Assembly: GCA_028275445.1 (NCBI GenBank)
Contig: JAPWUQ010000001.1
Span: 3,161-67,160 of the forward strand
From: Anaerolineae bacterium
Lineage (GTDB): Bacteria > Chloroflexota > Anaerolineae > JACIWP01
Direction: 5' to 3'
DNA length: 64,000 nucleotides
Under the pieces are notes generated by a model that saw only the letters and a program-made list of their open reading frames with translations, did not search any database and was not told the DNA's origin. Of the stretch, positions 1-64,000 are shown piece after piece. The position numbers were made by a program, and so were the translations under genes. The stretch's first letter is position 1; every line of letters begins with the position of its first letter.

Positions 1-582
1 AGGGTCTTTCTGGCCCGGCCGGCTTTCCACGCCGGAGGAAACGTCCACCCCCCAGGGATGGAGCCGGCGCACCGCTTCTGCAACATTATCCGGCGTCAGC
101 CCGCCGGCGATGATGAGCCGCGCCGGCGGTACAGCCGAGAGGTCCATCTCCTCCCACGCCCAACGCTGTCCCGTGCCGCCGGCCCGCTGGGGATGATAGC
201 TGTCCAGCAGATAGGCCCAGGCGTCAAAGCTCAGCAGTTCCTCCCACGGCACCGCGCCCCGCACCCGATGGGCACGGATAACCGGACGGGGCAACGCCCG
301 GGCATAGGCCGGCGGTTCCGCCCCATGCAGTTGCACCAGGTCCAGCCTGCACTGCTCCGCGATCTTCTCGACCTCGGATGCCGGCGCATCGGCGAACACC
401 CCGACGCAGAGCGCCTGACAGCCTTCCCCCCGCAAAGCGTTGATGATGGCGGATGCCTGCGCCGGCGCAATACAGCGCGGGCTGGCCGGCACAAAGATAA
501 AGCCCAGCAGGTCCGCCCCGGCCTGCCAGGCCGTGCGGGCATCATCCAGGTTGGTCAGGCCGCATATTTTGACCTTCACCAT
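1..582 (-). CDS. trpF: Phosphoribosylanthranilate isomerase (TrpF). The C-terminus runs off the window start, so the gene is partial.
   Basis: The reverse complement of 1-582 reads MVKVKICGLTNLDDAR...LIIAGGLTPDNVAEAV...HPWGVDVSSGVESRPGQKDP, typical TrpF motifs. The ATG at 582-580 overlaps the trpC stop by ATGA. Not listed in the ORF track because there is no stop codon inside the window. Confidence 0.8.
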   Translation of the reverse strand, partial: MVKVKICGLTNLDDARTAWQAGADLLGFIFVPASPRCIAPAQASAIINALRGEGCQALCVGVFADAPASEVEKIAEQCRLDLVQLHGAEPPAYARALPRPVIRAHRVRGAVPWEELLSFDAWAYLLDSYHPQRAGGTGQRWAWEEMDLSAVPPARLIIAGGLTPDNVAEAVRRLHPWGVDVSSGVESRPGQKDP

Positions 583-1373
583 TGGCCGGCCTCCCGCAGT
601 TCCCGCAGCCGCGCGCGCGGATCCGGCGCCGTTACCAGCGCCTCGCCGACGAGTGCCGCCTGCACCCCCCACTCTGCCAGCCGGCGCATATCCGCCGGCG
701 TGCGGATCCCGCTCTCCGCCACCACTATCACTTCCGCCGGGATCATGGGGCGGAGCCGGCGCGTCGTCTCCAGGTCCACGTGAAAATCGCGGAGGTCCCG
801 GTTGTTGATGCCCACCACGCTGGGATGCAGGGACAGGACGCGCCTCAGCTCCTCCTCGTTGTGCACCTCCACCAGAGGCGTCAGGCCCAGCGCCTGCGCC
901 TGGCGGTAGAGCGTCTGCAATGATTCATTCGGCAGGGCGGCGGCGATCAGCAGGACGGCATCCGCGCCGGCCAGGCGCGCTTCCAGGAGCTGATAGGTGT
1001 CAATGATGAAGTCCTTGCGCAGGATGGGAACAGCCAGGCCGGCGCTGTCCAGAACCAGGCGCACCCGCTGTAGGTCTTCCAATGCGCCGTGAAAATGATG
1101 CGGCTCGGTCAGCACCGAGATGGCGGCGGCGCCGGCGCTGGCGTATGCCGCGGCCAGCTCCGCCGGCTGAAGGTCCATGTTGAGCGCGCCGCGGGAAGGC
1201 GAGGCGCGCTTGATTTCGGCGATGATCTGCACCCCCGGGCCCCGCAGTGCCCGGGAAAAATCGCGGGCCGGCGGCGCCCCCGACAGTCTCTCCTCCAACA
1301 TTTCGATGGGGGCATATTCCTGGCGCCGGCGCAGTTCCCGACGGGTATCCTCCAAAATCCGCTCCAGGATCAT
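576..1373 (-). CDS. trpC: Indole-3-glycerol phosphate synthase
   Basis: 265 aa. Contains IIAEIKRASPS...ILRKDFIID...LVEVHNEEEL, a conserved IGPS signature. Its start overlaps the trpGD stop by ATGA. Confidence 0.9.
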   Translation of the reverse strand: MILERILEDTRRELRRRQEYAPIEMLEERLSGAPPARDFSRALRGPGVQIIAEIKRASPSRGALNMDLQPAELAAAYASAGAAAISVLTEPHHFHGALEDLQRVRLVLDSAGLAVPILRKDFIIDTYQLLEARLAGADAVLLIAAALPNESLQTLYRQAQALGLTPLVEVHNEEELRRVLSLHPSVVGINNRDLRDFHVDLETTRRLRPMIPAEVIVVAESGIRTPADMRRLAEWGVQAALVGEALVTAPDPRARLRELREAGQW

Positions 1374-2986
1374 CGTGCCCCTCCGGTAAAGCGCACCAGC
1401 TCCTCCAGCACCCTGGCGGCGCGCCCCGCATCAATGGACTCGGCGGCCATGGCAATGCCCTCTTTGAGGTCCCGCGCCGCGCCGGCCACGTGCAGAGCGG
1501 CGCCGGCATTCAGCAGGACCACATCGCGGCGCGGCCCGCGCTCGCCGGCCAGGACGGCGCGGGCAATGCGGGCATTCTCTTCCGGATCGCCGCCGCGCAG
1601 GGCCTCCAGCGGCGCCGGCGTCAGCCCCAGCGCCTCGCCGGCCAGCTCATACGTGCGCACCACCCCATCGCGCAGGCAGGCGATGAAGTTGATGCCGGCG
1701 GTGCACAGCTCATCCATGCCCTGTGAATTATGCACCACATAGGCCGCACTGGCGCCCAGCTCTCGCAGGACATGGGCGATCACTTCCACCAGCTCCGGGG
1801 CATACACCCCGATAATCTGAAGGGACGCGCCGGCGGGATTGGTCAGCGGCCCCAGGATGTTGAACACGGTGCGCACCCCCATTTCGCGGCGCGGCCCAAT
1901 GGCGTGCTTCATGGCCGGATGCAGAAGGGGCGCGAACAGGAACCCAAACCCGACCTCGTCAATACAGCGCGCCACCTCCTCCGGACTCAGCTCCAGGTTC
2001 ACGCCCAGGGCCTTCAGCACATCGGCACTGCCGCAGCGGCTGGACACGGAGCGGTTGCCGTGTTTGGCGACCGCCACGCCGGCGCCGGCGACCACGAATG
2101 CCGCTGTGGTGGAGATATTGAAGGTCTCCGCACCATCGCCGCCGGTGCCGCAGGTGTCGATGAGCGGCCGGCGCTGGGGCTGGACGCGCGCCGCATAGCC
2201 GCGCATGGCGCGGGCAAAGCCGGCGATCTCGCTGATGGTCTCCCCTTTGGCGCGCAGAGCCGCCAGGAAGGCGCCGATCTGCGCCGGCGTGGCCTGGCCG
2301 GCCATGATGATGCCCATCACCTGCTCCGCTTCCTCGCCGCTGAGATGCTCGCCGCGCAGTACCCGCTCGATGGCCGCCGGCATGCTGATGGACACGGCCG
2401 CGCCCTGCTCCTCCACCACGTCGGACAGCCGGAGGAAATTGCGTAGGATGCGCTTGCCGGCCGGCGTGAGGATGGATTCAGGATGAAACTGCACGCCGAA
2501 GGTCGGCCCTTCCGCATGCTGGAGGGCCATGATCTCCCCCTCTTCGGAGCGGGCGGTGACGCGCAGTTCTTTCGGCAGGGGTTCCTCAACAATGAGGGAA
2601 TGGTAGCGCGTGGCCTCGAAGCTGGTGGGCACGCCGGCGAACAGCGGGCCGCCGTAATGGATGATGCGGGAAACCTTGCCGTGCATCAGGCGGGGCGCCG
2701 GCCCCACCCTCCCTCCGAAGACATGGGCGATGCACTGATGCCCCAGGCACACCCCCAGGACAGGAATACGGCCGTGAAAGCGGCGGATGGCGTCGTTGGA
2801 GATGCCGGCGTCGGTCTCCGGCCGGCCGGGCCCTGGTGAAATCACCAGATGGCTGGGCGCCAACTGCTCCAGCTCCTGCAGGGTCACCTGGTCATTGCGG
2901 AACACCCGCACCTCTGCCCCCAATTCGCCCAGGTACTGGACGATATTGTACGTGAATGAGTCGTAGTTATCGATCACCGCGATCAT
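1370..2986 (-). CDS. trpGD: Bifunctional anthranilate synthase component II (glutamine amidotransferase) / anthranilate phosphoribosyltransferase (TrpG-TrpD fusion)
   Basis: 538 aa. The N-terminal half is a class-I GATase (MIAVIDNYDSFTYNIVQYL...GVCLGHQ...FHPES). The C-terminal half is TrpD (CGTGGDGAETFNISTTAAFVVAGAGVAVAKHGNRSVSSRCGSADVLKALG). AGGGAGG RBS. Sits 13 nt after trpE. Confidence 0.9.
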   Translation of the reverse strand: MIAVIDNYDSFTYNIVQYLGELGAEVRVFRNDQVTLQELEQLAPSHLVISPGPGRPETDAGISNDAIRRFHGRIPVLGVCLGHQCIAHVFGGRVGPAPRLMHGKVSRIIHYGGPLFAGVPTSFEATRYHSLIVEEPLPKELRVTARSEEGEIMALQHAEGPTFGVQFHPESILTPAGKRILRNFLRLSDVVEEQGAAVSISMPAAIERVLRGEHLSGEEAEQVMGIIMAGQATPAQIGAFLAALRAKGETISEIAGFARAMRGYAARVQPQRRPLIDTCGTGGDGAETFNISTTAAFVVAGAGVAVAKHGNRSVSSRCGSADVLKALGVNLELSPEEVARCIDEVGFGFLFAPLLHPAMKHAIGPRREMGVRTVFNILGPLTNPAGASLQIIGVYAPELVEVIAHVLRELGASAAYVVHNSQGMDELCTAGINFIACLRDGVVRTYELAGEALGLTPAPLEALRGGDPEENARIARAVLAGERGPRRDVVLLNAGAALHVAGAARDLKEGIAMAAESIDAGRAARVLEELVRFTGGAR

Positions 2987-2998
2987 GTTCCACCTCCC

Positions 2999-4474
2999 TT
3001 ACTTCATGGGGCCCTGTTCGGCGGCGGTCAGGGCACGCGCAAGGGCCCGCAGTTTGTTCTCCGTCTCCTCATATTCCCGCGCCGGCTCCGAATCGGCGAC
3101 GATGCCGGCGCCGGCCTGCAGGTACACCCGCTGTCCCTTCATCACGAATGTGCGGATGGTGATGCAGGTGTCCATATTGCCCGAGAAGCCGAAGTAGCCC
3201 ACCGCGCCGGCGTAAGGCCCGCGCTGTTCCGGCTCCAGCTCCTCGATGATCTCCATCGCGCGCACTTTGGGCGCGCCAGACACCGTGCCGGCGGGGAAAC
3301 AGGCGCGCAGTACGTCATAGGCGTCGCAGGCGGGGTCCAACTGTCCCTGCACATGGGAGACAATGTGCATGACATGGGAATAGCGCTCCACCTCCATCAT
3401 GGTGGGAGTGGTCACTGTGCCGTAGCGGCACACGCGCCCCAGGTCATTGCGCGCCAGGTCCACCAGCATGACGTGTTCCGCGCGTTCCTTGACGTCCGTC
3501 AGCAGTTCCTGCTCCAGCGCCAGGTCTTCCGCCGGCGTGGCGCCGCGGGGCCGTGTGCCGGCCAGCGGCCGCGTCTCCACTATCCCCTGATCCACCCGCA
3601 CCAGCACCTCCGGCGATGAGCCGATGAGGCGCAGGCCGTCCGGCAGTTCCAGGTAGAACATGTACGGCGACGGGTTGATGCGCCGCAGGGCGCGGTAGAT
3701 GTCGAACGGTTGGGCCCTGGTCAGCCGATGAATGCGGCGGGACAGCACCACCTGGAAGATATCGCCGGCGCGGATATACTCCTTGGCGCGCTTCACCGCT
3801 TCCTCAAAGGCTGGGCGCGGGAAGGCGGTCTCGAAGGGCGGCTCCACGGCCTCCGCCGCCGGCGCCGGCATCCCCAGACCGTTCGGCAGGGGCCGGCGCA
3901 GGCGCGCCACCAGCTCCTCCACCGCCGCCTCCGCTTCCTCGCGCCCCCGGCCCTCCGCCTCCTCGCCGGAAGCGTGGGCGATGACCAACAGCCTCTGTCT
4001 GACGTGGTCATATACCACCAGCCGGTCACACAGGAGGAAGAAGGCCTCGGGCAGGCCCAGGGTATCCGGCTTGATGCTGGGCAGGCGTTCGAAGGAGCGC
4101 ACCAGGTCATAGCTCATGTAGCCCACAGCGCCGCCGGTAAAGCGCGGCAGGTCCGGGATGGGGGTGCCGGCATAGGTCGGCAGATGCTCGCGCAGGACAT
4201 CCAGCACATCGCGGCCGGCCAGCGGCAGTTCCGTCCAGCGCCCCTCTTCCTCGATGATCACCCTGTCGCGCCAGGCCTTGATGGTGCCGCGCGGGTGGGA
4301 GCCGATGATGGAATAGCGCGCCAGGTGTTCTCCCCCTTCCACGCTTTCCAGCAGGAAGGAGGGGCCCAGCCCGCGCAGTTTCAGGTATACCGAGACCGGC
4401 GTCTCGACATCCGCCGGCAGTTCCCGCACCACTGGGCTGAGAACCCGCCGTGCATGCGTAATGCTGGTAATCAT
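2999..4474 (-). CDS. trpE: Anthranilate synthase component I
   Basis: 491 aa. Chorismate-binding family motifs (LLESVEGGEHLARYSIIGSHP...GAVGYMSYD...FQVVLSRR...GAPKVRAMEIIEELE...GAVGYFGFSGNMDTCITIRT). Confidence 0.9.
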   Translation of the reverse strand: MITSITHARRVLSPVVRELPADVETPVSVYLKLRGLGPSFLLESVEGGEHLARYSIIGSHPRGTIKAWRDRVIIEEEGRWTELPLAGRDVLDVLREHLPTYAGTPIPDLPRFTGGAVGYMSYDLVRSFERLPSIKPDTLGLPEAFFLLCDRLVVYDHVRQRLLVIAHASGEEAEGRGREEAEAAVEELVARLRRPLPNGLGMPAPAAEAVEPPFETAFPRPAFEEAVKRAKEYIRAGDIFQVVLSRRIHRLTRAQPFDIYRALRRINPSPYMFYLELPDGLRLIGSSPEVLVRVDQGIVETRPLAGTRPRGATPAEDLALEQELLTDVKERAEHVMLVDLARNDLGRVCRYGTVTTPTMMEVERYSHVMHIVSHVQGQLDPACDAYDVLRACFPAGTVSGAPKVRAMEIIEELEPEQRGPYAGAVGYFGFSGNMDTCITIRTFVMKGQRVYLQAGAGIVADSEPAREYEETENKLRALARALTAAEQGPMK

Positions 4475-4499
4475 CCTTCACCTCCCCATTACAGGCATA

Positions 4500-4898
4500 T
4501 AATCAAAAACCCCTCGTCCGATCGACGCCCAGCGAGTGCTGGACGTATGACGGGACGAGGGGTTTGCAACCACCCCGCGGTGCCACCCGAATTAGGCGGC
4601 CGGCGTACGGCTGGAAACAAAAAACCCGTCGAGAGACGGGTTTTCATCGGCCGGCCAACCTCTCTCAGCGGATACGAGGACTCGCCATCGGCCCACGGAT
4701 GGGAGCCTGATATCCCGCGCTCTGATAACGGTAGCGTTTCCGGTGCGGACTACTCGGGCGTTACCGCCCTTTCGGCGCACGACTCGCAGGCCCATTCCGC
4801 CGCGTCGTGGACATCGGGCTCGCACCTTCCCCCGACTCTCTGGGTCCCGGTGCGCGGCGTACTCTTCCTGGTCATCGTCTTTGGCATGTGCGATTGTT
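4500..4898 (-). promoter_or_regulatory. T-box riboswitch leader, tRNA-responsive transcription attenuation, upstream of trpE. It contains a Stem III-like hairpin at 4624-4650, the T-box sequence at 4575-4593 and the terminator at 4505-4562.
   Basis: The minus strand reads AAUUCGGGUGGCACCGCGG at 4593-4575, against the T-box consensus AAUUAGGGUGGNACCGCG. A GC hairpin (AAAACCCGUC..GACGGGUUUU) lies about 25 nt upstream and the terminator follows. The 5' domain contains a GAA-UGG-G triplet context (about 4792-4794) that could be the Trp specifier, but it was not folded. Confidence 0.6.
4505..4562 (-). terminator. Intrinsic terminator of the T-box leader. The stem is CCCCUCGUCCCG...CGGACGAGGGG, followed by UUUUU.
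   Basis: On the minus strand an 11-12 bp GC-rich stem (plus-strand 4551-4562 pairing with 4510-4520) is followed by a U5 run (plus-strand 4505-4509 AAAAA). Its 5' arm overlaps sequence immediately 3' of the T-box motif. This is the classic mutually exclusive antiterminator/terminator layout. Confidence 0.6.
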
Positions 4899-4905
4899 GA
4901 ATTAT

Positions 4906-4933
4906 ATTATAGCCGGCCGGCGCCGGCTGTCAA
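4906..4933 (-). promoter_or_regulatory. Sigma70-type promoter for the T-box/trp operon (TTGACA-N16-TATAAT)
   Basis: The minus strand reads cattTGACAgccggcgccggccggcTATAATataat. Perfect -35 and -10 hexamers with a 16-nt spacer. The predicted transcription start is near 4898. Confidence 0.55.
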
Positions 4934-4967
4934 ATGGGCGAATTTGAGGGCGTGGGACACGTGATCC

Positions 4968-5024
4968 GGTGACAGTCACTGATGACAGTCACCGGTGACA
5001 GTCACCTGGCAGGTGACTGTCACC
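4968..5024. repeat. Array of four 11-bp palindromic sites, GTGAC-N-GTCAC, between divergent promoters
   Basis: GTGACAGTCAC at 4969-4979. ATGACAGTCAC at 4982-4992. GTGACAGTCAC at 4995-5005. GTGACTGTCAC at 5013-5023. Spacings are 13, 13 and 18 bp. The same 13-mer GGTGACAGTCACC recurs at 15979-15991. Confidence 0.7.
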
Positions 5025-5045
5025 AAACGGATGATACACCAAATC

Positions 5046-5074
5046 GTGCAGTTCGAGCAAGCCTGTGGTATAAT
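5046..5074 (+). promoter_or_regulatory. Extended -10 promoter (TGGTATAAT) for the 5127 gene
   Basis: tgTGgTATAAT at 5064-5074. The -35 is weak (GTGCAG). Confidence 0.4.
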
Positions 5075-5126
5075 ATGCTAAACGTTTCGGCTCTGTCGGG
5101 TATCCGGATGCCAAGGAGAAAGGTAG

Positions 5127-5867
5127 ATGTCCGCCCCGTTCCGTTTCTTTCCCACGGGTGCGCTGATCTTGCTGGCCGTGATGACAGCGATCAGCGCCGT
5201 GGCCCTGGTGGTGCAGTGGCGAGAGGCGAAGCACGCCCCTTTTTTCCTCCTGCGCTATGAGGCGGCCAAGCGCGCTCGCCGGCTGTTCCTGCTCACGGTC
5301 CTGCTGGTCATTGGCATGGGAATCACCGGTTGGCTGACCATACAATACCTGAGACATCCGACGGGAGCGCCGGCCCGGCCCGCTGTGACGCCGGCGGTCT
5401 TGCCTACGCCGACGACGGCCGGCGGCGAGGCCGGCACCCAACCCCCTCCCACTCCCACGCACACCCGGATGCCCTCTCCCACTCCGACGCCTCCGGTGAC
5501 CCCGACCCCCTCCTCTCGTCCGATGACTCGCTCTCCTGGCGCCAGCTTTACCTTCATCACCTTTGCGCAGGGCGTATCCGCATCCAACGAACCCCTTATG
5601 CCAGGGCAAGTCTTCTCCCTCCCGCTGGAACGGCCGATCTATGCCTTTTTCCGCTTCGCGGAGATGGAAAACGGCACCCCATGGCGGGCAGTATGGCGCA
5701 AAGGCTCGGTGGAGCTGGTATCCGACGAGTTCCAATGGGAGTGGGGGCGCTACGGAACCGCATACGTGTATTTCCTGCCGCCGGGCGGGTTTGATGCCGG
5801 CGCCTATTCCCTGCAGTTGTATATCGGCGATGACCTGCAGTTCGAGGCCAGCTTCGAGGTCCAATAA
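5127..5867 (+). CDS. Hypothetical membrane-anchored protein with a Thr/Pro-rich linker and a C-terminal beta-rich domain
   Basis: 246 aa. AGGAGA RBS. A transmembrane segment lies near the N-terminus and a TPTPT linker follows. The C-terminal domain (..PIYAFFRFAEMENGTPWRAVWRK...YSLQLYIGDDLQFEASFEV) resembles the C-terminal domain of the lipoprotein at 32861-33265. Confidence 0.6.
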   Translation: MSAPFRFFPTGALILLAVMTAISAVALVVQWREAKHAPFFLLRYEAAKRARRLFLLTVLLVIGMGITGWLTIQYLRHPTGAPARPAVTPAVLPTPTTAGGEAGTQPPPTPTHTRMPSPTPTPPVTPTPSSRPMTRSPGASFTFITFAQGVSASNEPLMPGQVFSLPLERPIYAFFRFAEMENGTPWRAVWRKGSVELVSDEFQWEWGRYGTAYVYFLPPGGFDAGAYSLQLYIGDDLQFEASFEVQ

Positions 5868-5897
5868 CGCAACAAAGCAGTTCACCAGGAGGGAACC

Positions 5898-6191
5898 ATG
5901 TCCGCCGAAATCCCAGCGGATTCGCCGCCCGCTCACGACAAGCAGAAGGTCATCCTCTATACCAAGCCCGACTGCCCAGACTGCTTCAATGCCAAGCGCT
6001 TCCTGAACAATCGAAATATCCCCTTTGAGGTCCGGGACATCACTGACCCGCAGGCGGTGGAGGAACTGCTGGCGCTCCTTGGGCCAGGCCAGTACGCGAC
6101 CCCTATTATCGTCTTGGGAGAGCACGTGTTCGTAGGGTTCGAGGTCAACCGCCGGCATATCGAGAACGTGCTCGAGCAAATGTCCCGGTGA
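5898..6191 (+). CDS. Glutaredoxin-like / NrdH-like small redox protein (CPDC active site)
   Basis: 97 aa. VILYTKPDCPDCFNAKRFL...ATPIIVLGEHVFVGF is a thioredoxin-fold CxxC motif. AGGAGGG RBS. Confidence 0.8.
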   Translation: MSAEIPADSPPAHDKQKVILYTKPDCPDCFNAKRFLNNRNIPFEVRDITDPQAVEELLALLGPGQYATPIIVLGEHVFVGFEVNRRHIENVLEQMSR

Positions 6192-6311
6192 AACCACGCA
6201 TGGTGCGGTGATCGGGCCGCATGCGCCATATCTGAACCGCCGGCCAGGCGTCTACACTTTCAGATTACTTGTCGGCGCACGGCTGACAAAGTCTCCAGGA
6301 GGTTATTACCT

Positions 6312-8513
6312 ATGCACCAACCGCATCCGCGCGATCCTGGACACGGCCGCTGGGTCCGGCTCGGCATATGCGCCGGCCTGCTCATGGCCGGCATCCTGGC
6401 CTTTTCCCTTCTTTACATCCCACCCGCCTCCCTGGCCGTACCGCCCACCGCACATACCTTCTACGGGACGGTACAGCTCAGCGGCCAGAACGTCCCAGAC
6501 GGCACGCTCATCACCGCATATGTGTATGATGGGAGCAACATTGTTATCTGCGGCACCACTACGACTTTCACGCCGGCCCCGCCGGCGCCGCAGGTTTCTG
6601 TGTACACCCTGCCCGTGACCGGCGATGACCCCGAGACTTCCAACAAAGAGGGCGCGGCCGAAGGCGATACCGTCCATTTCCGCATCGGCCCGTGGGATAA
6701 CGGCGTGGACGCGGATCAGACCGGCATCTGGCATTCCGCCGATTTCACGGAGCTGAACCTGACCGGCACTGCACTCCCGACGCCGACCCCTACCCATACG
6801 AATTCGCCCACCGCCACCCCCACCGGCCCGACACCGACCTTTACGCCGACGCACACCCACACCCCAACGCCCACGGCAACAGCGACGCATACCCCCACCC
6901 CCACCGTCAGCCCGACGCCAACCGGCCCGACCCCTACGCCCACGCCTTCTCCGATGCCGACCTTTGTCTGCCTCCAGCAGGGGAGCGCCGGCTATACCGG
7001 GACCACGGATACCTACCTGGACCTGGCCAACCCCACCACTCCGTATGGCTCGGCCAATAAGATGTACGTGAAGACCCAAGAGATCGTCAACTCGTTGGTG
7101 CGGTTTGATCTGAGCAACCTGCCGGCGAACATCACCGTCGTCACCGCCACCATGAAGATACTCGTGCTGGACCGCACCCCGGATAAGCCCATCACCCTGC
7201 GCGCCTACCGCGTCGCGAAGCACTGGAACGAGGACGAGGCCACCTGGTACAACGCCACCTCCACCACCCTCTGGTCGGCGCCCGGCTGTCAAGCCCCCGG
7301 CGCGGATTACTCGGATATCGGCGTGGTCGAGCTGGCCGGCTTCGACGGGGAGGGGGTCTGGGCCACCTTTGACCTGACGAATATGGTGCGCCATTGGGTC
7401 ACCTATCCCGCGGAAAACCACGGGGTAGTGATCAAGGGATATCGTTATCAAGACCAGACCACCACATACACCTTCTGGTCCTCCGAGGTCTCCAATGTCG
7501 GACTGCGGCCCCAGCTCTGCGTCGGCTACCTGATGCCGACCCCGACACCCACGGCCACTCCAACCAACACGCCGACCTTCACCCCCACACCCACGCCGAC
7601 CCATACCGCCACGCCAACGGCCACGCCGACCCCGACCAATACCATGACGCCCACGCCCACCTCTACGGCCACTCCTACCACCGGCATCATCCGGGGACTG
7701 GTATGGAATGACCAGAACGGCGATGCGGTGCGGCAGGAGGGCGAGCCGCCGCTCGCCGGCGTCACCATCGGCATCCGCTACCTGGGCATCGAGTTCGACA
7801 CCCGGGTGACCGCCGGCGATGGCTCCTTCGTCTTCGCCGGCCTGCTCCCCGGCGATTACACCGTGCGCGCCTACGATATCCCTGGCTTCGCCTGGACCAC
7901 CCCCAATATGGCCATCATCCCGGTGCAGGCCAACACCACCAACTTCATCGAGTTCGGGGCCTGGATACCGCCCACCGCTACCGCCACCCCGACGGCGACC
8001 AGCACGGCCACCAGCACCGCCACGCCGACGCCGACACCCACTGCTACGCCCACCCCGTGTCCGGACGCCTATGAGCCGGACGACAGCATGCTCCAGGCCA
8101 AATGGATCGAGGCCGGCGGCCAGCCCCAGACGCATAACCATCATCAGTCCGGCGATGTGGACTACCTGAAGTTCGTGGGCATTGCCGGCCAGACCTTCCG
8201 CATCCGCACCTTTGCCCTGGGCGGCGCAGGGAACGACACCGTCCTGACCCTGCTGGACAGCGCCGGCGCGGTCCTCGCCCAGAACGACGATGACCCGCTG
8301 AACCCGCCGGCGTCGCGCATTGACTTCACCTGCCCGGAGACCGGCACCTATTTCCTGCGCGTGGAGCAGAAATCGCCGGCGGTGGGCGGGTGCAGTATCA
8401 CCTATCAGATAGAGGTGCGCACCTGGGTGCCCACCCCCACGCCCACCCCGACCCCCACGCTGGCCAAACGCGGCTGGCTGCCGCTGGTGATCAAGGACGT
8501 ACAGGGAAGGTAG
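6312..8513 (+). CDS. Large secreted multidomain protein with Thr/Pro-rich linkers, a carboxypeptidase-regulatory-like domain and a C-terminal pre-peptidase (PPC) domain
   Basis: 733 aa. AGGAGG RBS. N-terminal signal anchor. Repeated PTPTPT linkers. GDYTVRAY beta-sandwich. C-terminal CPDAYEPDDS...DVDYLKF...TFRIRT...DTVLTLLDSAGAVLAQNDDD matches a bacterial PPC domain. The central block is DNRLRE-like, but that assignment is not certain. Confidence 0.8.
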   Translation: MHQPHPRDPGHGRWVRLGICAGLLMAGILAFSLLYIPPASLAVPPTAHTFYGTVQLSGQNVPDGTLITAYVYDGSNIVICGTTTTFTPAPPAPQVSVYTLPVTGDDPETSNKEGAAEGDTVHFRIGPWDNGVDADQTGIWHSADFTELNLTGTALPTPTPTHTNSPTATPTGPTPTFTPTHTHTPTPTATATHTPTPTVSPTPTGPTPTPTPSPMPTFVCLQQGSAGYTGTTDTYLDLANPTTPYGSANKMYVKTQEIVNSLVRFDLSNLPANITVVTATMKILVLDRTPDKPITLRAYRVAKHWNEDEATWYNATSTTLWSAPGCQAPGADYSDIGVVELAGFDGEGVWATFDLTNMVRHWVTYPAENHGVVIKGYRYQDQTTTYTFWSSEVSNVGLRPQLCVGYLMPTPTPTATPTNTPTFTPTPTPTHTATPTATPTPTNTMTPTPTSTATPTTGIIRGLVWNDQNGDAVRQEGEPPLAGVTIGIRYLGIEFDTRVTAGDGSFVFAGLLPGDYTVRAYDIPGFAWTTPNMAIIPVQANTTNFIEFGAWIPPTATATPTATSTATSTATPTPTPTATPTPCPDAYEPDDSMLQAKWIEAGGQPQTHNHHQSGDVDYLKFVGIAGQTFRIRTFALGGAGNDTVLTLLDSAGAVLAQNDDDPLNPPASRIDFTCPETGTYFLRVEQKSPAVGGCSITYQIEVRTWVPTPTPTPTPTLAKRGWLPLVIKDVQGR

Positions 8514-8565
8514 GACGAGTTCTGACGGCAGTCACTGCAGGGGCGCATGCCGCCTGAGCGAACGG

Positions 8566-8604
8566 CTCCCCTTGATCCTCCCGCCGGCGGGGGATCAAGG
8601 GGAG
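8566..8604. other. Long GC-rich palindromic hairpin, CTCCCCTTGATCC-CCCGCCGGCGGG-GGATCAAGGGGAG, downstream of the secreted-protein gene. Possible terminator or structured element.
   Basis: About 16 bp of stem with one bulge and a GCCGGC loop. No U-run follows on either strand. Confidence 0.3.
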
Positions 8605-8768
8605 CTTGCGCTATCCCCCGCCCGTGCATGCGCAGAAGGGGAAACGGGGGCTGAGCCCGGACCCTGCCAATGCGGCTCTTTCCGCACCCTCATGTGCAGG
8701 GTGTTTGCGGCATGGCGGCCGGCATGCTATGATATTGGACGACGACAAAATGTTGGGGGAGGCGAACG

Positions 8769-9716
8769 ATGGGGACAGAGCACAAGCCTACTGTCGGGTT
8801 CATCGGGCTGGGCATCATGGGCAAGCCCATGGCGAGCAACCTCCTGCGCGCCGGCTATCCCCTGGTGGTGCACAACCGCAGTCGGGCGCCGGTGGATGAG
8901 CTGGCCGGCATGGGCGCCGAGCCGGCATGGTCCCCGCGGGAAGTGGCGGGGCGGGCGAGCGTCATTATCCTGATGCTGCCCAATTCCCCGCATGTACGGC
9001 AGGTCGCCGCCGGCCCCGACGGCCTGTTCGAGGGCATTGCGCGCGGCAGTGTCATTATTGACTGCAGTTCCATTTCCCCACGGGTCACGGCGGAGCTGGC
9101 AGGGCAGGCCGCCGGCCTGGGGGTGGACTGGCTGGATGCGCCGGTGACAGGTGGGCCGCAGGGAGCGACGTCCGGCACCCTTACGTTCATGGTGGGCGGG
9201 CCGGCGCAGGCCCTGGAACGCGTGCGCCCCATCCTGCACGCCATGGGCAAAACCATCGTGCACATCGGCGAACGGCCCGGGAGCGGCCAGATCGCCAAGG
9301 CCTGCAATCAGGTGGCCGTGGCACTGGAACTGCAGGCAGTATGCGAGTCCTTACTGCTGGCGCAGGCCGCCGGCGTCGACCCGGCCAAGGTCTACGAGGC
9401 CATGCGCGGCGGAGCCGCCGGCTCCTGGCAGATGGATGTGCAGGGGCCTAAAATCCTCCAGCGCCGGCATGACCCCATCTTCAAGGCCTGGATGCATCTC
9501 AAGGACCTGGAGATCGCGCTGGAGACGGCGAGCGATGCCCATGTGCCCCTGCCCGGGACGGCGCTGGTGGCCCAATTGTACCATTCCGTCCTGCGCGCCG
9601 GCCGCGGCGACGAGAACATCAGCACGCTCATCCATGCGCTGGAGGAGCTGGCCGGGGTGCGTGTGGCCGCCGGCGAGCCGGCGGAAGATAGCGCGCCGCT
9701 CCATCACTGCGACTAG
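8769..9716 (+). CDS. NAD(P)-dependent 3-hydroxyisobutyrate dehydrogenase / 2-hydroxy-3-oxopropionate reductase family oxidoreductase
   Basis: 315 aa. N-terminal Rossmann motif VGFIGLGIMGKPMASNL. HIBADH-family core (DAPVTGGPQGATSGTLTFMVGG, GSGQIAKACNQ). Confidence 0.85.
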   Translation: MGTEHKPTVGFIGLGIMGKPMASNLLRAGYPLVVHNRSRAPVDELAGMGAEPAWSPREVAGRASVIILMLPNSPHVRQVAAGPDGLFEGIARGSVIIDCSSISPRVTAELAGQAAGLGVDWLDAPVTGGPQGATSGTLTFMVGGPAQALERVRPILHAMGKTIVHIGERPGSGQIAKACNQVAVALELQAVCESLLLAQAAGVDPAKVYEAMRGGAAGSWQMDVQGPKILQRRHDPIFKAWMHLKDLEIALETASDAHVPLPGTALVAQLYHSVLRAGRGDENISTLIHALEELAGVRVAAGEPAEDSAPLHHCD

Positions 9717-9745
9717 CCGGCAGAGGGCCTGATAGGTCTCCCCCA

Positions 9746-11317
9746 ATGTGTCCCCTTTCTCGCCGGCGGGCTGTATCCTGGATGCTTCTGCTGGCAGTGT
9801 GGATTGCCCTGGCTTCGGGGCTTTCCCGCTCGTCCGCGGATGACGGCGCCCGCCCCCAACAGTGGATCGTCTACATCACCGCCGGCACCCCCCAGCTCCG
9901 CACCCAGCTCATCCGCCAGGGCCTGGATATCGTCTCCGTGGACCTGCAGGGAGTGACGGCCCGCCTGACGCCGGCCCAACTGCGGGCGCTGGAGCAGGCC
10001 GGCTTCCTCTGCCAGGTGCTGGAGGCCGGCGCCCAATCCATCCCAGTGGACGATCTCTACCACTCCCTCGCCGAGACCGAGGCGGAACTGCAGGCGGTCG
10101 CGGCCCAGCACCCCGACATCGCCCGGCTGGAGGTGATCCGCTGGAGCGTGGAGGGCCGGCCCATCTATGCCCTCAAGGTCAGCGACCGCGCGCAGGAGGA
10201 TGAATGGTCAGAGCCGGCGGTGCTTATCTTTGCCCTGGCGCACGCCCGGGAGCATCTGAGCACGGAGATGGCCCTGGACATTCTCCATATGCTGATCGAA
10301 GGGTATGGGCGATCGGGCGAGATCACCAACCTGGTGCATCAGCGCGAGATATGGATTATCCCCGATCTCAATCCCGACGGTGACGTGTACGATACGGAGA
10401 GCGGGTACTACCGATTCTGGCGCAAGAACCGCCGGCCCAACCCCGGCGGCTCCTTCGGGGTGGACCTGAACCGCAATTTCGGCTATCGCTGGGGATGCTG
10501 TGGCGGCTCCAGCCCATCCCCGTGGGAAGAGACCTACCGCGGGCCGGCGCCCTTCTCCGAACCCGAAAGCACAGCACTGCGCGATTTCGTCGAGTCCCAC
10601 CCCAACATCACCGTCTCGCTCAGCCTGCATTCGTACGGTGAATGGATCCTCTGGCCGTATGGGTACACGTACGAATCCCCGCCGGCCGACATGCGCCCAC
10701 AGGACTATGAGGCGTTCCGCCGGCTGGCCGGGGCCATGGCCGATCTGAACGGCTATCGCGCCATACAGGCCAGCCAGTTATACTTGGCCGATGGGACCGC
10801 CGATGACTGGCTGTATGGGGCGCAGGGGATCTTCGCCTTCACCTTTGAGCTGTATCCCCGCACGCCGAACCCAGGGTTCTATCCGCCCGGCACCGTCATC
10901 CCGGCGGAGACGGCGCGCAATCGGCCGGCGGTGCTGTATCTCCTGCGCATGGCGGACAATCCCCGCAAGGTGGTGGGAGAAGGGGGCGACCTGACCCCGC
11001 CGCAGGTGGCGCTGACTGCGCCGGCGGCCGGCGCATACGTTTCCGGTCCGCTTGCCATTTCGGCGGATGCCAGCGACGACATCGGGGTTACGCTGGTGGA
11101 GTTTATTGCGGATGGCCGGACGCTGGGACTGGATGAGGAGCCGCCTTTCGCGCTGGTGTGGGAGGATGTGCCGGCGGTGGGGAGCGCGCGGGTCTGGGTG
11201 CGTGCCTATGACGCCGGCGGGAACACGGCCGAATCCCCGCCCGTGCTGGTGCACTTTGCCGGCTCTCCGCCCGGCTACTTCCCCATTGTACAGCGCCAGT
11301 CCGTGACAAGCCCATGA
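9746..11317 (+). CDS. Secreted M14-family zinc carboxypeptidase with a C-terminal Ig-like domain
   Basis: 523 aa. The zinc ligand motif is HAREH (H-x-x-E, as in M14 peptidases). NPDG and HSYGE motifs are present. N-terminal signal peptide. The start codon is uncertain because no clear RBS was found. Confidence 0.8.
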   Translation: MCPLSRRRAVSWMLLLAVWIALASGLSRSSADDGARPQQWIVYITAGTPQLRTQLIRQGLDIVSVDLQGVTARLTPAQLRALEQAGFLCQVLEAGAQSIPVDDLYHSLAETEAELQAVAAQHPDIARLEVIRWSVEGRPIYALKVSDRAQEDEWSEPAVLIFALAHAREHLSTEMALDILHMLIEGYGRSGEITNLVHQREIWIIPDLNPDGDVYDTESGYYRFWRKNRRPNPGGSFGVDLNRNFGYRWGCCGGSSPSPWEETYRGPAPFSEPESTALRDFVESHPNITVSLSLHSYGEWILWPYGYTYESPPADMRPQDYEAFRRLAGAMADLNGYRAIQASQLYLADGTADDWLYGAQGIFAFTFELYPRTPNPGFYPPGTVIPAETARNRPAVLYLLRMADNPRKVVGEGGDLTPPQVALTAPAAGAYVSGPLAISADASDDIGVTLVEFIADGRTLGLDEEPPFALVWEDVPAVGSARVWVRAYDAGGNTAESPPVLVHFAGSPPGYFPIVQRQSVTSP

Positions 11318-11447
11318 AACGCCAACAGGGGGCCCGGCGTTGGGCCCCCTGTTGGTCGAGGCGAAAGGAGGGAGTACGGGTAATTTTCGATTGGGATGGG
11401 GCTCCCATGCACTGCGAAGCGCACGGCTTCGCTTACCAGGAGACCCC

Positions 11448-11654
11448 TCAGGTACTGCCAGAACTACAGGAACTGCCGGCGGAGAAGCTCGAACTGCTCT
11501 TACTGCCGCCCACCCCGAACAGGGAAAGCGCCTTATGCACGTGCTGGGAGCCGCACTTCGGGCAGGTCACGCCTTTGTCGGCGTTCTGCATGGATTGGAC
11601 GAACTTCTCGAAGCGCTCGTGGCACTCGTCGCACTGATATTCGTAGATCGGCAT
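11448..11654 (-). CDS. FmdB-family zinc-ribbon protein
   Basis: 68 aa. MPIYEYQCDECHERFE...VTCPKCGS is the canonical FmdB CxxC...CxxC ribbon. The C-terminal tail is Ser/Gly-rich. Confidence 0.8.
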   Translation of the reverse strand: MPIYEYQCDECHERFEKFVQSMQNADKGVTCPKCGSQHVHKALSLFGVGGSKSSSSFSAGSSCSSGST

Positions 11655-11680
11655 AGCTGTCCCTCCTGGATGGCGGCGGG

Positions 11681-12022
11681 CTAGAAGCGGGCCGGCAGGC
11701 CCTGCCGGCGCCGGTCCTCATCCGCCAGGAAGATAAGCTGATAAGCATCCACGTTGCCGGCGCCGCGCAGTTGGCCGTTCACCAACACCAGCGGGTACGA
11801 GAGCCGCTGGCGTTGGGCCTGTTCCAGCACCTGCTGGAAGCGCTGGCGGGTATCCGGCTGGTCCACGTCGTGGAATTCGACGGACACCTCTTCACCATAG
11901 ATATTCTTCAGGAATTGGCGGGCGATGGCGGTGGTCTCCTCCGAAGACCGCGCCGGCCCTCAACCCCACTGACAGACTTCCTCCGTGCGTGTGCCCAGAA
12001 CCGTGATGTAGGTGTAGACCAT
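11681..12022 (-). CDS. Candidate selenoprotein. A thioredoxin-fold small redox protein, DUF1462/YuzD-like or Rdx-like, with an in-frame TGA (plus-strand 11960-11962) at codon 21.
   Basis: ATG at 12022 with AGGAGG 6 nt upstream. The N-terminus reads MVYTYITVLGTRTEEVCQWG-[TGA]-GPARSSEETTAIARQFLKNIYGEEVSVEFHDVDQ... and the frame stays open for 92 more codons to the stop at 11681. The TGA sits where a Trx-fold places the second redox residue (C-x-x-x-U after beta1, before helix 1). A hairpin GCG-c-GGUCU[UCGGAGG]AGACC-ac-CGC starts 7 nt after the UGA. The ORF track lists only the 3' 68-aa part from a GTG. Confidence 0.45.
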
Positions 12023-12064
12023 GCTGTGCCTCCTCTTGTATACCCTACCAGGGTAGTGCATGCT

Positions 12065-12093
12065 ATTATATCGGGGTGGGGATGGATTGTCAA
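12065..12093 (-). promoter_or_regulatory. Perfect consensus sigma70 promoter (TTGACA-N17-TATAAT) driving the candidate-selenoprotein/FmdB operon
   Basis: The minus strand reads tTTGACAatccatccccaccccgaTATAATagc. Predicted transcription start near 12058, which is 36 nt upstream of the ATG at 12022. Confidence 0.6.
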
Positions 12094-12295
12094 ATTCGGC
12101 GGGCACTGCGCACGGGTTCAACGCCCCAGGCACGGATGGCGCGATATCCAACGACCAGAAGATATAGAGTATATACAAGGTGTGTATGCGCCTCCCCAGC
12201 ACCCACTTCGCAGGGCCGCTTGCCAAAACCTGTACAGCGCGGGTATACTTTGGAGGCAGAAGCGCCGGCGGCACAGCCGGCAGGGAGGGAAAGCG

Positions 12296-13522
12296 TTGAT
12301 ACCGAAGAACTTCCCCGGTCGAGGCAGGGTGGCGGTGCTGAAGACTTCGCCGCAGACAGTGCTCGAGGATTACGCGCGCCTGATGCGTCTGGCCGGCTAC
12401 GAGGAAGCCCTGCCCAAAGATGCAGAGACCATCCTCAAGGTCAACATTTCCTGGCAGACCTGGTACCCGGCCTGTTCCACCGCGCCCTGGCAGTTGGAAG
12501 GGGTGATCCGCACCCTGCTGGCCGACGGATACGCCGGCCTCATCGCCGCCCATAACCGCACCGCAGTGGTGGACGCCTATATCGGCGAGCGCAATAACAA
12601 ACACAAGGACATTATTGACGCCTATGGCGTCCGCAACGTGCACCTGTACGAACCGCATGTCGCCTGGGTGCACTATACCCCCAAGTCCCCCATGCTGGTG
12701 CTGGACAAAATCTTCCCCGAGGGCATCTATATCCCGGAGCTGTTCATCGGCCGCAATATGATTCATCTGCCCACGGTGAAAACCCACGTCTTCACCACCA
12801 TCAGCGGGGCGATGAAGAACGCCTTCGGCGGCCTGCTGGGCGAGAAACGGCACTGGACCCATGGGGTCATTCACGAGACGCTGGTGGACCTGCTTTCCAT
12901 CCAGCATGAGATTCACGCCGGCCTCTTCGCTGTCATGGATGGGACGTTCGCCGGCGACGGGGCCGGCCCCCGCGCCATGCGCTGGCACGAGAAAGATATC
13001 ATCCTCGCCTCTGCCGACCAGGTGGCGATAGATGCCGTATCCGCCAAGCTCCAGGGCTTCGACCCCATGTCCATCCCCTTCATCCGCATCGCCCATGAGA
13101 TGGGGTTGGGGGTGGGTGACCCCCGCGACATCGAGGTGGTAGGATATGATATCTCGGGGGAAAACTGGGGCTTTGTGCTGGAGGATACCCTGGCCAGCCT
13201 CGGCCAAAAGGCCATCTATCAGGGGCCGCTCAAACCGTTCGAAGGGCTACTGCTCCGCACGCCGCTGGCGCCGTGGTCCTTCTTCGCTTCCAAACTGTAT
13301 TACGACGTCTACTGGTACCCACGGGTGGGCCGGCCCAGGGTGGAAGCGGCCCTGCAGACCAGGTGGGGCCGGCTCTTCCAATCCTACGGCAGTGGCGAAG
13401 TGACCATGCCCGGCATGGACACCCGCACGGCGGCGCTGGCCGCCGGCGGCTTAGCCTCGGTACTCCTGCTGACCCTGGCGACGTACGTATACCGCCGGCG
13501 GCAAAAGGGGAAAGGAATCTGA
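12296..13522 (+). CDS. DUF362 domain protein with a C-terminal transmembrane anchor
   Basis: TTG start with GGGAGGG RBS 6 nt upstream. The 5' part of the listed ORF (11771-) overlaps the minus-strand genes and is not coding. The conserved DUF362 core is present (KVNISWQ...HLPTVKTHVFTTISGAMKNAFGGL...IDAVSAKLQGFDP). Hydrophobic C-terminal helix. Confidence 0.7.
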   Translation: MIPKNFPGRGRVAVLKTSPQTVLEDYARLMRLAGYEEALPKDAETILKVNISWQTWYPACSTAPWQLEGVIRTLLADGYAGLIAAHNRTAVVDAYIGERNNKHKDIIDAYGVRNVHLYEPHVAWVHYTPKSPMLVLDKIFPEGIYIPELFIGRNMIHLPTVKTHVFTTISGAMKNAFGGLLGEKRHWTHGVIHETLVDLLSIQHEIHAGLFAVMDGTFAGDGAGPRAMRWHEKDIILASADQVAIDAVSAKLQGFDPMSIPFIRIAHEMGLGVGDPRDIEVVGYDISGENWGFVLEDTLASLGQKAIYQGPLKPFEGLLLRTPLAPWSFFASKLYYDVYWYPRVGRPRVEAALQTRWGRLFQSYGSGEVTMPGMDTRTAALAAGGLASVLLLTLATYVYRRRQKGKGI

Positions 13523-13525
13523 AAC

Positions 13526-14554
13526 ATGGACAGTGCCCAGTGGCTGGCGGCGGCCATCGCGGCCTTTCTGGCGGCGGCAGTACCGACCTTCCTGTACATC
13601 CTGCTGATTCGCTGGCTGGACCGCTACGAGAAGGAGCCGGCCTGGCTGTTGGCGGCGGCCTTCCTGTGGGGCGCCATGCCGGCGGTCATCATCTCCCTCA
13701 TCTTTGAGTTCGTCCTCGGCCTGCCGTGGCAGTTAGCCGGCACGACGCTCCTGACCGCCTTCGTGGAGGCCAGCCTGATCGCGCCGGTGGTGGAGGAAGT
13801 GGTCAAGGCGCTGGCGCTGTGGGGCCTGCTGACGCTGTTCCGGGCGGAGTTCGATGACGTGCTGGACGGCGTCATTTACGGCGCGCTCATCGGCTTTGGC
13901 TTCGCCATGACCGAGCACTTCTTTTATCTGCTGGGAAGCTTTGGGGAGGGCGGTTTCTCCTCCCTGGCGGTCACGGCGGTTCTGCGGGTGGGGGTCTTCG
14001 GGTTCACCCACGCCGTGTTCACCGCCATCACCGGCGCCGGCTTTGGCTATGCCCGCAATGCACCGAACCGGGCCGCCGGCCGTCTGGTCGTGCTGGTCGC
14101 ACTGGCCGGCGCCATCGCCTTCCACGCCGTGCACAATTTCGGCGCCACCCTGGTGCAGGCCGCCCCGGGCGCGCTGGTCCTGAGCCTGGCCAATAATACG
14201 GCCGGCATCCTCCTGGTGGCGGTGATTGTGGTGCTGGCGCTGAGCCAGGAGAAGCGCTGGATCGCCGAAGAGCTGAAGGACGAGATCGGGGTCAGCCTGA
14301 ACGAGGAAGGGTATGCCGTGCTCATCCGCCGGCGGGCCGGCGTGGCCCGGCGCATGGGCAAGCTGGCCTGCGTGGCCGGCATCCGGGTCACCAAGATGGC
14401 CGAACTGCGCCGGCTGGCGACGGAGCTGGCCTTTAAGAAGGCGCAGTACCGCGCCGGCGACCGCTCGCCGAAGCTGGAGGAAACGATTGCCCGCTTGCGC
14501 CAGGAGCTGATCGCCCTGCAGGATGCGTTTGCCTGTCCCACCGATTTGGGGTAA
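13526..14554 (+). CDS. PrsW-family intramembrane metalloprotease
   Basis: 342 aa, polytopic membrane protein. PrsW signature residues are present (EExxK in VEEVVKALAL; FGFAMTEHFFY; HAVHNFG). Confidence 0.8.
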   Translation: MDSAQWLAAAIAAFLAAAVPTFLYILLIRWLDRYEKEPAWLLAAAFLWGAMPAVIISLIFEFVLGLPWQLAGTTLLTAFVEASLIAPVVEEVVKALALWGLLTLFRAEFDDVLDGVIYGALIGFGFAMTEHFFYLLGSFGEGGFSSLAVTAVLRVGVFGFTHAVFTAITGAGFGYARNAPNRAAGRLVVLVALAGAIAFHAVHNFGATLVQAAPGALVLSLANNTAGILLVAVIVVLALSQEKRWIAEELKDEIGVSLNEEGYAVLIRRRAGVARRMGKLACVAGIRVTKMAELRRLATELAFKKAQYRAGDRSPKLEETIARLRQELIALQDAFACPTDLG

Positions 14555-14604
14555 CATTCCCCGGGAAATTCGGTATACGGTATGCTGGACGAAAGGAGGA
14601 TGCG

Positions 14605-14991
14605 ATGATGCGCAGGATCAGGATCACCGCCGGCGGCATCAGCGTGACCGCCGAGCTGAACGATTCCCCGACCGCTGATGCGATCTGGAACGCCCTGCCG
14701 TTGGAGGCACGGGGGAGCACCTGGGGCGATGAAATCTACTTCTCCATCCCCGTGCATCTGCCGCAGGCCAGGGACGCGAAGGAAGTGGTCGAGCTGGGTG
14801 ATCTGGGATACTGGCCGCCGGGGAACGCCTTCTGCATCTTCTATGGGCCGACGCCGGCCAGCCTGGGGAACGAGATCCGGCCGGCCAGCCCAGTCAACGT
14901 CTTCGGCCGCATCGTGGATGACCCGACCGTGTTCCGCAAACTGCGCGGCAGTGTCAACGTGCGGGTGGAGCGCCTGGAAGAGCGGTCTTGA
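14605..14991 (+). CDS. Cyclophilin-like fold protein (DUF3830/TM1367-like)
   Basis: 128 aa. IRITAGGISVTAELNDSPTADAIWNALP...GDLGYWPPGNAFCIFYG matches the conserved pattern of this family. Confidence 0.7.
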   Translation: MMRRIRITAGGISVTAELNDSPTADAIWNALPLEARGSTWGDEIYFSIPVHLPQARDAKEVVELGDLGYWPPGNAFCIFYGPTPASLGNEIRPASPVNVFGRIVDDPTVFRKLRGSVNVRVERLEERS

Positions 14992-15026
14992 CAGACACGG
15001 GGACAATATTTTCACAGGAGGACGCC

Positions 15027-15953
15027 ATGAACAGGGGCTGGGATGGCATTTGCAAGGTGGGCATCGTGCAGTTCATGATCTTCCCCGAGGTGATGCGCGG
15101 GGAGGGGCCGGTGGTGGAGACCATCACGAAGATCGCCGCGGATGACTTCTTCGGCGCCATGGAGATCACCCATATCGCGGACCCGGAGGCGCGCCGGCAA
15201 GTGGCCGGCATCCTCGCCGCCTCGCACATGGCCCTGGGCTTCGGCGCCCAGCCCATGCTCCTCGCGAACAAGCTGGACCTGAACCATCCCGAGGAGGCGG
15301 AGCGGCGCAAAGCGGTGGACCTGATGAAGGCGGCCATAGATGAAGCGGCCGAGCTGGGCATCGGGCGGGTGGCGTTTTTGAGCGGCAAGGACCCCGGCGA
15401 GGCCCAGCGCGAGCGCGCCCTGGACCTGTTGGTGGATTCCACAAAGGAGCTGTGCGAGTACGCCAAAAGCAGGGGTGTGTTCCTGATCTGTGAGACCTTC
15501 GATTATGACGTGGAGAAGCGCGCTCTGATTGGGCCGGCGCGGCTGGCGGCGCGCTATGCCGAGCGGGTGAAAGCGCAGTACGACAACTTCGGCCTGATGT
15601 ATGACTTGAGCCACGTCCCTCAGCTTCGCGAGGACTCGCTGGAAGGGCTGTCCATCCTGAAGCCGCACTTGGCGCACGTGCACGTGGGCAACTGCCAACT
15701 GCGCAACCCGAACCATCCTTCCTACGGCGACCAGCATCCGCGCTTCGGCATCCCCGACGGCGAGAACGATGTCCCCGAGCTGACAGCCTTCCTGAAAGCG
15801 CTGTTCCAGGTGGGGTATCTCCAGGAACATCCGAAGGGAGACCTGCCCGTCGTGGCCTTTGAGGTGAAGCCGATGAAGGGAGAGCTTTCGGAGGTGGTCC
15901 TGGCGAATGCCAAGCGCGTGTGGCGCGAGGCCTGGGGCCGGCTGGAGCTGTAG
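15027..15953 (+). CDS. Sugar phosphate isomerase/epimerase (xylose-isomerase-like TIM barrel) family protein
   Basis: Start placed at the ATG at 15027 with AGGAGGA RBS. TIM-barrel motifs are present (FLICETFDY, HVHVGNCQL...). The listed ORF begins 39 nt earlier and overlaps the previous gene. Confidence 0.8.
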   Translation: MNRGWDGICKVGIVQFMIFPEVMRGEGPVVETITKIAADDFFGAMEITHIADPEARRQVAGILAASHMALGFGAQPMLLANKLDLNHPEEAERRKAVDLMKAAIDEAAELGIGRVAFLSGKDPGEAQRERALDLLVDSTKELCEYAKSRGVFLICETFDYDVEKRALIGPARLAARYAERVKAQYDNFGLMYDLSHVPQLREDSLEGLSILKPHLAHVHVGNCQLRNPNHPSYGDQHPRFGIPDGENDVPELTAFLKALFQVGYLQEHPKGDLPVVAFEVKPMKGELSEVVLANAKRVWREAWGRLEL

Positions 15954-15978
15954 CTCCGTCGTTTCCGGTGGCACTTCA

Positions 15979-16010
15979 GGTGACAGTCACCATACAGGTG
16001 ACTGCCACCT
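15979..16010. repeat. Second locus carrying the GTGACAGTCAC palindrome (one perfect and one degenerate copy)
   Basis: GGTGACAGTCACC at 15979-15991 and GGTGACTGCCACC at 15997-16009. Lies in the isomerase/larA intergenic region. Confidence 0.6.
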
Positions 16011-16160
16011 GTTTGTCTCTCCCGCAGAGCATGGTAGAATAGCAAAGGAAAGAAAGGGTCTGGCTTGCGAGCGCGCCAGGGTTTGAAGCTTGAGTTTCAG
16101 TGAAAGCTTCCCCGGTGCCCCTATAGTAGGAGGATGCAGGGGTATCACCCCTACCCCTGG

Positions 16161-16186
16161 CCCCTTCCCCGCCGGCGGGGAAGGGG
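16161..16186. other. GC-rich palindrome, CCCCTTCCCCGCCGGCGGGGAAGGGG, followed by GTTTGGGG. Possible weak terminator of the isomerase gene.
   Basis: Perfect 26-nt palindrome with a GCCGGC centre. Only three U follow it. Confidence 0.3.
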
Positions 16187-16297
16187 TTTGGGGATGGGGT
16201 CATTCGACCCAGGTCTTATGAGCATGCTGTCTCCAGCATTCTTACCTGATGATAGTACAACGGCCGTGGGCTGTGTCCCCGGGCCGGGAGGAAAACC

Positions 16298-17602
16298 ATG
16301 CGAGTAGCAATCGCCTACGGACGCGGAGAGCTGGAGATTGACCTGCCGGACGATGTGCCGGTGCAGGTGATCACGCCGGCGGAGACGCCCGGCCTGCCGG
16401 ACGAACGGGCGGCACTGCTGGAGGCTATGCGGCACCCGATCGGCTGTCCGCCCCTGCGCGAGATCATCCCCGCCGGCGCCCGCGTGGCGGTCGTCTTCAG
16501 CGACATCACCCGCCCCATGCCCAATGACCGCGTCCTGCCGGTCCTGCTGGAGGAGATCGAATCTGCCGGCGCCGGGGAAATCATCCTCATCAACGCGCTG
16601 GGCACGCACCGGCCGAATTCCCCGGAGGAGCTGGAGCGCATGCTGGGCCAGGAGGTCGTCTCCCGCTACCCCATCATCCAGCATGACCCCTTCGCCGAGG
16701 GTGAGCTGAAGTATCTGGGGGAAAGCTCCGTCGGACATCCGCTGTGGGTCAACCGCACGTTCGCCGAGGCGGATGTGCGGATATTGACCGGCTTCATCGA
16801 GCCGCACATGTTCGCCGGCTTCAGCGGAGGGCCGAAAGCGGTGCTGCCGGGCATCGCCGGCGAGCGCACCATCTTGCTCAACCACAGCGCGCCCATGCTG
16901 AGCCATCCTCAGGCCACCTGGGGGGTGACCCGCGGCAATCCCATCTGGGAAGAGATGCTGGAGATGGCGGTGCTGGCCAACCCCGATTTCCTGCTGAACG
17001 TGACGCTGAACGCCCGCCGGGAGATCACCGGCGTCTTCGCCGGCGCCCTACGGCCGGCCCATGCGCGCGGCGTGGCCTTTGCGCGCGAACATGCTATGGT
17101 GCCCGTGCGCCAGCGCTTCGATATCGTCATTACCAGCAACGCCGGCTATCCCCTGGATATGAACGTGTATCAGGCGGTAAAGGGGATGTCGGTGGCCGCC
17201 GAGGTGGTCAAGCCGGGCGGACATATCATCGTTGCCGCCGAGTGCTGGGACGGCGTGCCGGACCACGGCGAGTACAAGCGCCTCCTGCATGCCGGCCGCG
17301 ATCCCGCCCATCTGCTGGAGATGATGAGCCGGCCGGATTTCCTGGTGCGCGACCAATGGGAAGTGGCCATTCAGGCCCGCGTGCAGGTGATGGCGCACGT
17401 GTATCTCAAGTGCTCGTATCTTTCGGACGAAGAGGTGCGCAAGATCCACCTGACGCCCTGTCATGATATCGGGGCGCTGGTGCGAGAGCTGGTGCGGGAA
17501 CTGGGGTCTCCCAGCATCTGCGTACTGCCGCAGGGGCCGTTGGTGGTGCCGTACCTGCCCTCATCCGAGACTTCCCATGCCGCGAAGGGGGTGGAGCCAT
17601 GA
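16298..17602 (+). CDS. larA: LarA-like lactate racemase domain protein (nickel-pincer-cofactor-dependent 2-hydroxyacid racemase/epimerase family)
   Basis: 434 aa. N-terminal DUF2088 and LarA core (ARVAVVFSDITRPMP...GTHRPNS...GFIEPHMFAGFSGGPK...). Confidence 0.85.
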   Translation: MRVAIAYGRGELEIDLPDDVPVQVITPAETPGLPDERAALLEAMRHPIGCPPLREIIPAGARVAVVFSDITRPMPNDRVLPVLLEEIESAGAGEIILINALGTHRPNSPEELERMLGQEVVSRYPIIQHDPFAEGELKYLGESSVGHPLWVNRTFAEADVRILTGFIEPHMFAGFSGGPKAVLPGIAGERTILLNHSAPMLSHPQATWGVTRGNPIWEEMLEMAVLANPDFLLNVTLNARREITGVFAGALRPAHARGVAFAREHAMVPVRQRFDIVITSNAGYPLDMNVYQAVKGMSVAAEVVKPGGHIIVAAECWDGVPDHGEYKRLLHAGRDPAHLLEMMSRPDFLVRDQWEVAIQARVQVMAHVYLKCSYLSDEEVRKIHLTPCHDIGALVRELVRELGSPSICVLPQGPLVVPYLPSSETSHAAKGVEP

Positions 17603-18102
17603 GAATCGCGATCCTATCGGACACGCACGACAATATCTGGGTGCTGGAGAAGGTGCTGGACGAGATCGCCGGCGCCGATGCCCTGATCTTTTGCGGGGAT
17701 TTCTGCGCGCCCTTCACCCTGGCCATGATGGCGGAGCGCTTCCGCGGGCACGTCCACTGCGTGGCCGGCAACAACGACGGCGACCCTCTCCTGCTGAGCC
17801 AGGTGGCCGGCCGGGCCGGCAACGTGACCCTGCACGGCGCCTTCGCCGAGCTGACGTTGGGCGGCCGGCGCATCTTCGTGAACCATTACCCGCCCATCGC
17901 GGAGGCGGTGGCCGCCAGCGGGCTGTACGACCTGGTCTGCTATGGGCACAATCATCAGGCGGAGATACGGCGCATCGGGCGCACCCTGCTGGTAAACCCT
18001 GGGGAAGTGATGGGGCGCTTCGGGCATTCGACGTATGCCATCTATGATACGGAGGCCGGCGAGGCCAGCCTGCACGAGGTTCCCTGGCCGGCCGGGGGAT
18101 GA
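17599..18102 (+). CDS. YfcE/MJ0936-family metallophosphoesterase
   Basis: 167 aa. MRIAILSDTHDN...CGDF...GHNHQ are metallophosphoesterase motifs. ATGA overlap with larA. Confidence 0.8.
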   Translation: MRIAILSDTHDNIWVLEKVLDEIAGADALIFCGDFCAPFTLAMMAERFRGHVHCVAGNNDGDPLLLSQVAGRAGNVTLHGAFAELTLGGRRIFVNHYPPIAEAVAASGLYDLVCYGHNHQAEIRRIGRTLLVNPGEVMGRFGHSTYAIYDTEAGEASLHEVPWPAGG

Positions 18103-18173
18103 GCCGGCCCGATAAAACGCTACAGCCCCCGTCGGCGCGCCGGCGGGGGCTGTATAACTTCATGCATCCCGCA

Positions 18174-19643
18174 TCAGGAAAGCTCTTTCAACAGGCCGGT
18201 CTGGGCGTTGAACTCCTGGATCAGCTCGTCAATGACGGACACCTGCTTGTGGATGTTGGACCAGTAGTCGCGGTCGTACCACTGGGCCTGGATCTCCTCG
18301 TAGGTCTTGCCCTGCTGTTCCACCCAGGTATAGTATTTGAGGTTGTGGATGCGCCGGCGGTCCCAGTAGCCCAGCTCCTCCATGAATTCCACGCCCATGC
18401 CCAGCAGGTAGCGGGCGTAATCGGCCGCGGCATGGCGCTCGGTGTACTCGCCGCGCGCCTCGCGCAGTTCCCGCACGCGGCTCTGGTACAGCTCCATGGA
18501 GTCGGTGAGCACGGTCAGCACGATGTCGTTCTCGCCCAGCTCGTACCACTTGGCGAACTTGATGGAGGAGAGCAGGTTGGCGATGCCGGAGATGCCCAGC
18601 AGGTCGAGCTGATTCACCAGGGACTCGGGCACGCCCTGTTTGACCAAGTAGGCGCGGCCGGCCGGCTCGTTGAACAGGCGCACCAGGCTCATGCAGGCCT
18701 CGTCGTCAATGGCCATCACCAGGTCGGTGTTCTTCATATTGTGGATCCAGGGCACGTGCTTGTCGCCGATGCCCTCGATGCGGTGCCCGCCGAAGCCGTT
18801 CAGCAGGAGGGTGGGGCACTGGAGCGCCTCGCTGGCGGCGACTTTGCTGGTAGGGAAGATTTCTTTGAGATAGTCGCCGCAACCGATGGTGCCGGCGGAA
18901 CCGGTGGTCAGCACCACGCCGCGATATTCATCCCGCGGCCCCATTTCCTTTTCCAGCACTTCCTGCATGGCATGGCCGGTGACGTAATAATGCCAGAGGT
19001 GGTTGCCGAACTCGTCGAACTGGTTGAAAATGACCACGTCATTGCGGGTGCGGCGAAGCTCCCAGCACTTGTCGAAGATTTCCTTGACGTTGCTCTCACA
19101 GCCGGGGGTGGCGATGACCTCGCCGGCCAGGCGCGACAGCCATTCGAAGCGCTCCCGGCTCATCTCCTCCGGCAGGATGGCGATGGAATCGCACCCCAGC
19201 AGAACGGAGTTGTACGCGCCGCCGCGGCAGAAGTTGCCGGTGGAGGGCCAGACCGCTTTCTGCCAGGTGGGGTCAAACTGGCCGGTCACCAACCGCGGCA
19301 CCAGACAGCCAAAGGTAGCGCCGACCTTGTGCGCGCCGGTGGGGAACCATTTGCCGACCAGGGCGATGATGCGGGCCGGCACACCGGTCAGTGAAGACGG
19401 GAACTCGATGTAGTTGACGCCGTTGAAGCCGCCGCCGAAGGGTACCGGCTCGTTCTTCCAGGTGATGCGGAAGAGGTTCAGGGGGTTGACGTCCCACAGG
19501 CCGACTTTCTTGAGCTGGGCCTTGATGGCATCGGGGATGAGGTCCGGGTTGCGCTGTTGCTCGAAGGTGGGGATGATGATGCGGCGCTCGCGAGCGCGCT
19601 GGACGGCACGGCGCAGGACTTCCTGGTTGATGGTCAGGTCCAT
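18174..19643 (-). CDS. PLP-dependent enzyme of the TrpB-like (fold-type II) superfamily. An unusually long 489-aa paralogue of unknown specificity.
   Basis: PTGAHKVGATFGCLV aligns with the TrpB HTGAHKINNALGQ motif around the PLP lysine. TTGSAGTIGCGDY aligns with the TrpB GGGSNA(I/M)G loop. It carries long N- and C-terminal extensions. Confidence 0.75.
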   Translation of the reverse strand: MDLTINQEVLRRAVQRARERRIIIPTFEQQRNPDLIPDAIKAQLKKVGLWDVNPLNLFRITWKNEPVPFGGGFNGVNYIEFPSSLTGVPARIIALVGKWFPTGAHKVGATFGCLVPRLVTGQFDPTWQKAVWPSTGNFCRGGAYNSVLLGCDSIAILPEEMSRERFEWLSRLAGEVIATPGCESNVKEIFDKCWELRRTRNDVVIFNQFDEFGNHLWHYYVTGHAMQEVLEKEMGPRDEYRGVVLTTGSAGTIGCGDYLKEIFPTSKVAASEALQCPTLLLNGFGGHRIEGIGDKHVPWIHNMKNTDLVMAIDDEACMSLVRLFNEPAGRAYLVKQGVPESLVNQLDLLGISGIANLLSSIKFAKWYELGENDIVLTVLTDSMELYQSRVRELREARGEYTERHAAADYARYLLGMGVEFMEELGYWDRRRIHNLKYYTWVEQQGKTYEEIQAQWYDRDYWSNIHKQVSVIDELIQEFNAQTGLLKELS

Positions 19644-19850
19644 AGCAATACCTCCGTAAAGTGAAGAGATCAGGGTTTCTGAACAATTTGGTCCAGAAGG
19701 TTAAGAGAGCCGGCGGCCCCAGCCCATTTGTCTGAGGTCTGACATATTATACCATGCAAGTGCGGGGACGTCAAACCGAGGGGATGGGGCCGGCGGTTGG
19801 CTCTCCTCCCGCGTGCAGGGAGGGGCTATCTTCTCCACCGACCCTCTGCT

Positions 19851-19878
19851 TTGCGCTTCCCATGCCCCGGGGTATAAT
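19851..19878 (+). promoter_or_regulatory. Promoter for dinG (TTGCGC-N16-TATAAT)
   Basis: cTTGCGCttcccatgccccggggTATAATacg. Confidence 0.4.
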
Positions 19879-19950
19879 ACGTGGGCGACCTGTGGACAGG
19901 CACAGGATCACCTGGAACGGGGCCGCGCGCCCCCTAGAATCGAAGGCATC

Positions 19951-22794
19951 GTGGAGCAGGAAACCTACGTCGCGCTGGACCTGGAGACCACCGGGCTTTC
20001 TCCAGAGCGAGACCGCATCATTGAGATCGGGATGGTGAAGTTCACGCCCCAGGGCGTGCTGGACACCTTCGCCACCTTTGTGAACCCTGGCCGGCCCATC
20101 CCCTTCCAGATCACCCAGCTCACCGGCATCCGGGATCGCGATGTGCGCGACGCGCCGACCCTGGAGACCCTCCTGCCTGCCATCCGCTCCTTCATCGGCA
20201 AAAGCACCCTGATCGGGCACAACATCGGGTTCGACATCTCGTTCCTGGCGGCCGCCGGCCTGCGCCTGCGCAATCCCTCGATCGACACCTTCGCCCTGGC
20301 CGGCATCGTCTGGCCGCACGCCGCCCGCTATAACCTGGCCACCCTGGCCGCGGAAATGGGCATTACCCCGCAGGCTTCCCACCGCGCCTTGGAGGACGCG
20401 GACACCGCCCGGCAGTTGTTCCTGGCACTGCTGGAGCGCGCCCGCCAGCTCCCGCTCAGCCTGATCCAGGACATCAACCGCCTGGCCGAGGGGACCGGCT
20501 GGCCGCTGGCCGGCATCTTCCGCTCCATCGAACATGCGCGCACCCGCAGTGGTTTCGCCCGCGCCACCCTGGCGGACCAACTGCGCGCCAAGGGCCTGCT
20601 GGATGACAGCGGGGCGGTAGCCCTGCTGGAAGATGTCGAGGCGGTGGAGGAAGTAACGCCGGCGCCGGACCTGGTTTCTTTCGACATCGAAGCGCAAAAG
20701 GCGCTCTTCCTGCCCGACGGCCTGCTGGCACAGCAGTTCCCCGGCTATGAGTTCCGCCCCCAACAGGTGACCATGCTCGAGGCGGTGGCGGAGACACTGC
20801 GGGACGGCGGGGTGCTGATGATCGAGGCCGGCACCGGCACCGGCAAAACCCTGGCGTACCTGGTGCCGGCGGCCTACTACGCCGTGTCGCAGGGCAAGCG
20901 CGTCGTCATCTCCACCAACACCATTAACCTGCAGGACCAAATTTATCAGAAGGATATCCCTGACCTCCAGCGCATCCTGCCCTTCCCGTTCCGCGCGGCG
21001 GTGCTCAAAGGCCGATCCAACTACCTTTGCCTGCGCAAGCTCCAGACCATGAAGCAGTCCCGGCAGTTGTCCGCCGATGAGGTGCATGCTCTGGTGCGCA
21101 TCCTCATCTGGGCGCAGAGCACGGCCACCGGCGACCAGGCGGAGCTGATGCTCCCCAACGACACCGATAAAGCGGTCTGGTCGTACCTCTCGGCGGAATC
21201 CGAGACCTGCTTGAACGAGGAATGCCGGTACTTTCAGCGCGGCAGTTGCTTCCTTCAGCGGGCACGCCAGCGGGCCGCCGGCTCTCACCTCATCATCGTC
21301 AACCATTCCCTCCTGCTGGCCGACGCGGCCGTCGAGAACGCGGTCCTGCCGGAATATGACTGCCTGATCGTGGACGAGGCCCATCACCTGGAGGACGCTA
21401 CCACCAAACAGCTCAGCTTTCATGTCTCTCAGCCGGCCATCGAGCAGGAGCTGGGCTGGCTGACCGGCTCCTCTCGCGGGCGCGGCTTTCAAGGGCTTTT
21501 GCATGAGGCAGTTGCCCTGCTCTCCCCGCATCTGGCGCCGGATTCGCGTGCGGAGCTGATGCGGTTAAGCCAGGAGATCGCCGGCCTCGCCGAGCAGGTG
21601 CGCGACGCCGCGCAGTCGCTTTTCTCGTCCCTGGCGGCCTTCGCCGAGCACCAGAACGATACCTCGGGGGATTACAGCCTGCGCCTGCGCATCACCGATG
21701 CCCTGCGGGTCCAGCCGCGCTGGTCCCAGATCGAGATAATGTGGGACAATACGGCAGTGCTGATCAGCGGACTGCGGGAGCGCCTGCGCCGGCTGGGGCA
21801 GATGGCGGTGGAAGCAGCCTCCCTGGACGACGTGGAAGGTCTGCCGGAGCTCATCCGCGACCTGGCCGGCCGCGCCGAATTCTGGAACCTGATCCAGTCG
21901 GAAGTCACCGCCATATTGACAAGCTCGCGTGCCAATCGGGTGGACTGGCTGGAAATACTGCCGGAGGCCAACACCGCCTCCCTGCACTCCGCGCCCCTGC
22001 ATGTGGGGGAGATGATTTACGAGTATCTGCTGAGCCGCCGGCATGCGGTGGTGTTCACCTCCGCGACCCTGCGCGCCGGCGAGGATTTCTCCTTCCTGCG
22101 CGAGCGGCTGGGCATCCTCGATGCCCGCGAGGTGGCGCTGGATTCGCCCTTTGACTACCGCGCCTCCACGCTCATCTACTGCCCGACGGACATGCCGGAG
22201 CCGTCCCAGCCCTTCTACCTGGCCAGCGTGGCGCGGGCCATCGAGCAGGTGGCGCTGGCCCTGCGCGGCCGCACGTTGGTGCTCTTCACCTCGTACCACC
22301 AACTGCGCAAGGCGCTGGAGCTGGTGGGGCCGGCCCTGCACGAGGCCGGCATCACCATCCTGGCACAGGGCAATGGGTCTTCCCGCACCCAGCTCCTCCA
22401 GCAGTTCAAGGAAAGCTCCGATACGGTGCTCTTCGGCACGCGCAGTTTCTGGGAGGGCATTGATGTGGTGGGGCCGGCGCTGAGCTGTGTCATTATCACC
22501 CGCCTGCCCTTCGCCGTGCCTACCGAACCCATCTTCGAGGCGCGTTCCGAAGCCTTCGAAGACCCCTTCCAGCAGTACTCGGTGCCCGATGCCATCCTGC
22601 GTTTCCGCCAGGGGTTCGGCCGGCTGATCCGCAGTCACACCGATCGCGGTGTGGTCGTCATCCTGGACCGCCGCGTGCTCAGCAAGCGCTACGGTCAGAT
22701 GTTCCTCAAAGCCCTGCCTTCCTGCACGGTCGAGCACGGCCCGCTGGACTTCGTCGGCCACCGCGCCGCCCAATGGGTCGGGTCACGGAGCTGA
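19951..22794 (+). CDS. dinG: DinG-family ATP-dependent helicase with an N-terminal DnaQ-like 3'-5' exonuclease domain
   Basis: The exonuclease domain carries the DEDDh motifs (ALDLETTGL...GHNIGFDISFL...HRALEDA). The helicase domain carries FRPQQ...GTGTGKTLAYL...DEAHHL, then a C-terminal RecA-like part. The start is set at the GTG at 19951, downstream of the promoter; the ATG at 19813 lies upstream of the promoter. Confidence 0.8.
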   Translation: MEQETYVALDLETTGLSPERDRIIEIGMVKFTPQGVLDTFATFVNPGRPIPFQITQLTGIRDRDVRDAPTLETLLPAIRSFIGKSTLIGHNIGFDISFLAAAGLRLRNPSIDTFALAGIVWPHAARYNLATLAAEMGITPQASHRALEDADTARQLFLALLERARQLPLSLIQDINRLAEGTGWPLAGIFRSIEHARTRSGFARATLADQLRAKGLLDDSGAVALLEDVEAVEEVTPAPDLVSFDIEAQKALFLPDGLLAQQFPGYEFRPQQVTMLEAVAETLRDGGVLMIEAGTGTGKTLAYLVPAAYYAVSQGKRVVISTNTINLQDQIYQKDIPDLQRILPFPFRAAVLKGRSNYLCLRKLQTMKQSRQLSADEVHALVRILIWAQSTATGDQAELMLPNDTDKAVWSYLSAESETCLNEECRYFQRGSCFLQRARQRAAGSHLIIVNHSLLLADAAVENAVLPEYDCLIVDEAHHLEDATTKQLSFHVSQPAIEQELGWLTGSSRGRGFQGLLHEAVALLSPHLAPDSRAELMRLSQEIAGLAEQVRDAAQSLFSSLAAFAEHQNDTSGDYSLRLRITDALRVQPRWSQIEIMWDNTAVLISGLRERLRRLGQMAVEAASLDDVEGLPELIRDLAGRAEFWNLIQSEVTAILTSSRANRVDWLEILPEANTASLHSAPLHVGEMIYEYLLSRRHAVVFTSATLRAGEDFSFLRERLGILDAREVALDSPFDYRASTLIYCPTDMPEPSQPFYLASVARAIEQVALALRGRTLVLFTSYHQLRKALELVGPALHEAGITILAQGNGSSRTQLLQQFKESSDTVLFGTRSFWEGIDVVGPALSCVIITRLPFAVPTEPIFEARSEAFEDPFQQYSVPDAILRFRQGFGRLIRSHTDRGVVVILDRRVLSKRYGQMFLKALPSCTVEHGPLDFVGHRAAQWVGSRS

Positions 22795-22795
22795 T

Positions 22796-25639
22796 ATGCG
22801 TCCCCTGTGCCCGCGCGCTGCCCGGCTCCTCTCACGACGGGATGCCCCGCCGGCCGGCATCTTGCTGGCCGGCCTGCTCCTGCGCCTGCTCCGCCTGAAC
22901 TTCCAGCCGCTCTGGTTCGACGAAGGCTACAGCTTCTACTTCGCTCATCTGCCGGTGCCGGCACTGCTGGCCGCCACGGCGGTGGACATTCACCCGCCGC
23001 TATATTACCTGGTGCTGAAGGCCTGGCTGGCGCTCACCGATCCCCTCCTGCCGGCGGTCATCGGCGCGCGCCTGCTTTCCGTGCTGTGGGGCACAGCAAC
23101 CATCCCGCTCCTGTGGGCCATCGGCCGGCGCCTTGGCCGGGGGCGCGCCGGCCTGCTGGCCGCCGGCCTGCTGGCCATCTCCCCGTTCCATATCTATTAC
23201 TCGCAAGAAGTGCGCATGTACGGCATGGTGACCTGCCTGGGCGCCCTGGGGGTGTGGCTGACCCTGGAGGCGCTGGAGCGCCGGCAGGCCGTCTGGTGGG
23301 CCGGCGCCGGCCTGGCGCTGTTGGCCGCCCTGTACACGCAGTATTACGCCGTCTTCATCGTCCTGGCGCTGACGATTTTCCTGGCCGTGAGCCGGCGCGG
23401 CCGAGAGGCCTGGCGCGCCTGGGGCGCGGTGCTGGCCGGCATCACCCTGGCCTATCTGCCCTGGGTATGGTACACCGCGCCGCGCCTGATCACCTACGTG
23501 CGGTACAAGGTGAGCATGGACAAAGACCTGCCCCTGGCGCCGTGGGAGTTCCTGCGGCGCGTCCTGCTGGCATACGGCGCCGGCCATCTGGAGGGCCGTT
23601 GGCAGAACTGGTGGCCGGCGGGGCTGGTGCCGACGGTTCTCGTGCTGGCCGGCGCGGCCTGGCTCCTGCTCCGCAGGCGCCGGCATCCAGCGCAGGGGAC
23701 GATCCTGGCGCTGGGCCTCTCCTGGTGGTTGATCCCCTGGCTGGGCGGGTATCTCATCAACCTTATCGCCCCCTTCAATCCGCCGCGCAGTGAGCGGTTG
23801 GAGCTGATCGCTTTGCCGGCCTTCCTCCTGCTGGGCGGCGAGGCGCTGGCGGCCGCCCTGGAGCAGGCCCGGCCGGCAGTACGCCGCACTGCCCTGGCCG
23901 GCCTGGCGCTGTGCGTGGTCACCGCCGGCCTCTCCCTGGCCGGTTTTTACACCGTGCCGCGCTATCCGCAGGAGGACTACCGCGACATCGCCCAATTCAT
24001 CGCCGCGCGGGGCCGGCCGGATGACGCCGTCATCTGCGTTTTCCCCTGGCAGGTCGGGTATTTCCAGGCCTATTTGGACTCGCCGCCGGCGCTGATCGAG
24101 ACCCCCTCGCAGATATACCCGCAGGCGCGCCAGTTTTGGGCGGATGACCCGGCGCGCATGGCGCGGGAGCTGGATGCCCTCCTGCAGGAGCACGGCCGGC
24201 TGTGGATGCCGGCGTACCTCACCACCGGCAGTCGGCTGGAAGGGATGGCGCTCGATTATCTGGACGCGCATGCCGTGCGCGCCTACAGCCGCTGGTACGG
24301 CACGACGCTGTTGACCATGTACGTCCCTGTGCCGGCGCTCGTGCCGTCTGCCGGCGGTGTGGATTTCGCCGGCGTCGTGCGGGCGGCGGACATCCTCCTC
24401 AGCAGTGAACCTCTCCCGTCCGCATATGGCAGTGCAGTGGTGCAGGTGACGTGGCAGAGCGCCGTGCGGCCGGACGAGGATTATCACATCGTCTTTCGGC
24501 TGGCCGATGACCGGGGCCGCACCTGGGCGCAGTGGGACCGGGAGCCGCTCTGGGGCCGGCGGCCCTTTTCCGCCTGGGGAGCGGGGGACCGCCTCACGGA
24601 GCGCTACGGCCTTCTGCTGGATGCCGGCCTGCCCCCAGGCACATATCAGCTCCGGCTGAGCCTGCGCCGGCCGGACGGGACCCCCCTGCCGGTCCAGAGC
24701 GCGTCCTCGACGGAAATCCCTACGGAGGCACTGCTGGGCGCGGTGGAAGTGACGCGGCCGGCCCAGCCGGTGCCGCCGGCGGCGGTGGCGGCGCCGCACC
24801 AGGTCCGGGCCGACCTGGGGGGAGCCGTGCGGCTGATCGCGTATGATCTGCCGCCGGCGCCCTGGAAACCGGGGGATACCGTTGAGATCCTCCTGTTCTG
24901 GCAGTGCCTGAACGCGCCCGGGGAAGAGCTGGTGACCTTCGTCCAGCTCCTGGACCGGGAGGGCCGGCTGATGGCCGCCGCCGAGATGCCCCCCACCGCC
25001 GGCTTTTTCCCGACATCCCGCTGGCAGGCCGGCGATATCATTCGCGACCGTCAGGAGCTGACCCTGCCGGCCGCCCTGCCGGATGGGACGTACCAGCTTA
25101 TCGCCGGCTTGTTCCGCGCCTCGGACCGGGCGCGTCTCCCCGTGACGGCGGGATTGGGCCGCGGCAGAGATTATGTCCCATTGGGGCGCGTGGGCGTGGT
25201 GGGCCGGCCTCATTCCTTCACGCCGCCGCAGGCGGCCCAGCCCATGAACGTGCGCTTCGGCGACCTGGCGGAGCTGGTGGGCTATGATTGGCGCATCCAG
25301 CCGTCCGCCGGCGGGCCGTACCTGGCACTGACGCTGTACTGGCATGCTCTGCGCGATGGGGATCGGCGGTATAAGGTCTTTGTGCACGCCTTCGACGACC
25401 AGGGAGTGATGGTCGGCCAGCATGACGGTGTGCCCGGCGCCGGCCAGTTTCCCACCAGCGGCTGGGTGGCCGGCGAGTATATCGCGGACGAGCATCCGGT
25501 GCTTCTGCCGGCGGGCTTCGCGACAGACCATCTGGGGAAATTATGGGTGGGGCTGTACGACGATACGGGGCGTCTGCCGGCCTTTACCTCCGACGGCCGG
25601 CCGCTCGGCGATCATGTGGAGATCACCCTCGCCCGGTAG
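22796..25639 (+). CDS. Glycosyltransferase family 39 (ArnT/PMT-like) membrane protein with three tandem C-terminal beta-domain repeats of about 125 aa
   Basis: The N-terminal polytopic region has the GT39 DE motif (PLWFDEGYSFYFA). The C-terminal 400 aa consist of three related repeats (..RLIAYDLPP..W.PGDT..I.L.W....P.........L.D..G....Q.D..P.....PTS.W..G..I.D......P..LP.G.Y.L..GL...). Confidence 0.8.
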   Translation: MRPLCPRAARLLSRRDAPPAGILLAGLLLRLLRLNFQPLWFDEGYSFYFAHLPVPALLAATAVDIHPPLYYLVLKAWLALTDPLLPAVIGARLLSVLWGTATIPLLWAIGRRLGRGRAGLLAAGLLAISPFHIYYSQEVRMYGMVTCLGALGVWLTLEALERRQAVWWAGAGLALLAALYTQYYAVFIVLALTIFLAVSRRGREAWRAWGAVLAGITLAYLPWVWYTAPRLITYVRYKVSMDKDLPLAPWEFLRRVLLAYGAGHLEGRWQNWWPAGLVPTVLVLAGAAWLLLRRRRHPAQGTILALGLSWWLIPWLGGYLINLIAPFNPPRSERLELIALPAFLLLGGEALAAALEQARPAVRRTALAGLALCVVTAGLSLAGFYTVPRYPQEDYRDIAQFIAARGRPDDAVICVFPWQVGYFQAYLDSPPALIETPSQIYPQARQFWADDPARMARELDALLQEHGRLWMPAYLTTGSRLEGMALDYLDAHAVRAYSRWYGTTLLTMYVPVPALVPSAGGVDFAGVVRAADILLSSEPLPSAYGSAVVQVTWQSAVRPDEDYHIVFRLADDRGRTWAQWDREPLWGRRPFSAWGAGDRLTERYGLLLDAGLPPGTYQLRLSLRRPDGTPLPVQSASSTEIPTEALLGAVEVTRPAQPVPPAAVAAPHQVRADLGGAVRLIAYDLPPAPWKPGDTVEILLFWQCLNAPGEELVTFVQLLDREGRLMAAAEMPPTAGFFPTSRWQAGDIIRDRQELTLPAALPDGTYQLIAGLFRASDRARLPVTAGLGRGRDYVPLGRVGVVGRPHSFTPPQAAQPMNVRFGDLAELVGYDWRIQPSAGGPYLALTLYWHALRDGDRRYKVFVHAFDDQGVMVGQHDGVPGAGQFPTSGWVAGEYIADEHPVLLPAGFATDHLGKLWVGLYDDTGRLPAFTSDGRPLGDHVEITLAR

Positions 25640-25646
25640 GGGCCTG

Positions 25647-26390
25647 TTATTCCTCTCGCTCTGCCACCAGGAAGTGGGACAATCCGAAGAAGCGCAGAGG
25701 GGTGCGCTCCAAGAAGTGGAAGAGGGCGCGTATCAGCCGGCCGGCGCGCGGCCAGCGCGCCACCAGGTTGTCAAAGCCGGGGTAAATCTGGGTGTGGTAC
25801 ACGATACGCAGGGGCGTGCCGGCCAGCAGGCCGCGGATTTGCCGGCGCGTGTATGCCCGGGCATGCGGACAAAGGCGGTTCCGCCAGCGGTCCGGCAGGT
25901 AATTGACCAGCGGGATGTTGCCGAAGTGATAGCGGCCGCGCCACTCGATGCCGTGGGTCTCGAAGGGGTACCAGCGGTTGGGGACGAAGATGATCACGCG
26001 GCCGCCGGGCCGTACACAGCGCGCCATCTCCTGTACAGCGCGCCGGTCATCCGCCACATGCTCCAGCACCTCGTGGGAAAAGATGACGTCGAAGGATGCC
26101 GGCGCGAAGGGCAGGGATTCCACCGCGGCCACACATACCCGTCTGGTCACCGCAAGCGCCTCGGCGGCGCGATCCGCCTCGATCTCCACGCCGTACGCCG
26201 CCGCGCCGCGCCCTTGAAAGGCGGCCATATAGGTGCCCACGCCACAGCCGGCGTCCAGCACGCGCTGGCCCTGCAGTCCTGCCCACCGCTCCACCAGAGC
26301 CAGCCGGCGCTCCTGGCCGGCGCGCCATACAAAGCTGGGCGCCCCGCGCCGCTGGAATGTCTCCTGGATGGAACCCGCACGGCTTGTCAT
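25647..26390 (-). CDS. Class I SAM-dependent methyltransferase
   Basis: Motif I VLDAGCGVGTY. Start at the ATG at 26390, overlapping the upstream stop by ATGA. Confidence 0.8.
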   Translation of the reverse strand: MTSRAGSIQETFQRRGAPSFVWRAGQERRLALVERWAGLQGQRVLDAGCGVGTYMAAFQGRGAAAYGVEIEADRAAEALAVTRRVCVAAVESLPFAPASFDVIFSHEVLEHVADDRRAVQEMARCVRPGGRVIIFVPNRWYPFETHGIEWRGRYHFGNIPLVNYLPDRWRNRLCPHARAYTRRQIRGLLAGTPLRIVYHTQIYPGFDNLVARWPRAGRLIRALFHFLERTPLRFFGLSHFLVAEREE

Positions 26391-27157
26391 CTTTCTATCC
26401 TTTCGCCGGCGCCGTCGCCATCGTTCAGCCGGGCGTACAGGTCGCACAGGCTGTGATAGAGGCGCTGGCAGGTCTGCTGAATGCCCTCGCGCGGCCCCCG
26501 GCCGTCCTCATAGAACACTGCCGTGCCGGCCAGGATCTGCCGGCGGCCGGCGTGCACCGCAATGGGATAGACCGGCAGTCGTCCGCCGAATTCCCGCTCG
26601 TACATGCGGCATAACCCCACGAAACCACAGCGAAAATGATGGATGCCCAGCTCCGGGTGCGCCGGCTGGAGGTTGTCCTCCGGGAAGATGAGCAGTATCT
26701 GGCCCTCGGCCAGGAGTTGAAGACTGCGGCGGAAGGCGCTGATGGTGCGATCGCGGTTCTGGTCCACCGGCACACTGCCGATGCCGTTGATGATGCCTAC
26801 GGCGATGCGCGCCACGATGTGGGAGACCAGCATGCCGGCCGGCCCGGAGAGCCCCCAGACGGGATGGACGAAATCGTCATATAGGTAGCGGGGCGCCCGG
26901 CGCGGGTCGGTCATTTCGCCGATGACCCAGGGATACAGGCGCTGGGGCAGGGAAAGGATGGCCTCCACCGGGCCGATACTGCCCAGATGATTGGCAATGA
27001 TGATCGCCGGCCCCTGCGCCGGCAGGCGGTGCAGGCCAATCACCCGATAGCGAAACGGACGGCCCAACAGTTTCAGGAGGCGGTACAGGCGATCCGGGTG
27101 ACGATGTGTTGGCATGGATGCAGAAGGCCCCCTCATGACAGCCGGCTTCGGCGGCAT
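26387..27157 (-). CDS. Lysophospholipid acyltransferase (PlsC-like) family protein
   Basis: 256 aa. AIIIANHLGSIGP, FPEDN and PVYPIAVH blocks are consistent with the 1-acylglycerol-3-phosphate acyltransferase fold. The catalytic HX4D is not canonical, so the call is tentative. Confidence 0.6.
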   Translation of the reverse strand: MPPKPAVMRGPSASMPTHRHPDRLYRLLKLLGRPFRYRVIGLHRLPAQGPAIIIANHLGSIGPVEAILSLPQRLYPWVIGEMTDPRRAPRYLYDDFVHPVWGLSGPAGMLVSHIVARIAVGIINGIGSVPVDQNRDRTISAFRRSLQLLAEGQILLIFPEDNLQPAHPELGIHHFRCGFVGLCRMYEREFGGRLPVYPIAVHAGRRQILAGTAVFYEDGRGPREGIQQTCQRLYHSLCDLYARLNDGDGAGERIER

Positions 27158-27228
27158 GCATGGGCCTTATCTTAAAGAATTTCGGCGGCTTTGGCAAGTC
27201 TGGTGGGTGGAAGGTTGGGGCTGGATAG

Positions 27229-27414
27229 TCACGCCGGCGGGGAGCCCAGCAGTCGCGCCAGCGCCAGGCGCACCAGGTCGGAGATGCTGAGATGCCGGCG
27301 CGTGGCTTCCAGCTCCAGCTCCCGCAGTTCGTCCAGGCTGACGCGGAAGGAAACCATTTTGGAGCGCGAGCGGACGGGCCGGTGGATCCAGCGCTGTTCG
27401 CCGTAGCGGTTCAT
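27229..27414 (-). CDS. Ribbon-helix-helix (CopG-like) DNA-binding protein
   Basis: 61 aa. KMVSFRVSLDELRELELEATRRHLSISDLVRLALARLL is an RHH beta-strand plus two helices. AGGAGGG RBS. Confidence 0.5.
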   Translation of the reverse strand: MNRYGEQRWIHRPVRSRSKMVSFRVSLDELRELELEATRRHLSISDLVRLALARLLGSPPA

Positions 27415-27463
27415 CTTCTCCCTCCTTTCGGCCGCTGGTGGGCGCCCGAGGTCCCTGCATGAA

Positions 27464-27509
27464 TAGAACGTTTGTTCTACATTATACGCGGGGGCCGGCG
27501 GATTGTCAA
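27464..27509 (-). promoter_or_regulatory. Perfect consensus promoter (TTGACA-N17-TATAAT, plus-strand 27481-27509) with a TAGAAC-N4-GTTCTA operator palindrome (27464-27479) overlapping the transcription start. Drives the RHH gene.
   Basis: The minus strand reads tTTGACAatccgccggcccccgcgTATAATgTAGAACaaacGTTCTAttc. Classic autorepressor layout. Confidence 0.55.
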
Positions 27510-27573
27510 ATCCGCGCCACCCGCCCTGGACCAGGGACAGCCGCCTACGGCCTGTTTAGGACAAAAGTAGGCC

Positions 27574-27602
27574 TTGCCAGGTTGCAAAGCGTACATTATA
27601 AT
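27574..27602 (+). promoter_or_regulatory. Promoter for the Ser/Thr kinase operon (TTGCCA-N17-TATAAT)
   Basis: cTTGCCAggttgcaaagcgtacatTATAATcgg. Confidence 0.5.
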
Positions 27603-27678
27603 CGGGCTGTCAGCCGAGCCTGTCAGGCGCTCGGGTGCTGGAGCCTGTGCATTGACAGGGTGAAAAGGAAGGGGCGCA

Positions 27679-29568
27679 TTGGAGACGCGTCGCGACGTTT
27701 CCGCCAAGACAGCCGAACAATCCGCCGGCACGCACCTCCAGCCCGGCCAGGTCCTGCACGGGCGCTATCAAATCCTGCGGGTGCTGGGCACCGGCGGCAT
27801 GAGCGCGGTCTATGAGGCGCGCGACCTGAACTTCCCCAATGTGGTGCGCCGCTGTGCCGTCAAGGAGATCGCCATCGCCCCGACCAAGCCCCTGGTGCTG
27901 GCCCAACAGCGGGAGCTGTTCGAGCGCGAGGCCAACCTGCTGGCCAGCCTGAGCCACCCGGCCATCCCCAAGATTTACGACTTCTTCAACGAAGAGGAAT
28001 ACAGCTACCTGGTGCTGGAGCTGATCCATGGGGAGGACCTGGAGACCATCCTGCGCCGGCACGGCGGCCCCCTCCCCCAGTCCATCGTCGTGCGCTGGGC
28101 CATCGAAATCTGCGAGGTCCTGCACTTCCTCCACACCCGTCAGCCCGAGCCCATCGTCTTCCGCGACATGAAACCCTCCAACGTCATGCTCAACGAGTAC
28201 GGGCATATCGTGCTCATTGACTTCGGCATCGCCAAGATATTCCGCGGGGAAGAGCGCGGCACCATGATCGGCACCGAGGGCTATTCCCCGCCCGAACAGT
28301 ACCGCGGCATTGCCACGCCCCAGAGCGACATCTATTCCCTGGGCGCGACATTGCACCACCTCCTGAGCGGGTGCGACCCGACCAAGGAGGCGCCGTTCAC
28401 CTTCCATCAGCGGCCCCTGCGGCAGTACAACCCCACCGTGTCGCCGGAGCTGGAAGCCATCATCATGCGCGCCCTGGCGTATGAGGCGAGCGAGCGCTTC
28501 TCGACGGCCGAGGAGATGCGGCGCGCCTTACTGCCGCTCGCCGGCCGCGCCGGCCAGCCCGACCCGGCCCTCTTCCCCACAGTGCGCATCTCCAGCGAGC
28601 CGGCGGTCCAGCCCCTCTGGACCTTCCGCTGTGAGGACGAGGTGCGCTCATCCCCGCGCGTGGCCGACGGGGTGCTCTATATCGGATGCTACGACCACAA
28701 CCTTTATGCCCTGCGCGCCGACAACGGCCAGTTGCTGTGGAAGTTCCCGACCGAAGGGGGCATCGCCGCCACGCCGGCCCCCTGGGAGGACCTGGTCATC
28801 ATCGGCTCGGAGGACGGCGCGCTGTACGCGGTGCTGGCCGCCAGCGGCCGGCAGGTCTGGCGCTTCCCCACGCAGGGGCGGGTGCGCTCTTCCGCCCGCA
28901 TCGCCTATAACCACGCCTTCTTCGGCTCGGATGACGCGCATATCTACGCCGTGCAGGCCCGCAGTGGCAAACTGCTCTGGAAAGCGGTTACCAGCGGACC
29001 GGTGCGCTCCTCGCCGGCCATCGCCGATGAAATGCTGGTCGTGGGGAGCGAGGACGGATACGTGTATGCCCTCCAGCTCCAGCGGGGGACCCTCCTCTGG
29101 CGCTATTTCTGCGGCGGCGGTGTCGTTTCCTCGCCCCTGCTCTGGGAGGGCATGGTCATCGTCGGCTCCACCGACCGCTACCTGTACGCCCTGGATGTTC
29201 ATTCGGGCTGGCCGGTGTGGCGCTTCCGCGCCGAGAAACCCATCATCTCCTCGCCGGCCGGCATGGGCGATACCATCTACGTCGGCTCCGCGGACGGCAA
29301 CCTGTATGCCCTCGAGTCGGGGAGCGGACGTCTGCGCTGGAAATACAGCACGGGGGGACAGGTCAACTCCTCCCCGGCGGTCGCCGGCGAAGCGGTCTAT
29401 GTCGGCTCCAGCGACGGCGGTGTCTATTGCCTGGATGCCCGCACCGGGAAACTGCGCTGGAAGTTCGAGACCCAGGGGCCGGTCGTTTCCTCCCCGCTGG
29501 TGCATGAGGGAGTGGTCTTCATCGGCTCATTGGATCATCATGTGTACGCCCTGCCGGCCGCCGGCTGA
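27679..29568 (+). CDS. Hanks-type Ser/Thr protein kinase fused to a PQQ-repeat beta-propeller
   Basis: 629 aa. Kinase subdomains (GTGGMSAVYEARD, HRDMKPSNVML, DFGIAK, GTEGYSPPEQ). C-terminal repeats of the form LYxGSxDGxLYAL...G..LW. Confidence 0.85.
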   Translation: METRRDVSAKTAEQSAGTHLQPGQVLHGRYQILRVLGTGGMSAVYEARDLNFPNVVRRCAVKEIAIAPTKPLVLAQQRELFEREANLLASLSHPAIPKIYDFFNEEEYSYLVLELIHGEDLETILRRHGGPLPQSIVVRWAIEICEVLHFLHTRQPEPIVFRDMKPSNVMLNEYGHIVLIDFGIAKIFRGEERGTMIGTEGYSPPEQYRGIATPQSDIYSLGATLHHLLSGCDPTKEAPFTFHQRPLRQYNPTVSPELEAIIMRALAYEASERFSTAEEMRRALLPLAGRAGQPDPALFPTVRISSEPAVQPLWTFRCEDEVRSSPRVADGVLYIGCYDHNLYALRADNGQLLWKFPTEGGIAATPAPWEDLVIIGSEDGALYAVLAASGRQVWRFPTQGRVRSSARIAYNHAFFGSDDAHIYAVQARSGKLLWKAVTSGPVRSSPAIADEMLVVGSEDGYVYALQLQRGTLLWRYFCGGGVVSSPLLWEGMVIVGSTDRYLYALDVHSGWPVWRFRAEKPIISSPAGMGDTIYVGSADGNLYALESGSGRLRWKYSTGGQVNSSPAVAGEAVYVGSSDGGVYCLDARTGKLRWKFETQGPVVSSPLVHEGVVFIGSLDHHVYALPAAG

Positions 29569-29609
29569 CAGGGGAACACCACCATCACACGGGATATGGG
29601 TTCAACGCT

Positions 29610-30476
29610 ATGGGCAAGAAACGCCGGACTACAACCGAGGAAGCGGAAACGCCGCCGGCTCCCGCGCCGGTGACGGCGGAGGAAAGCGGCATCCCCTGCG
29701 CGCGGGCGCTCTTCAGCATGGCCAGCCACATCGGCATGGTGCGCGAGGAGAACGAGGACAGCGCCTTCGCCTGGCTCCAGCATCTTTCCACCCATGAGGG
29801 ACTGCAGACCGTCGGGCTGTTCATGGTGGCAGACGGCATGGGCGGGCACCTGCACGGGGAAGCGGCCAGCCGGCTGGCCGTGCAGACCGCCGGCGAAAGC
29901 CTCCTGCGGCACGTCATTCTGCCCTCGCTCAGCTCGGAGGCCATGACGCCGGCGGTGCCCATCCAGGAGGCCATCGCCGAGGCCTTTCAGGCCGCCCATC
30001 AGCGCCTGCAGGAGAAAGTGCCGGACGGGGCAACCACCCTCACCATCGTACTGCTGATGGGGAAGCGCATCTATGTCGGGCACGCCGGCGACTGCCGGCT
30101 CTATCTCCTGCGCGGCGGCGAGCTTCGCCAACTGACGCGCGATCATTCGCTCCTGCACCGGCTGTTCGAGCTGGGGCAGATTGACCCGGAAGAGCTGGAG
30201 GCGCTGGACCAGGATGCCCGCCGCAACGCCCTTTATCGGGCAGTGGGTCAGCCCAACCCGTTGGAAATTGACCTGGCCTCTCACAGCCTGCTGGCCGGCG
30301 ATGGGCTGGTATTGTGCTCGGACGGGCTGTGGGGCGCGGTGCCGCGCGCGGAGATGAAGGACATCCTCCAGCAGGCCCCCACGCCGGCGGATGCCTGCCA
30401 GGCGCTGGTGGCGGCGGCCAATGCACACGGCGGGCCGGACAATATCACCGTTATTGTGGTGCATCCCGCGGGATAG
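29610..30476 (+). CDS. PP2C-family Ser/Thr phosphatase
   Basis: 288 aa. GMVREENEDS...VADGMGGH...GTTLT...VGHAGDCRLYL...CSDGLW...DNITVIVV are the PP2C metal-binding motifs. Confidence 0.85.
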   Translation: MGKKRRTTTEEAETPPAPAPVTAEESGIPCARALFSMASHIGMVREENEDSAFAWLQHLSTHEGLQTVGLFMVADGMGGHLHGEAASRLAVQTAGESLLRHVILPSLSSEAMTPAVPIQEAIAEAFQAAHQRLQEKVPDGATTLTIVLLMGKRIYVGHAGDCRLYLLRGGELRQLTRDHSLLHRLFELGQIDPEELEALDQDARRNALYRAVGQPNPLEIDLASHSLLAGDGLVLCSDGLWGAVPRAEMKDILQQAPTPADACQALVAAANAHGGPDNITVIVVHPAG

Positions 30477-30512
30477 GGCGCGGAAAAGGATGGAGGGATT
30501 GGGAGCAACAGC

Positions 30513-32018
30513 ATGACCTTTTCCGCATGGGACAGGAGCACAGGGGAACGGGGCGAAGAGGATTACTACCGCATCCTGGGGGTGGAGGATGACGCCTCGC
30601 AGGAGGAGATTCGCGCCGCGTACCGGGACTTAGTGCGGCAGTATCACCCGGACGCCGGCCTGGTCAAAGGGACAGCCTTCCTCTTCCGCCAGATCCAGCA
30701 GGCCTACGAGACCTTGAGCGACCCACAGCGCCGGCAGGAATACGACGAGCGCCTGCGGCGGGAAGGGAAGCGACCGCCGCGGCTGTTCGCGCTGGATGTC
30801 CTGCCCGGGCCGGCGGAACTGGCCTGCGTGGACGAGCCTCAGCTCCTGTACTTGCTCATCACCCTGACGCCGCTGGCGAACCGCCCCGAGCCTGATACGC
30901 GCCTCAATCTCTGCCTGGTGATTGACTGCAGTACCTCCATGAAGGGGGAGCGGTTGGCCGCTGTGCGGGAGGCCATCCTACACCTGGTGGAGGAAATGCA
31001 GTCCGATGACATACTCTCCTTGGTGGCCTTTTCCGACACTGCGCAGGTGCTCCTGCCCCCACAGCATACCCCGCCGTCGCGCGTCCTGCGGCCCCTTCTG
31101 GCATCCCTGACCGCCGACGGTGGGACGGAGATATTCCAGGGCCTGCAGGCCGGCCTGTCCCTGGTGGGGCACACCCGTTCCGACCACCAAATCAACCATC
31201 TCTTACTGCTCACGGACGGTCACACCTATGGGGACGCGCAGAAGTGCCTGCTGGCAGCGCGATCCGCGGCGCGGCAGGATATCGGCATCTCTGCCTTCGG
31301 CGTCGGCCATGACTGGAACGAGGACTTTTTGGACCATTTGACGGCGGCCGCCGGCGGACAGGTGGTCTTCATCGAAAACCCTGCCGGCATCGGGCGCGCC
31401 TTTCTGGAACATCTGCGCCAACTGAAAGAGGCCTGGATCACCGACCTGACCATGCGGCTGTACTATACGCCGGCCGCCCGCTTCAAGGCGGCCTTTGCCC
31501 TGACACCCGAACTGCGGATGCTGGAGGAGATAGATGGGGAGCTGGCGCTGGGGAGCCTGCAGTATACCCGCCCGCGCCATGTGCTGGTGGAAAGCATCGT
31601 CAGCCCCCTTGAAGAAGGGACGCATCGGGTGCTTCAGGTGGAAGCGGCCAGCATGGCGCCGGCCTACGGCACGCCGGCGGTTCAGCGCAAGGTCGTGCGG
31701 GTGCCCTTCCGCTCCCAGGGCGTCACCCGGCCGTTGATGCCGGCGGCCATCGTGGAAGCGGCCCAGAAGGTCTCCCTGCTCCGGATGCAGAAGCTGATCG
31801 AGGAAGAAGCACGGCAGGGACGGGTGCCGCAGGCCACCACCCTGTTGGAAGGGCTGGCGACCCGTCTGATGCGGGAAGGTCAGGACGAGCTGGCCGGCGT
31901 GCTTATACAGGAGGCGCGCCTGCTGGCGGAGACCGGCCGGCTTTCCCCCGCCGGCGCCAAGCGCTTGCGCTTCGGCACGCGTGCTCTCCAGCCACTGCTC
32001 CCCGGCGGAACAGAGTGA
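30513..32018 (+). CDS. J-domain (DnaJ N-terminal) protein fused to a von Willebrand factor A domain
   Basis: 501 aa. J domain (DYYRILGV...YRDLVRQYHPD). vWA MIDAS motif (VIDCSTSMKGERL...LLLTDGHTYGD). Confidence 0.8.
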   Translation: MTFSAWDRSTGERGEEDYYRILGVEDDASQEEIRAAYRDLVRQYHPDAGLVKGTAFLFRQIQQAYETLSDPQRRQEYDERLRREGKRPPRLFALDVLPGPAELACVDEPQLLYLLITLTPLANRPEPDTRLNLCLVIDCSTSMKGERLAAVREAILHLVEEMQSDDILSLVAFSDTAQVLLPPQHTPPSRVLRPLLASLTADGGTEIFQGLQAGLSLVGHTRSDHQINHLLLLTDGHTYGDAQKCLLAARSAARQDIGISAFGVGHDWNEDFLDHLTAAAGGQVVFIENPAGIGRAFLEHLRQLKEAWITDLTMRLYYTPAARFKAAFALTPELRMLEEIDGELALGSLQYTRPRHVLVESIVSPLEEGTHRVLQVEAASMAPAYGTPAVQRKVVRVPFRSQGVTRPLMPAAIVEAAQKVSLLRMQKLIEEEARQGRVPQATTLLEGLATRLMREGQDELAGVLIQEARLLAETGRLSPAGAKRLRFGTRALQPLLPGGTE

Positions 32019-32028
32019 GGAGGCGGGT

Positions 32029-32535
32029 ATGCCGGTCTGCCCCACCTGCGGCCAGCCGTATATCCTGAACACCATTTTCTGCGAGCAGTGCGGCACCGCC
32101 CTACAGCCCCTGCACCAGACAGAAGGGTTCGCATCCGCCGGCACCCGCGCCTCCACCGGCCCTGCGCCGGCGGTGGTGCTGGAAATGCTGTCCGGCGCAC
32201 ACCAGTTTCGGCTCCCAACGGACGCACTGCCGGCCGTCATCGGGCGCGCCGATGCCGGCCAGACGAGCCGGCCGCAGGTGGACCTGGCGCCCTACGGCGG
32301 GCTGGAGCGCGGGGTCTCGCGCCAGCATGCCCGGCTGTTATGGCGGGACGGCCGCCTGATGATAGAGGATCTGGCCAGCACCAACGGCACCTGGGTCAAT
32401 GACGTGCGGCTGGCTCCCAATGTGCCTCATCCTCTGCGGGATGGGGACATCCTGCGGCTGGGCACCCTGCGCCTGCGGGTGCAGGTGCGCGCCGGCGGTA
32501 CGGCTCTCGAACATCATGCTTCCGAACGCAAATAA
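32029..32535 (+). CDS. FHA-domain protein with an N-terminal zinc ribbon
   Basis: ATG at 32029 with GAGGAGG RBS. CPTCGQ...CEQCG ribbon. FHA core (GR...VSRQHARLLWRDGRLMIEDLASTNGTWVN). Confidence 0.8.
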   Translation: MPVCPTCGQPYILNTIFCEQCGTALQPLHQTEGFASAGTRASTGPAPAVVLEMLSGAHQFRLPTDALPAVIGRADAGQTSRPQVDLAPYGGLERGVSRQHARLLWRDGRLMIEDLASTNGTWVNDVRLAPNVPHPLRDGDILRLGTLRLRVQVRAGGTALEHHASERK

Positions 32536-32550
32536 GGGACGGGTGAAGCG

Positions 32551-32799
32551 ATGGGATATACGGTGCTGATTCATCTGCCAAATGAAGACCCGGTTCTGGC
32601 CGAGATGGAGGAACTGCCGCCCCCCAATGCCACGTACATCATCTGCACGGAGGCACGCCGGCGCGATGGCAAGCCCCTGCATTATCTGACGCCGGAGGCC
32701 ACTGCCTTCATCTTCCCGCTCTCGCGCATCTCATTTATCGAGATCCTGCCTGGTGAGGCGGAGCGCGGCGAGCTTTTGGAGTTCTTCCGCGAGGAATAA
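32551..32799 (+). CDS. Small hypothetical protein (82 aa)
   Basis: Codon-biased ORF immediately downstream of the FHA gene, with its own AAGCGATG context. No recognisable motif. Confidence 0.45.
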   Translation: MGYTVLIHLPNEDPVLAEMEELPPPNATYIICTEARRRDGKPLHYLTPEATAFIFPLSRISFIEILPGEAERGELLEFFREE

Positions 32800-32860
32800 C
32801 GCGTCGGCGGAGGAACCGACCTTCCCGCGGGTTTGGCCCCGCGGGAAGGTCTTGAGTTCA

Positions 32861-33265
32861 TCAGCGGACCTCGAACTCCAATGTCTTGGCCACTTTGTCG
32901 TTCAGGTAAATGTCCACCTTGTACTTGCCGGCAGGCCAGGGGTTGGTGTTGGACAGGTTGAACAATACCTGCCCACTGCCCGAGACAAACTCGGTCTCAT
33001 TGATCACGTAGTTCGGCTCGACACTCTCGGCTTCCACAGCGGTCCACACTGCCTTAAGTTTGGTGTCATCCGGCGCGTTGCGCAGGTTGACCTGGGCGTA
33101 GAATACCTCATCCGGGGCGAAGACAGTAGTGCGGTTCTTACCCGCCTCATCGTTGGACATCCAGGCGTCGCCGATGTTGGCGGTAGAGAAGCTGACCTCA
33201 CAAGCCGCCAGCGACAGGACGAGGACGACGAGTCCTATCAGCATGAAAACTTTCCCGACTTTCAT
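32861..33265 (-). CDS. Lipoprotein (LAAC lipobox) with a C-terminal beta domain related to that of the 5127 protein
   Basis: ATG at 33265 with GGGAGG RBS. MKVGKVFMLIGLVVLVLSLAAC is a signal peptide plus lipobox. The C-terminal ...FYAQVNLRN...KAVW...YKVDIYLNDKVAKTLEFEV resembles 5127-5867. Confidence 0.6.
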   Translation of the reverse strand: MKVGKVFMLIGLVVLVLSLAACEVSFSTANIGDAWMSNDEAGKNRTTVFAPDEVFYAQVNLRNAPDDTKLKAVWTAVEAESVEPNYVINETEFVSGSGQVLFNLSNTNPWPAGKYKVDIYLNDKVAKTLEFEVR

Positions 33266-33429
33266 TGGAACCTCCCGTTTCATTTGGTGTGATTGTCTCC
33301 AGCGAAACGCTGAAACCGCTGTGCGTCCCCGCCGGCGGCACTCCATACGGCCTTACAAATAAAATTGTAACATAATTTTCTAAAAAAGTCAATAATTTGG
33401 GATAATAACCGCGCGCCGCCTTCGCCGGC

Positions 33430-33458
33430 TTGACGCGCCGCGGAACCTCCCCTATAAT
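33430..33458 (+). promoter_or_regulatory. Promoter for rnz (TTGACG-N17-TATAAT)
   Basis: cTTGACGcgccgcggaacctccccTATAATccc. Confidence 0.5.
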
Positions 33459-33502
33459 CCCCTTGTCAGCGGACCTTGATAACCCGTGGTGAGGCAACGG
33501 CC

Positions 33503-34462
33503 GTGTTCGAAATCTTATTCCTGGGGACATCCGCCGCCATTCCCACCCCAGAGCGCACCCCTTCGGCAACGCTCATCCGGTACGGCGGCCGGCATTATCT
33601 CGTGGACTGCGGCGAGGGAACCTATCAACGGCTGGCCCAGGCGCGCGCCGCCGGCCTGACCGACGCACAGCCCGGCGTCAACCTGCGGCAGGTCTTCTTC
33701 ACCCATGACCACCTGGACCATCTGCTGGGCATCGGCGGCCTGCTCTTCTCACTCCGCATGGCGAACCTCAAGCCCCGCCCGCGCCTGAGCATTTACGGCG
33801 GCAGTACCACCCTGGACCGGGTGCGCATCCTGGCCACCCTGATCCGCTCCCCGGAGGCGCGCGACCCGGGGGTGGACATCGAATATTTCGCCGTATCGCG
33901 CGGGGTGCTGATCGAGGATGGGGAGCTGGTCATCTCGGCGTTCCGCACCAACCACACCGCGCGGCCCTGCTTCGGCTATATCTTCGAGGAGCGGCCGCGC
34001 CGGCATTTCCGGCCGGAGCTGGCGGAGCGGTTGGGGGTGCCGGCCGGCCCCTGGCGCGAGCGCCTCATGGCCGGCGAGACCATCACCCTGCCCGACGGGG
34101 AAGTCATCCACCCGGACCAGGTCCTCTCCGACCCCGTGCCCGGCGCCAAGGTGGTCATCAGCGGCGACATCGCCTTCACCCACTCGCTGGCCCGCATCGC
34201 GCAGGGGGCCGACCTGCTCATCACCGAGGCGACTTTCTCCTCGGACCAGGCGCACCTGGCGGAGGCCAGCGGGCACATGACGCCGGCGCAGGCCGCCACC
34301 ATCGCCGCCGAGGCCAAGGTGCGCCTGCTGTGCCTGACCCACATCGGCGATGCCTATCGCGGGCGCGAGGCGGAACTGCTGGCGGAAGCGCGGGCTATCT
34401 TCCCGAACACGATACTGCCCTCCGATCTGGAGCGCATCACTGTGGAGCGCCGCGCTCCGTAG
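33503..34462 (+). CDS. rnz: Ribonuclease Z (metallo-beta-lactamase fold, tRNA 3' processing)
   Basis: VFEILFLGTSAAIPT...YLVDCGEGT...FFTHDHLDHLLGIGGL...GDIAFT match RNase Z / MBL motifs. GTG start at 33503 assumed. Confidence 0.8.
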   Translation: MFEILFLGTSAAIPTPERTPSATLIRYGGRHYLVDCGEGTYQRLAQARAAGLTDAQPGVNLRQVFFTHDHLDHLLGIGGLLFSLRMANLKPRPRLSIYGGSTTLDRVRILATLIRSPEARDPGVDIEYFAVSRGVLIEDGELVISAFRTNHTARPCFGYIFEERPRRHFRPELAERLGVPAGPWRERLMAGETITLPDGEVIHPDQVLSDPVPGAKVVISGDIAFTHSLARIAQGADLLITEATFSSDQAHLAEASGHMTPAQAATIAAEAKVRLLCLTHIGDAYRGREAELLAEARAIFPNTILPSDLERITVERRAP

Positions 34463-34622
34463 CCGGCGCATCCCGCTCGTCCAACAACCTCTCCAGCTCC
34501 TCCTCCAGCTCTTCCCACTGCTGGTGCAGGGCCGGCGGCACGGAATGCTTCGGCCAGCGCCGGCGCAGTTCCTCCAGCTCCTTCCGAATCTCAGCAATGC
34601 GCTGTTCCCGTTCCCGCTCCAT
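34437..34622 (-). CDS. Small coiled-coil hypothetical protein (about 61 aa)
   Basis: MEREREQRIAEIRKELEELRRRWPKH... The upstream part of the listed ORF is Arg/Gly-rich and unlikely to be coding. Convergent with rnz, overlapping it by 26 nt. Confidence 0.3.
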   Translation of the reverse strand: MEREREQRIAEIRKELEELRRRWPKHSVPPALHQQWEELEEELERLLDERDAPATERGAPQ

Positions 34623-34791
34623 ACCGCATACCTCCCGCCGGCACATATGTGGTGAAAAAAACCGCCTCAGACCATTGTGGGGCAAGCCGCCCCACCCCCG
34701 AATCCCTCTCCCGCCGGCGAAGAAGGGGGTATACCACCGCCTCACATCCTTGGGGGGCCAAAATGGGTGAACACTTCTCTGGACCACCCGT

Positions 34792-34820
34792 TTGACAAGA
34801 TCGCCCCGCTCGGATACAAT
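34792..34820 (+). promoter_or_regulatory. Promoter for the ferredoxin gene (TTGACA-N17-TACAAT)
   Basis: tTTGACAagatcgccccgctcggaTACAATatt. Confidence 0.5.
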
Positions 34821-34886
34821 ATTTCTACCCTATACCAGTATACCCTATATGGCGGGGCCTGTCAAGGCCCTGGGGAGGCTGGCCTG

Positions 34887-35111
34887 ATGAGCACGTGGCG
34901 CTGGAATACCCAGGAGAAGGATGTGCCGGTGGTGGACATAGAACGCTGTCGCGCCTGCCGGCGGTGTGCCGCCCGCACCGTCTGCCGCACCAAGGCCATT
35001 GTACAGCTTGACCCGGGCGAGCCGCCGATGATTGACGCCGGCCGCTGTTTCGGCTGTCTGGTCTGCGCGCCGGCCTGCCCCGCCGGCGCTATCGGCCCGC
35101 GCCGCGGGTAA
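34887..35111 (+). CDS. 2x[4Fe-4S] ferredoxin
   Basis: 74 aa. GGGGAGG RBS. CRACRRCAARTVC and CFGCLVCAPACP cluster motifs. Confidence 0.7.
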   Translation: MSTWRWNTQEKDVPVVDIERCRACRRCAARTVCRTKAIVQLDPGEPPMIDAGRCFGCLVCAPACPAGAIGPRRG

Positions 35112-35276
35112 CCCCAAGGCCTGTACCCTCCGCCCTCCCCCGTATCTCCGCAAACTCAACCGAAATTTGACCCCATCTTCATCAAATCTTAACAGCCCCT
35201 GGCTAAGATATATCTTGCGCGGGTGAACTCCCGGCAAATACACCTTTGGAGTTCCTGGCATGGAAAGGAGGTGGCA

Positions 35277-35831
35277 ATGACGAAACGACGAACAATCCTG
35301 GTAATCAGTGTGCTGGCGGTCATGGCGCTGGCCAGCCTGGTGCTGGTGGGAACGGCCCTGGCGCAGACGCCCACGCCGGCCCCGAGCACTCCCACCACGC
35401 CGGCGCCCTTCTGGGGCAAAGGCTGGGGGCGGGGCTTCGGATGCTGGGGCGGCAACTGGGCCGAGTTCGATGCCATCGCGAAGGCGTTGAACCTGACCCC
35501 CACTCAGCTCTTCGAACAGCTCCACAGCGGCAAGACCCTGGAGGAGATTGCGCAAGCCCAGGGTGTGGACATCAGCAAGGTCCAGGAGGCCGCGCAGGCC
35601 GCCCGGGTGCAGGCCATGAAGGACGCCATCAATCAGGCGGTGAAGGACGGCAAGATCACGCAGGATGAGGCGGATTGGTTACTGCAGGGGTTGGAGAAAG
35701 GATATCTGCCCGGCCGATGGGGCCGCGGGGGCTTTGGGCACGGCATGCGTGGATGGGGATTCAAGGCAACCCCCACCACTCCCAGCCGGCTGACGCCCTC
35801 CACCTCCAGCGGCACGGGCACCGCGCTGTAA
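35277..35831 (+). CDS. Secreted hypothetical protein with Gly/Trp-rich ends and a helical core
   Basis: ATG at 35277 with AAAGGAGG RBS. Signal peptide. Central LTPTQLFEQLHSGKTLEEIAQAQGVDISKV...KDGKITQDEADWLLQGLEKGY. Confidence 0.6.
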   Translation: MTKRRTILVISVLAVMALASLVLVGTALAQTPTPAPSTPTTPAPFWGKGWGRGFGCWGGNWAEFDAIAKALNLTPTQLFEQLHSGKTLEEIAQAQGVDISKVQEAAQAARVQAMKDAINQAVKDGKITQDEADWLLQGLEKGYLPGRWGRGGFGHGMRGWGFKATPTTPSRLTPSTSSGTGTAL

Positions 35832-35949
35832 ACCCGTGAGCCGGGGAACCCGCGATGACCATACCGGCGCCGTACGCGCCAGGGCGAGGAGGGGAACAAA
35901 CCGTTTGTTCCCCTCCTCATTGTGAAGGACGAGCAGGAGGTGCAGAAGC

Positions 35950-36687
35950 ATGGAGCAGCCAGTCATTGACGTGCGGGATGTGGTGAAGATTTACCGTATG
36001 GGGAGCGTGGAGGTGCCGGCCCTGCGGGGGGTCAGCCTGCAGATCTTCCCTGGCGAGCTGGTGGCCATCATGGGCCCCTCGGGGTCCGGCAAATCCACGC
36101 TGATGAATATCCTGGGCTGTCTGGACCGTCCCACCTCCGGAACCTATTATCTGGATGGGCAGGAGGTCAGCCGGCTGGATGACAACGCGCTGGCCCACAT
36201 CCGCAACAAGAAAATTGGGTTTGTCTTTCAGACCTTCAACCTTCTGCCCCGCCTTTCGGCGCTGGCGAACGTGGAACTGCCCTTGATTTACGCCGGCGTC
36301 ACCAATGGGCGGGAGCGCTGTATCGCCGCGCTGGAGCTGGTGGGGCTGGGCGACCGGATCCATCATCGCCCCAACGAGCTTTCCGGCGGCCAACAGCAGC
36401 GCGTGGCCATTGCCCGCGCCCTGGTCAATGACCCCAGCATCATCCTGGCCGATGAGCCCACTGGCAACCTGGACTCGAAGGCCGGCCGCGAGATTATGCG
36501 CATCTTCCAGCAGTTGAACGCCGAACGCGGCATCACTATCGTGATCGTGACCCATGACGCGGATATCGCCCGGCACACGCGCCGCATCCTGCGCATGCAG
36601 GATGGGTTGATGGTGGCGGACGAACCCGTGGAGAACCCGCGCTGGCTGTTGGAAGAAGAGCCGGCGCCGGCGGCTGTCAGTTCCTGA
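35950..36687 (+). CDS. ABC transporter ATP-binding protein, MacB/LolD-type
   Basis: Walker [13 protein letters not shown] signature [15 protein letters not shown]. Walker [12 protein letters not shown]. Confidence 0.9.
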
Positions 36688-36709
36688 TACCCCGAAGGAG
36701 GAGAGAAAA

Positions 36710-37174
36710 ATGAAACTCACACGCACGGTCCAATATATCATCGCGGCATTAGTGCTCATCATCGTCGCCGGCGGGAGCTTTTACGCCGGCACGCTGTACG
36801 GCAAGAACCAGGCGCAGGCCGCCCTGCGCGCCGCCAGACAGCGGGGCATGCCCTTCGCCCAGGGCACGCCGGGCGCCCGGCAGTTCCAGGGACGCGGCAT
36901 GGTCTTCGGCACCATTGAAGAGGTAGGCAGTGACGGCTCCCTAGTGGTGAAAGATAACAACGGTAATCGGGTGAAGGTGCGGGTCACCGACACCACTCTC
37001 ATCGAGAAGACCATATCGGCGGCGCCGGCGGACCTGCAGAGCGGTGAAGCGGTCATGATCTCCGGTACCAGCGAGCAGGACGGCAGTATCACGGCGCGTT
37101 CAGTGCAGGTTGTGCCGGCGGGCCGGCTGGGCTTCGGCGCTCCCGGCGCTCCGGGTACCGCCGGCGGACAATAA
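36710..37174 (+). CDS. Small membrane-anchored DUF5666-like protein
   Basis: 154 aa. N-terminal transmembrane helix. Repeated G(T/S)V.(E/S)V....L.V... motifs. GAAGGAGG RBS. Confidence 0.55.
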   Translation: MKLTRTVQYIIAALVLIIVAGGSFYAGTLYGKNQAQAALRAARQRGMPFAQGTPGARQFQGRGMVFGTIEEVGSDGSLVVKDNNGNRVKVRVTDTTLIEKTISAAPADLQSGEAVMISGTSEQDGSITARSVQVVPAGRLGFGAPGAPGTAGGQ

Positions 37175-37186
37175 GGAGCGTGGGAG

Positions 37187-38848
37187 ATGAAGCGCGGAGC
37201 GGTCCGGGCATTATGGATCGTGGGATTAGTGATCCTGCTGGGGGCCGGCGGGTTCTGGTTCTATCAGAGCCGGGCAGCATCGCAGGGCACCAGCAGTTCC
37301 ACCTCCAGCGGCACCTACACCCAGATCGTCGAGGTGACCCGCGGCGACCTGACGGCAACGGTGAGCGTGGTAGGCCAGCTCCAGGCGGTGCGCCAGGTGG
37401 AGATGACCTTCGAGCACATGAGCGGGACGGCGGAGCTGAAGGAATTGAACGTGAAGGTGGGGCAGGAGGTCAAGGCCGGCGACCTGCTGGCCGCCATCGA
37501 CCCCACCCCCTACCAGCAGGCGCTGGAGGAAGCCCAGGCCGCCCTCCAGGCGGCCGAGGAAACGCTCAAAGACCTGGAGACCCCCCCGACCGAGCTGGAG
37601 ATCGCCCAGGCCGACCTGGCCGTCGCCAAGGCCCAGGTCCAGCTCGAACAGGCCAGGGCCAAGCTGGAGGATCTACTCCATCCGGATATCGCCGAGCTGG
37701 AGACCAAACTGGCGCAGGCGAAGACCAGCCTGGCCCAGGCGCAGGATAACCTGGCCTCCCTGCAGCAGCAGGAATCATCCTTTAAAGACAAGCTCCAGAA
37801 GCTTCTGGATGCCGAGGCCAAGGCCTATGACCAGTACAGCCGGCTGGCGAGCGAACAGTACTCCGACGAGTACCACCAGGACCGCCTGCAGTTGGCGCTG
37901 AACAAATTCTTGGACGCCCAAGACGCCCGCATCACCGCCGAGATACAGCGGCAGATCGACCTGCTGAAGGCACAGCTCCAGGTTATCCAGGCGGAGCAGT
38001 CGGTGGCGGATGCGGAGGAGGCGTTGGCGGAGGCGCGCGCCGGCGGCGATGCGGTGGCGGTAGCCCAAGCCCGGGTGGCGGTGCAGGAGGCAGAGGTGGC
38101 CCTGCAGAAGGCCCAGCAGGACCGCGACGACCTGACGAAAGGGCCGGATGAGACAAAGCTGGCAACCGCCCGGGCGGATGTGGAGAAGAAGCGGCTGGCG
38201 TTCCAGGACGCCCAGCAGGCGCTGGAGGGCACCAAGCTGGTGGCGCCGTTCGACGGCACGGTGCTGGCCGTGAACGTAAGCGCCGGGGACCGGGTCTCCC
38301 CCAACACGGTGGTCCTGGTGCTGGCCGACCTGCGGGAGCTGGAGGTGGTGGCCTCGGTGGATGAAACAGCCATCCGCCAGGTGCAGGCAGGCCAGCCGGC
38401 GGTGATCACCTTCGACGCCCTCCCCGGCAAGGAGTTCCAGGGCCAGGTGAAGGAGGTGCCCCTGCAGGGCCAACTCCAGGGAGGCGTCACCGTGTATGCC
38501 GTCCCCATCACCCTGGAGGGGGCGGAGGGACAGCCCCTGCTGGTGGGCATGACCGCGAACGTGGTCATCCAGGTGGGGCAGGTGAAGAATGCCCTGCTGG
38601 TGCCGGCGCTGGCCCTGCAGAGGGTGAGCGGGGCCTATCAGGTGCTGGTGGACGCCGGGAACGGTGAGACGGTGGCAGTGCCGGTGGAGGTGGGCTTGAG
38701 CGATGGGACGTACACCCAGATCGTGCGCGGGCTGAACGAGGGCGACCGCGTGGTGGTGCAGATGACCGCCGGCCAGTCCAATCTCTTCGGACAGCTTCGG
38801 GGCATGATGGGCGGCATGATGGGCTTCACCGGCTCGCGGATGAGGTAA
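37187..38848 (+). CDS. HlyD-family membrane-fusion (periplasmic adaptor) protein, copy 1
   Basis: 553 aa. N-terminal transmembrane segment. Long coiled-coil (QQALEEAQAALQAAEE...). C-terminal beta-barrel domains (VVASVDETAI...AVITFDALPGKEFQGQV...) typical of MacA/HlyD adaptors. Confidence 0.85.
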   Translation: MKRGAVRALWIVGLVILLGAGGFWFYQSRAASQGTSSSTSSGTYTQIVEVTRGDLTATVSVVGQLQAVRQVEMTFEHMSGTAELKELNVKVGQEVKAGDLLAAIDPTPYQQALEEAQAALQAAEETLKDLETPPTELEIAQADLAVAKAQVQLEQARAKLEDLLHPDIAELETKLAQAKTSLAQAQDNLASLQQQESSFKDKLQKLLDAEAKAYDQYSRLASEQYSDEYHQDRLQLALNKFLDAQDARITAEIQRQIDLLKAQLQVIQAEQSVADAEEALAEARAGGDAVAVAQARVAVQEAEVALQKAQQDRDDLTKGPDETKLATARADVEKKRLAFQDAQQALEGTKLVAPFDGTVLAVNVSAGDRVSPNTVVLVLADLRELEVVASVDETAIRQVQAGQPAVITFDALPGKEFQGQVKEVPLQGQLQGGVTVYAVPITLEGAEGQPLLVGMTANVVIQVGQVKNALLVPALALQRVSGAYQVLVDAGNGETVAVPVEVGLSDGTYTQIVRGLNEGDRVVVQMTAGQSNLFGQLRGMMGGMMGFTGSRMR

Positions 38849-40468
38849 CGGGGGAGAAGAGCTATGAAGCACTGGAAGCGCATTCTGGCGATCGTCATTG
38901 GCATAGCGGTGGTTGCAGCCGGCGGGTTCTGGTTCTATCAGAGCCGGGCGGCGTCGCAGGGCACCAGCAGTTCCACCTCCAGCGGCACCTACACCCAGAT
39001 CGTCGAGGTGACCCGCGGCGACCTGACGGCAACGGTGAGCGTGGTAGGCCAGCTCCAGGCGGTGCGCCAGGTGGAGATGACCTTCGAGCACATGAGCGGG
39101 ACGGCGGAGCTGAAGGAATTGAACGTGAAGGTGGGGCAGGAGGTCAAGGCCGGCGACCTGCTGGCCGCCATCGACCCCACCCCCTACCAGCAGGCGCTGG
39201 AGGAAGCCCAGGCCGCCCTCCAGGCGGCCGAGGAAACGCTCAAAGACCTGGAGACCCCCCCGACCGAGCTGGAGATCGCCCAGGCCGACCTGGCCGTCGC
39301 CAAGGCCCAGGTCCAGCTCGAACAGGCCAGGGCCAAGCTGGAGGATCTACTCCATCCGGATATCGCCGAGCTGGAGACCAAACTGGCGCAGGCGAAGACC
39401 AGCCTGGCCCAGGCGCAGGATAACCTGGCCTCCCTGCAGCAGCAGGAATCATCCTTTAAAGACAAGCTCCAGAAGCTTCTGGATGCCGAGGCCAAGGCCT
39501 ATGACCAGTACAGCCGGCTGGCGAGCGAACAGTACTCCGACGAGTACCACCAGGACCGCCTGCAGTTGGCGCTGAACAAATTCTTGGACGCCCAAGACGC
39601 CCGCATCACCGCCGAGATACAGCGGCAGATCGACCTGCTGAAGGCACAGCTCCAGGTTATCCAGGCGGAGCAGTCGGTGGCGGATGCGGAGGAGGCGTTG
39701 GCGGAGGCGCGCGCCGGCGGCGATGCGGTGGCGGTAGCCCAAGCCCGGGTGGCGGTGCAGGAGGCAGAGGTGGCCCTGCAGAAGGCCCAGCAGGACCGCG
39801 ACGACCTGACGAAAGGGCCGGATGAGACAAAGCTGGCAACCGCCCGGGCGGATGTGGAGAAGAAGCGGCTGGCGTTCCAGGACGCCCAGCAGGCGCTGGA
39901 GGGCACCAAGCTGGTGGCGCCGTTCGACGGCACGGTGCTGGCCGTGAACGTAAGCGCCGGGGACCGGGTCTCCCCCAACACGGTGGTCCTGGTGCTGGCC
40001 GACCTGCGGGAGCTGGAGGTGGTGGCCTCGGTGGATGAAACAGCCATCCGCCAGGTGCAGGCAGGCCAGCCGGCGGTGATCACCTTCGACGCCCTCCCCG
40101 GCAAGGAGTTCCAGGGCCAGGTGAAGGAGGTGCCCCTGCAGGGCCAACTCCAGGGAGGCGTCACCGTGTATGCCGTCCCCATCACCCTGGAGGGGGCGGA
40201 GGGACAGCCCCTGCTGGTGGGCATGACCGCGAACGTGGTCATCCAGGTGGGGCAGGTGAAGAATGCCCTGCTGGTGCCGGCGCTGGCCCTGCAGAGGGTG
40301 AGCGGGGCCTATCAGGTGCTGGTGGACGCCGGGAACGGTGAGACGGTGGCAGTGCCGGTGGAGGTGGGCTTGAGCGATGGGACGTACACCCAGATCGTGC
40401 GCGGGCTGAACGAGGGCGACCGCGTGGTGGTGCAGATGACCGCCGGCCAGTCCAATCTCTTCGGACAG
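37244..40468 (+). repeat. Direct tandem repeat: two units of about 1.55 kb (37244-38794 and 38918-40468, period 1674 bp), roughly 99.9% identical
   Basis: Direct comparison shows only 2 mismatches in the first 60 nt and identical sequence thereafter. The ORF track shows identical antisense ORFs in both units. Confidence 0.8.
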
Positions 40469-40531
40469 ATGCGCGCCTTCATGGGACCGGAAGCGGGCGG
40501 ACCGCCGCCGGCGGCCCCAGGCGCCCGGTAA
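38864..40531 (+). CDS. HlyD-family membrane-fusion protein, copy 2. Near-identical tandem duplicate of copy 1.
   Basis: 555 aa. Identical to copy 1 from residue about 20 to about 535. Differs only in the N-terminal transmembrane segment and the C-terminal tail. Confidence 0.85.
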   Translation: MKHWKRILAIVIGIAVVAAGGFWFYQSRAASQGTSSSTSSGTYTQIVEVTRGDLTATVSVVGQLQAVRQVEMTFEHMSGTAELKELNVKVGQEVKAGDLLAAIDPTPYQQALEEAQAALQAAEETLKDLETPPTELEIAQADLAVAKAQVQLEQARAKLEDLLHPDIAELETKLAQAKTSLAQAQDNLASLQQQESSFKDKLQKLLDAEAKAYDQYSRLASEQYSDEYHQDRLQLALNKFLDAQDARITAEIQRQIDLLKAQLQVIQAEQSVADAEEALAEARAGGDAVAVAQARVAVQEAEVALQKAQQDRDDLTKGPDETKLATARADVEKKRLAFQDAQQALEGTKLVAPFDGTVLAVNVSAGDRVSPNTVVLVLADLRELEVVASVDETAIRQVQAGQPAVITFDALPGKEFQGQVKEVPLQGQLQGGVTVYAVPITLEGAEGQPLLVGMTANVVIQVGQVKNALLVPALALQRVSGAYQVLVDAGNGETVAVPVEVGLSDGTYTQIVRGLNEGDRVVVQMTAGQSNLFGQMRAFMGPEAGGPPPAAPGAR

Positions 40532-40546
40532 AAGGAGGGCTATACC

Positions 40547-41770
<1,224 letters not shown>

Positions 41771-41784
41771 GCAGGAGCGAGGTA

Positions 41785-42315
41785 ATGCGCACGTCTGACG
41801 GGCCTGGGCGCCGGCATGCCGGCGCCCCGTTCCCGGCCTGGATCAACAAGGTGCTGGCACGGCTCAGGACGGCGACGCGGCAGGAACTGCGAGAAGCCGG
41901 CGCGGCTGGTGGGGGAGGTCCCCAGCAGGAGGCGGGCGGCTTGCCGGCGGTCATCGGCCTGGTTACAATAGATGCATGCCCGGTGCGGGCGCTGTCCCTG
42001 GCTCTTCAGGAGGCCGGCTTTCGGGTGCGCCGGCTGGGCGAGGATGTGGATCATCTGCCGGCGGAGGAGTTGGCGGATGTATCGGTGTTCCTCGTATGCG
42101 GAAGCGTCTGTCCGGAGGTGTATCAGGCCCTGCGCCGGCGCAGTTCCGCCCGCATCCTGGCGCTGGTGCCGGGCGGCGAGGGGGAGGTGTTGGAGGCCCT
42201 GAGCGCCGGCGCGGATGACTCGCAGAAGCTGGGCATCAGCGAGCAGGAGATCGCGGCGCGCATCTACGCGCTCCTGCGCCGCGCCGGCAGGCCGCGTTCT
42301 GCAGGACAGGTGTGA
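41785..42315 (+). CDS. Receiver-like (pseudo-receiver) domain protein lacking the phospho-acceptor Asp
   Basis: VIGLVTIDAC...DVSVFLVCGS...ILALVPG...ARIYALLRR follows the CheY-fold pattern, but the LDLMLP aspartate position reads FLVCGS. ATG at 41785 with GGAG RBS. Confidence 0.45.
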   Translation: MRTSDGPGRRHAGAPFPAWINKVLARLRTATRQELREAGAAGGGGPQQEAGGLPAVIGLVTIDACPVRALSLALQEAGFRVRRLGEDVDHLPAEELADVSVFLVCGSVCPEVYQALRRRSSARILALVPGGEGEVLEALSAGADDSQKLGISEQEIAARIYALLRRAGRPRSAGQV

Positions 42316-42321
42316 GGCGGT

Positions 42322-43014
42322 ATGAACAAGAGCATTTTGGTGGTGGATGACGACCCGAAGATCGTGGAAATCGTCTCGCTGTACCTGAAGCGGGAGGGCT
42401 ATCGGGTGCTGGCCGCCTACGACGGGAGGCAGGCGCTGGAGATGGCGCGCGAGAAAAGGCCCGACCTCATCGTGCTGGACCTGATGCTGCCGGGGCTGGA
42501 CGGCATGGATGTCTGCCGGCTGTTGCGCGACGAGTCCGACGTCCCCATCCTGATGCTGACCGCCCGCGCCTCCGATGAGGATAAACTGCGCGGCTTCGAC
42601 GTCGGGGCGGACGATTACCTGACCAAGCCCTTCAACCCGCGCGAGCTGGTGGCGCGCGTGCGCGCCATCCTGCGGCGTGCAGAGGGAGAACAGGAACCGC
42701 CGCGCGATCTGCGCTTCGGAGACCTGGAGATCAGCGTGATGCGGCACGAGGTGCGCCTGCGCGGCAGTCCGGTGAATTTGACGCCCACCGAGTTTCGCAT
42801 CCTGACGACGATGGCACAGGAGCCGGGCCGGGCTTTCAGCCGGGTGGAACTGCTGGAGCGCGCCTTCGGGTACGATTATGAGGGGTTGGAGCGGACGGTA
42901 GATGTGCATATCATGAACATCCGCCGCAAGATCGAGCCGGAGCCGCGCCGGCCGCGCTATATCGTCACCGTGCCCGGCGTGGGCTACCGCTTTGAGGGGG
43001 AACATGTGGAATAG
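42322..43014 (+). CDS. OmpR-family response regulator
   Basis: [12 protein letters not shown]...[14 protein letters not shown]...[20 protein letters not shown] plus a winged-helix C-terminal part. Confidence 0.9.
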
Positions 43015-44347
43015 CCTGCGTGTGCGGCTGTTGATGGCCATTATCCTGGTGGTGCTGGTGGCGGTAACGGTCACCGCGGTGGTGGCCGGCCGGCGCACCA
43101 CCGGCGAATTCCAGCGCTACGTGGCGCGGGGAGGGCCGATTCCTTTCGCGCGCTATGCCGGCTTCCTGGCCCGCTCCTATGACCTGCGCCGGAGCTGGGA
43201 AGCGGTACAGCCGGAGGTCGAGCGCATCGGGCAGATCAGCGGGATGCGGGTGGTGGTGGCGGACGCGGAAGGCCGCATCGTGGCGGATTCGGAGAGCGCG
43301 CTGATCGGCAAATCGGCCGCCGGCCGCTGGCAGGTGCCGGCCGTCGAGATACTCGTCGGCGGCCGGCCGGTGGGCTTCCTGTACATGATCCCGCCGACCG
43401 AGCCTCGCGAGTCGGAACGGGCCTTCCTGCAAGCCGTCAACCGCTCCATTTTGTTCGGCGCGCTGTTCGCCGGCGCGGTGGCGATACTGGTCACCCTGGG
43501 CATGTCGGACCGCATCCTGCGGCCCATCGAGCGGCTGACGGCCGCCGCCCAGCGCATGGAGAAGGGGGACCTCTCGGTGCGGGTGCCGGTGGATTCGCAG
43601 GATGAAATCGGCAAGCTCGCCCATGCCTTCAACGCTATGGCCAGCAGTCTGGCCATGCAGGAACAGCTTCGCCGCAATCTGGTCAGCGATGTGGCCCATG
43701 AACTGCGCACGCCGCTGACCAACCTGCGGGGATACCTGGAGGCCGTGCGGGATGGGCTGATACAGCCGGACGCCGGCCTCATCGACAACCTCTACGAGGA
43801 GACCATGCTGTTGAATCGGCTGGTTTCGGACCTCCATGAGCTGGCTCAGGCGGAGGCCGGCCAGCTCAACCTGGTGCGCCGGCCGGTGCGGGTGGATGAG
43901 ATCGTGCACCGCGTGGCTGAGGCGTTCAACTGGCAGGTGGAAAGCAAGGGGCTGACACTGCGGGTGGATGTGCCGGCGGACCTGCCGCTGGTGGACGTGG
44001 ACCCGGAGCGCATCGGACAGGTCCTGCGCAACCTGCTCTCCAACGCCATCCTGCACACGCCGGCCGGCGGCGAGATCGATATCGTCGCCCGCGCCGGCGG
44101 AAAATGGGTGACGGTAGCGGTCAAGGACACCGGGGAGGGCATCCCGCCAGAGCATCTGCCCTTTGTCTTCGACCGCTTCTATCGGGTGGACAAATCCCGC
44201 TCGCGCCTGACCGGCGGCGTCGGCCTGGGGCTGGCCATTGCCAAGCAGTTGGTCGAGGCCCACGGCGGCGACATTCACGTGGAAAGCCGGGTCGGAGAGG
44301 GCAGTACCTTCACCTTCACCCTCCCTATCGCGGAAGATAAGGGCTAA
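42992..44347 (+). CDS. Sensor histidine kinase (transmembrane, HAMP, HisKA, HATPase)
   Basis: H-box [12 protein letters not shown]1 and G2 boxes ([25 protein letters not shown]). Confidence 0.85.
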
Positions 44348-44390
44348 CCCCCCGGCCGGCCTGGGGAGGTGCCCGCGCCGGCGCGCCGGC

Positions 44391-44419
44391 TTGCCAGGGT
44401 TCCCCCTGCGATGTATAAT
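44391..44419 (+). promoter_or_regulatory. Promoter (TTGCCA-N17-TATAAT) for the 44469 gene
   Basis: cTTGCCAgggttccccctgcgatgTATAATgaa. Confidence 0.5.
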
Positions 44420-44468
44420 GAAAGTTGCATAAACCTGCACGTGCATCGCAAGATGCCAGGAGGGGAAC

Positions 44469-45002
44469 ATGCTGTTGGCCAGCTACGAGCCGGAGGTCAT
44501 CCTGCCGCCGTGCGATTTCACCCGCGAGACAGTGAGCGCCATCGGGCACATTGCCGGCGACATCAGCCCCGTCTTTCCATACCTGAACGCCATCATCCCA
44601 GGAGCGGAATATCAGCCGGCCGGCCAGGTCCTGCGCTTCAAATGGGAAGGGCACCTGGTGACCCTGCGGCCGAACGAGATGGCGGCCGCCGGCTTCACCG
44701 ACGCCAACGAGGCGGTGGAGTTCCTGGCGCGCCTGCAGCAGCTCATCAACGACACCTGGGAGCGCCGGCATACCATCCAGCCCAGCACCGTCCAGCGCAA
44801 ACGGCTGGTGGCCACCGATGTGTACCGCCTCCTGCCGCGCACCAACTGCAAGGCCTGCGGTCAGCCCACCTGCTTCACTTTCGCCGCCAAACTGACCCTG
44901 GGTGAGGTGACCCTGGACGCCTGCCCGGCCCTGGCCGAGCCGCAGTATGCCGAACAGCGGATGAAATTACAAGAAATGGTCGCCAACGCGGTCTTCATCT
45001 GA
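44469..45002 (+). CDS. Small (Fe-S)-binding protein with a C-terminal RnfB/CdhE-type Fe-S cluster domain (PF04060-like)
   Basis: 177 aa. TNCKACGQPTCFTFAAKL...LDAC is a four-Cys motif of the RnfB N-terminal / corrinoid-FeS protein type. The N-terminal 120 aa are unassigned. Confidence 0.55.
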   Translation: MLLASYEPEVILPPCDFTRETVSAIGHIAGDISPVFPYLNAIIPGAEYQPAGQVLRFKWEGHLVTLRPNEMAAAGFTDANEAVEFLARLQQLINDTWERRHTIQPSTVQRKRLVATDVYRLLPRTNCKACGQPTCFTFAAKLTLGEVTLDACPALAEPQYAEQRMKLQEMVANAVFI

Positions 45003-45307
45003 TGAAGGACGGACGTATGGAATCTGCACCTCCGGAAGAAGAATTCGATTCCCCTGCGGAAGATGAACAGTTGTCCGAGGAAGAGATCCTCGCCATGGAC
45101 CCCGAGGAGCGCCGGCGCCGGCTCCTCTCCTGCTCCTGCATCAAGGACCCCTATGCCGATCTGCCGCCGGAAGCCCGGCCGGCCGGTCCATCCCCCATGC
45201 GCGGCCTGCGCAAAGTCACCTGCCCCGGATGCGGCAAGACCTACTGGACGAACCGGGACACCGACTGGTGTTTTGACTGTGAGCCCCGCCGGCCCAGCGC
45301 CGGCTGA
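45002..45307 (+). CDS. Hypothetical acidic protein with a C-terminal CPGCG...CFDC zinc ribbon
   Basis: 101 aa. The alternative start MESAPP at 45017 has a better AAGGA RBS. Confidence 0.4.
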   Translation: MKDGRMESAPPEEEFDSPAEDEQLSEEEILAMDPEERRRRLLSCSCIKDPYADLPPEARPAGPSPMRGLRKVTCPGCGKTYWTNRDTDWCFDCEPRRPSAG

Positions 45308-45421
45308 CCCAGCCTCGCGCCCCTCTTTCCGCCCGTCGCGCCTGTAAGAACCGTTCGGTGGTGCAACCCGCCCGCCGTTCCATCACCTCCTGGTCATCCG
45401 TGGTATAATGGGCCGGCAGAC

Positions 45422-46837
45422 ATGAGGGGACGCGCGATGACATTGCGGACACTGCGGGCCGCCGGCCTGTTCCTGCTGGTGATACTGCTGGCCCTGACGG
45501 CATCCGCGCCGGCGGATTGGCGTTTGATCGAGGCGCTCCGGCAGGGCGATGCGCATTTCGCCCGCGGCGAGTATTACGCCGCCCTGCAGGCCTATGCCCG
45601 GGCGGCGGCGCTCGCGCCGGCCAGCCAGGAGGTGCTCCTGCGCGCGGCGCAGGCCCACCTGGCGCGCCATGAGATCGGCCCGGCGGTGCATTTGCTGGGA
45701 AAGCTTTACCCGTATGCTCGCGGCGAACGCCGGCAGAGGGTCCTGGAGGGGCTGGGCCAGGCGGCGTTCCTGCAGGGGGAATGGGACGATGCCCGGCGCT
45801 GGTGGGAGCGGGCGCTGGGGGCCGGCGAGTCCGCCCCTGCCCATCGCGGGCTGGCGAAGCTGGCTGAGGCGGCCGGCGAGGATGCGGAGGCTGTGCGGCA
45901 TTGGGAAGCCCTGCGCACGCTGGCCCCGGACGACCCGGAGGCGCTCTGTCATCTGGCATGGCTCTCGCTGGCGCGTGCGGAAGGAGATGACCTGGATGCC
46001 CTGGCGCGCGCCGCGGCTTCCAGCGCCCCCTGCGCCCAGGCCGCCGGCGAAGTGCTTCAGATATTCGCACGCTCAGCGTCGGACGCGCACGCCTTCGCGC
46101 AGGCCGGCATCCTCCTCTTCCAGCAGGGGGAGCATGGGTTCGCCCTGCGCATGCTGGAGCGGGCGGTGGCCCTGGAGCCGGCCTATGCGGAGGCGCATGC
46201 GTACCGCGGTGCAGTGCTGGCGGAGCTGGGCCGGCCGGCCAGCGCGGCCTTCCAGCGTGCCCTCGAGCTGGACCCCGAATGTGTGCTGGCGCATTACTTT
46301 CTCGGCCGCTATCATCTGCGTTTCGGGCTGAGCGGGCCGGCGCGCCAGGAGTTTCAGACCGTCCTGCGCCTGGACCCGGACAATCCGGCGGTGCATGTGG
46401 ACATCGCGCTGACCTATGCCATGGAGGGGGATTACGCCGGCGCGCAGGCGGAGCTGGAGGAGGCGCGCCGGCTGGCCCCTGATGATCCGGCCCTCGCGCT
46501 GGCGGCGGCCCGTTTTTACGTGGAGCGGGCATATCAATTGCGGGAAAAGGGCATCCCTATTGCCCGGGAGGCCGTTCAGCTCAGCGGCGGCTCCGCGGAG
46601 GCGCTGGACCTGCTGGGCTGGGCCTATTACCTGGCCGGCGAGCTTCGGCCGGCGGTGGAGGTGCTGTCCCTGGCGGTGGAGCGTGATCCGCGGTATGCCG
46701 GCGCCTGGGCGCACCTGGGAGCGGCGCGCCTGGCCGGCGGGGACAGGGAGGGCGGCACCGAGGCCCTCCAGCGGGCAGTGGACCTGGCGCCGGGCAGCGC
46801 GGTGGCGCGCTGGGCACGGTCGTTGTTAGGGGAATAG
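45422..46837 (+). CDS. TPR-repeat protein with an N-terminal signal anchor
   Basis: 471 aa. Multiple 34-aa TPR units (YYAALQAYARAAALAP, AEAHAYRGAVLAELGRPASAAFQRALELDP, ...). Confidence 0.75.
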   Translation: MRGRAMTLRTLRAAGLFLLVILLALTASAPADWRLIEALRQGDAHFARGEYYAALQAYARAAALAPASQEVLLRAAQAHLARHEIGPAVHLLGKLYPYARGERRQRVLEGLGQAAFLQGEWDDARRWWERALGAGESAPAHRGLAKLAEAAGEDAEAVRHWEALRTLAPDDPEALCHLAWLSLARAEGDDLDALARAAASSAPCAQAAGEVLQIFARSASDAHAFAQAGILLFQQGEHGFALRMLERAVALEPAYAEAHAYRGAVLAELGRPASAAFQRALELDPECVLAHYFLGRYHLRFGLSGPARQEFQTVLRLDPDNPAVHVDIALTYAMEGDYAGAQAELEEARRLAPDDPALALAAARFYVERAYQLREKGIPIAREAVQLSGGSAEALDLLGWAYYLAGELRPAVEVLSLAVERDPRYAGAWAHLGAARLAGGDREGGTEALQRAVDLAPGSAVARWARSLLGE

Positions 46838-46844
46838 GCGGCCG

Positions 46845-49256
46845 TCAGGGCCAGGCAATCTTGGTCAGCAGGATGGCGTCACCCAGCGGACTGCCGTGCT
46901 CGTCGAACGCCGGCAGTCTCTGCATCGTCTCCAGTTGATACAGCCCCATAATAAGGGAGTACTCGCCGGCCGGCGTGTCCATCTCGATGGGCAGGCGGTA
47001 GGCGTCAATGACCACCTCCCCCTTGTCCCAGATGGAGGTGGGATAGGAGCCGCCGCGCGGCTGGCTGTCCGCCTGCGAGACAATGGCCCCGGTGCTGTCC
47101 ACCAGATGGACGAAGGTGGTGTAATTGATGGGCATTTCTCGGAGCGCCTGCCACTCCAGGGTCAGCAGGATGGACTGCCCCTCCTTGCGAAGCTCATATC
47201 CCCAAAGCTGAATGACATCCCCAAAGCGCACCTGGAGCGGATGGGGCATGATGCGGGGGGTGCTCTCGATGGTGGTCTTCACCCCGACAAAGCCCAGGCG
47301 GGCATCGCCGAGCCGCTCCATGGAAGGGTACAGGTAAAGGCCGGCGAAAAGCTGATACGGGCCGGGTGGGAGGTCCGCCGGCACGGTGAAGTGATGGGTG
47401 TCCACCAGCCGCTCGCCGGGCTTCCACAGGCGGGTGGGGTAATAATCCCCGCCGGGCAGATGGTCACTGCCGGCCACACGGTTGCCGGCCTGGTCCAGGA
47501 GCTGGACGAAACTGCTGTAGTTGGCATTCATGCGCCCCAGCGGTTCCCAGTAGAGGGTTACTGTCAGGTCCTGCCCCGGGACGACGCTGTAGGGCGAGTG
47601 GTCATATCCCACCAGTCGTATCACGCCGCCGATGGTCACATCCGCCGGCCGCTGAGGGGGGCTGTCCGCCGCATACCCCGTGACCTGCACGAGGCCACTG
47701 CCGGCGGGCGTCAGGCGGTATTTCACCTCGATGCCGGGCATGGGCTTAATGAGATAGACCGGCCGGCCGCTGGTCAGCGCCTGGTCCACCACCTGCCCGA
47801 TATCCTCCCACGCAGGGTCGTTCATCACCACCTGCGGGAAGAGGCCGATGAGGTCCGTGCGCTGGCCCTCGATGTACTGGAAATACCACAGGGGCATGAT
47901 TTCATCGCGGTCATTGCTGATGAGCACCGCGCCGGCCGGCAGGGGTTGGGCCAGGATGCGCTTCCAGAAGAGCCAGGCCTGCCAGTCAGTATGGCGGTCA
48001 ACGTGGGGAAGCGTTTGGAAGAAGAGGTACACGGGCAGGGCAAAGGTTACTGCCAGCACCACCAGGCCGGCGAAATGGTGGGAGCCCACGCTGAAGCGTC
48101 CGAAGTGCAGGAGACCGTTGCGCGCGGAGCGGGTCCGCAGGCGCACCATCAGGTCGCCGGCTTGCCGGCAGAGCCAGGCCGTGCCGAGGCCCATCCAAAT
48201 CGCCCAGATCTGATACACAGGGATGAAAAAGACGGCGATGTCGCCAATGTCATAGACGAGGTTGAAGCCCAGCAGAGGGAGGAAGGCGCCGGCGGTGAGG
48301 GCGAGCAGGAGCCAGCGCCGCTCCCGAATCAGCCAGACGAAACCCAGCAGGCCAAGGATAATACCCACCGGGGTGAACTGCTGATTCAACAGGCCGATGG
48401 CCATTTCCAGCCGCGCCGGCGTGAGCAGTCGTAGGCGCACGGCGCCCTCGAACGAGCGCCCCAGCACATAGTTGAGGAAGCCGGCCAGGGATGGGTCATA
48501 CAGCCGCAGTGGCTTTTCTGGGCGCAGGGGGATTTCCAGGTACGGCGTGGCCGGCGCGCGAATAGGCACGTATAAATAGACCAGCAAGGGAAGCAGGGCC
48601 GGCGCCAGGAGCCAGGCCAGATGCTTCCACTCCAGCCGCTTCTCCCGACTGCCGGCCTCCGCCAGCCAGATGGTCAGGACGATGGCCGGCAGCCACAGGA
48701 TGATGGTGCGGTGATGGGCCAGCCCAAGGCCGAAGAACAGCGCGGTGGGGATCAGGCCCTTCCAGCCGCGATCTCCCTGGAGCCAACCCAGGAGCGTGTA
48801 GAGCAGGCCGGCGATAAGCAGGGCATTGAGCGCATATACCTCGGCGATCACCGCCTGGCTCCAGAAAGTAAGGGAGAAAGCCAGGAGCAGGGCAGAGAGG
48901 AGGGCGATGCCGCGGTGCAGGCCAGGATGGCGCAGGAAGCCGGCGATACGGATGACGCGCAGGGCGACCAGGTACATGACCGCCACAGCCGCGGCGGCGA
49001 ACACCGCCGACAGCAGGTTCATCTTGTAGGCCGGCGTGCCGAAGGGATAGAGTTGGCTCCACAACCAGCCCAGGATGAGATACAGGGGATAGCCGGTAGG
49101 GTGAGCGATGGCCGCCAGAGGAGCGGCGAACTGGAATTCGCCGGCATCCGCCATCAGCACCGAGGGGGCCAGGGTGGCAGAATACACGCAAAGGCTCAGC
49201 AGTCCGGACGCGGCGGCAATGATGTGGTCGCTGAAGCGGCGAATCCAATCTCCCAT
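46845..49256 (-). CDS. DUF2723 (TMEM260-like) polytopic membrane glycosyltransferase-like protein with two tandem C-terminal beta-domain repeats
   Basis: Start placed at the ATG at 49256 (MGDWIRRF..., AGGAAAG RBS). The DUF2723 N-terminal motif is present (AGEFQFAAPLAAIAHPTGYPLY). The C-terminal repeats resemble those of the GT39 protein at 22796-25639. Confidence 0.75.
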   Translation of the reverse strand: MGDWIRRFSDHIIAAASGLLSLCVYSATLAPSVLMADAGEFQFAAPLAAIAHPTGYPLYLILGWLWSQLYPFGTPAYKMNLLSAVFAAAAVAVMYLVALRVIRIAGFLRHPGLHRGIALLSALLLAFSLTFWSQAVIAEVYALNALLIAGLLYTLLGWLQGDRGWKGLIPTALFFGLGLAHHRTIILWLPAIVLTIWLAEAGSREKRLEWKHLAWLLAPALLPLLVYLYVPIRAPATPYLEIPLRPEKPLRLYDPSLAGFLNYVLGRSFEGAVRLRLLTPARLEMAIGLLNQQFTPVGIILGLLGFVWLIRERRWLLLALTAGAFLPLLGFNLVYDIGDIAVFFIPVYQIWAIWMGLGTAWLCRQAGDLMVRLRTRSARNGLLHFGRFSVGSHHFAGLVVLAVTFALPVYLFFQTLPHVDRHTDWQAWLFWKRILAQPLPAGAVLISNDRDEIMPLWYFQYIEGQRTDLIGLFPQVVMNDPAWEDIGQVVDQALTSGRPVYLIKPMPGIEVKYRLTPAGSGLVQVTGYAADSPPQRPADVTIGGVIRLVGYDHSPYSVVPGQDLTVTLYWEPLGRMNANYSSFVQLLDQAGNRVAGSDHLPGGDYYPTRLWKPGERLVDTHHFTVPADLPPGPYQLFAGLYLYPSMERLGDARLGFVGVKTTIESTPRIMPHPLQVRFGDVIQLWGYELRKEGQSILLTLEWQALREMPINYTTFVHLVDSTGAIVSQADSQPRGGSYPTSIWDKGEVVIDAYRLPIEMDTPAGEYSLIMGLYQLETMQRLPAFDEHGSPLGDAILLTKIAWP

Positions 49257-49315
49257 AGGCGGCTTTCCTGCCGGAATGACCCTCCCTCGCGGCCGTAATG
49301 CGGTCAAGCGGTGAC

Positions 49316-49343
49316 ATTATAACATAATCTGGTCAGATGCCAA
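49316..49343 (-). promoter_or_regulatory. Promoter for the DUF2723 gene (TTGGCA-N16-TGtTATAAT)
   Basis: The minus strand reads tTTGGCAtctgaccagattatgtTATAATgtc. Confidence 0.4.
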
Positions 49344-49441
49344 ACGAACAGGATGAGGGGATGCCGGCATTTATCGTCTGGCAGTTCAAGCCGGCTCTGG
49401 AGAAACCTGCGCCGGCAGGCCTCGCAGATGTCGCCGCGGCC

Positions 49442-51610
49442 TCAGCCGCCGAGCTGTGTCCGGCTCGATAAGCCCAGCACATGCTGGAGCGTGCGGACCA
49501 CGTCGGAGATGTCGAAGGGCTTCGCCAGGGCGGCGGCGAACCCCCATTCCTGATAGCGGCAGAAGGCCGGGTCATCCTGCAGGCCGCTGGTGACGATCAA
49601 CCGCGCATCGGGGTCTCGCTGGAGGATTTGCTGGGCGGCCTGCTTGCCGTCCATGCCGGCGCCGGCGATGGCCAGGTCCACGATGACGGCGTGGAACGGC
49701 TGGCCGGCGGCGCGCGCCTTCTCGAAGCGGGCGAGGGCCTCCTCGCCAGTACGGGCGCACTCGACGTAATAGCCCAGATAGCTCAGGGCCAGGCTCAGGG
49801 AGATGCAGAGCGCCTCATCGTCATCCAGCACCAGGACGCGGTGCTGATGTCCTGCCGCTGGACGCTTCATGATAGGCGCGGCGGTGGTAGACGAAGCAGG
49901 CTCGGCCGCCGGCAGGTAGATGTGGAATGTGCTCCCCTGGTTGGGGATAGATTCCACGGTCAAATGCCCGCCGTGACGCTGGACCACGCTGTGCGCCACG
50001 GACAGCCCCAGCCCGGTGCCGTTGGGTCGGGTGGTGAAATAGGGGTCAAAGATGTGCGGCAGGTCGTCGGGCCGAATGCCCGGGCCGTAATCGCGGATGG
50101 CGATGTGGACATACGGGCCGGCCGGCAGTGGCAGGGCGCTGTTCTCCGGCAGAAAGAGATTTTCCGCAACGATGTCCACCACACCCTGCTGGGACATGGC
50201 CTGCACCGCGTTGAGGACCAAGTTGCTGATCGCCTGGTTCATCTGGGTGACATCCATGGAGATGGGCCACAGGTCCGGCGGGAGGGAAAGCCGGCAGGTG
50301 ACCGATGTGCCGCTGGTTGCCAGCTCCGCGGCGCCGGCGATGACGTCGGCGATGTCCCCGGGCCGGCGCTCCGGCTCGCGGCCGCTGGAGAAGAGAAGCA
50401 GTTGCTCCGTGAGCGATTGGGCCAGCTTGATGGCCTGCCGCACGCGCCGGATGGCCTCGCGGGCCTCCGCCGGCTGGTCCAGGCACAGCTCCGCCAGGGA
50501 GACATTGGTCAGGATGGAGGAGAGATAATTGCGGAAGTCGTGGGCGATGCCGCTGGCGACCTTGGCCAGCGAGCCCAGGCGCAGGGCGCGCTGGCGCTCC
50601 TCTTCCATCTTGCGCTGTTCGGTGATATCGCGGAAGACCACGACGGCGCCGAGGGCGCGGCCGGCGTCATCGCGGATGGGAGCGATAGTCTCCAGCACTA
50701 CATGCTCCCGACCATCCTTGCCGACCAGCACACACTCGTAGCGCTCCAGCGGCTTCGGCCGGCCGTCGGCCAGCACGGCCAGCGTCCCAGGCGGCAGGAC
50801 CTCCCGGCTTACCGGATCCAGGGTGTGCATCACCTGGTCCATGGGGAGTCCGAGCGCCTCTTCCTGGCGCCAGCCGGTCAGCTCCTCGGCGATGGGATTC
50901 ATCAACAGCACCCTGCCGTCCACGTCGGAGGTGATGACGCCTTCGCCGATGGAGCGCAGGGTGACGCGCAGGCGCTCTTTCTCTGCGGCCAGCGCCATCT
51001 CGGCCTCTTTGCGGGCGGTGATATCTTGGACATAGACGACCACATAGGGGACGCCGGCCAGATGGACCAGGCGCGTGCCCACTTCCGTCGGGAAGATCGA
51101 ACCGTCTTTGCGTTTGGCTTTCGCCTCCACCATGGCCCAGCCATCTCGAAGCTCCCGCTCAACGAAGGCGGGGAAGGTTTGGGCGATCTCGGGCGGCACC
51201 ACGTCGGCGGCACGCTTCCCGCACAATTCCTCTTTGGTATAGCCCAGCATTTCGGCGGCGCGGTCGTTGCATTCGACGATGGTGCCGTCGAGCAGTTCGA
51301 GGAGGACGCCGGCCGGCGCCGCCTCAAAGAGGGCGCGGTATTTGGCCTCGCTTTCCTCAAGCTGCCGGCGGACGCGCGCACGCGCCTCCCATAGGACAGT
51401 GCTTTCCAGCGCCACCATCAGTCCGAGAAACACCAGGATCCCCCGCAGGACATACTCGTGGGGACGGAGGGAAAGCAGTGACTGCCAGAGGGTCTGCGAG
51501 GTGTAGCGCGCGTCGAGGACAGCATCCGCGAGCCAGATCAGGATGACGCAGGCCAGGCTGAGCAGCATCACCTGGACATAGGTGCGGTACTGTGGTTTCA
51601 TGGTATCCAT
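49442..51610 (-). CDS. Hybrid sensor histidine kinase / response regulator with PAS domains
   Basis: 722 aa. N-terminal transmembrane segment. Two PAS-like blocks. HisKA H-box GIAHDFRNYLS. HATPase. C-terminal receiver (VLVLDDDEALCISL...DLAIAG). Confidence 0.85.
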   Translation of the reverse strand: MDTMKPQYRTYVQVMLLSLACVILIWLADAVLDARYTSQTLWQSLLSLRPHEYVLRGILVFLGLMVALESTVLWEARARVRRQLEESEAKYRALFEAAPAGVLLELLDGTIVECNDRAAEMLGYTKEELCGKRAADVVPPEIAQTFPAFVERELRDGWAMVEAKAKRKDGSIFPTEVGTRLVHLAGVPYVVVYVQDITARKEAEMALAAEKERLRVTLRSIGEGVITSDVDGRVLLMNPIAEELTGWRQEEALGLPMDQVMHTLDPVSREVLPPGTLAVLADGRPKPLERYECVLVGKDGREHVVLETIAPIRDDAGRALGAVVVFRDITEQRKMEEERQRALRLGSLAKVASGIAHDFRNYLSSILTNVSLAELCLDQPAEAREAIRRVRQAIKLAQSLTEQLLLFSSGREPERRPGDIADVIAGAAELATSGTSVTCRLSLPPDLWPISMDVTQMNQAISNLVLNAVQAMSQQGVVDIVAENLFLPENSALPLPAGPYVHIAIRDYGPGIRPDDLPHIFDPYFTTRPNGTGLGLSVAHSVVQRHGGHLTVESIPNQGSTFHIYLPAAEPASSTTAAPIMKRPAAGHQHRVLVLDDDEALCISLSLALSYLGYYVECARTGEEALARFEKARAAGQPFHAVIVDLAIAGAGMDGKQAAQQILQRDPDARLIVTSGLQDDPAFCRYQEWGFAAALAKPFDISDVVRTLQHVLGLSSRTQLGG

Positions 51611-51675
51611 CTACCAGAAAAGTACGTCACCGATCCGCACCTCTCGCGGGGTCTCCTCATCCCACCCACATACCA

Positions 51676-51704
51676 ATTGTAAGCCGATGAGCAGAAAATG
51701 ACAA
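51676..51704 (-). promoter_or_regulatory. Promoter for the hybrid kinase (TTGTCA-N17-TACAAT)
   Basis: The minus strand reads cTTGTCAttttctgctcatcggctTACAATtgg. Confidence 0.45.
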
Positions 51705-51798
51705 GTTGGCGAAAGAGCAGTCAGGTAAATCTGTGTAGCTGTCAGTGTGACAATATAGCTGAAAGATACCCCTCCCTTGACAGCGGGGAGATGCCCCG

Positions 51799-52743
51799 TT
51801 AGCGGTACCGCAGGAATTCGGGGCCGCCGGCATCCAGGCCGGCGCTCACCTGCAAAGCCCCACGTGGGCAGGCGAATATACATTCCATGCAAAAAATGCA
51901 TTCCGTCGAAAGCACCCGCTGGCGCCGGCGCACGTACTCGAACACCTGAATATCCATCGGGCAGGCGCGCAGGCAGGCGCCGCATCCGTCGCATCGGTCG
52001 GCATCGCCGGCGATCTTCAACATGCTCGCGCGCGCCGGCAGTTTCTGGAGCGTGGGGATGGGGCATAGATATTTGCAGAAGGCGCGGTTGTCCCGCAGAA
52101 TGACGGCCAGGGCTATGCCGGCAGTATAGTACAGGGCGTTGCCTGCCAACAGCCAGTGGAGTTCCTCCAATCCCTGCTCGGCCGGCCGATATCCGCGCCC
52201 AAACCAGAGCCACAGCACCAGCCCCAGGCTGAGCGCAAAGTGCAGGTAGCGCAGGAAACCCCACGGCGCCGGCAGTCGCCCGGGCAACCGCCGGCGGAAG
52301 GGGAACAAGTCCAGGATCATGGCCGTCCAGCAGGACCATCCGCACCATCCCCGCTGAAAGATCAACGGCCCGACGATCTTGGCCACCAGGTAATGGATGA
52401 CCGAGCCGGCGAAAGTGCCGGCCAGCAGGTAAAAGAAAAAGCCCTCCAACTGCATGTTCTCGCGCTGGAGAAGGCCCAGGAAGACCAGCATATAGGAACC
52501 CACCAGGAACTGCGCCAGCCGGCGGCCCCAGGGCTTCTGCCGGCGCGGTGCGAGGATGAAGGCCGTCATCCCAAGCCCGACGGCTGAGCCGATGTAACCG
52601 AAGTTGAAGAGGTAAAAGGGCCGGCCGGTGGCGCGCCATAGGGCGATGCCCAGGCCCCAGAAGAGCACCATCATGCCCAGCGGTATGCGCAATGCCGGCC
52701 ACTTCTTTTCCTGCCGGCGCGCCGGCGCAGGTGACCCCGACAT
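51799..52743 (-). CDS. NapH/MauN-like polytopic membrane 4Fe-4S ferredoxin
   Basis: 314 aa. CGWSCW and CKYLCP membrane-embedded Cys motifs. The C-terminal CDGCGACLRACP...CIFCMECIFACP are two ferredoxin-type clusters. Confidence 0.75.
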   Translation of the reverse strand: MSGSPAPARRQEKKWPALRIPLGMMVLFWGLGIALWRATGRPFYLFNFGYIGSAVGLGMTAFILAPRRQKPWGRRLAQFLVGSYMLVFLGLLQRENMQLEGFFFYLLAGTFAGSVIHYLVAKIVGPLIFQRGWCGWSCWTAMILDLFPFRRRLPGRLPAPWGFLRYLHFALSLGLVLWLWFGRGYRPAEQGLEELHWLLAGNALYYTAGIALAVILRDNRAFCKYLCPIPTLQKLPARASMLKIAGDADRCDGCGACLRACPMDIQVFEYVRRRQRVLSTECIFCMECIFACPRGALQVSAGLDAGGPEFLRYR

Positions 52744-52752
52744 GGACTGGAC

Positions 52753-54039
52753 TCACTCCGGCCGCAGGACTGGACAGAGATCGCCGCCGTGGGTGATGAC
52801 CAGCACTTTCGCATGCTCCCCCTGGCGGGCGAAGGCACGCGCCAGGCCGGCCTCGATGCTCTCCGCCGGCGCATGCCCTACTACCGCCAGATCATCATCG
52901 CACAACCCGCTGGTCACCATCTGCACATAGGCCAGCTCATTGACCCGCGCCGCCACGACGGCGGTGTTCAGCCCCGTCCAATCCGTAAAGCCCCGGCGCG
53001 CCGCCTCGTGGCGGATGGCCTTGGAAGGCAGTCCTTGCGCCAGCCGCATGGCCTCCAGATGGTGAGGGTTGGTGGAGATCCCCTCCCAGCACGGGGAGAC
53101 AAGGATGATATCGCCGCCGCGCTTGACCACCAGCTCGGCGGCATAGAGCGCCTTGACGCCCTGCCAGTAGTCCAGGTCCGCAGGATGCGAGGAGATGACC
53201 ACGATGTCCGGCATGACCGGCACCGGCCGCACCCAGATCGGGGTCGCCAGCTCGACGGCGCGCCGGTGCGAGTGATAGGGGTCGCCGGCCACGACGTGCA
53301 CCACTTCTGCCTGGGCATTCAGCACGGTGTTGATCATACAGTCCAGCCGCACCCTCTGGACAATCGCCTCGATCTCCTGGCGGACGGGATTATCCAGCCG
53401 GCCCAGGTGCGGCACCGGGCTGTACATGTTCAGCGCATGGGTATGATGCGTGGTCTCCTCGCCGCAGACGCCCGGCTGGATGATTTTCGCGCCGCCGGAC
53501 CAGCCGGCCAAGCAGTGCGGCACCGTGTTGCCCACCGCCACCACCAAATCAGCCTCCACCACGCGGCGGTTCACCACAATGGGAGTGCCGTTGGGCGTGG
53601 TGCCCAGGTACACCAGGTTGGCCCGGTCCATGGCGTCGTGATTGATGACGGGATAGGCGGATATGACCTGCCGGCCCACCTTGCGCTCGATCTCCGCCGG
53701 CGTCATGGGCCGATGGGTGCCGGTCGCGATGAGAATCTCGATGTGAAGGTTTCTGCCGGCGGCCTCCAGCTCCTCCAGCAAAGGAGGGAGCAGGATGTGC
53801 TGGGGGGTGGGACGGGTCATGTCATCCACGATGATGACGATGCGCTGGCCGGCCCGCACGAGGTCCCGCAGGGGCGGCCGGCCCACCGGCTCCCGCAGGG
53901 CCTGCCGAACGAGGGCGGCGGGATCCGCCGCGGCCGGCACGTCCGCCGGCGTCATGACGCCGAGCAGGTTGCGGCGGGGCAGACGGAAGGAAAGGTTGGT
54001 ATCCCCATACGGCAGTGGAATCACGATGTCATCGGACAT
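52753..54039 (-). CDS. larA: LarA-like lactate racemase domain protein, second paralogue
   Basis: 428 aa. RIVIIVDDMTRPTP...ATGTHRPMT...GNTVPHCLAGWSGGAK resembles the LarA core and the 16298 gene. Confidence 0.8.
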   Translation of the reverse strand: MSDDIVIPLPYGDTNLSFRLPRRNLLGVMTPADVPAAADPAALVRQALREPVGRPPLRDLVRAGQRIVIIVDDMTRPTPQHILLPPLLEELEAAGRNLHIEILIATGTHRPMTPAEIERKVGRQVISAYPVINHDAMDRANLVYLGTTPNGTPIVVNRRVVEADLVVAVGNTVPHCLAGWSGGAKIIQPGVCGEETTHHTHALNMYSPVPHLGRLDNPVRQEIEAIVQRVRLDCMINTVLNAQAEVVHVVAGDPYHSHRRAVELATPIWVRPVPVMPDIVVISSHPADLDYWQGVKALYAAELVVKRGGDIILVSPCWEGISTNPHHLEAMRLAQGLPSKAIRHEAARRGFTDWTGLNTAVVAARVNELAYVQMVTSGLCDDDLAVVGHAPAESIEAGLARAFARQGEHAKVLVITHGGDLCPVLRPE

Positions 54040-54073
54040 GGGGCTTCACCAGGTGTATGGATAGGGGCCGTGC

Positions 54074-55387
54074 TCACAGCCGGCCGATAAAGCGTCCGGG
54101 CGAAAGGATGCCGGCAGGGTCAAAGCGCGCCTTGAGCGCCTGCATCAGCGGCCAATCGGAGCGGGGCGTGCCCCAGACGTCCAGATGCACCTTATGTTCC
54201 GCCGGGATGCGTTCGATGATGGCATGGCCGCCCATCTCGCCGGCCAGCGACTGCAGGGTCGAGGCGATCAGCGAAAGGTGCGCATCCCGCGCCTGCGCCA
54301 TCAGGTACAGCACGCCCAGGCCGGGGCGCGCCAACAGGTTCAGGCTGGCCTGGCCCTCCGCCTCCAGGTGCTGGACGGCGGACCAGAGACTGCCTACTGC
54401 CGAGATGGGCACATACAGGCGCACCACCAGGGGTTCCGGCGAAACGGCCGGCATATCCTGCACCAGCCGGCGGATCTGCTGGCCCTCTGGTTCCTCGTCG
54501 GCCAACTGCTCCACATGGCGGGCCTGCACGCTGGCGGCCATGGCGCTCAGGTCCCGGTACTGCCGCTGGATGACCTCCGGCGTCCCCTCCAACCCGATGA
54601 CGCCCCACAGGGATACGTCCGAGCGGTTCGGCACCACGCGCCCCTGCACCAGGTCGAGGGAAGTGGGCAGGAGGACGGAATCGAGCACCTGCTGGACGAA
54701 GGCAAAGGCATCGCCGGCGCGGTCAAAGCCGATCAGCATCCAGCGGCGCTCGGGCGGCATGGGGAAGAGCCGGCAGGTCACGCGCGTGATGACGCCCAGG
54801 GTGCCGTAGGAACCGATAAAGGCGCGGGTCAGGTCATAGCCGGCGACGTTCTTGACCGTTTTCCCGCCCACATCGATCACCTCACCGTTCGCCAGCGCCA
54901 CCTGCATTCCCAGCACGATATCGCGCGCCGCGCCGTAGCGCAGGCGGGATGGGCCGAAGGCATTGGCGGCCACCACGCCCCCCAGCGTTGCCCGTTCGGC
55001 CGCCGGCGGGTCCAGGGGCAGGAGCTGTCGCTTGCCTTCGACAAGCTCCTGCAGGGCGCGCAGGGTACAGCCGGCGCCGGCGGTCAGCGTCAAATTCGGC
55101 GCGTCATAATCCACAATCTCGTCCAGCGCGCCCAGGTCCAGCGCCACGTCGTAGCGCCGGGGGATATTGCCGATACCCATCTGCGTGCCGCTTCCCCAGG
55201 GGATGACCCCCCAGCCCTCGCGCGAGCACAGCGCCAGCAGTTCCCCCACCTCGCCGGCATCCTGGGGTCGCGCCACGATGGACGGCCGGCGGCCGTCCAC
55301 CTCACATGCGGAACAGAGGTCCGATGTGATCACCTGCTGTGGTGAAAGCACACGTTCCAGCTTGGTCAGCATCTCTTCGGGGTTCAT
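54074..55387 (-). CDS. glcE: FAD-binding oxidase, GlcE-like subunit
   Basis: 437 aa. FAD-binding PCMH domain (ARPQDAGEVGELLALCSREGWGVIPWGSGTQM). Confidence 0.8.
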   Translation of the reverse strand: MNPEEMLTKLERVLSPQQVITSDLCSACEVDGRRPSIVARPQDAGEVGELLALCSREGWGVIPWGSGTQMGIGNIPRRYDVALDLGALDEIVDYDAPNLTLTAGAGCTLRALQELVEGKRQLLPLDPPAAERATLGGVVAANAFGPSRLRYGAARDIVLGMQVALANGEVIDVGGKTVKNVAGYDLTRAFIGSYGTLGVITRVTCRLFPMPPERRWMLIGFDRAGDAFAFVQQVLDSVLLPTSLDLVQGRVVPNRSDVSLWGVIGLEGTPEVIQRQYRDLSAMAASVQARHVEQLADEEPEGQQIRRLVQDMPAVSPEPLVVRLYVPISAVGSLWSAVQHLEAEGQASLNLLARPGLGVLYLMAQARDAHLSLIASTLQSLAGEMGGHAIIERIPAEHKVHLDVWGTPRSDWPLMQALKARFDPAGILSPGRFIGRL

Positions 55388-56802
55388 GATGGAACTCCCA
55401 CGCTGGTTTGCGGCAGGACTTTGCCGGGGTTTAACAGGTCAATCGGGTCAAAGGCTTCTTTCACCCACCGCATGGCCTGGATGGCGGCCGGCGAGGCGAT
55501 CAGCGGCATGCCGTGGATTTTCTCCAGCCCGATGCCGTGTTCGCCGGTGATGGTGCCACCGGCCTCCACACAAATGCGCATAATCTCCGCGCCGGCGCGC
55601 TCCACCAGCTCCAGAATGCCCTCCTCGCGCGGGTCAAAGAGAATGAGCGGGTGCAGGTTGCCGTCGCCGGCGTGGAAGACGTTGCCGATGGGCAGGCCGT
55701 AGCGCTGGCCGATCTCCCGCACCTGGCGCAGGACCTGCGGGAGGGCGGTGCGGGGCACCGTGCCGTCGTTGACCAGGTAGGCCGGCTTGATACGGCCCGT
55801 GGCGCCGAAGGCACCGCGCCGGCCGGCCCACAGCTTATCCCGCTCCTCCGCGCTCCGCGCCACCTGCACCGCCCGGGCGCGGTTGCGCCGGCAGATCTCC
55901 ACGATCTGCTCGGCGATCTCTTCCATGCCGTCCTTCAGACCGTCCAGCTCGATGATGAGCACCGCCTCGGCGTCGGTAGGATAGCCGGCATGGGTGGCCT
56001 CCTCGACGGCGCGCATCATCAACTGGTCCATCATCTCCAGCGTGGCCGGCACAATGCCGGCGGCGATGATGTCGGATACCGCCTGGCTGGCACCGTCCAG
56101 GTCGTCGAAAATGGCGAGCATGGTCTTGATGGCCTCGGGCACATGCAGGAGGCGCACCGTCACCGCGGTAACGACTCCCAGGGTGCCCTCGGAACCGACC
56201 AACAGGCCCACCAGGTCATAGCCGGGCGTGTCAAACGCTTTGCCGCCGAGCTGGATCACCCGGCCGTCGTACAGCACCACTTCCAGTCCCAGCACATGGT
56301 TGGTGGTGACGCCGTACTTCAGGCAGTGGGGGCCGCCGGCGTTCTCCGCCACATTGCCGCCCAGGGTGGAGACCTTCTGGCTGGCCGGGTCCGGCGCGTA
56401 CAGGTAGCCGTACGGCGCAAGGATCTCCTGCAGTGCCAGGTTGTACAGGCCGGCCTCCACCACGGCGCGCTGATTGGGGATATCAATCTCGCGCACCTTT
56501 GTCATGCGCGAAAGGGTCAGCACAATGCCGCCCTGGGAGGCCACAGAGCCTCCGCTCAGGTTAGTGCCGCCCCCGCGCGGGATGACGGGGATGCGGTGGG
56601 CATGTGCCAGCGCCATAATGCGGGAGACCTGCTCCGTGCTCTCCGGGAAAACCACCACATCCGGCCGGCCGGAATGGATGGACGCGTCATAGGCATAGAG
56701 CAGGAGGTCCTCCGGGTCCGTCAGCACATGTTCCGGGCCAACAATTTCCCGCAAGGCATGAAGGATGCTCTCGTCTATCATCGCACTGCTCCCTGCCGGC
56801 AT
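55384..56802 (-). CDS. glcD: FAD-linked oxidase, GlcD-like (glycolate/D-lactate dehydrogenase catalytic subunit)
   Basis: Start at 56802, overlapping the glcF stop by ATGA. VVFPESTEQVSRIMALAHAHRIPVIPRGGGTNLSGG is the FAD-binding motif. C-terminal FAD-oxidase_C domain. Confidence 0.85.
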   Translation of the reverse strand: MPAGSSAMIDESILHALREIVGPEHVLTDPEDLLLYAYDASIHSGRPDVVVFPESTEQVSRIMALAHAHRIPVIPRGGGTNLSGGSVASQGGIVLTLSRMTKVREIDIPNQRAVVEAGLYNLALQEILAPYGYLYAPDPASQKVSTLGGNVAENAGGPHCLKYGVTTNHVLGLEVVLYDGRVIQLGGKAFDTPGYDLVGLLVGSEGTLGVVTAVTVRLLHVPEAIKTMLAIFDDLDGASQAVSDIIAAGIVPATLEMMDQLMMRAVEEATHAGYPTDAEAVLIIELDGLKDGMEEIAEQIVEICRRNRARAVQVARSAEERDKLWAGRRGAFGATGRIKPAYLVNDGTVPRTALPQVLRQVREIGQRYGLPIGNVFHAGDGNLHPLILFDPREEGILELVERAGAEIMRICVEAGGTITGEHGIGLEKIHGMPLIASPAAIQAMRWVKEAFDPIDLLNPGKVLPQTSVGVPS

Positions 56803-57974
56803 CAGGCCGGCTCCTCCAGGGTGGACAGCAGTAGCTCCGCCACATCCATGACGGGCATGCGCAGGCGCTGACGCCGTGCGGCCATGCCCAGGGTGCGCTG
56901 GCACTGCTGGCAGGCCGTCACGATCACCTCTGCCTTGACCCGCTGGGCCTGGGCCAGCCGGCGGCCGGCGATCTGCGCTGAAAGCTCCGGGTCAATGGAT
57001 TCCAGGTTCCCGCCGCCCCCACAGCAGGTGGCCAGGGCGTGATGGGTGGACATTTCCACCAGCTCCACCCCTGGCAGGGAAGTGATGACATGGCGCGGGG
57101 CATCGTAGACGCCGCTCTTGCGGCCCAGGTCGCAGGGGTCATGATAGGTCACGCGCAGGGGGCCGGCAGTGTCCCCGGCCCGGCGCAGTGCCGGCGGGTG
57201 GGCCGGCACAATGCGCCCTTCGTCTATCAGCGCCGCCAGCAGTTCCGTGGCATGCACCACCTGGAAGGAGGCCGGCGGATACTTCAGCTTCCAGGTATGG
57301 TAGCAGGAGGGACAGGAAGTGATCAGCCAGCGTGCCCCCAATGCTTCCACGGCGCGGATATTATGCTCGATGAGCGGCTCCACATCGCGGCCGGCGGAGA
57401 TGAGGGGATAGCCACAGCACCATTCCTCGCCGCCCAGGGTGGTAAAGGTGACGCCGGCGCGCTGGAGCACCTGGACGAAGGCCTGGGGGATGCTGTAGAC
57501 CATGGGATACAGGCTGGCGACGCACCCGACGAAGAAGACCGCTTCCGCCGGCTGGCCGGCGGGCACCTCCAGGTTCATGTTCTCCTGCCACAAGGTGCGG
57601 TGCGTATTGTCCTCGCCGGCGATGTTGTGGCTGGTGAACACGCGCTCCTCCAGCGCCCGGAGCGGGGCCGGCAGGGCATCCACATGGGCCAGCCAGCGGC
57701 GCGCCCCCTCGAAGATCTCGTCAGTGCGGACACCGCTCAGGCAGGTTTGCTGGCACAGCCGGCAGTCCAGACAGCGGTACACGTAATAGCTCAGCTTGGG
57801 GCTGAGGTCCAGCCGGCCGTTCAGCACCGAGAGCAGTAGCTGAATCTTGCCGCGCGCCACCGCCGATTCCATGCGCAGGGCATCGTACGTCGGGCATGCC
57901 GCCTGACAGAAGCCGCATCGCGTACAGCGGAGCATTTCATCCATATAGGGGGCGAGCAGTTCCTTGAAGTCCAC
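56802..57974 (-). CDS. glcF: GlcF-like iron-sulfur subunit (2x4Fe-4S plus CCG domains)
   Basis: GTG at 57974 with GGAGGTG RBS. The Arg-rich 5' extension of the listed ORF was rejected. CTRCGFCQAACP and CLDCRLCQQTC ferredoxin motifs. Two CCG (CxxCG...C) cysteine-rich domains. Confidence 0.8.
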   Translation of the reverse strand: MDFKELLAPYMDEMLRCTRCGFCQAACPTYDALRMESAVARGKIQLLLSVLNGRLDLSPKLSYYVYRCLDCRLCQQTCLSGVRTDEIFEGARRWLAHVDALPAPLRALEERVFTSHNIAGEDNTHRTLWQENMNLEVPAGQPAEAVFFVGCVASLYPMVYSIPQAFVQVLQRAGVTFTTLGGEEWCCGYPLISAGRDVEPLIEHNIRAVEALGARWLITSCPSCYHTWKLKYPPASFQVVHATELLAALIDEGRIVPAHPPALRRAGDTAGPLRVTYHDPCDLGRKSGVYDAPRHVITSLPGVELVEMSTHHALATCCGGGGNLESIDPELSAQIAGRRLAQAQRVKAEVIVTACQQCQRTLGMAARRQRLRMPVMDVAELLLSTLEEPA

Positions 57975-58005
57975 CCCGCACCTCCGTTGACAGGTCCTTG
58001 GGATG

Positions 58006-58041
58006 CACAGCCCCAGCCTGTGGTTGGGGGCTGGGGCTGTG
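58006..58041. other. 13-bp perfect inverted repeat (CACAGCCCCAGCC...GGCTGGGGCTGTG) between the aminotransferase and glcF
   Basis: Stable stem-loop in the 75-nt intergenic gap. No U-run. Possible processing site or attenuator. Confidence 0.3.
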
Positions 58042-58048
58042 TGATGTC

Positions 58049-59209
58049 TCAGCTCAGGAACACCTTCTGGGCGGCGGCCACGCCGGCGCCGTGCTCGAAG
58101 GCGTAGCCGCTGGCGGCCAGGGCGCTCTCCAGCGCGCCCATCACCGCCAGGATATCGGCCGGCGTGTGGGCGCCCATGTGTCCGATGCGGAAATACTGCG
58201 CCCGGCAGGCGGGATGCAGTCCGCCGGCCACGATGACGCCGGCGGCTCCGATCTTCCCCACCAGCGAGGCATCCACCCCTTCGGGATAATACGGCGCGGT
58301 CATCGTATGGGCCCGGCAGTGCTCGCGCGGCAGTTGGCGCAGGCCGAGCGCCGTGACGCCGGCCTTGCAGGCGTCGCTGAGCTTGCGGTGCCGGGCAATG
58401 CGTGCCTCCATGCCCTCGGCCAGGATCTGTCCCAGGCTGACGTTGAGGGCGGCGACGAGGTTGACCGCCGGCGTGCCAAAGTAGGCCGGCTTGCGCGCCT
58501 CGTAGGCCTCCATGATGGGCAGCCAATTGCCGAAATCGGCGTAGTAATTGCAGACGGGTGTCTTGCGCTTGCGCCAGGCTTCCAGGGCGCGCGGGCCGGC
58601 CACCACCAGCGCCAACCCCGGTGGGGCGCCAACGGCCTTCTGGGAAGCGGTCAGCGCCAGGTCCACCCCCCATTCGTCCATGCGCAGTTCCTCGCCGGCG
58701 ACCGAGCAGACGCCGTCCACCACGGCCAGCGCGCCGTATTGGCGTGCCAACGCCGCCACGCCCTTCACGTCCGCCAGCACGCCGGTGGAGGTATCCACCT
58801 GGGTGACCGTGACGAGCTTATAGGAATGGGATCGCAGGGCCGCTTCCACCTGCTCCAGGGCCGGCATGTCGCCGACCTCAGCCCGCACATGGTCCACCTG
58901 CGCGCCGTAGCGCTCCATCAGGGCGCCGAAGCGGTCGCCGAAGTAACCCGTGTTCACCACCAGCGCCCGATCGCCCGGCTCGATCAGGTTGGCGCCGGCC
59001 ATGTCCATGGCCAGGGTGCCGGTGCCGGCGACGATAAAGGGCTGGCCGCTGGGGGACATGAACACCTCGCGCATGCGTTCCAGCGCCTGGCCGAACTGCT
59101 CCATAAACCAGGGGTCCAGGTGGCTGGTGGTGGGTTTCCCCATCTCCCGCAGTACCGCCGGGTCGAACTCGATCGGGCCGGGAATCATCAGCAGTTTTCG
59201 ACCTTTCAT
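58049..59209 (-). CDS. Class-V aminotransferase of the serine-glyoxylate / alanine-glyoxylate type
   Basis: Start MKGRKLLMIPGP with GGAGAG RBS. PLP-lysine region (TASQKAVGAPPGL). AGXT-family layout. Confidence 0.85.
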   Translation of the reverse strand: MKGRKLLMIPGPIEFDPAVLREMGKPTTSHLDPWFMEQFGQALERMREVFMSPSGQPFIVAGTGTLAMDMAGANLIEPGDRALVVNTGYFGDRFGALMERYGAQVDHVRAEVGDMPALEQVEAALRSHSYKLVTVTQVDTSTGVLADVKGVAALARQYGALAVVDGVCSVAGEELRMDEWGVDLALTASQKAVGAPPGLALVVAGPRALEAWRKRKTPVCNYYADFGNWLPIMEAYEARKPAYFGTPAVNLVAALNVSLGQILAEGMEARIARHRKLSDACKAGVTALGLRQLPREHCRAHTMTAPYYPEGVDASLVGKIGAAGVIVAGGLHPACRAQYFRIGHMGAHTPADILAVMGALESALAASGYAFEHGAGVAAAQKVFLS

Positions 59210-59258
59210 GCGCCTCTCTCCTAAAGAAAATGGGGGCATACCCGCCGGCCGGCTGTTT

Positions 59259-59510
59259 TCATCCCCCGCCGATGGTCGGCGGCAGGATGTCAATCACATC
59301 GCCATCTTGAACCACATAATCCGGGGGCAGGGGTTTGGCCTCTTTCAGATAGCGGTTTGCCCAGCGCGGGGGGATGCCGATGCGCTCGCGAATCTGATCT
59401 ATCGTCGTACCTTCCTCGACCTGCAGGGTGAGGTGGCCGTCGTAGCCGTGTTCCTGAGCGAACTTGCGCAGAATGGAATAGAGCCGGATGTGCACGGTTG
59501 CCGGCGACAT
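59259..59510 (-). CDS. MoaD/ThiS-family ubiquitin-like sulfur-carrier protein (ends in Gly-Gly)
   Basis: 83 aa with a beta-grasp pattern. C-terminal ...LPPTIGGG. Confidence 0.65.
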   Translation of the reverse strand: MSPATVHIRLYSILRKFAQEHGYDGHLTLQVEEGTTIDQIRERIGIPPRWANRYLKEAKPLPPDYVVQDGDVIDILPPTIGGG

Positions 59511-59591
59511 CGTACCTCCTTGATCCAGCGCGTGAAACTCGGGATAATTATAACCCGGTTTTGCCGCGCCGCCAAACCGTGCGAAGTCAGC

Positions 59592-60728
59592 TCATGGCCG
59601 GTAATGCGCCGCCTCATCGAGCATGGCCCAGATGTTTTCCGGCGGGACATCGTCCTGGATGTTGTGCACCGCCGCCAGCACGTACCCGCCCGAGTGGTTC
59701 ATCACATCAATGGTATGGCGGACGGCGGCCCGCACCTCTTCCGGGGTGCCGCGCGGCAGGAGCCGTTGGGTGTCAATGCCGCCCCAGAAGGCCATGCGGC
59801 CGGCAAAGCGGGCTTTCAGGTTCTCCGGCGACATGCCGGCGGCGGACACCTGCATTGGGTTCAGCGCATCCACCCCGATCTCGATGTAATCCTCCACCAG
59901 ATCCACAATGCTCCCGCAGGCATGCACGACGATCTTGGCGTCCGTCCAGCGCCGGATCAGCTCCATATAGCGGCGGTGAAAGGGCTTTACCATTTTGCGG
60001 TACAGCTCCAGGCTTAAGAGCGGCCCCGTCTGGATGCCCATGTCGTCGGAGACCATGACCACGTCCACATAAGGGCCGACTTCCTGAAGGAAGCGCTCCA
60101 GCCGGCGGAACTGGATCTGCGCCACCTTCTCCAGCAGTGCCAGGGCAAAGGATGGGTCCAGCAGGAGGTCCATCAGGAAGCGCGCCGTGCCCCTCAGCCA
60201 GCAGGCGCGGTCGAAGAGGGTGGTGTCCAGCGTCGAGGCGCAGACGGCGTAATCAGTATCCTCATGGAGCTGACGCGCTTTCTCGCGCAGGCCGGCGTAG
60301 CGCCCCTCATCCTCCACATCCGGCCCCTCGAAGCGCTCGACATCCGCCAGCGTGGCCTCGGCCAGGGGATGGGCGATCATGTCGAACTGCGGCCAGCCGG
60401 CCGGCCGGCGGTAGGTGATGCCCCATTCATCCACAAAGGTGGATTCATCCAGCCAGCGCGTGCGCGAGCGCGCCGGCGGGTTGATGAACAGCGGCCGGGT
60501 ATCCACGGGCAGGAGCCGCAGGACAGCTTCGTCCATCTCCACGATCTCGAAGGCCAGGTTGATGACCTTGGGAGAGGTAATGGGCACTCCCAGAAACTCG
60601 GCCAGGCGCAGATATGCACCGGTGCAAATGGTGCTGTTGGGCGTGCCGCCGAGGTCAATGGGCACGCGGTCCACTTCCTGGTGGTTGAGCGCCGCCAGCA
60701 CCCTTTGGCGTGGGGTCATGCTCGCCAT
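59592..60728 (-). CDS. Uroporphyrinogen-decarboxylase-family protein (URO-D / MtaA-like)
   Basis: Start MASMTPRQRVLAALNHQEVDRVPID with AGGAGGGG RBS. URO-D-fold blocks (PIDLGGTP, VHACG, NPMQ). Confidence 0.75.
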   Translation of the reverse strand: MASMTPRQRVLAALNHQEVDRVPIDLGGTPNSTICTGAYLRLAEFLGVPITSPKVINLAFEIVEMDEAVLRLLPVDTRPLFINPPARSRTRWLDESTFVDEWGITYRRPAGWPQFDMIAHPLAEATLADVERFEGPDVEDEGRYAGLREKARQLHEDTDYAVCASTLDTTLFDRACWLRGTARFLMDLLLDPSFALALLEKVAQIQFRRLERFLQEVGPYVDVVMVSDDMGIQTGPLLSLELYRKMVKPFHRRYMELIRRWTDAKIVVHACGSIVDLVEDYIEIGVDALNPMQVSAAGMSPENLKARFAGRMAFWGGIDTQRLLPRGTPEEVRAAVRHTIDVMNHSGGYVLAAVHNIQDDVPPENIWAMLDEAAHYRP

Positions 60729-60922
60729 ATTCCCCTCCTGTCCCAGAAGTGTTATGATGATCTGACCATCCGAACGGAATGTACCACAACGTCGCCGGCG
60801 TGTCAAAGCCGGGCGAGGCCGAGAGGCCCTCACCCACGGATGGGACATGGGCCGGCTTTCCCGGCCCCCCGCTCGATCGGTTGAGGGGAAGGTACGGTCC
60901 TTTGTGCGGCAAGTCGGGGGAA

Positions 60923-60951
60923 TTGAACCTCTGCATTTCTTGTGCTATACT
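60923..60951 (+). promoter_or_regulatory. Promoter (TTGAAC-N17-TATACT) for the Trm112-like gene
   Basis: aTTGAACctctgcatttcttgtgcTATACTacg. Confidence 0.5.
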
Positions 60952-60994
60952 ACGGCCGGCAAATACCAATGCCCAGCCGCAAGGAGGCCATCTC

Positions 60995-61216
60995 ATGATT
61001 GACCAGGAACTGCTCTCCATCCTGCGCTGTCCCCACTGCGCCCCGCAGGGTCAGGAGGGACTGCTGGAGCTGGTGAAAGAGTGCTGGCTGGTGTGCCAGG
61101 AGTGCGGCCGCAAGTACCCGATCATTGATGATATCCCGTTCATGCTGGAGGAGATCGGGAACCGCTGGAGCACGACGCCGGCGGATCAACTGCCCGTGCC
61201 TCCGCCCAAGGGTTGA
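60995..61216 (+). CDS. Trm112-like / UPF0434-family small zinc-finger protein
   Basis: 73 aa. AAGGAGG RBS. LLSILRCPHC...LVCQECGRKYPIIDDIPFML is the Trm112 pattern. Confidence 0.7.
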   Translation: MIDQELLSILRCPHCAPQGQEGLLELVKECWLVCQECGRKYPIIDDIPFMLEEIGNRWSTTPADQLPVPPPKG

Positions 61217-61221
61217 CGAAC

Positions 61222-62490
61222 ATGAAGCGATCTCGCTGGTGGTTTCCCCTTGTCCTGGTGCTGTTCATCCTCCTGCTGGCAGCGCCGGCCGGCCTGGTAT
61301 GGGGCCAGGGCGCCGGCATCCAGGTGCTTGATTCCAGCGCCAACTACTCCTTCGCCAAGGAAGTCCGCTTCCGCCTGACGGCGCAGAGTGATGCCGATAT
61401 CCAATCGGTCATCCTCTTCTACCGGGTGGGGGACAGCCGCGTGGTCACACGCGCCTATCCGGAATTCCAGCCCGGCCGGCAGGTGCAGGCCGAGTGGCGC
61501 TGGCAGTTGTTCCCCGGCTCGCTGTATCCCGGCGCCCTCATCGCATATTACTGGCAGATCAGCGACGCCGCCGGCCGGCAAACCCGCACTACCCCCTATT
61601 CCTTCATCTATCAGGATGACCGCTTCGACTGGCAGGAATATGCCCGCGACCTGGTGCACGTCTACGCCTACCGCGACGCCAGGAAAGCCGAAGGGCTTCT
61701 CCAGCAGGCCCTGCAGGTGCTGGAGAAGCTGGAACAGGAGATCGGGGTCACCCTCGAACAGCCCATCCACATTTACGTCTACGCCAACCGAAACGATATG
61801 CGCCTGGCCCTGCCCTCGCGCAGTGAGCGCTACGACGAGATGACGGTGACGCTGGGGATGGTGGTCGCCGATGACACGCTCTTGCTACTGGGCAGTGAGC
61901 CAGACCTGGAACAGACCCTGGCCCATGAGCTGAGCCATATCGTGGTCGGCCTGGCGACGAAGAACCCGTTCGGCGACCTGCCGCGCTGGCTGGACGAGGG
62001 GCTGGCCATGTACGCCGAGGGGGAACTGCCGGCGCGCAACCGCCGCGCCCTCGAACAGGCCATCCAGCAGGATGACCTCATCTCCGTCCGCTCCCTCTCC
62101 GGCTACAGCGGCGACCCCGCCAAGGTGGACCTGTTTTACGCCGAGTCGTACAGCCTGGTGAAGTTCTTGCTGGATACCTACGGGCGTGAGAAAATGGTCG
62201 CGCTCCTGCAGGAGTTCAAGCAGGGGGCGTACCAGGAGGATGCCCTGCAGAAGGTGTACGGCTTCGGGCTGGACGAGCTGGACCGCCAGTGGCGGAAGAG
62301 CCTGGGGCTGGGGCCGCGGCAACTGCCGGCCGCAGGCACCCCATCCCCTTCGGCAGAGGCCGCCGGCACCCCGCCAGCTCCCTCCACGCCGGTGCCCTCC
62401 CCCGGGGTCTGCGGATTGAGCATCCTGCCGGGCGTTGGCCTGCTGGGGATATACCTCGCCGCGCGCCGGCGCGCCCGCACACCGTCGTAG
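61222..62490 (+). CDS. Secreted MA-clan zinc metallopeptidase-like protein (HELSH motif) with a C-terminal membrane anchor
   Basis: Signal peptide. HELSHIVVG...WLDEGLAMYAE gives HExxH plus a downstream Glu. Pro/Ser/Thr-rich stalk and a C-terminal transmembrane helix. Confidence 0.65.
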   Translation: MKRSRWWFPLVLVLFILLLAAPAGLVWGQGAGIQVLDSSANYSFAKEVRFRLTAQSDADIQSVILFYRVGDSRVVTRAYPEFQPGRQVQAEWRWQLFPGSLYPGALIAYYWQISDAAGRQTRTTPYSFIYQDDRFDWQEYARDLVHVYAYRDARKAEGLLQQALQVLEKLEQEIGVTLEQPIHIYVYANRNDMRLALPSRSERYDEMTVTLGMVVADDTLLLLGSEPDLEQTLAHELSHIVVGLATKNPFGDLPRWLDEGLAMYAEGELPARNRRALEQAIQQDDLISVRSLSGYSGDPAKVDLFYAESYSLVKFLLDTYGREKMVALLQEFKQGAYQEDALQKVYGFGLDELDRQWRKSLGLGPRQLPAAGTPSPSAEAAGTPPAPSTPVPSPGVCGLSILPGVGLLGIYLAARRRARTPS

Positions 62491-62544
62491 CGCAGGAGGC
62501 GGGGGCCGGCCGGGGGCGAGGTGCGTACCACACTTCCGCCATAG

Positions 62545-62572
62545 TTGACAATATCGTCCCCTGGTATACAAT
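62545..62572 (+). promoter_or_regulatory. Promoter (TTGACA-N16-TACAAT) for the XRE-cupin regulator
   Basis: gTTGACAatatcgtcccctggtaTACAATatg. Confidence 0.45.
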
Positions 62573-62597
62573 ATGCATACCGCACAGGAGGGACGAG

Positions 62598-63194
62598 ATG
62601 ATTGGACCGCAGGACCCAGAAGAAACGTATCCGACCGACCGCAATGTGGGGCTTCATATCGGGGAGCGCATCCGCGCCCGGCGCAAGGAAATGGGCCTGA
62701 GCCTGCGCGACCTGGCCAAGATGACCGATCTAAGCCCCACCTTCATCAATAACCTGGAGCGCGGCATCGGCAACCCGACCCTGGCCTCCATCCGGCGCAT
62801 CGCCAACGCCCTCAAGCTCCCGATTTATCAGCTCATGGGGGAGCCGCCCAATCACACGCCCATCGTGCGCTATCACCGGCGGGCGCGCATGACCTTCCCG
62901 CCGGGCAATGTCACGTATGAGATCGTCACGCCGCAGTTGACGCGCGACCTGGTGGTGTTCGAGGTCAAGGCGCGGGCCGACGCCGGCAATATGGTCCAAC
63001 AGCCGCTGGCAGAACCCTCCGAAGAGTGCATCCTGGTGCTCGCCGGCCGCATCGAGGTCACCATCGCCGGCGAGCGCTACGAGCTGGCCGCCGGCGACAG
63101 CATCTACTTCGAGAACCGCTTCCTGGAGAGCGTGCGCGCCCTGGGGGATGAGGAAGCGCGCTACCTGTCCATCATCAGCCGGCCCAAGCGCTGA
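62598..63194 (+). CDS. XRE-family helix-turn-helix transcriptional regulator with a C-terminal cupin domain
   Basis: ATG at 62598 with AGGAGGG RBS. HTH (IRARRKEMGLSLRDLAKMTDLSPTFINNLERG). Cupin beta-barrel (ECILVLAGRIEVTIAGERYELAAGDSIYFE). Confidence 0.8.
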   Translation: MIGPQDPEETYPTDRNVGLHIGERIRARRKEMGLSLRDLAKMTDLSPTFINNLERGIGNPTLASIRRIANALKLPIYQLMGEPPNHTPIVRYHRRARMTFPPGNVTYEIVTPQLTRDLVVFEVKARADAGNMVQQPLAEPSEECILVLAGRIEVTIAGERYELAAGDSIYFENRFLESVRALGDEEARYLSIISRPKR

Positions 63195-63328
63195 ATCCAT
63201 AAAGGCGATCATCACCACAACTGTGCCGGCGCATCAATCTGCGCCTCCATCTCTCGCGCCCTATCCCCCCGCCGCGGCCGCGCGCCTCTCCGGAAAAGGC
63301 TGTCAGTCGGCGGTCGAACCTGTGCCCC

Positions 63329-64000
63329 CTACTCCATATACGGCGCCTTGTTGATCAGCCAGTCCAGCATCGCCGGGTCCTCGGGGATGTCCTCCATCAG
63401 CGCGACGATCTCCTGATTGTGCTCCGCCAGCCGGCCCTGCCCATCGAACACCGCCGTCACCAGCCCCAGATACCGGCCGGCATGCCCGGGTGACGGCACA
63501 TCCGCATGCACCAGGAACGCCTCCCCCACCATCTCGCCGTCGGGCAGGGGCTCGACCCCGCCGCTCACGGCGATATCAATGCCCTGCACCGCCTGAAGGA
63601 GCTGGCGCGTCTGGCTGGCCGGCGTGTGCGTCAGCAGGATGACGATGTCGCTGGTCGCGGCGACCTCCGGCACCAGCCGGCGCAGGGTCTCCAGCGGGTC
63701 GTCAATGATGAACCCCGGCACATCCGCCTTCTCGGTCAGCCCGATGATGGCGACACGATGCCCGCCGATTTCCCGCACCACATAGGCCTGTGCCAACAGC
63801 TCGCCCGTGCCGGCGGCGCGCACGTTGGCCGACAGGAAGGCAAAGCGCGCCTCGGCCATCCGCTTGCGCAGTACCTCTTCCCCCAACGCCAGGTCCTTCG
63901 GCCCCAGCGCCGCGGCGTCATAGCCCAGCCGGTTCATTGCCTCGACGCTCGTGGCGCCTTTGGAACGGTCCGCCAGATTTCCATCCCCCACCAGGCTGTC
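63329..64000 (-). CDS. Metallophosphatase/5'-nucleotidase-like protein. Partial: the N-terminus lies beyond the window end.
   Basis: The open frame continues to position 64000 with no start in the window. N-terminal calcineurin-like phosphoesterase fragment (..VGDGNLADRS..) followed by a 5'-nucleotidase-C-like part. Confidence 0.55.
   Translation of the reverse strand, partial: DSLVGDGNLADRSKGATSVEAMNRLGYDAAALGPKDLALGEEVLRKRMAEARFAFLSANVRAAGTGELLAQAYVVREIGGHRVAIIGLTEKADVPGFIIDDPLETLRRLVPEVAATSDIVILLTHTPASQTRQLLQAVQGIDIAVSGGVEPLPDGEMVGEAFLVHADVPSPGHAGRYLGLVTAVFDGQGRLAEHNQEIVALMEDIPEDPAMLDWLINKAPYME

What the first reader, a model, noticed from the sequence alone, without database searches (positions are those of the whole stretch)
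51799..59209. Operon coupling a LarA-like racemase to GlcD/E/F-type FAD/Fe-S oxidase subunits, a NapH-like membrane ferredoxin and a glyoxylate-type aminotransferase
On the minus strand, in order: a class-V (serine/alanine-glyoxylate type) aminotransferase; glcF, glcD and glcE homologues, with an ATGA overlap between glcF and glcD; a LarA-like protein; and a polytopic NapH/MauN-like ferredoxin. GlcDEF-type enzymes oxidise D-2-hydroxyacids (glycolate, D-lactate). LarA-family enzymes interconvert 2-hydroxyacid enantiomers using a nickel-pincer cofactor. The arrangement therefore suggests a route that converts an L-2-hydroxyacid (L-lactate or a related acid) to the D-form for oxidation. Electrons would pass via GlcF to a membrane ferredoxin or quinone, and the resulting 2-oxoacid or glyoxylate would be transaminated. 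A second LarA paralogue sits at 16298-17602. No larB, larC or larE cofactor-biosynthesis genes are in this window. A hybrid PAS histidine kinase lies immediately downstream with its own promoter.
Basis: inference. Interest (0 to 1): 0.6.

Follow-up and report, generated by a model that had tools for sequence, protein, structure and literature searches.

The report
Racemase-linked hydroxyacid oxidase gene cluster
An uncultured Anaerolineae bacterium has added a nickel-cofactor 2-hydroxyacid racemase of unknown specificity to a conserved module made of a glycolate-oxidase-like enzyme and a glyoxylate-type aminotransferase; this varies a design already known from lactate-utilisation clusters and is not a new kind of system.

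Summary
The genes are real and lie at the stated coordinates. One detail is wrong: the ATGA overlap is glcD/glcE, while glcF/glcD share one base (TGATG).

The conserved unit is thiS-like, AGXT-type aminotransferase, GlcF-like, GlcD, GlcE. It occurs in four Anaerolineae lineages, and only two of them carry the LarA homologue after glcE. The NapH-like ferredoxin sits there only in this genome; its 66-68% identical relatives elsewhere lie in unrelated contexts.

The operon's LarA homologue keeps every catalytic and nickel-pincer-binding residue. It still reaches no curated lactate- or malate-racemase threshold. Its specificity positions read C, L, T, G, and it falls in Desguin's group 23, function unknown. 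Its wider family sits among acid-sugar genes. The second paralogue (16298-17602) is the canonical lactate racemase. No larB/C/E genes are in the window.

Pairing a racemase with a D-specific FAD dehydrogenase is already documented: lct clusters, GlcD-GlpC-LarA operons, and the neighbour table of Desguin 2020. The L-lactate substrate and the electron route through the NapH-like protein are not supported. Verdict: a new variant of a known kind, of modest interest.

The parts
59547..59575 (-). Promoter-like site (TTGGCG-17-TATAAT) 37 nt upstream of the thiS-like gene. It is the candidate operon promoter.
   Evidence: 10 of 12 consensus matches. The region has 8 such sites against 2.1 expected from shuffles. 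This is a consensus match only.
59259..59510 (-). ThiS/MoaD-like beta-grasp protein of 83 aa ending in Gly-Gly(-Gly). It is a constant first gene of the conserved module.
   Evidence: Ub-Mut7C 5.5e-07, ThiS 1.1e-05; the C-terminal GG is conserved in L004, L081 and L166; the gene always lies directly upstream of the aminotransferase.
58049..59209 (-). Class-V aminotransferase of the AGXT type (alanine/serine:glyoxylate/pyruvate), 386 aa.
   Evidence: Aminotran_5 4e-28; best solved relatives are 2bkw alanine-glyoxylate aminotransferase (8e-76) and 3zrp serine-pyruvate aminotransferase (1.5e-70); no NCBIfam equivalog is reached (BhcA 225 against 650). An SQK motif is visible in the translation.
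58006..58041 (-). Perfect 13-bp GC-rich hairpin in the 74-nt gap between the aminotransferase and glcF-like genes. It has no U tract.
   Evidence: the 86-nt region folds at -43.8 kcal/mol, z -3.5; the stem is conserved in L004 but absent from L081 and L166.
56802..57974 (-). GlcF-like Fe-S subunit of 390 aa with a GTG start, two 4Fe-4S motifs and two CCG domains.
   Evidence: CCG 4e-31, Fer4_8 5e-11. GlcF PRK11274 scores only 101 against a cutoff of 333; LdhH and TfrB score higher; about 25% identity to GlcF of 67 canonical GlcDEF loci.
55384..56802 (-). GlcD, the FAD-binding catalytic subunit of a D-2-hydroxyacid (glycolate or D-lactate type) dehydrogenase, 472 aa.
   Evidence: FAD_binding_4 plus FAD-oxidase_C; TIGR00387 531 against 568; best solved relative is 9qgz glycolate oxidase (2.5e-91), followed by D-lactate dehydrogenases. 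TGATG junction with glcF.
54074..55387 (-). GlcE-like second FAD_binding_4 subunit, 437 aa. It has an ATGA overlap with glcD.
   Evidence: FAD_binding_4 1.4e-29; GlcE PRK11282 161 against 284. ATGA junction.
52753..54039 (-). LarA homologue ('LarAh', 428 aa). It is predicted to be a nickel-pincer-nucleotide-dependent 2-hydroxyacid racemase or epimerase of Desguin group 23, specificity unknown.
   Evidence: Lar_N 7e-67, LarA_C 6e-10; best NCBIfam hit is MAR LarAH6, 344 against 500; LarA 311 against 460. D73, R76, H109, H175, K185, H201, Q293 and K296 are conserved; the pocket positions read C176, L177, T355, G356; the closest 2020 group member is Moth_0729 of group 23 (39% identity, 278 bits).
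51799..52743 (-). Polytopic Fer4_5-type (NapH-like) membrane ferredoxin of 314 aa, 9 bp downstream of larAh. It is a lineage-specific neighbour.
   Evidence: It is absent at this position in L004, L081, L166 and L172. Orthologues in other Anaerolineae sit in unrelated contexts.
59592..60728 (-). URO-D-family protein of 378 aa, upstream on the same strand with its own promoter-like site at 60806-60778. Its membership of the unit is uncertain.
   Evidence: URO-D 1.6e-26; promoter-like site; conserved in L004. URO-D-family genes also lie near LarAh relatives in L085, L006, L007 and L002 and before the module in L166.
49442..51610 (-). Hybrid PAS histidine kinase with receiver domain, separated by 188 nt and preceded by a promoter-like site at 51704-51676. 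It is probably a separate transcription unit.
   Evidence: It follows larAh directly in L004, but L081 has an unrelated ATPase there.
16298..17602 (+). Second LarA paralogue, the canonical lactate-racemase type. It is 36% identical to the operon copy.
   Evidence: NF033504 scores 485 against a cutoff of 460; signature M,F,W,E with all catalytic and NPN residues present; best solved relatives are lactate racemases; 36% identity to LarAh.

Best explanation
The same-strand genes from 59510 down to 51799 probably form one transcript in an uncultured Anaerolineae bacterium. In order they are: thiS-like, AGXT-type aminotransferase, glcF-like, glcD, glcE-like, larA homologue and NapH-like ferredoxin.

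The conserved core is thiS-like, aminotransferase, GlcF', GlcD, GlcE. GlcD most likely oxidises glycolate or another D-2-hydroxyacid at its FAD. Electrons leave through the GlcF-like Fe-S/CCG subunit. The aminotransferase then converts the 2-oxoacid product to an amino acid: glyoxylate to glycine, pyruvate to alanine, or hydroxypyruvate to serine.

The LarA homologue is an accessory gained by two of the four known lineages of this module. It is an intact nickel-pincer-dependent enzyme of group 23, function unknown. It would invert C2 of a chiral 2-hydroxyacid, so that the L-form or the C2 epimer becomes a substrate of the D-specific dehydrogenase. This is the same logic as LctF with LctD in lactate-utilisation clusters.

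The substrate is not established. The pocket residues and the relatives' neighbourhoods point away from a dedicated lactate racemase. They point toward a somewhat larger neutral hydroxyacid such as glycerate, 2-hydroxybutyrate or a four-carbon sugar acid. Lactate remains possible. The NapH-like ferredoxin is a recent neighbour and not a conserved partner.

Shown: gene content, order, spacing, residue conservation and distribution across lineages. Inferred: co-transcription, substrates and direction of flux.
For: - Gene identities.
- Tight spacing and overlaps, with no terminator-like site at any of the junctions between these genes; the only minus-strand match lies inside glcD. A promoter-like site lies before thiS-like.
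- The order thiS-like, AT, GlcF, GlcD, GlcE, LarAh recurs in L004 (LarAh 91% identical). It also recurs in the much more divergent L081 (LarAh 69-70%, GlcE 51%, GlcF 63%).
- The core without LarAh occurs in L166 and L172/L173.
- LarAh and 39 relatives keep D72, R75, H108, H174, K184, H200, Q295 and K298 equivalents invariant. Desguin 2020 (PMC7583248) defines these as the catalytic and NPN-binding residues.
- LarAh fails the lactate and malate racemase cutoffs. Its pocket positions C,L,T,G fit none of the published signatures (PMC11770544).
- It is closest to group 23, 'unknown function'.
- In 73 loci, family neighbours are DUF1537 acid-sugar kinase plus PdxA (18-19 loci), IlvD/Edd dehydratase (13), TRAP transporters (12) and 2-Hacid_dh (9).
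- A canonical LarA exists elsewhere in the window.
- Precedent for racemase plus D-specific GlcD-type dehydrogenase: PMC8914356, PMC5910564, and Table S1 of PMC7583248.
Against: - The association is sporadic. Among 78 other genome loci with LarAh relatives, only L004 has GlcFDE or the aminotransferase within 10 kb.
- LarAh relatives of 50-66% identity sit in unrelated contexts: L176, L083, L085, L002, L005, L008, L014.
- None of 80 canonical GlcDEF loci carries a LarA.
- Glycolate, the most likely GlcD substrate, is achiral, so the racemase has no role in the core reaction.
- No transporter or substrate-specific regulator lies in the cluster.
- No riboswitch was found.
- No larBCE genes are in the window.
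- Co-transcription is inferred from spacing alone.
Confidence: 0.5

Rival explanations
1. There is no functional coupling. The LarA homologue is an acid-sugar or hydroxyacid epimerase working in a separate pathway. It happens to have landed downstream of a glycolate-to-glycine module (GlcF'DE plus AGXT aminotransferase), and any co-transcription is incidental.
For: - The module exists without LarAh in L166 and L172/L173.
- The LarAh clade exists without the module in many places.
- The family's dominant neighbours are acid-sugar genes.
- Glycolate is achiral.
- The neighbouring NapH-like gene shows that unrelated genes have been inserted at this spot in this lineage.
Against: - The same order and close spacing after glcE recur in two lineages. 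One is as divergent as 51% GlcE and 69-70% LarAh identity, which is hard to explain by chance.
- GlcD-type and GlpC/GlcF-type neighbours recur around several LarA groups.
- The 34-bp gap has no promoter-like or terminator-like match.
Confidence: 0.25
2. LarAh is an L-/D-lactate racemase feeding D-lactate to GlcDEF. Electrons pass from GlcF to the NapH-like membrane ferredoxin or quinone, and pyruvate or glyoxylate is transaminated.
For: - E. coli-type GlcDEF oxidises D-lactate as well as glycolate (established knowledge).
- The solved relatives ranking next after glycolate oxidase for GlcD are D-lactate dehydrogenases, including LctD.
- lct clusters pair a lactate racemase with such an enzyme.
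- Even poorly matched LarA homologues show some lactate activity (LarAH66 and LarAH52 in PMC11770544).
- The NapH-like gene is only 9 bp downstream.
Against: - LarAh fails the curated LarA cutoff (311 against 460) and lacks the F,F,W,E/Q pocket.
- A bona fide LarA is encoded elsewhere in the window.
- No lactate permease domain turned up in any of the window ORFs scanned against Pfam.
- The NapH-like gene is absent from this position in all four other occurrences of the module, and its orthologues lie in unrelated contexts.
Confidence: 0.15
3. LarAh does not act as a racemase here. It uses its nickel-pincer cofactor for net or intermolecular hydride transfer, for example a 2-hydroxyacid:2-oxoacid transhydrogenation with glyoxylate, pyruvate or hydroxypyruvate. 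This would link it chemically to the oxidase and the aminotransferase.
For: - NPN chemistry passes through a bound 2-oxoacid intermediate.
- An unrelated NPMN enzyme family catalyses intermolecular hydride shuttling (PMC13524815).
- Desguin 2020 raises other hydride-mediated reactions for atypical LarAHs.
Against: Both catalytic histidines and K298 are present, which is the configuration of true racemases and epimerases. There is no direct evidence for this reading.
Confidence: 0.05

Closest known systems
lct lactate-utilisation clusters (LctD, a GlcD-like D-lactate dehydrogenase; EtfAB; LctF lactate racemase; LctE permease) of Acetobacterium woodii, Anaerobutyricum and Anaerostipes
   Same: A LarA-family racemase is encoded beside a D-specific GlcD-family flavoenzyme, so that both enantiomers can be oxidised. 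Strains lacking lctF use only D-lactate (PMC8914356).
   Different: Here there is no EtfAB, no lactate permease and no LutR-type regulator. Electron transfer goes through a GlcE plus GlcF-like pair. An AGXT aminotransferase and a ThiS-like gene are present. The racemase is not of the lactate-racemase group.
GlcD-GlpC-LarA operons (for example Methanosaeta concilii and several Desulfobacterota), and the COG0277/COG0247 neighbours of LarAH groups 1, 4 and 6 in Desguin et al. 2020
   Same: LarA homologue, GlcD-type FAD dehydrogenase and CCG-domain Fe-S protein lie in one cluster (PMC5910564; PMC7583248 Table S1).
   Different: Those LarAHs belong to lactate or putative malate racemase groups. This one is group 23, for which the 2020 survey found no recurrent neighbour. 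This cluster also adds GlcE, an aminotransferase and a ThiS-like gene.
Escherichia coli GlcDEF glycolate oxidase
   Same: The three-subunit architecture is the same: an FAD subunit, a second FAD_binding_4 subunit, and an Fe-S subunit with two CCG domains. The best solved relative of GlcD is a glycolate oxidase.
   Different: Gene order is F-D-E, not D-E-F. All three subunits fall below the NCBIfam equivalog cutoffs (531/568, 161/284, 101/333). GlcF is only about 25% identical to canonical GlcF. No malate synthase or glycolate permease lies alongside.
LarA of Lactiplantibacillus plantarum (5HUQ) and the LarA superfamily
   Same: Lar_N and LarA_C domains are present. D72, R75, H108, H174, K184, H200, Q295 and K298 equivalents are all present.
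   Different: Tyr294 is replaced by Trp. The pocket F175/F176/W358/T359 is replaced by C/L/T/G. No larBCE genes are adjacent. The protein is 36% identical to the canonical LarA in the same window.
NapH/MauN quinol-dehydrogenase ferredoxins
   Same: Polytopic membrane domain, a CX3CP motif and two C-terminal 4Fe-4S motifs.
   Different: TIGR02163 scores 57 bits against a cutoff of 213. No NapG, NapA or NapB is nearby. Orthologues are stand-alone genes in unrelated contexts.

Membership tests
LarA superfamily (NPN-dependent 2-hydroxyacid racemases/epimerases) | Lar_N plus LarA_C domain architecture | tested here: met
   Lar_N 7.1e-67 and LarA_C 6.1e-10. E 5e-68 to Mar2 (6d6z) and 1.7e-49 to LarA (5huq).
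LarA superfamily (NPN-dependent 2-hydroxyacid racemases/epimerases) | Catalytic residues D72, H108, H174, K298 and NPN-binding residues R75, K184, H200 (L. plantarum numbering; PMC7583248) | tested here: met
   pairwise alignment to 5huq. D73, R76, H109, H175, K185, H201 and K296 are invariant in 40 and in about 115 relatives.
LarA superfamily (NPN-dependent 2-hydroxyacid racemases/epimerases) | larB, larC and larE cofactor-biosynthesis genes in the same genome | not testable with these tools
   None was found among about 50 ORFs of the 64-kb window. The rest of the genome is not available.
Lactate racemase sensu stricto (NCBIfam NF033504; LAR group) | Score at or above the curated cutoff of 460 bits | tested here: not met
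   310.6 bits for the operon copy; 485.1 bits for the paralogue at 16298-17602, which does pass.
Lactate racemase sensu stricto (NCBIfam NF033504; LAR group) | Pocket signature F, F, W, E/Q at positions 175, 176, 358, 359 (PMC11770544) | tested here: not met
   C176, L177, T355, G356. The mapping agrees with the published alignment of group 23 member Moth_0729. The paralogue has M, F, W, E.
Malate racemase (NCBIfam NF052593 / NF052595) | Score at or above the cutoff (500 / 462), and H/Q plus K at positions 358 and 359 | tested here: not met
   343.7 and 278.5 bits. T and G at those positions, with no positive charge.
LarAH group 23 of Desguin et al. 2020 (function unknown) | Closest similarity to group members, and the W-Q-x-K motif in place of Y-Q-x-K | tested here: met
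   Moth_0729 278 bits at 39% identity, against 163-191 bits for the group 6, 9, 10 and 17 members compared; the WQ..K motif is shared. Only seven reference sequences were compared; no full tree was built.
GlcDEF glycolate oxidase (E. coli type) | Three subunits with the GlcD, GlcE and GlcF domain architectures | tested here: met
   FAD_binding_4 plus FAD-oxidase_C; FAD_binding_4 with a weak C-terminal domain; Fer4_8 plus two CCG.
GlcDEF glycolate oxidase (E. coli type) | NCBIfam equivalog cutoffs for GlcD, GlcE and GlcF | tested here: not met
   GlcD 531.4 against 567.9 (TIGR00387) and 502 against 897; GlcE 161 against 284; GlcF 101 against 333.
GlcDEF glycolate oxidase (E. coli type) | Oxidation of glycolate (and D-lactate) | not testable with these tools
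   Indirect evidence only: the best solved relative of GlcD is named glycolate oxidase (9qgz, 2.5e-91).
NapH/MauN family ferredoxin | Family score (TIGR02163 cutoff 213) and association with a periplasmic reductase system | tested here: not met
   57.4 bits. No Nap or Mau genes are in the window. Orthologue contexts are unrelated. Only the architecture matches.
AGXT-type class-V aminotransferase (alanine/serine:glyoxylate/pyruvate) | Aminotran_5 fold, with closest relatives among characterised AGXT, SPT and SGAT enzymes and not among cysteine desulfurases | tested here: met
   top hits are 2bkw, 3zrp, 1vjo and 6pk1. No NCBIfam equivalog is reached, so the exact amino donor and acceptor are open.
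lct-type racemase-coupled lactate dehydrogenase cluster | EtfAB and lactate permease encoded alongside the GlcD-like enzyme and the racemase | tested here: not met
   No ETF or lactate-permease domain appears in any of the window ORFs scanned.

The most novel reading that the evidence does not exclude
Group 23 LarA homologues may be a new specificity class of nickel-pincer enzymes acting on short polyhydroxy acids such as glycerate or the four-carbon threonate/erythronate pair. This fits their frequent DUF1537-kinase-PdxA-LarAH operons. In this Anaerolineae lineage one of them would then have been wired to a GlcDEF-type dehydrogenase and an AGXT aminotransferase. Together they would form an undescribed route from an L- or epimeric hydroxyacid to an amino acid, for example L-glycerate to D-glycerate to hydroxypyruvate to serine. 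The conserved ThiS-like Gly-Gly protein would be an unexplained extra component.
Probability: 0.15. Interest if true: 0.55.

Novelty: new variant of a known kind. Interest (0 to 1): 0.3.

Why it matters
If the coupling is real, the racemase-plus-D-specific-dehydrogenase design known from lactate utilisation extends to two new things. One is a three-subunit GlcDEF-type enzyme with a built-in transamination step. The other is a LarA group (group 23) for which no function or conserved context has been reported.

The more useful outcome is a set of testable leads on group 23. Its relatives sit beside four-carbon acid-sugar kinases and PdxA-type dehydrogenases. That suggests concrete candidate substrates for an orphan branch of the nickel-pincer enzyme family.

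For genome annotation, the practical point is that the two LarA paralogues of this organism should not both be called lactate racemase. Nor should the adjacent NapH-like gene be read as part of the pathway.

Tried and rejected
- Regulatory RNA that would name the substrate: Rfam found nothing in the window at gathering thresholds, and nothing in 51500-61300 at E up to 1.
- Canonical GlcDEF loci as a source of synteny: 80 metagenome loci retrieved with GlcE are at most 41% identical, are ordered D-E-F or D-F-E, and none carries LarA. They are a different branch and do not inform this module.
- Upstream genes in L081 as evidence for a glycolate/glycerate pathway: the TPP enzyme is not glyoxylate carboligase (161 bits against a cutoff of 791). 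The enolase-superfamily gene is of the OSBS/N-succinylamino-acid racemase type. Rejected as evidence.
- The L168 cluster looked like support for glycerate. It holds a GlcF-like gene, a MOFRL glycerate kinase, a LarA homologue and an SHMT-GCV_T fusion. Its LarA homologue is only 33% identical to LarAh and is a different group. Kept only as a side note.
- The NapH-like protein as a conserved partner: rejected after three orthologue contexts.
- The histidine kinase as a dedicated regulator: it is adjacent only in the window and L004. L081 has an unrelated ATPase there.
- The hairpin between the aminotransferase and glcF as a conserved element: it is present only in the closest relative.
- Matching the pocket signature by text search in the 2020 supplement failed. 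A motif search succeeded instead.
- Structure prediction was not run. Sequence homology to solved LarA enzymes is already unambiguous, and the tools give no residue-level superposition.

Full report
**What is there**

They have the codon-position GC pattern of real genes in this 65% GC sequence.

Pfam and NCBIfam scans give these assignments:
- 58049-59209: class-V aminotransferase. Its closest solved relatives are yeast alanine:glyoxylate aminotransferase and a serine-pyruvate aminotransferase.
- 56802-57974: an Fe-S protein with two 4Fe-4S motifs and two CCG domains.
- 55384-56802: a GlcD-type flavoprotein. Its best solved relative is named glycolate oxidase, followed by D-lactate dehydrogenases.
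- 54074-55387: a GlcE-like second FAD_binding_4 subunit.
- 52753-54039: a protein with Lar_N and LarA_C domains.
- 51799-52743: a polytopic ferredoxin with NapH-like cysteine motifs.

One is an 83-residue ThiS-like protein (59259-59510). The other is a URO-D-family protein (59592-60728).

The junctions are tight. glcF and glcD share one base (TGATG). glcD and glcE overlap by ATGA. glcE and larA are 34 bp apart, and larA and the ferredoxin are 9 bp apart.

Promoter-like sites fall before the URO-D gene, before the thiS-like gene and before the histidine kinase. No terminator-like site lies at any junction between the cluster's genes; the only minus-strand match is inside glcD. No known regulatory RNA is present.

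No LarB, LarC or LarE domain occurs in about 50 window ORFs.

**Source**

The same DNA occurs on a metagenome contig. The nearest species representative is an uncultured Anaerolineae MAG (L004), whose LarA homologue is 91% identical.

**The two LarA paralogues differ**

The copy at 16298-17602 passes the curated lactate-racemase model (485 against 460 bits). It carries M,F,W,E at the four specificity positions, close to the published lactate-racemase signature F,F,W,E/Q.

The operon copy, here called LarAh, is only 36% identical to it. It reaches no curated model: malate racemase 344 against 500, lactate racemase 311 against 460.

LarAh nevertheless keeps every residue that Desguin et al. define as catalytic (D72, H108, H174, K298) or NPN-binding (R75, K184, H200). 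These residues are invariant across its relatives. It is very probably an active nickel-pincer enzyme.

Its specificity positions read C176, L177, T355, G356, with Trp replacing Tyr294. This fits none of the published lactate, malate, 2-hydroxyglutarate or gluconate signatures. The absence of a positive charge argues against a dicarboxylate substrate. The small residues at the W358/T359 positions suggest room for more than a methyl side chain; this last point is inference.

I compared LarAh with sequences printed in the 2020 supplement. It is closest to group 23 (Moth_0729, 278 bits), a group listed as 'unknown function' with no recurrent neighbours.

**How conserved the arrangement is**

I fetched 79 genome loci encoding LarAh relatives and searched each for the operon's other proteins. 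Only L004 has the aminotransferase and GlcFDE nearby, and L004 lacks the NapH-like gene.

A more distant metagenome relative, L081, repeats the order thiS-like, aminotransferase, GlcF, GlcD, GlcE, LarAh. There LarAh is 69-70% identical, GlcE 51% and GlcF 63%.

Starting from the GlcF-like protein, two further lineages carry the core without any LarA homologue: L166 and L172/L173.

So the conserved unit is thiS-like, aminotransferase, GlcF', GlcD, GlcE. LarAh is an accessory in two of four lineages.

LarAh relatives of 50-66% identity also occur in quite different settings. These include sugar isomerase and kinase genes, GntR/FCD regulators, glycosyltransferases, transketolase and an FAA hydrolase.

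Canonical GlcDEF loci are a different branch. They are ordered D-E-F or D-F-E, their GlcF is about 25% identical to this one, and none carries LarA.

**The NapH-like ferredoxin**

This protein belongs to an abundant, well conserved family. Three orthologues at 66-68% identity sit beside UppS, HAD, Rce1-like and methyltransferase genes. None sits beside GlcDEF or LarA. Its adjacency here is lineage-specific, so the proposed electron route through it has no comparative support.

**What the wider LarAh family does**

I clustered the neighbours of 73 loci. The most frequent are:
- PdxA-family dehydrogenases: 19 loci
- DUF1537-type acid-sugar kinases: 18 loci
- IlvD/Edd dehydratases: 13 loci
- TRAP transporter subunits: 12 loci
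- D-2-hydroxyacid dehydrogenases: 9 loci
- altronate/galactarate-type dehydratases, GntP permeases, PanB and URO-D-family genes at lower counts

These assignments were confirmed by Pfam for the main clusters. No family member tested reaches a curated LarA or MAR model. The family therefore lives in acid-sugar and hydroxyacid catabolism, not lactate metabolism. Position 176 varies between sub-clades (C, N, P, H, R), so specificities probably differ within the family.

**What is already known**

Desguin et al. 2020 listed COG0277 (GlcD-like) and COG0247 (GlcF/GlpC-like) among the recurrent neighbours of LarA groups 1, 4 and 6. They listed a class-V aminotransferase beside group 9.

The lct clusters of acetogens and gut butyrate producers pair the GlcD-like LctD with the racemase LctF. 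Strains lacking lctF use only D-lactate. GlcD-GlpC-LarA operons have been noted in Methanosaeta and Desulfobacterota.

What differs here is:
- the three-subunit GlcDEF-like enzyme in F-D-E order
- the AGXT aminotransferase
- the ThiS-like gene
- a racemase from an uncharacterised group

**Most likely mechanism**

The core oxidises glycolate or another D-2-hydroxyacid and transaminates the product. LarAh, where present, inverts C2 of a chiral 2-hydroxyacid so that the otherwise unusable stereoisomer enters the D-specific dehydrogenase.

I put 0.5 on this general reading. Within it, lactate is the less likely substrate and a larger neutral hydroxyacid (glycerate, 2-hydroxybutyrate or a tetronate) the more likely one.

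The alternatives are:
- The main rival (0.25): the adjacency is not functional.
- A non-racemase hydride-transfer role: 0.05.

**Limits**

- Co-transcription, substrates and cofactor supply are all inferred.
- The genome outside the window could not be searched.
- The group 23 assignment rests on seven reference sequences, not a full tree.
- The mapping of the C-terminal pocket positions rests on sequence alignments. These agree with each other and with the published alignment of a group 23 member, but they are not structural superpositions.

Noticed in passing
window 59259-59510 (-); also L004 4525-4779, L081 2434-2685, L166 7460-7711: An 83-aa ThiS/MoaD-like beta-grasp protein with a conserved C-terminal Gly-Gly always lies directly upstream of the AGXT-type aminotransferase in this module. 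A sulfur-carrier-like or ubiquitin-like protein has no obvious role in hydroxyacid oxidation.
   Followed up: partly
loci L011, L020, L021, L026, L027, L029, L030, L038, L042, L056, L057, L064, L078 and others: LarAh relatives (37-46% identical; group 23 of Desguin 2020, 'unknown function') frequently sit in operons of DUF1537 acid-sugar kinase, PdxA-type dehydrogenase, LarAH and a GntP or TRAP transporter. This suggests a nickel-pincer C2-epimerase for four-carbon sugar acids. No paper in the searchable library holds both sets of terms.
   Followed up: partly
loci L043, L069, L036, L035, L056: Another sub-clade of the same family lies in PanB-IlvD-LarAH arrangements. This hints at a 2,3-dihydroxyisovalerate or pantoate-type substrate.
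   Followed up: no
window 37187-38848 and 38864-40531 (+): Two tandem HlyD-family membrane-fusion genes are 97% identical over 540 residues and are followed by a MacB/FtsX permease. This is either a recent tandem duplication or an assembly artefact.
   Followed up: partly
window 11771-13522 (+): A 583-aa DUF362 protein lies 2.8 kb upstream of the canonical LarA paralogue. DUF362 is the family used as outgroup of the LarA superfamily in PMC11770544, and it overlaps Lar_N hits in some relatives.
   Followed up: no
window 58006-58041 (-): A perfect 13-bp GC-rich hairpin without a U tract lies between the aminotransferase and glcF-like genes. The 86-nt region containing it folds at -43.8 kcal/mol (z -3.5). 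The stem is conserved in the 91% relative L004 but not in L081 or L166.
   Followed up: yes
L168 9001-16720: In another Chloroflexota contig, a GlcF-like protein (57% identical) is followed by a MOFRL-type glycerate kinase, a different LarA homologue (33% identical to LarAh) and a 1237-aa SHMT-GCV_T fusion. This looks like a separate glycerate/serine/glycine cluster with its own LarA homologue.
   Followed up: partly
window 59592-60728 (-); L085 9284-10543; L006 8526-9551; L166 6117-7244: URO-D-family proteins, with weak MtaA/CmuA-like scores, recur next to LarAh relatives and next to the aminotransferase-GlcFDE module. They are too divergent from one another to be clear orthologues, and their function is unknown.
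   Followed up: partly
window 8769-9716 (+) and 14988-15953 (+): A 2-hydroxy-3-oxopropionate (tartronate semialdehyde) reductase-like gene scores 309 bits against a cutoff of 341. A xylose-isomerase-like TIM-barrel gene lies near the canonical LarA. These are possible further hydroxyacid-metabolism genes in the window.
   Followed up: no
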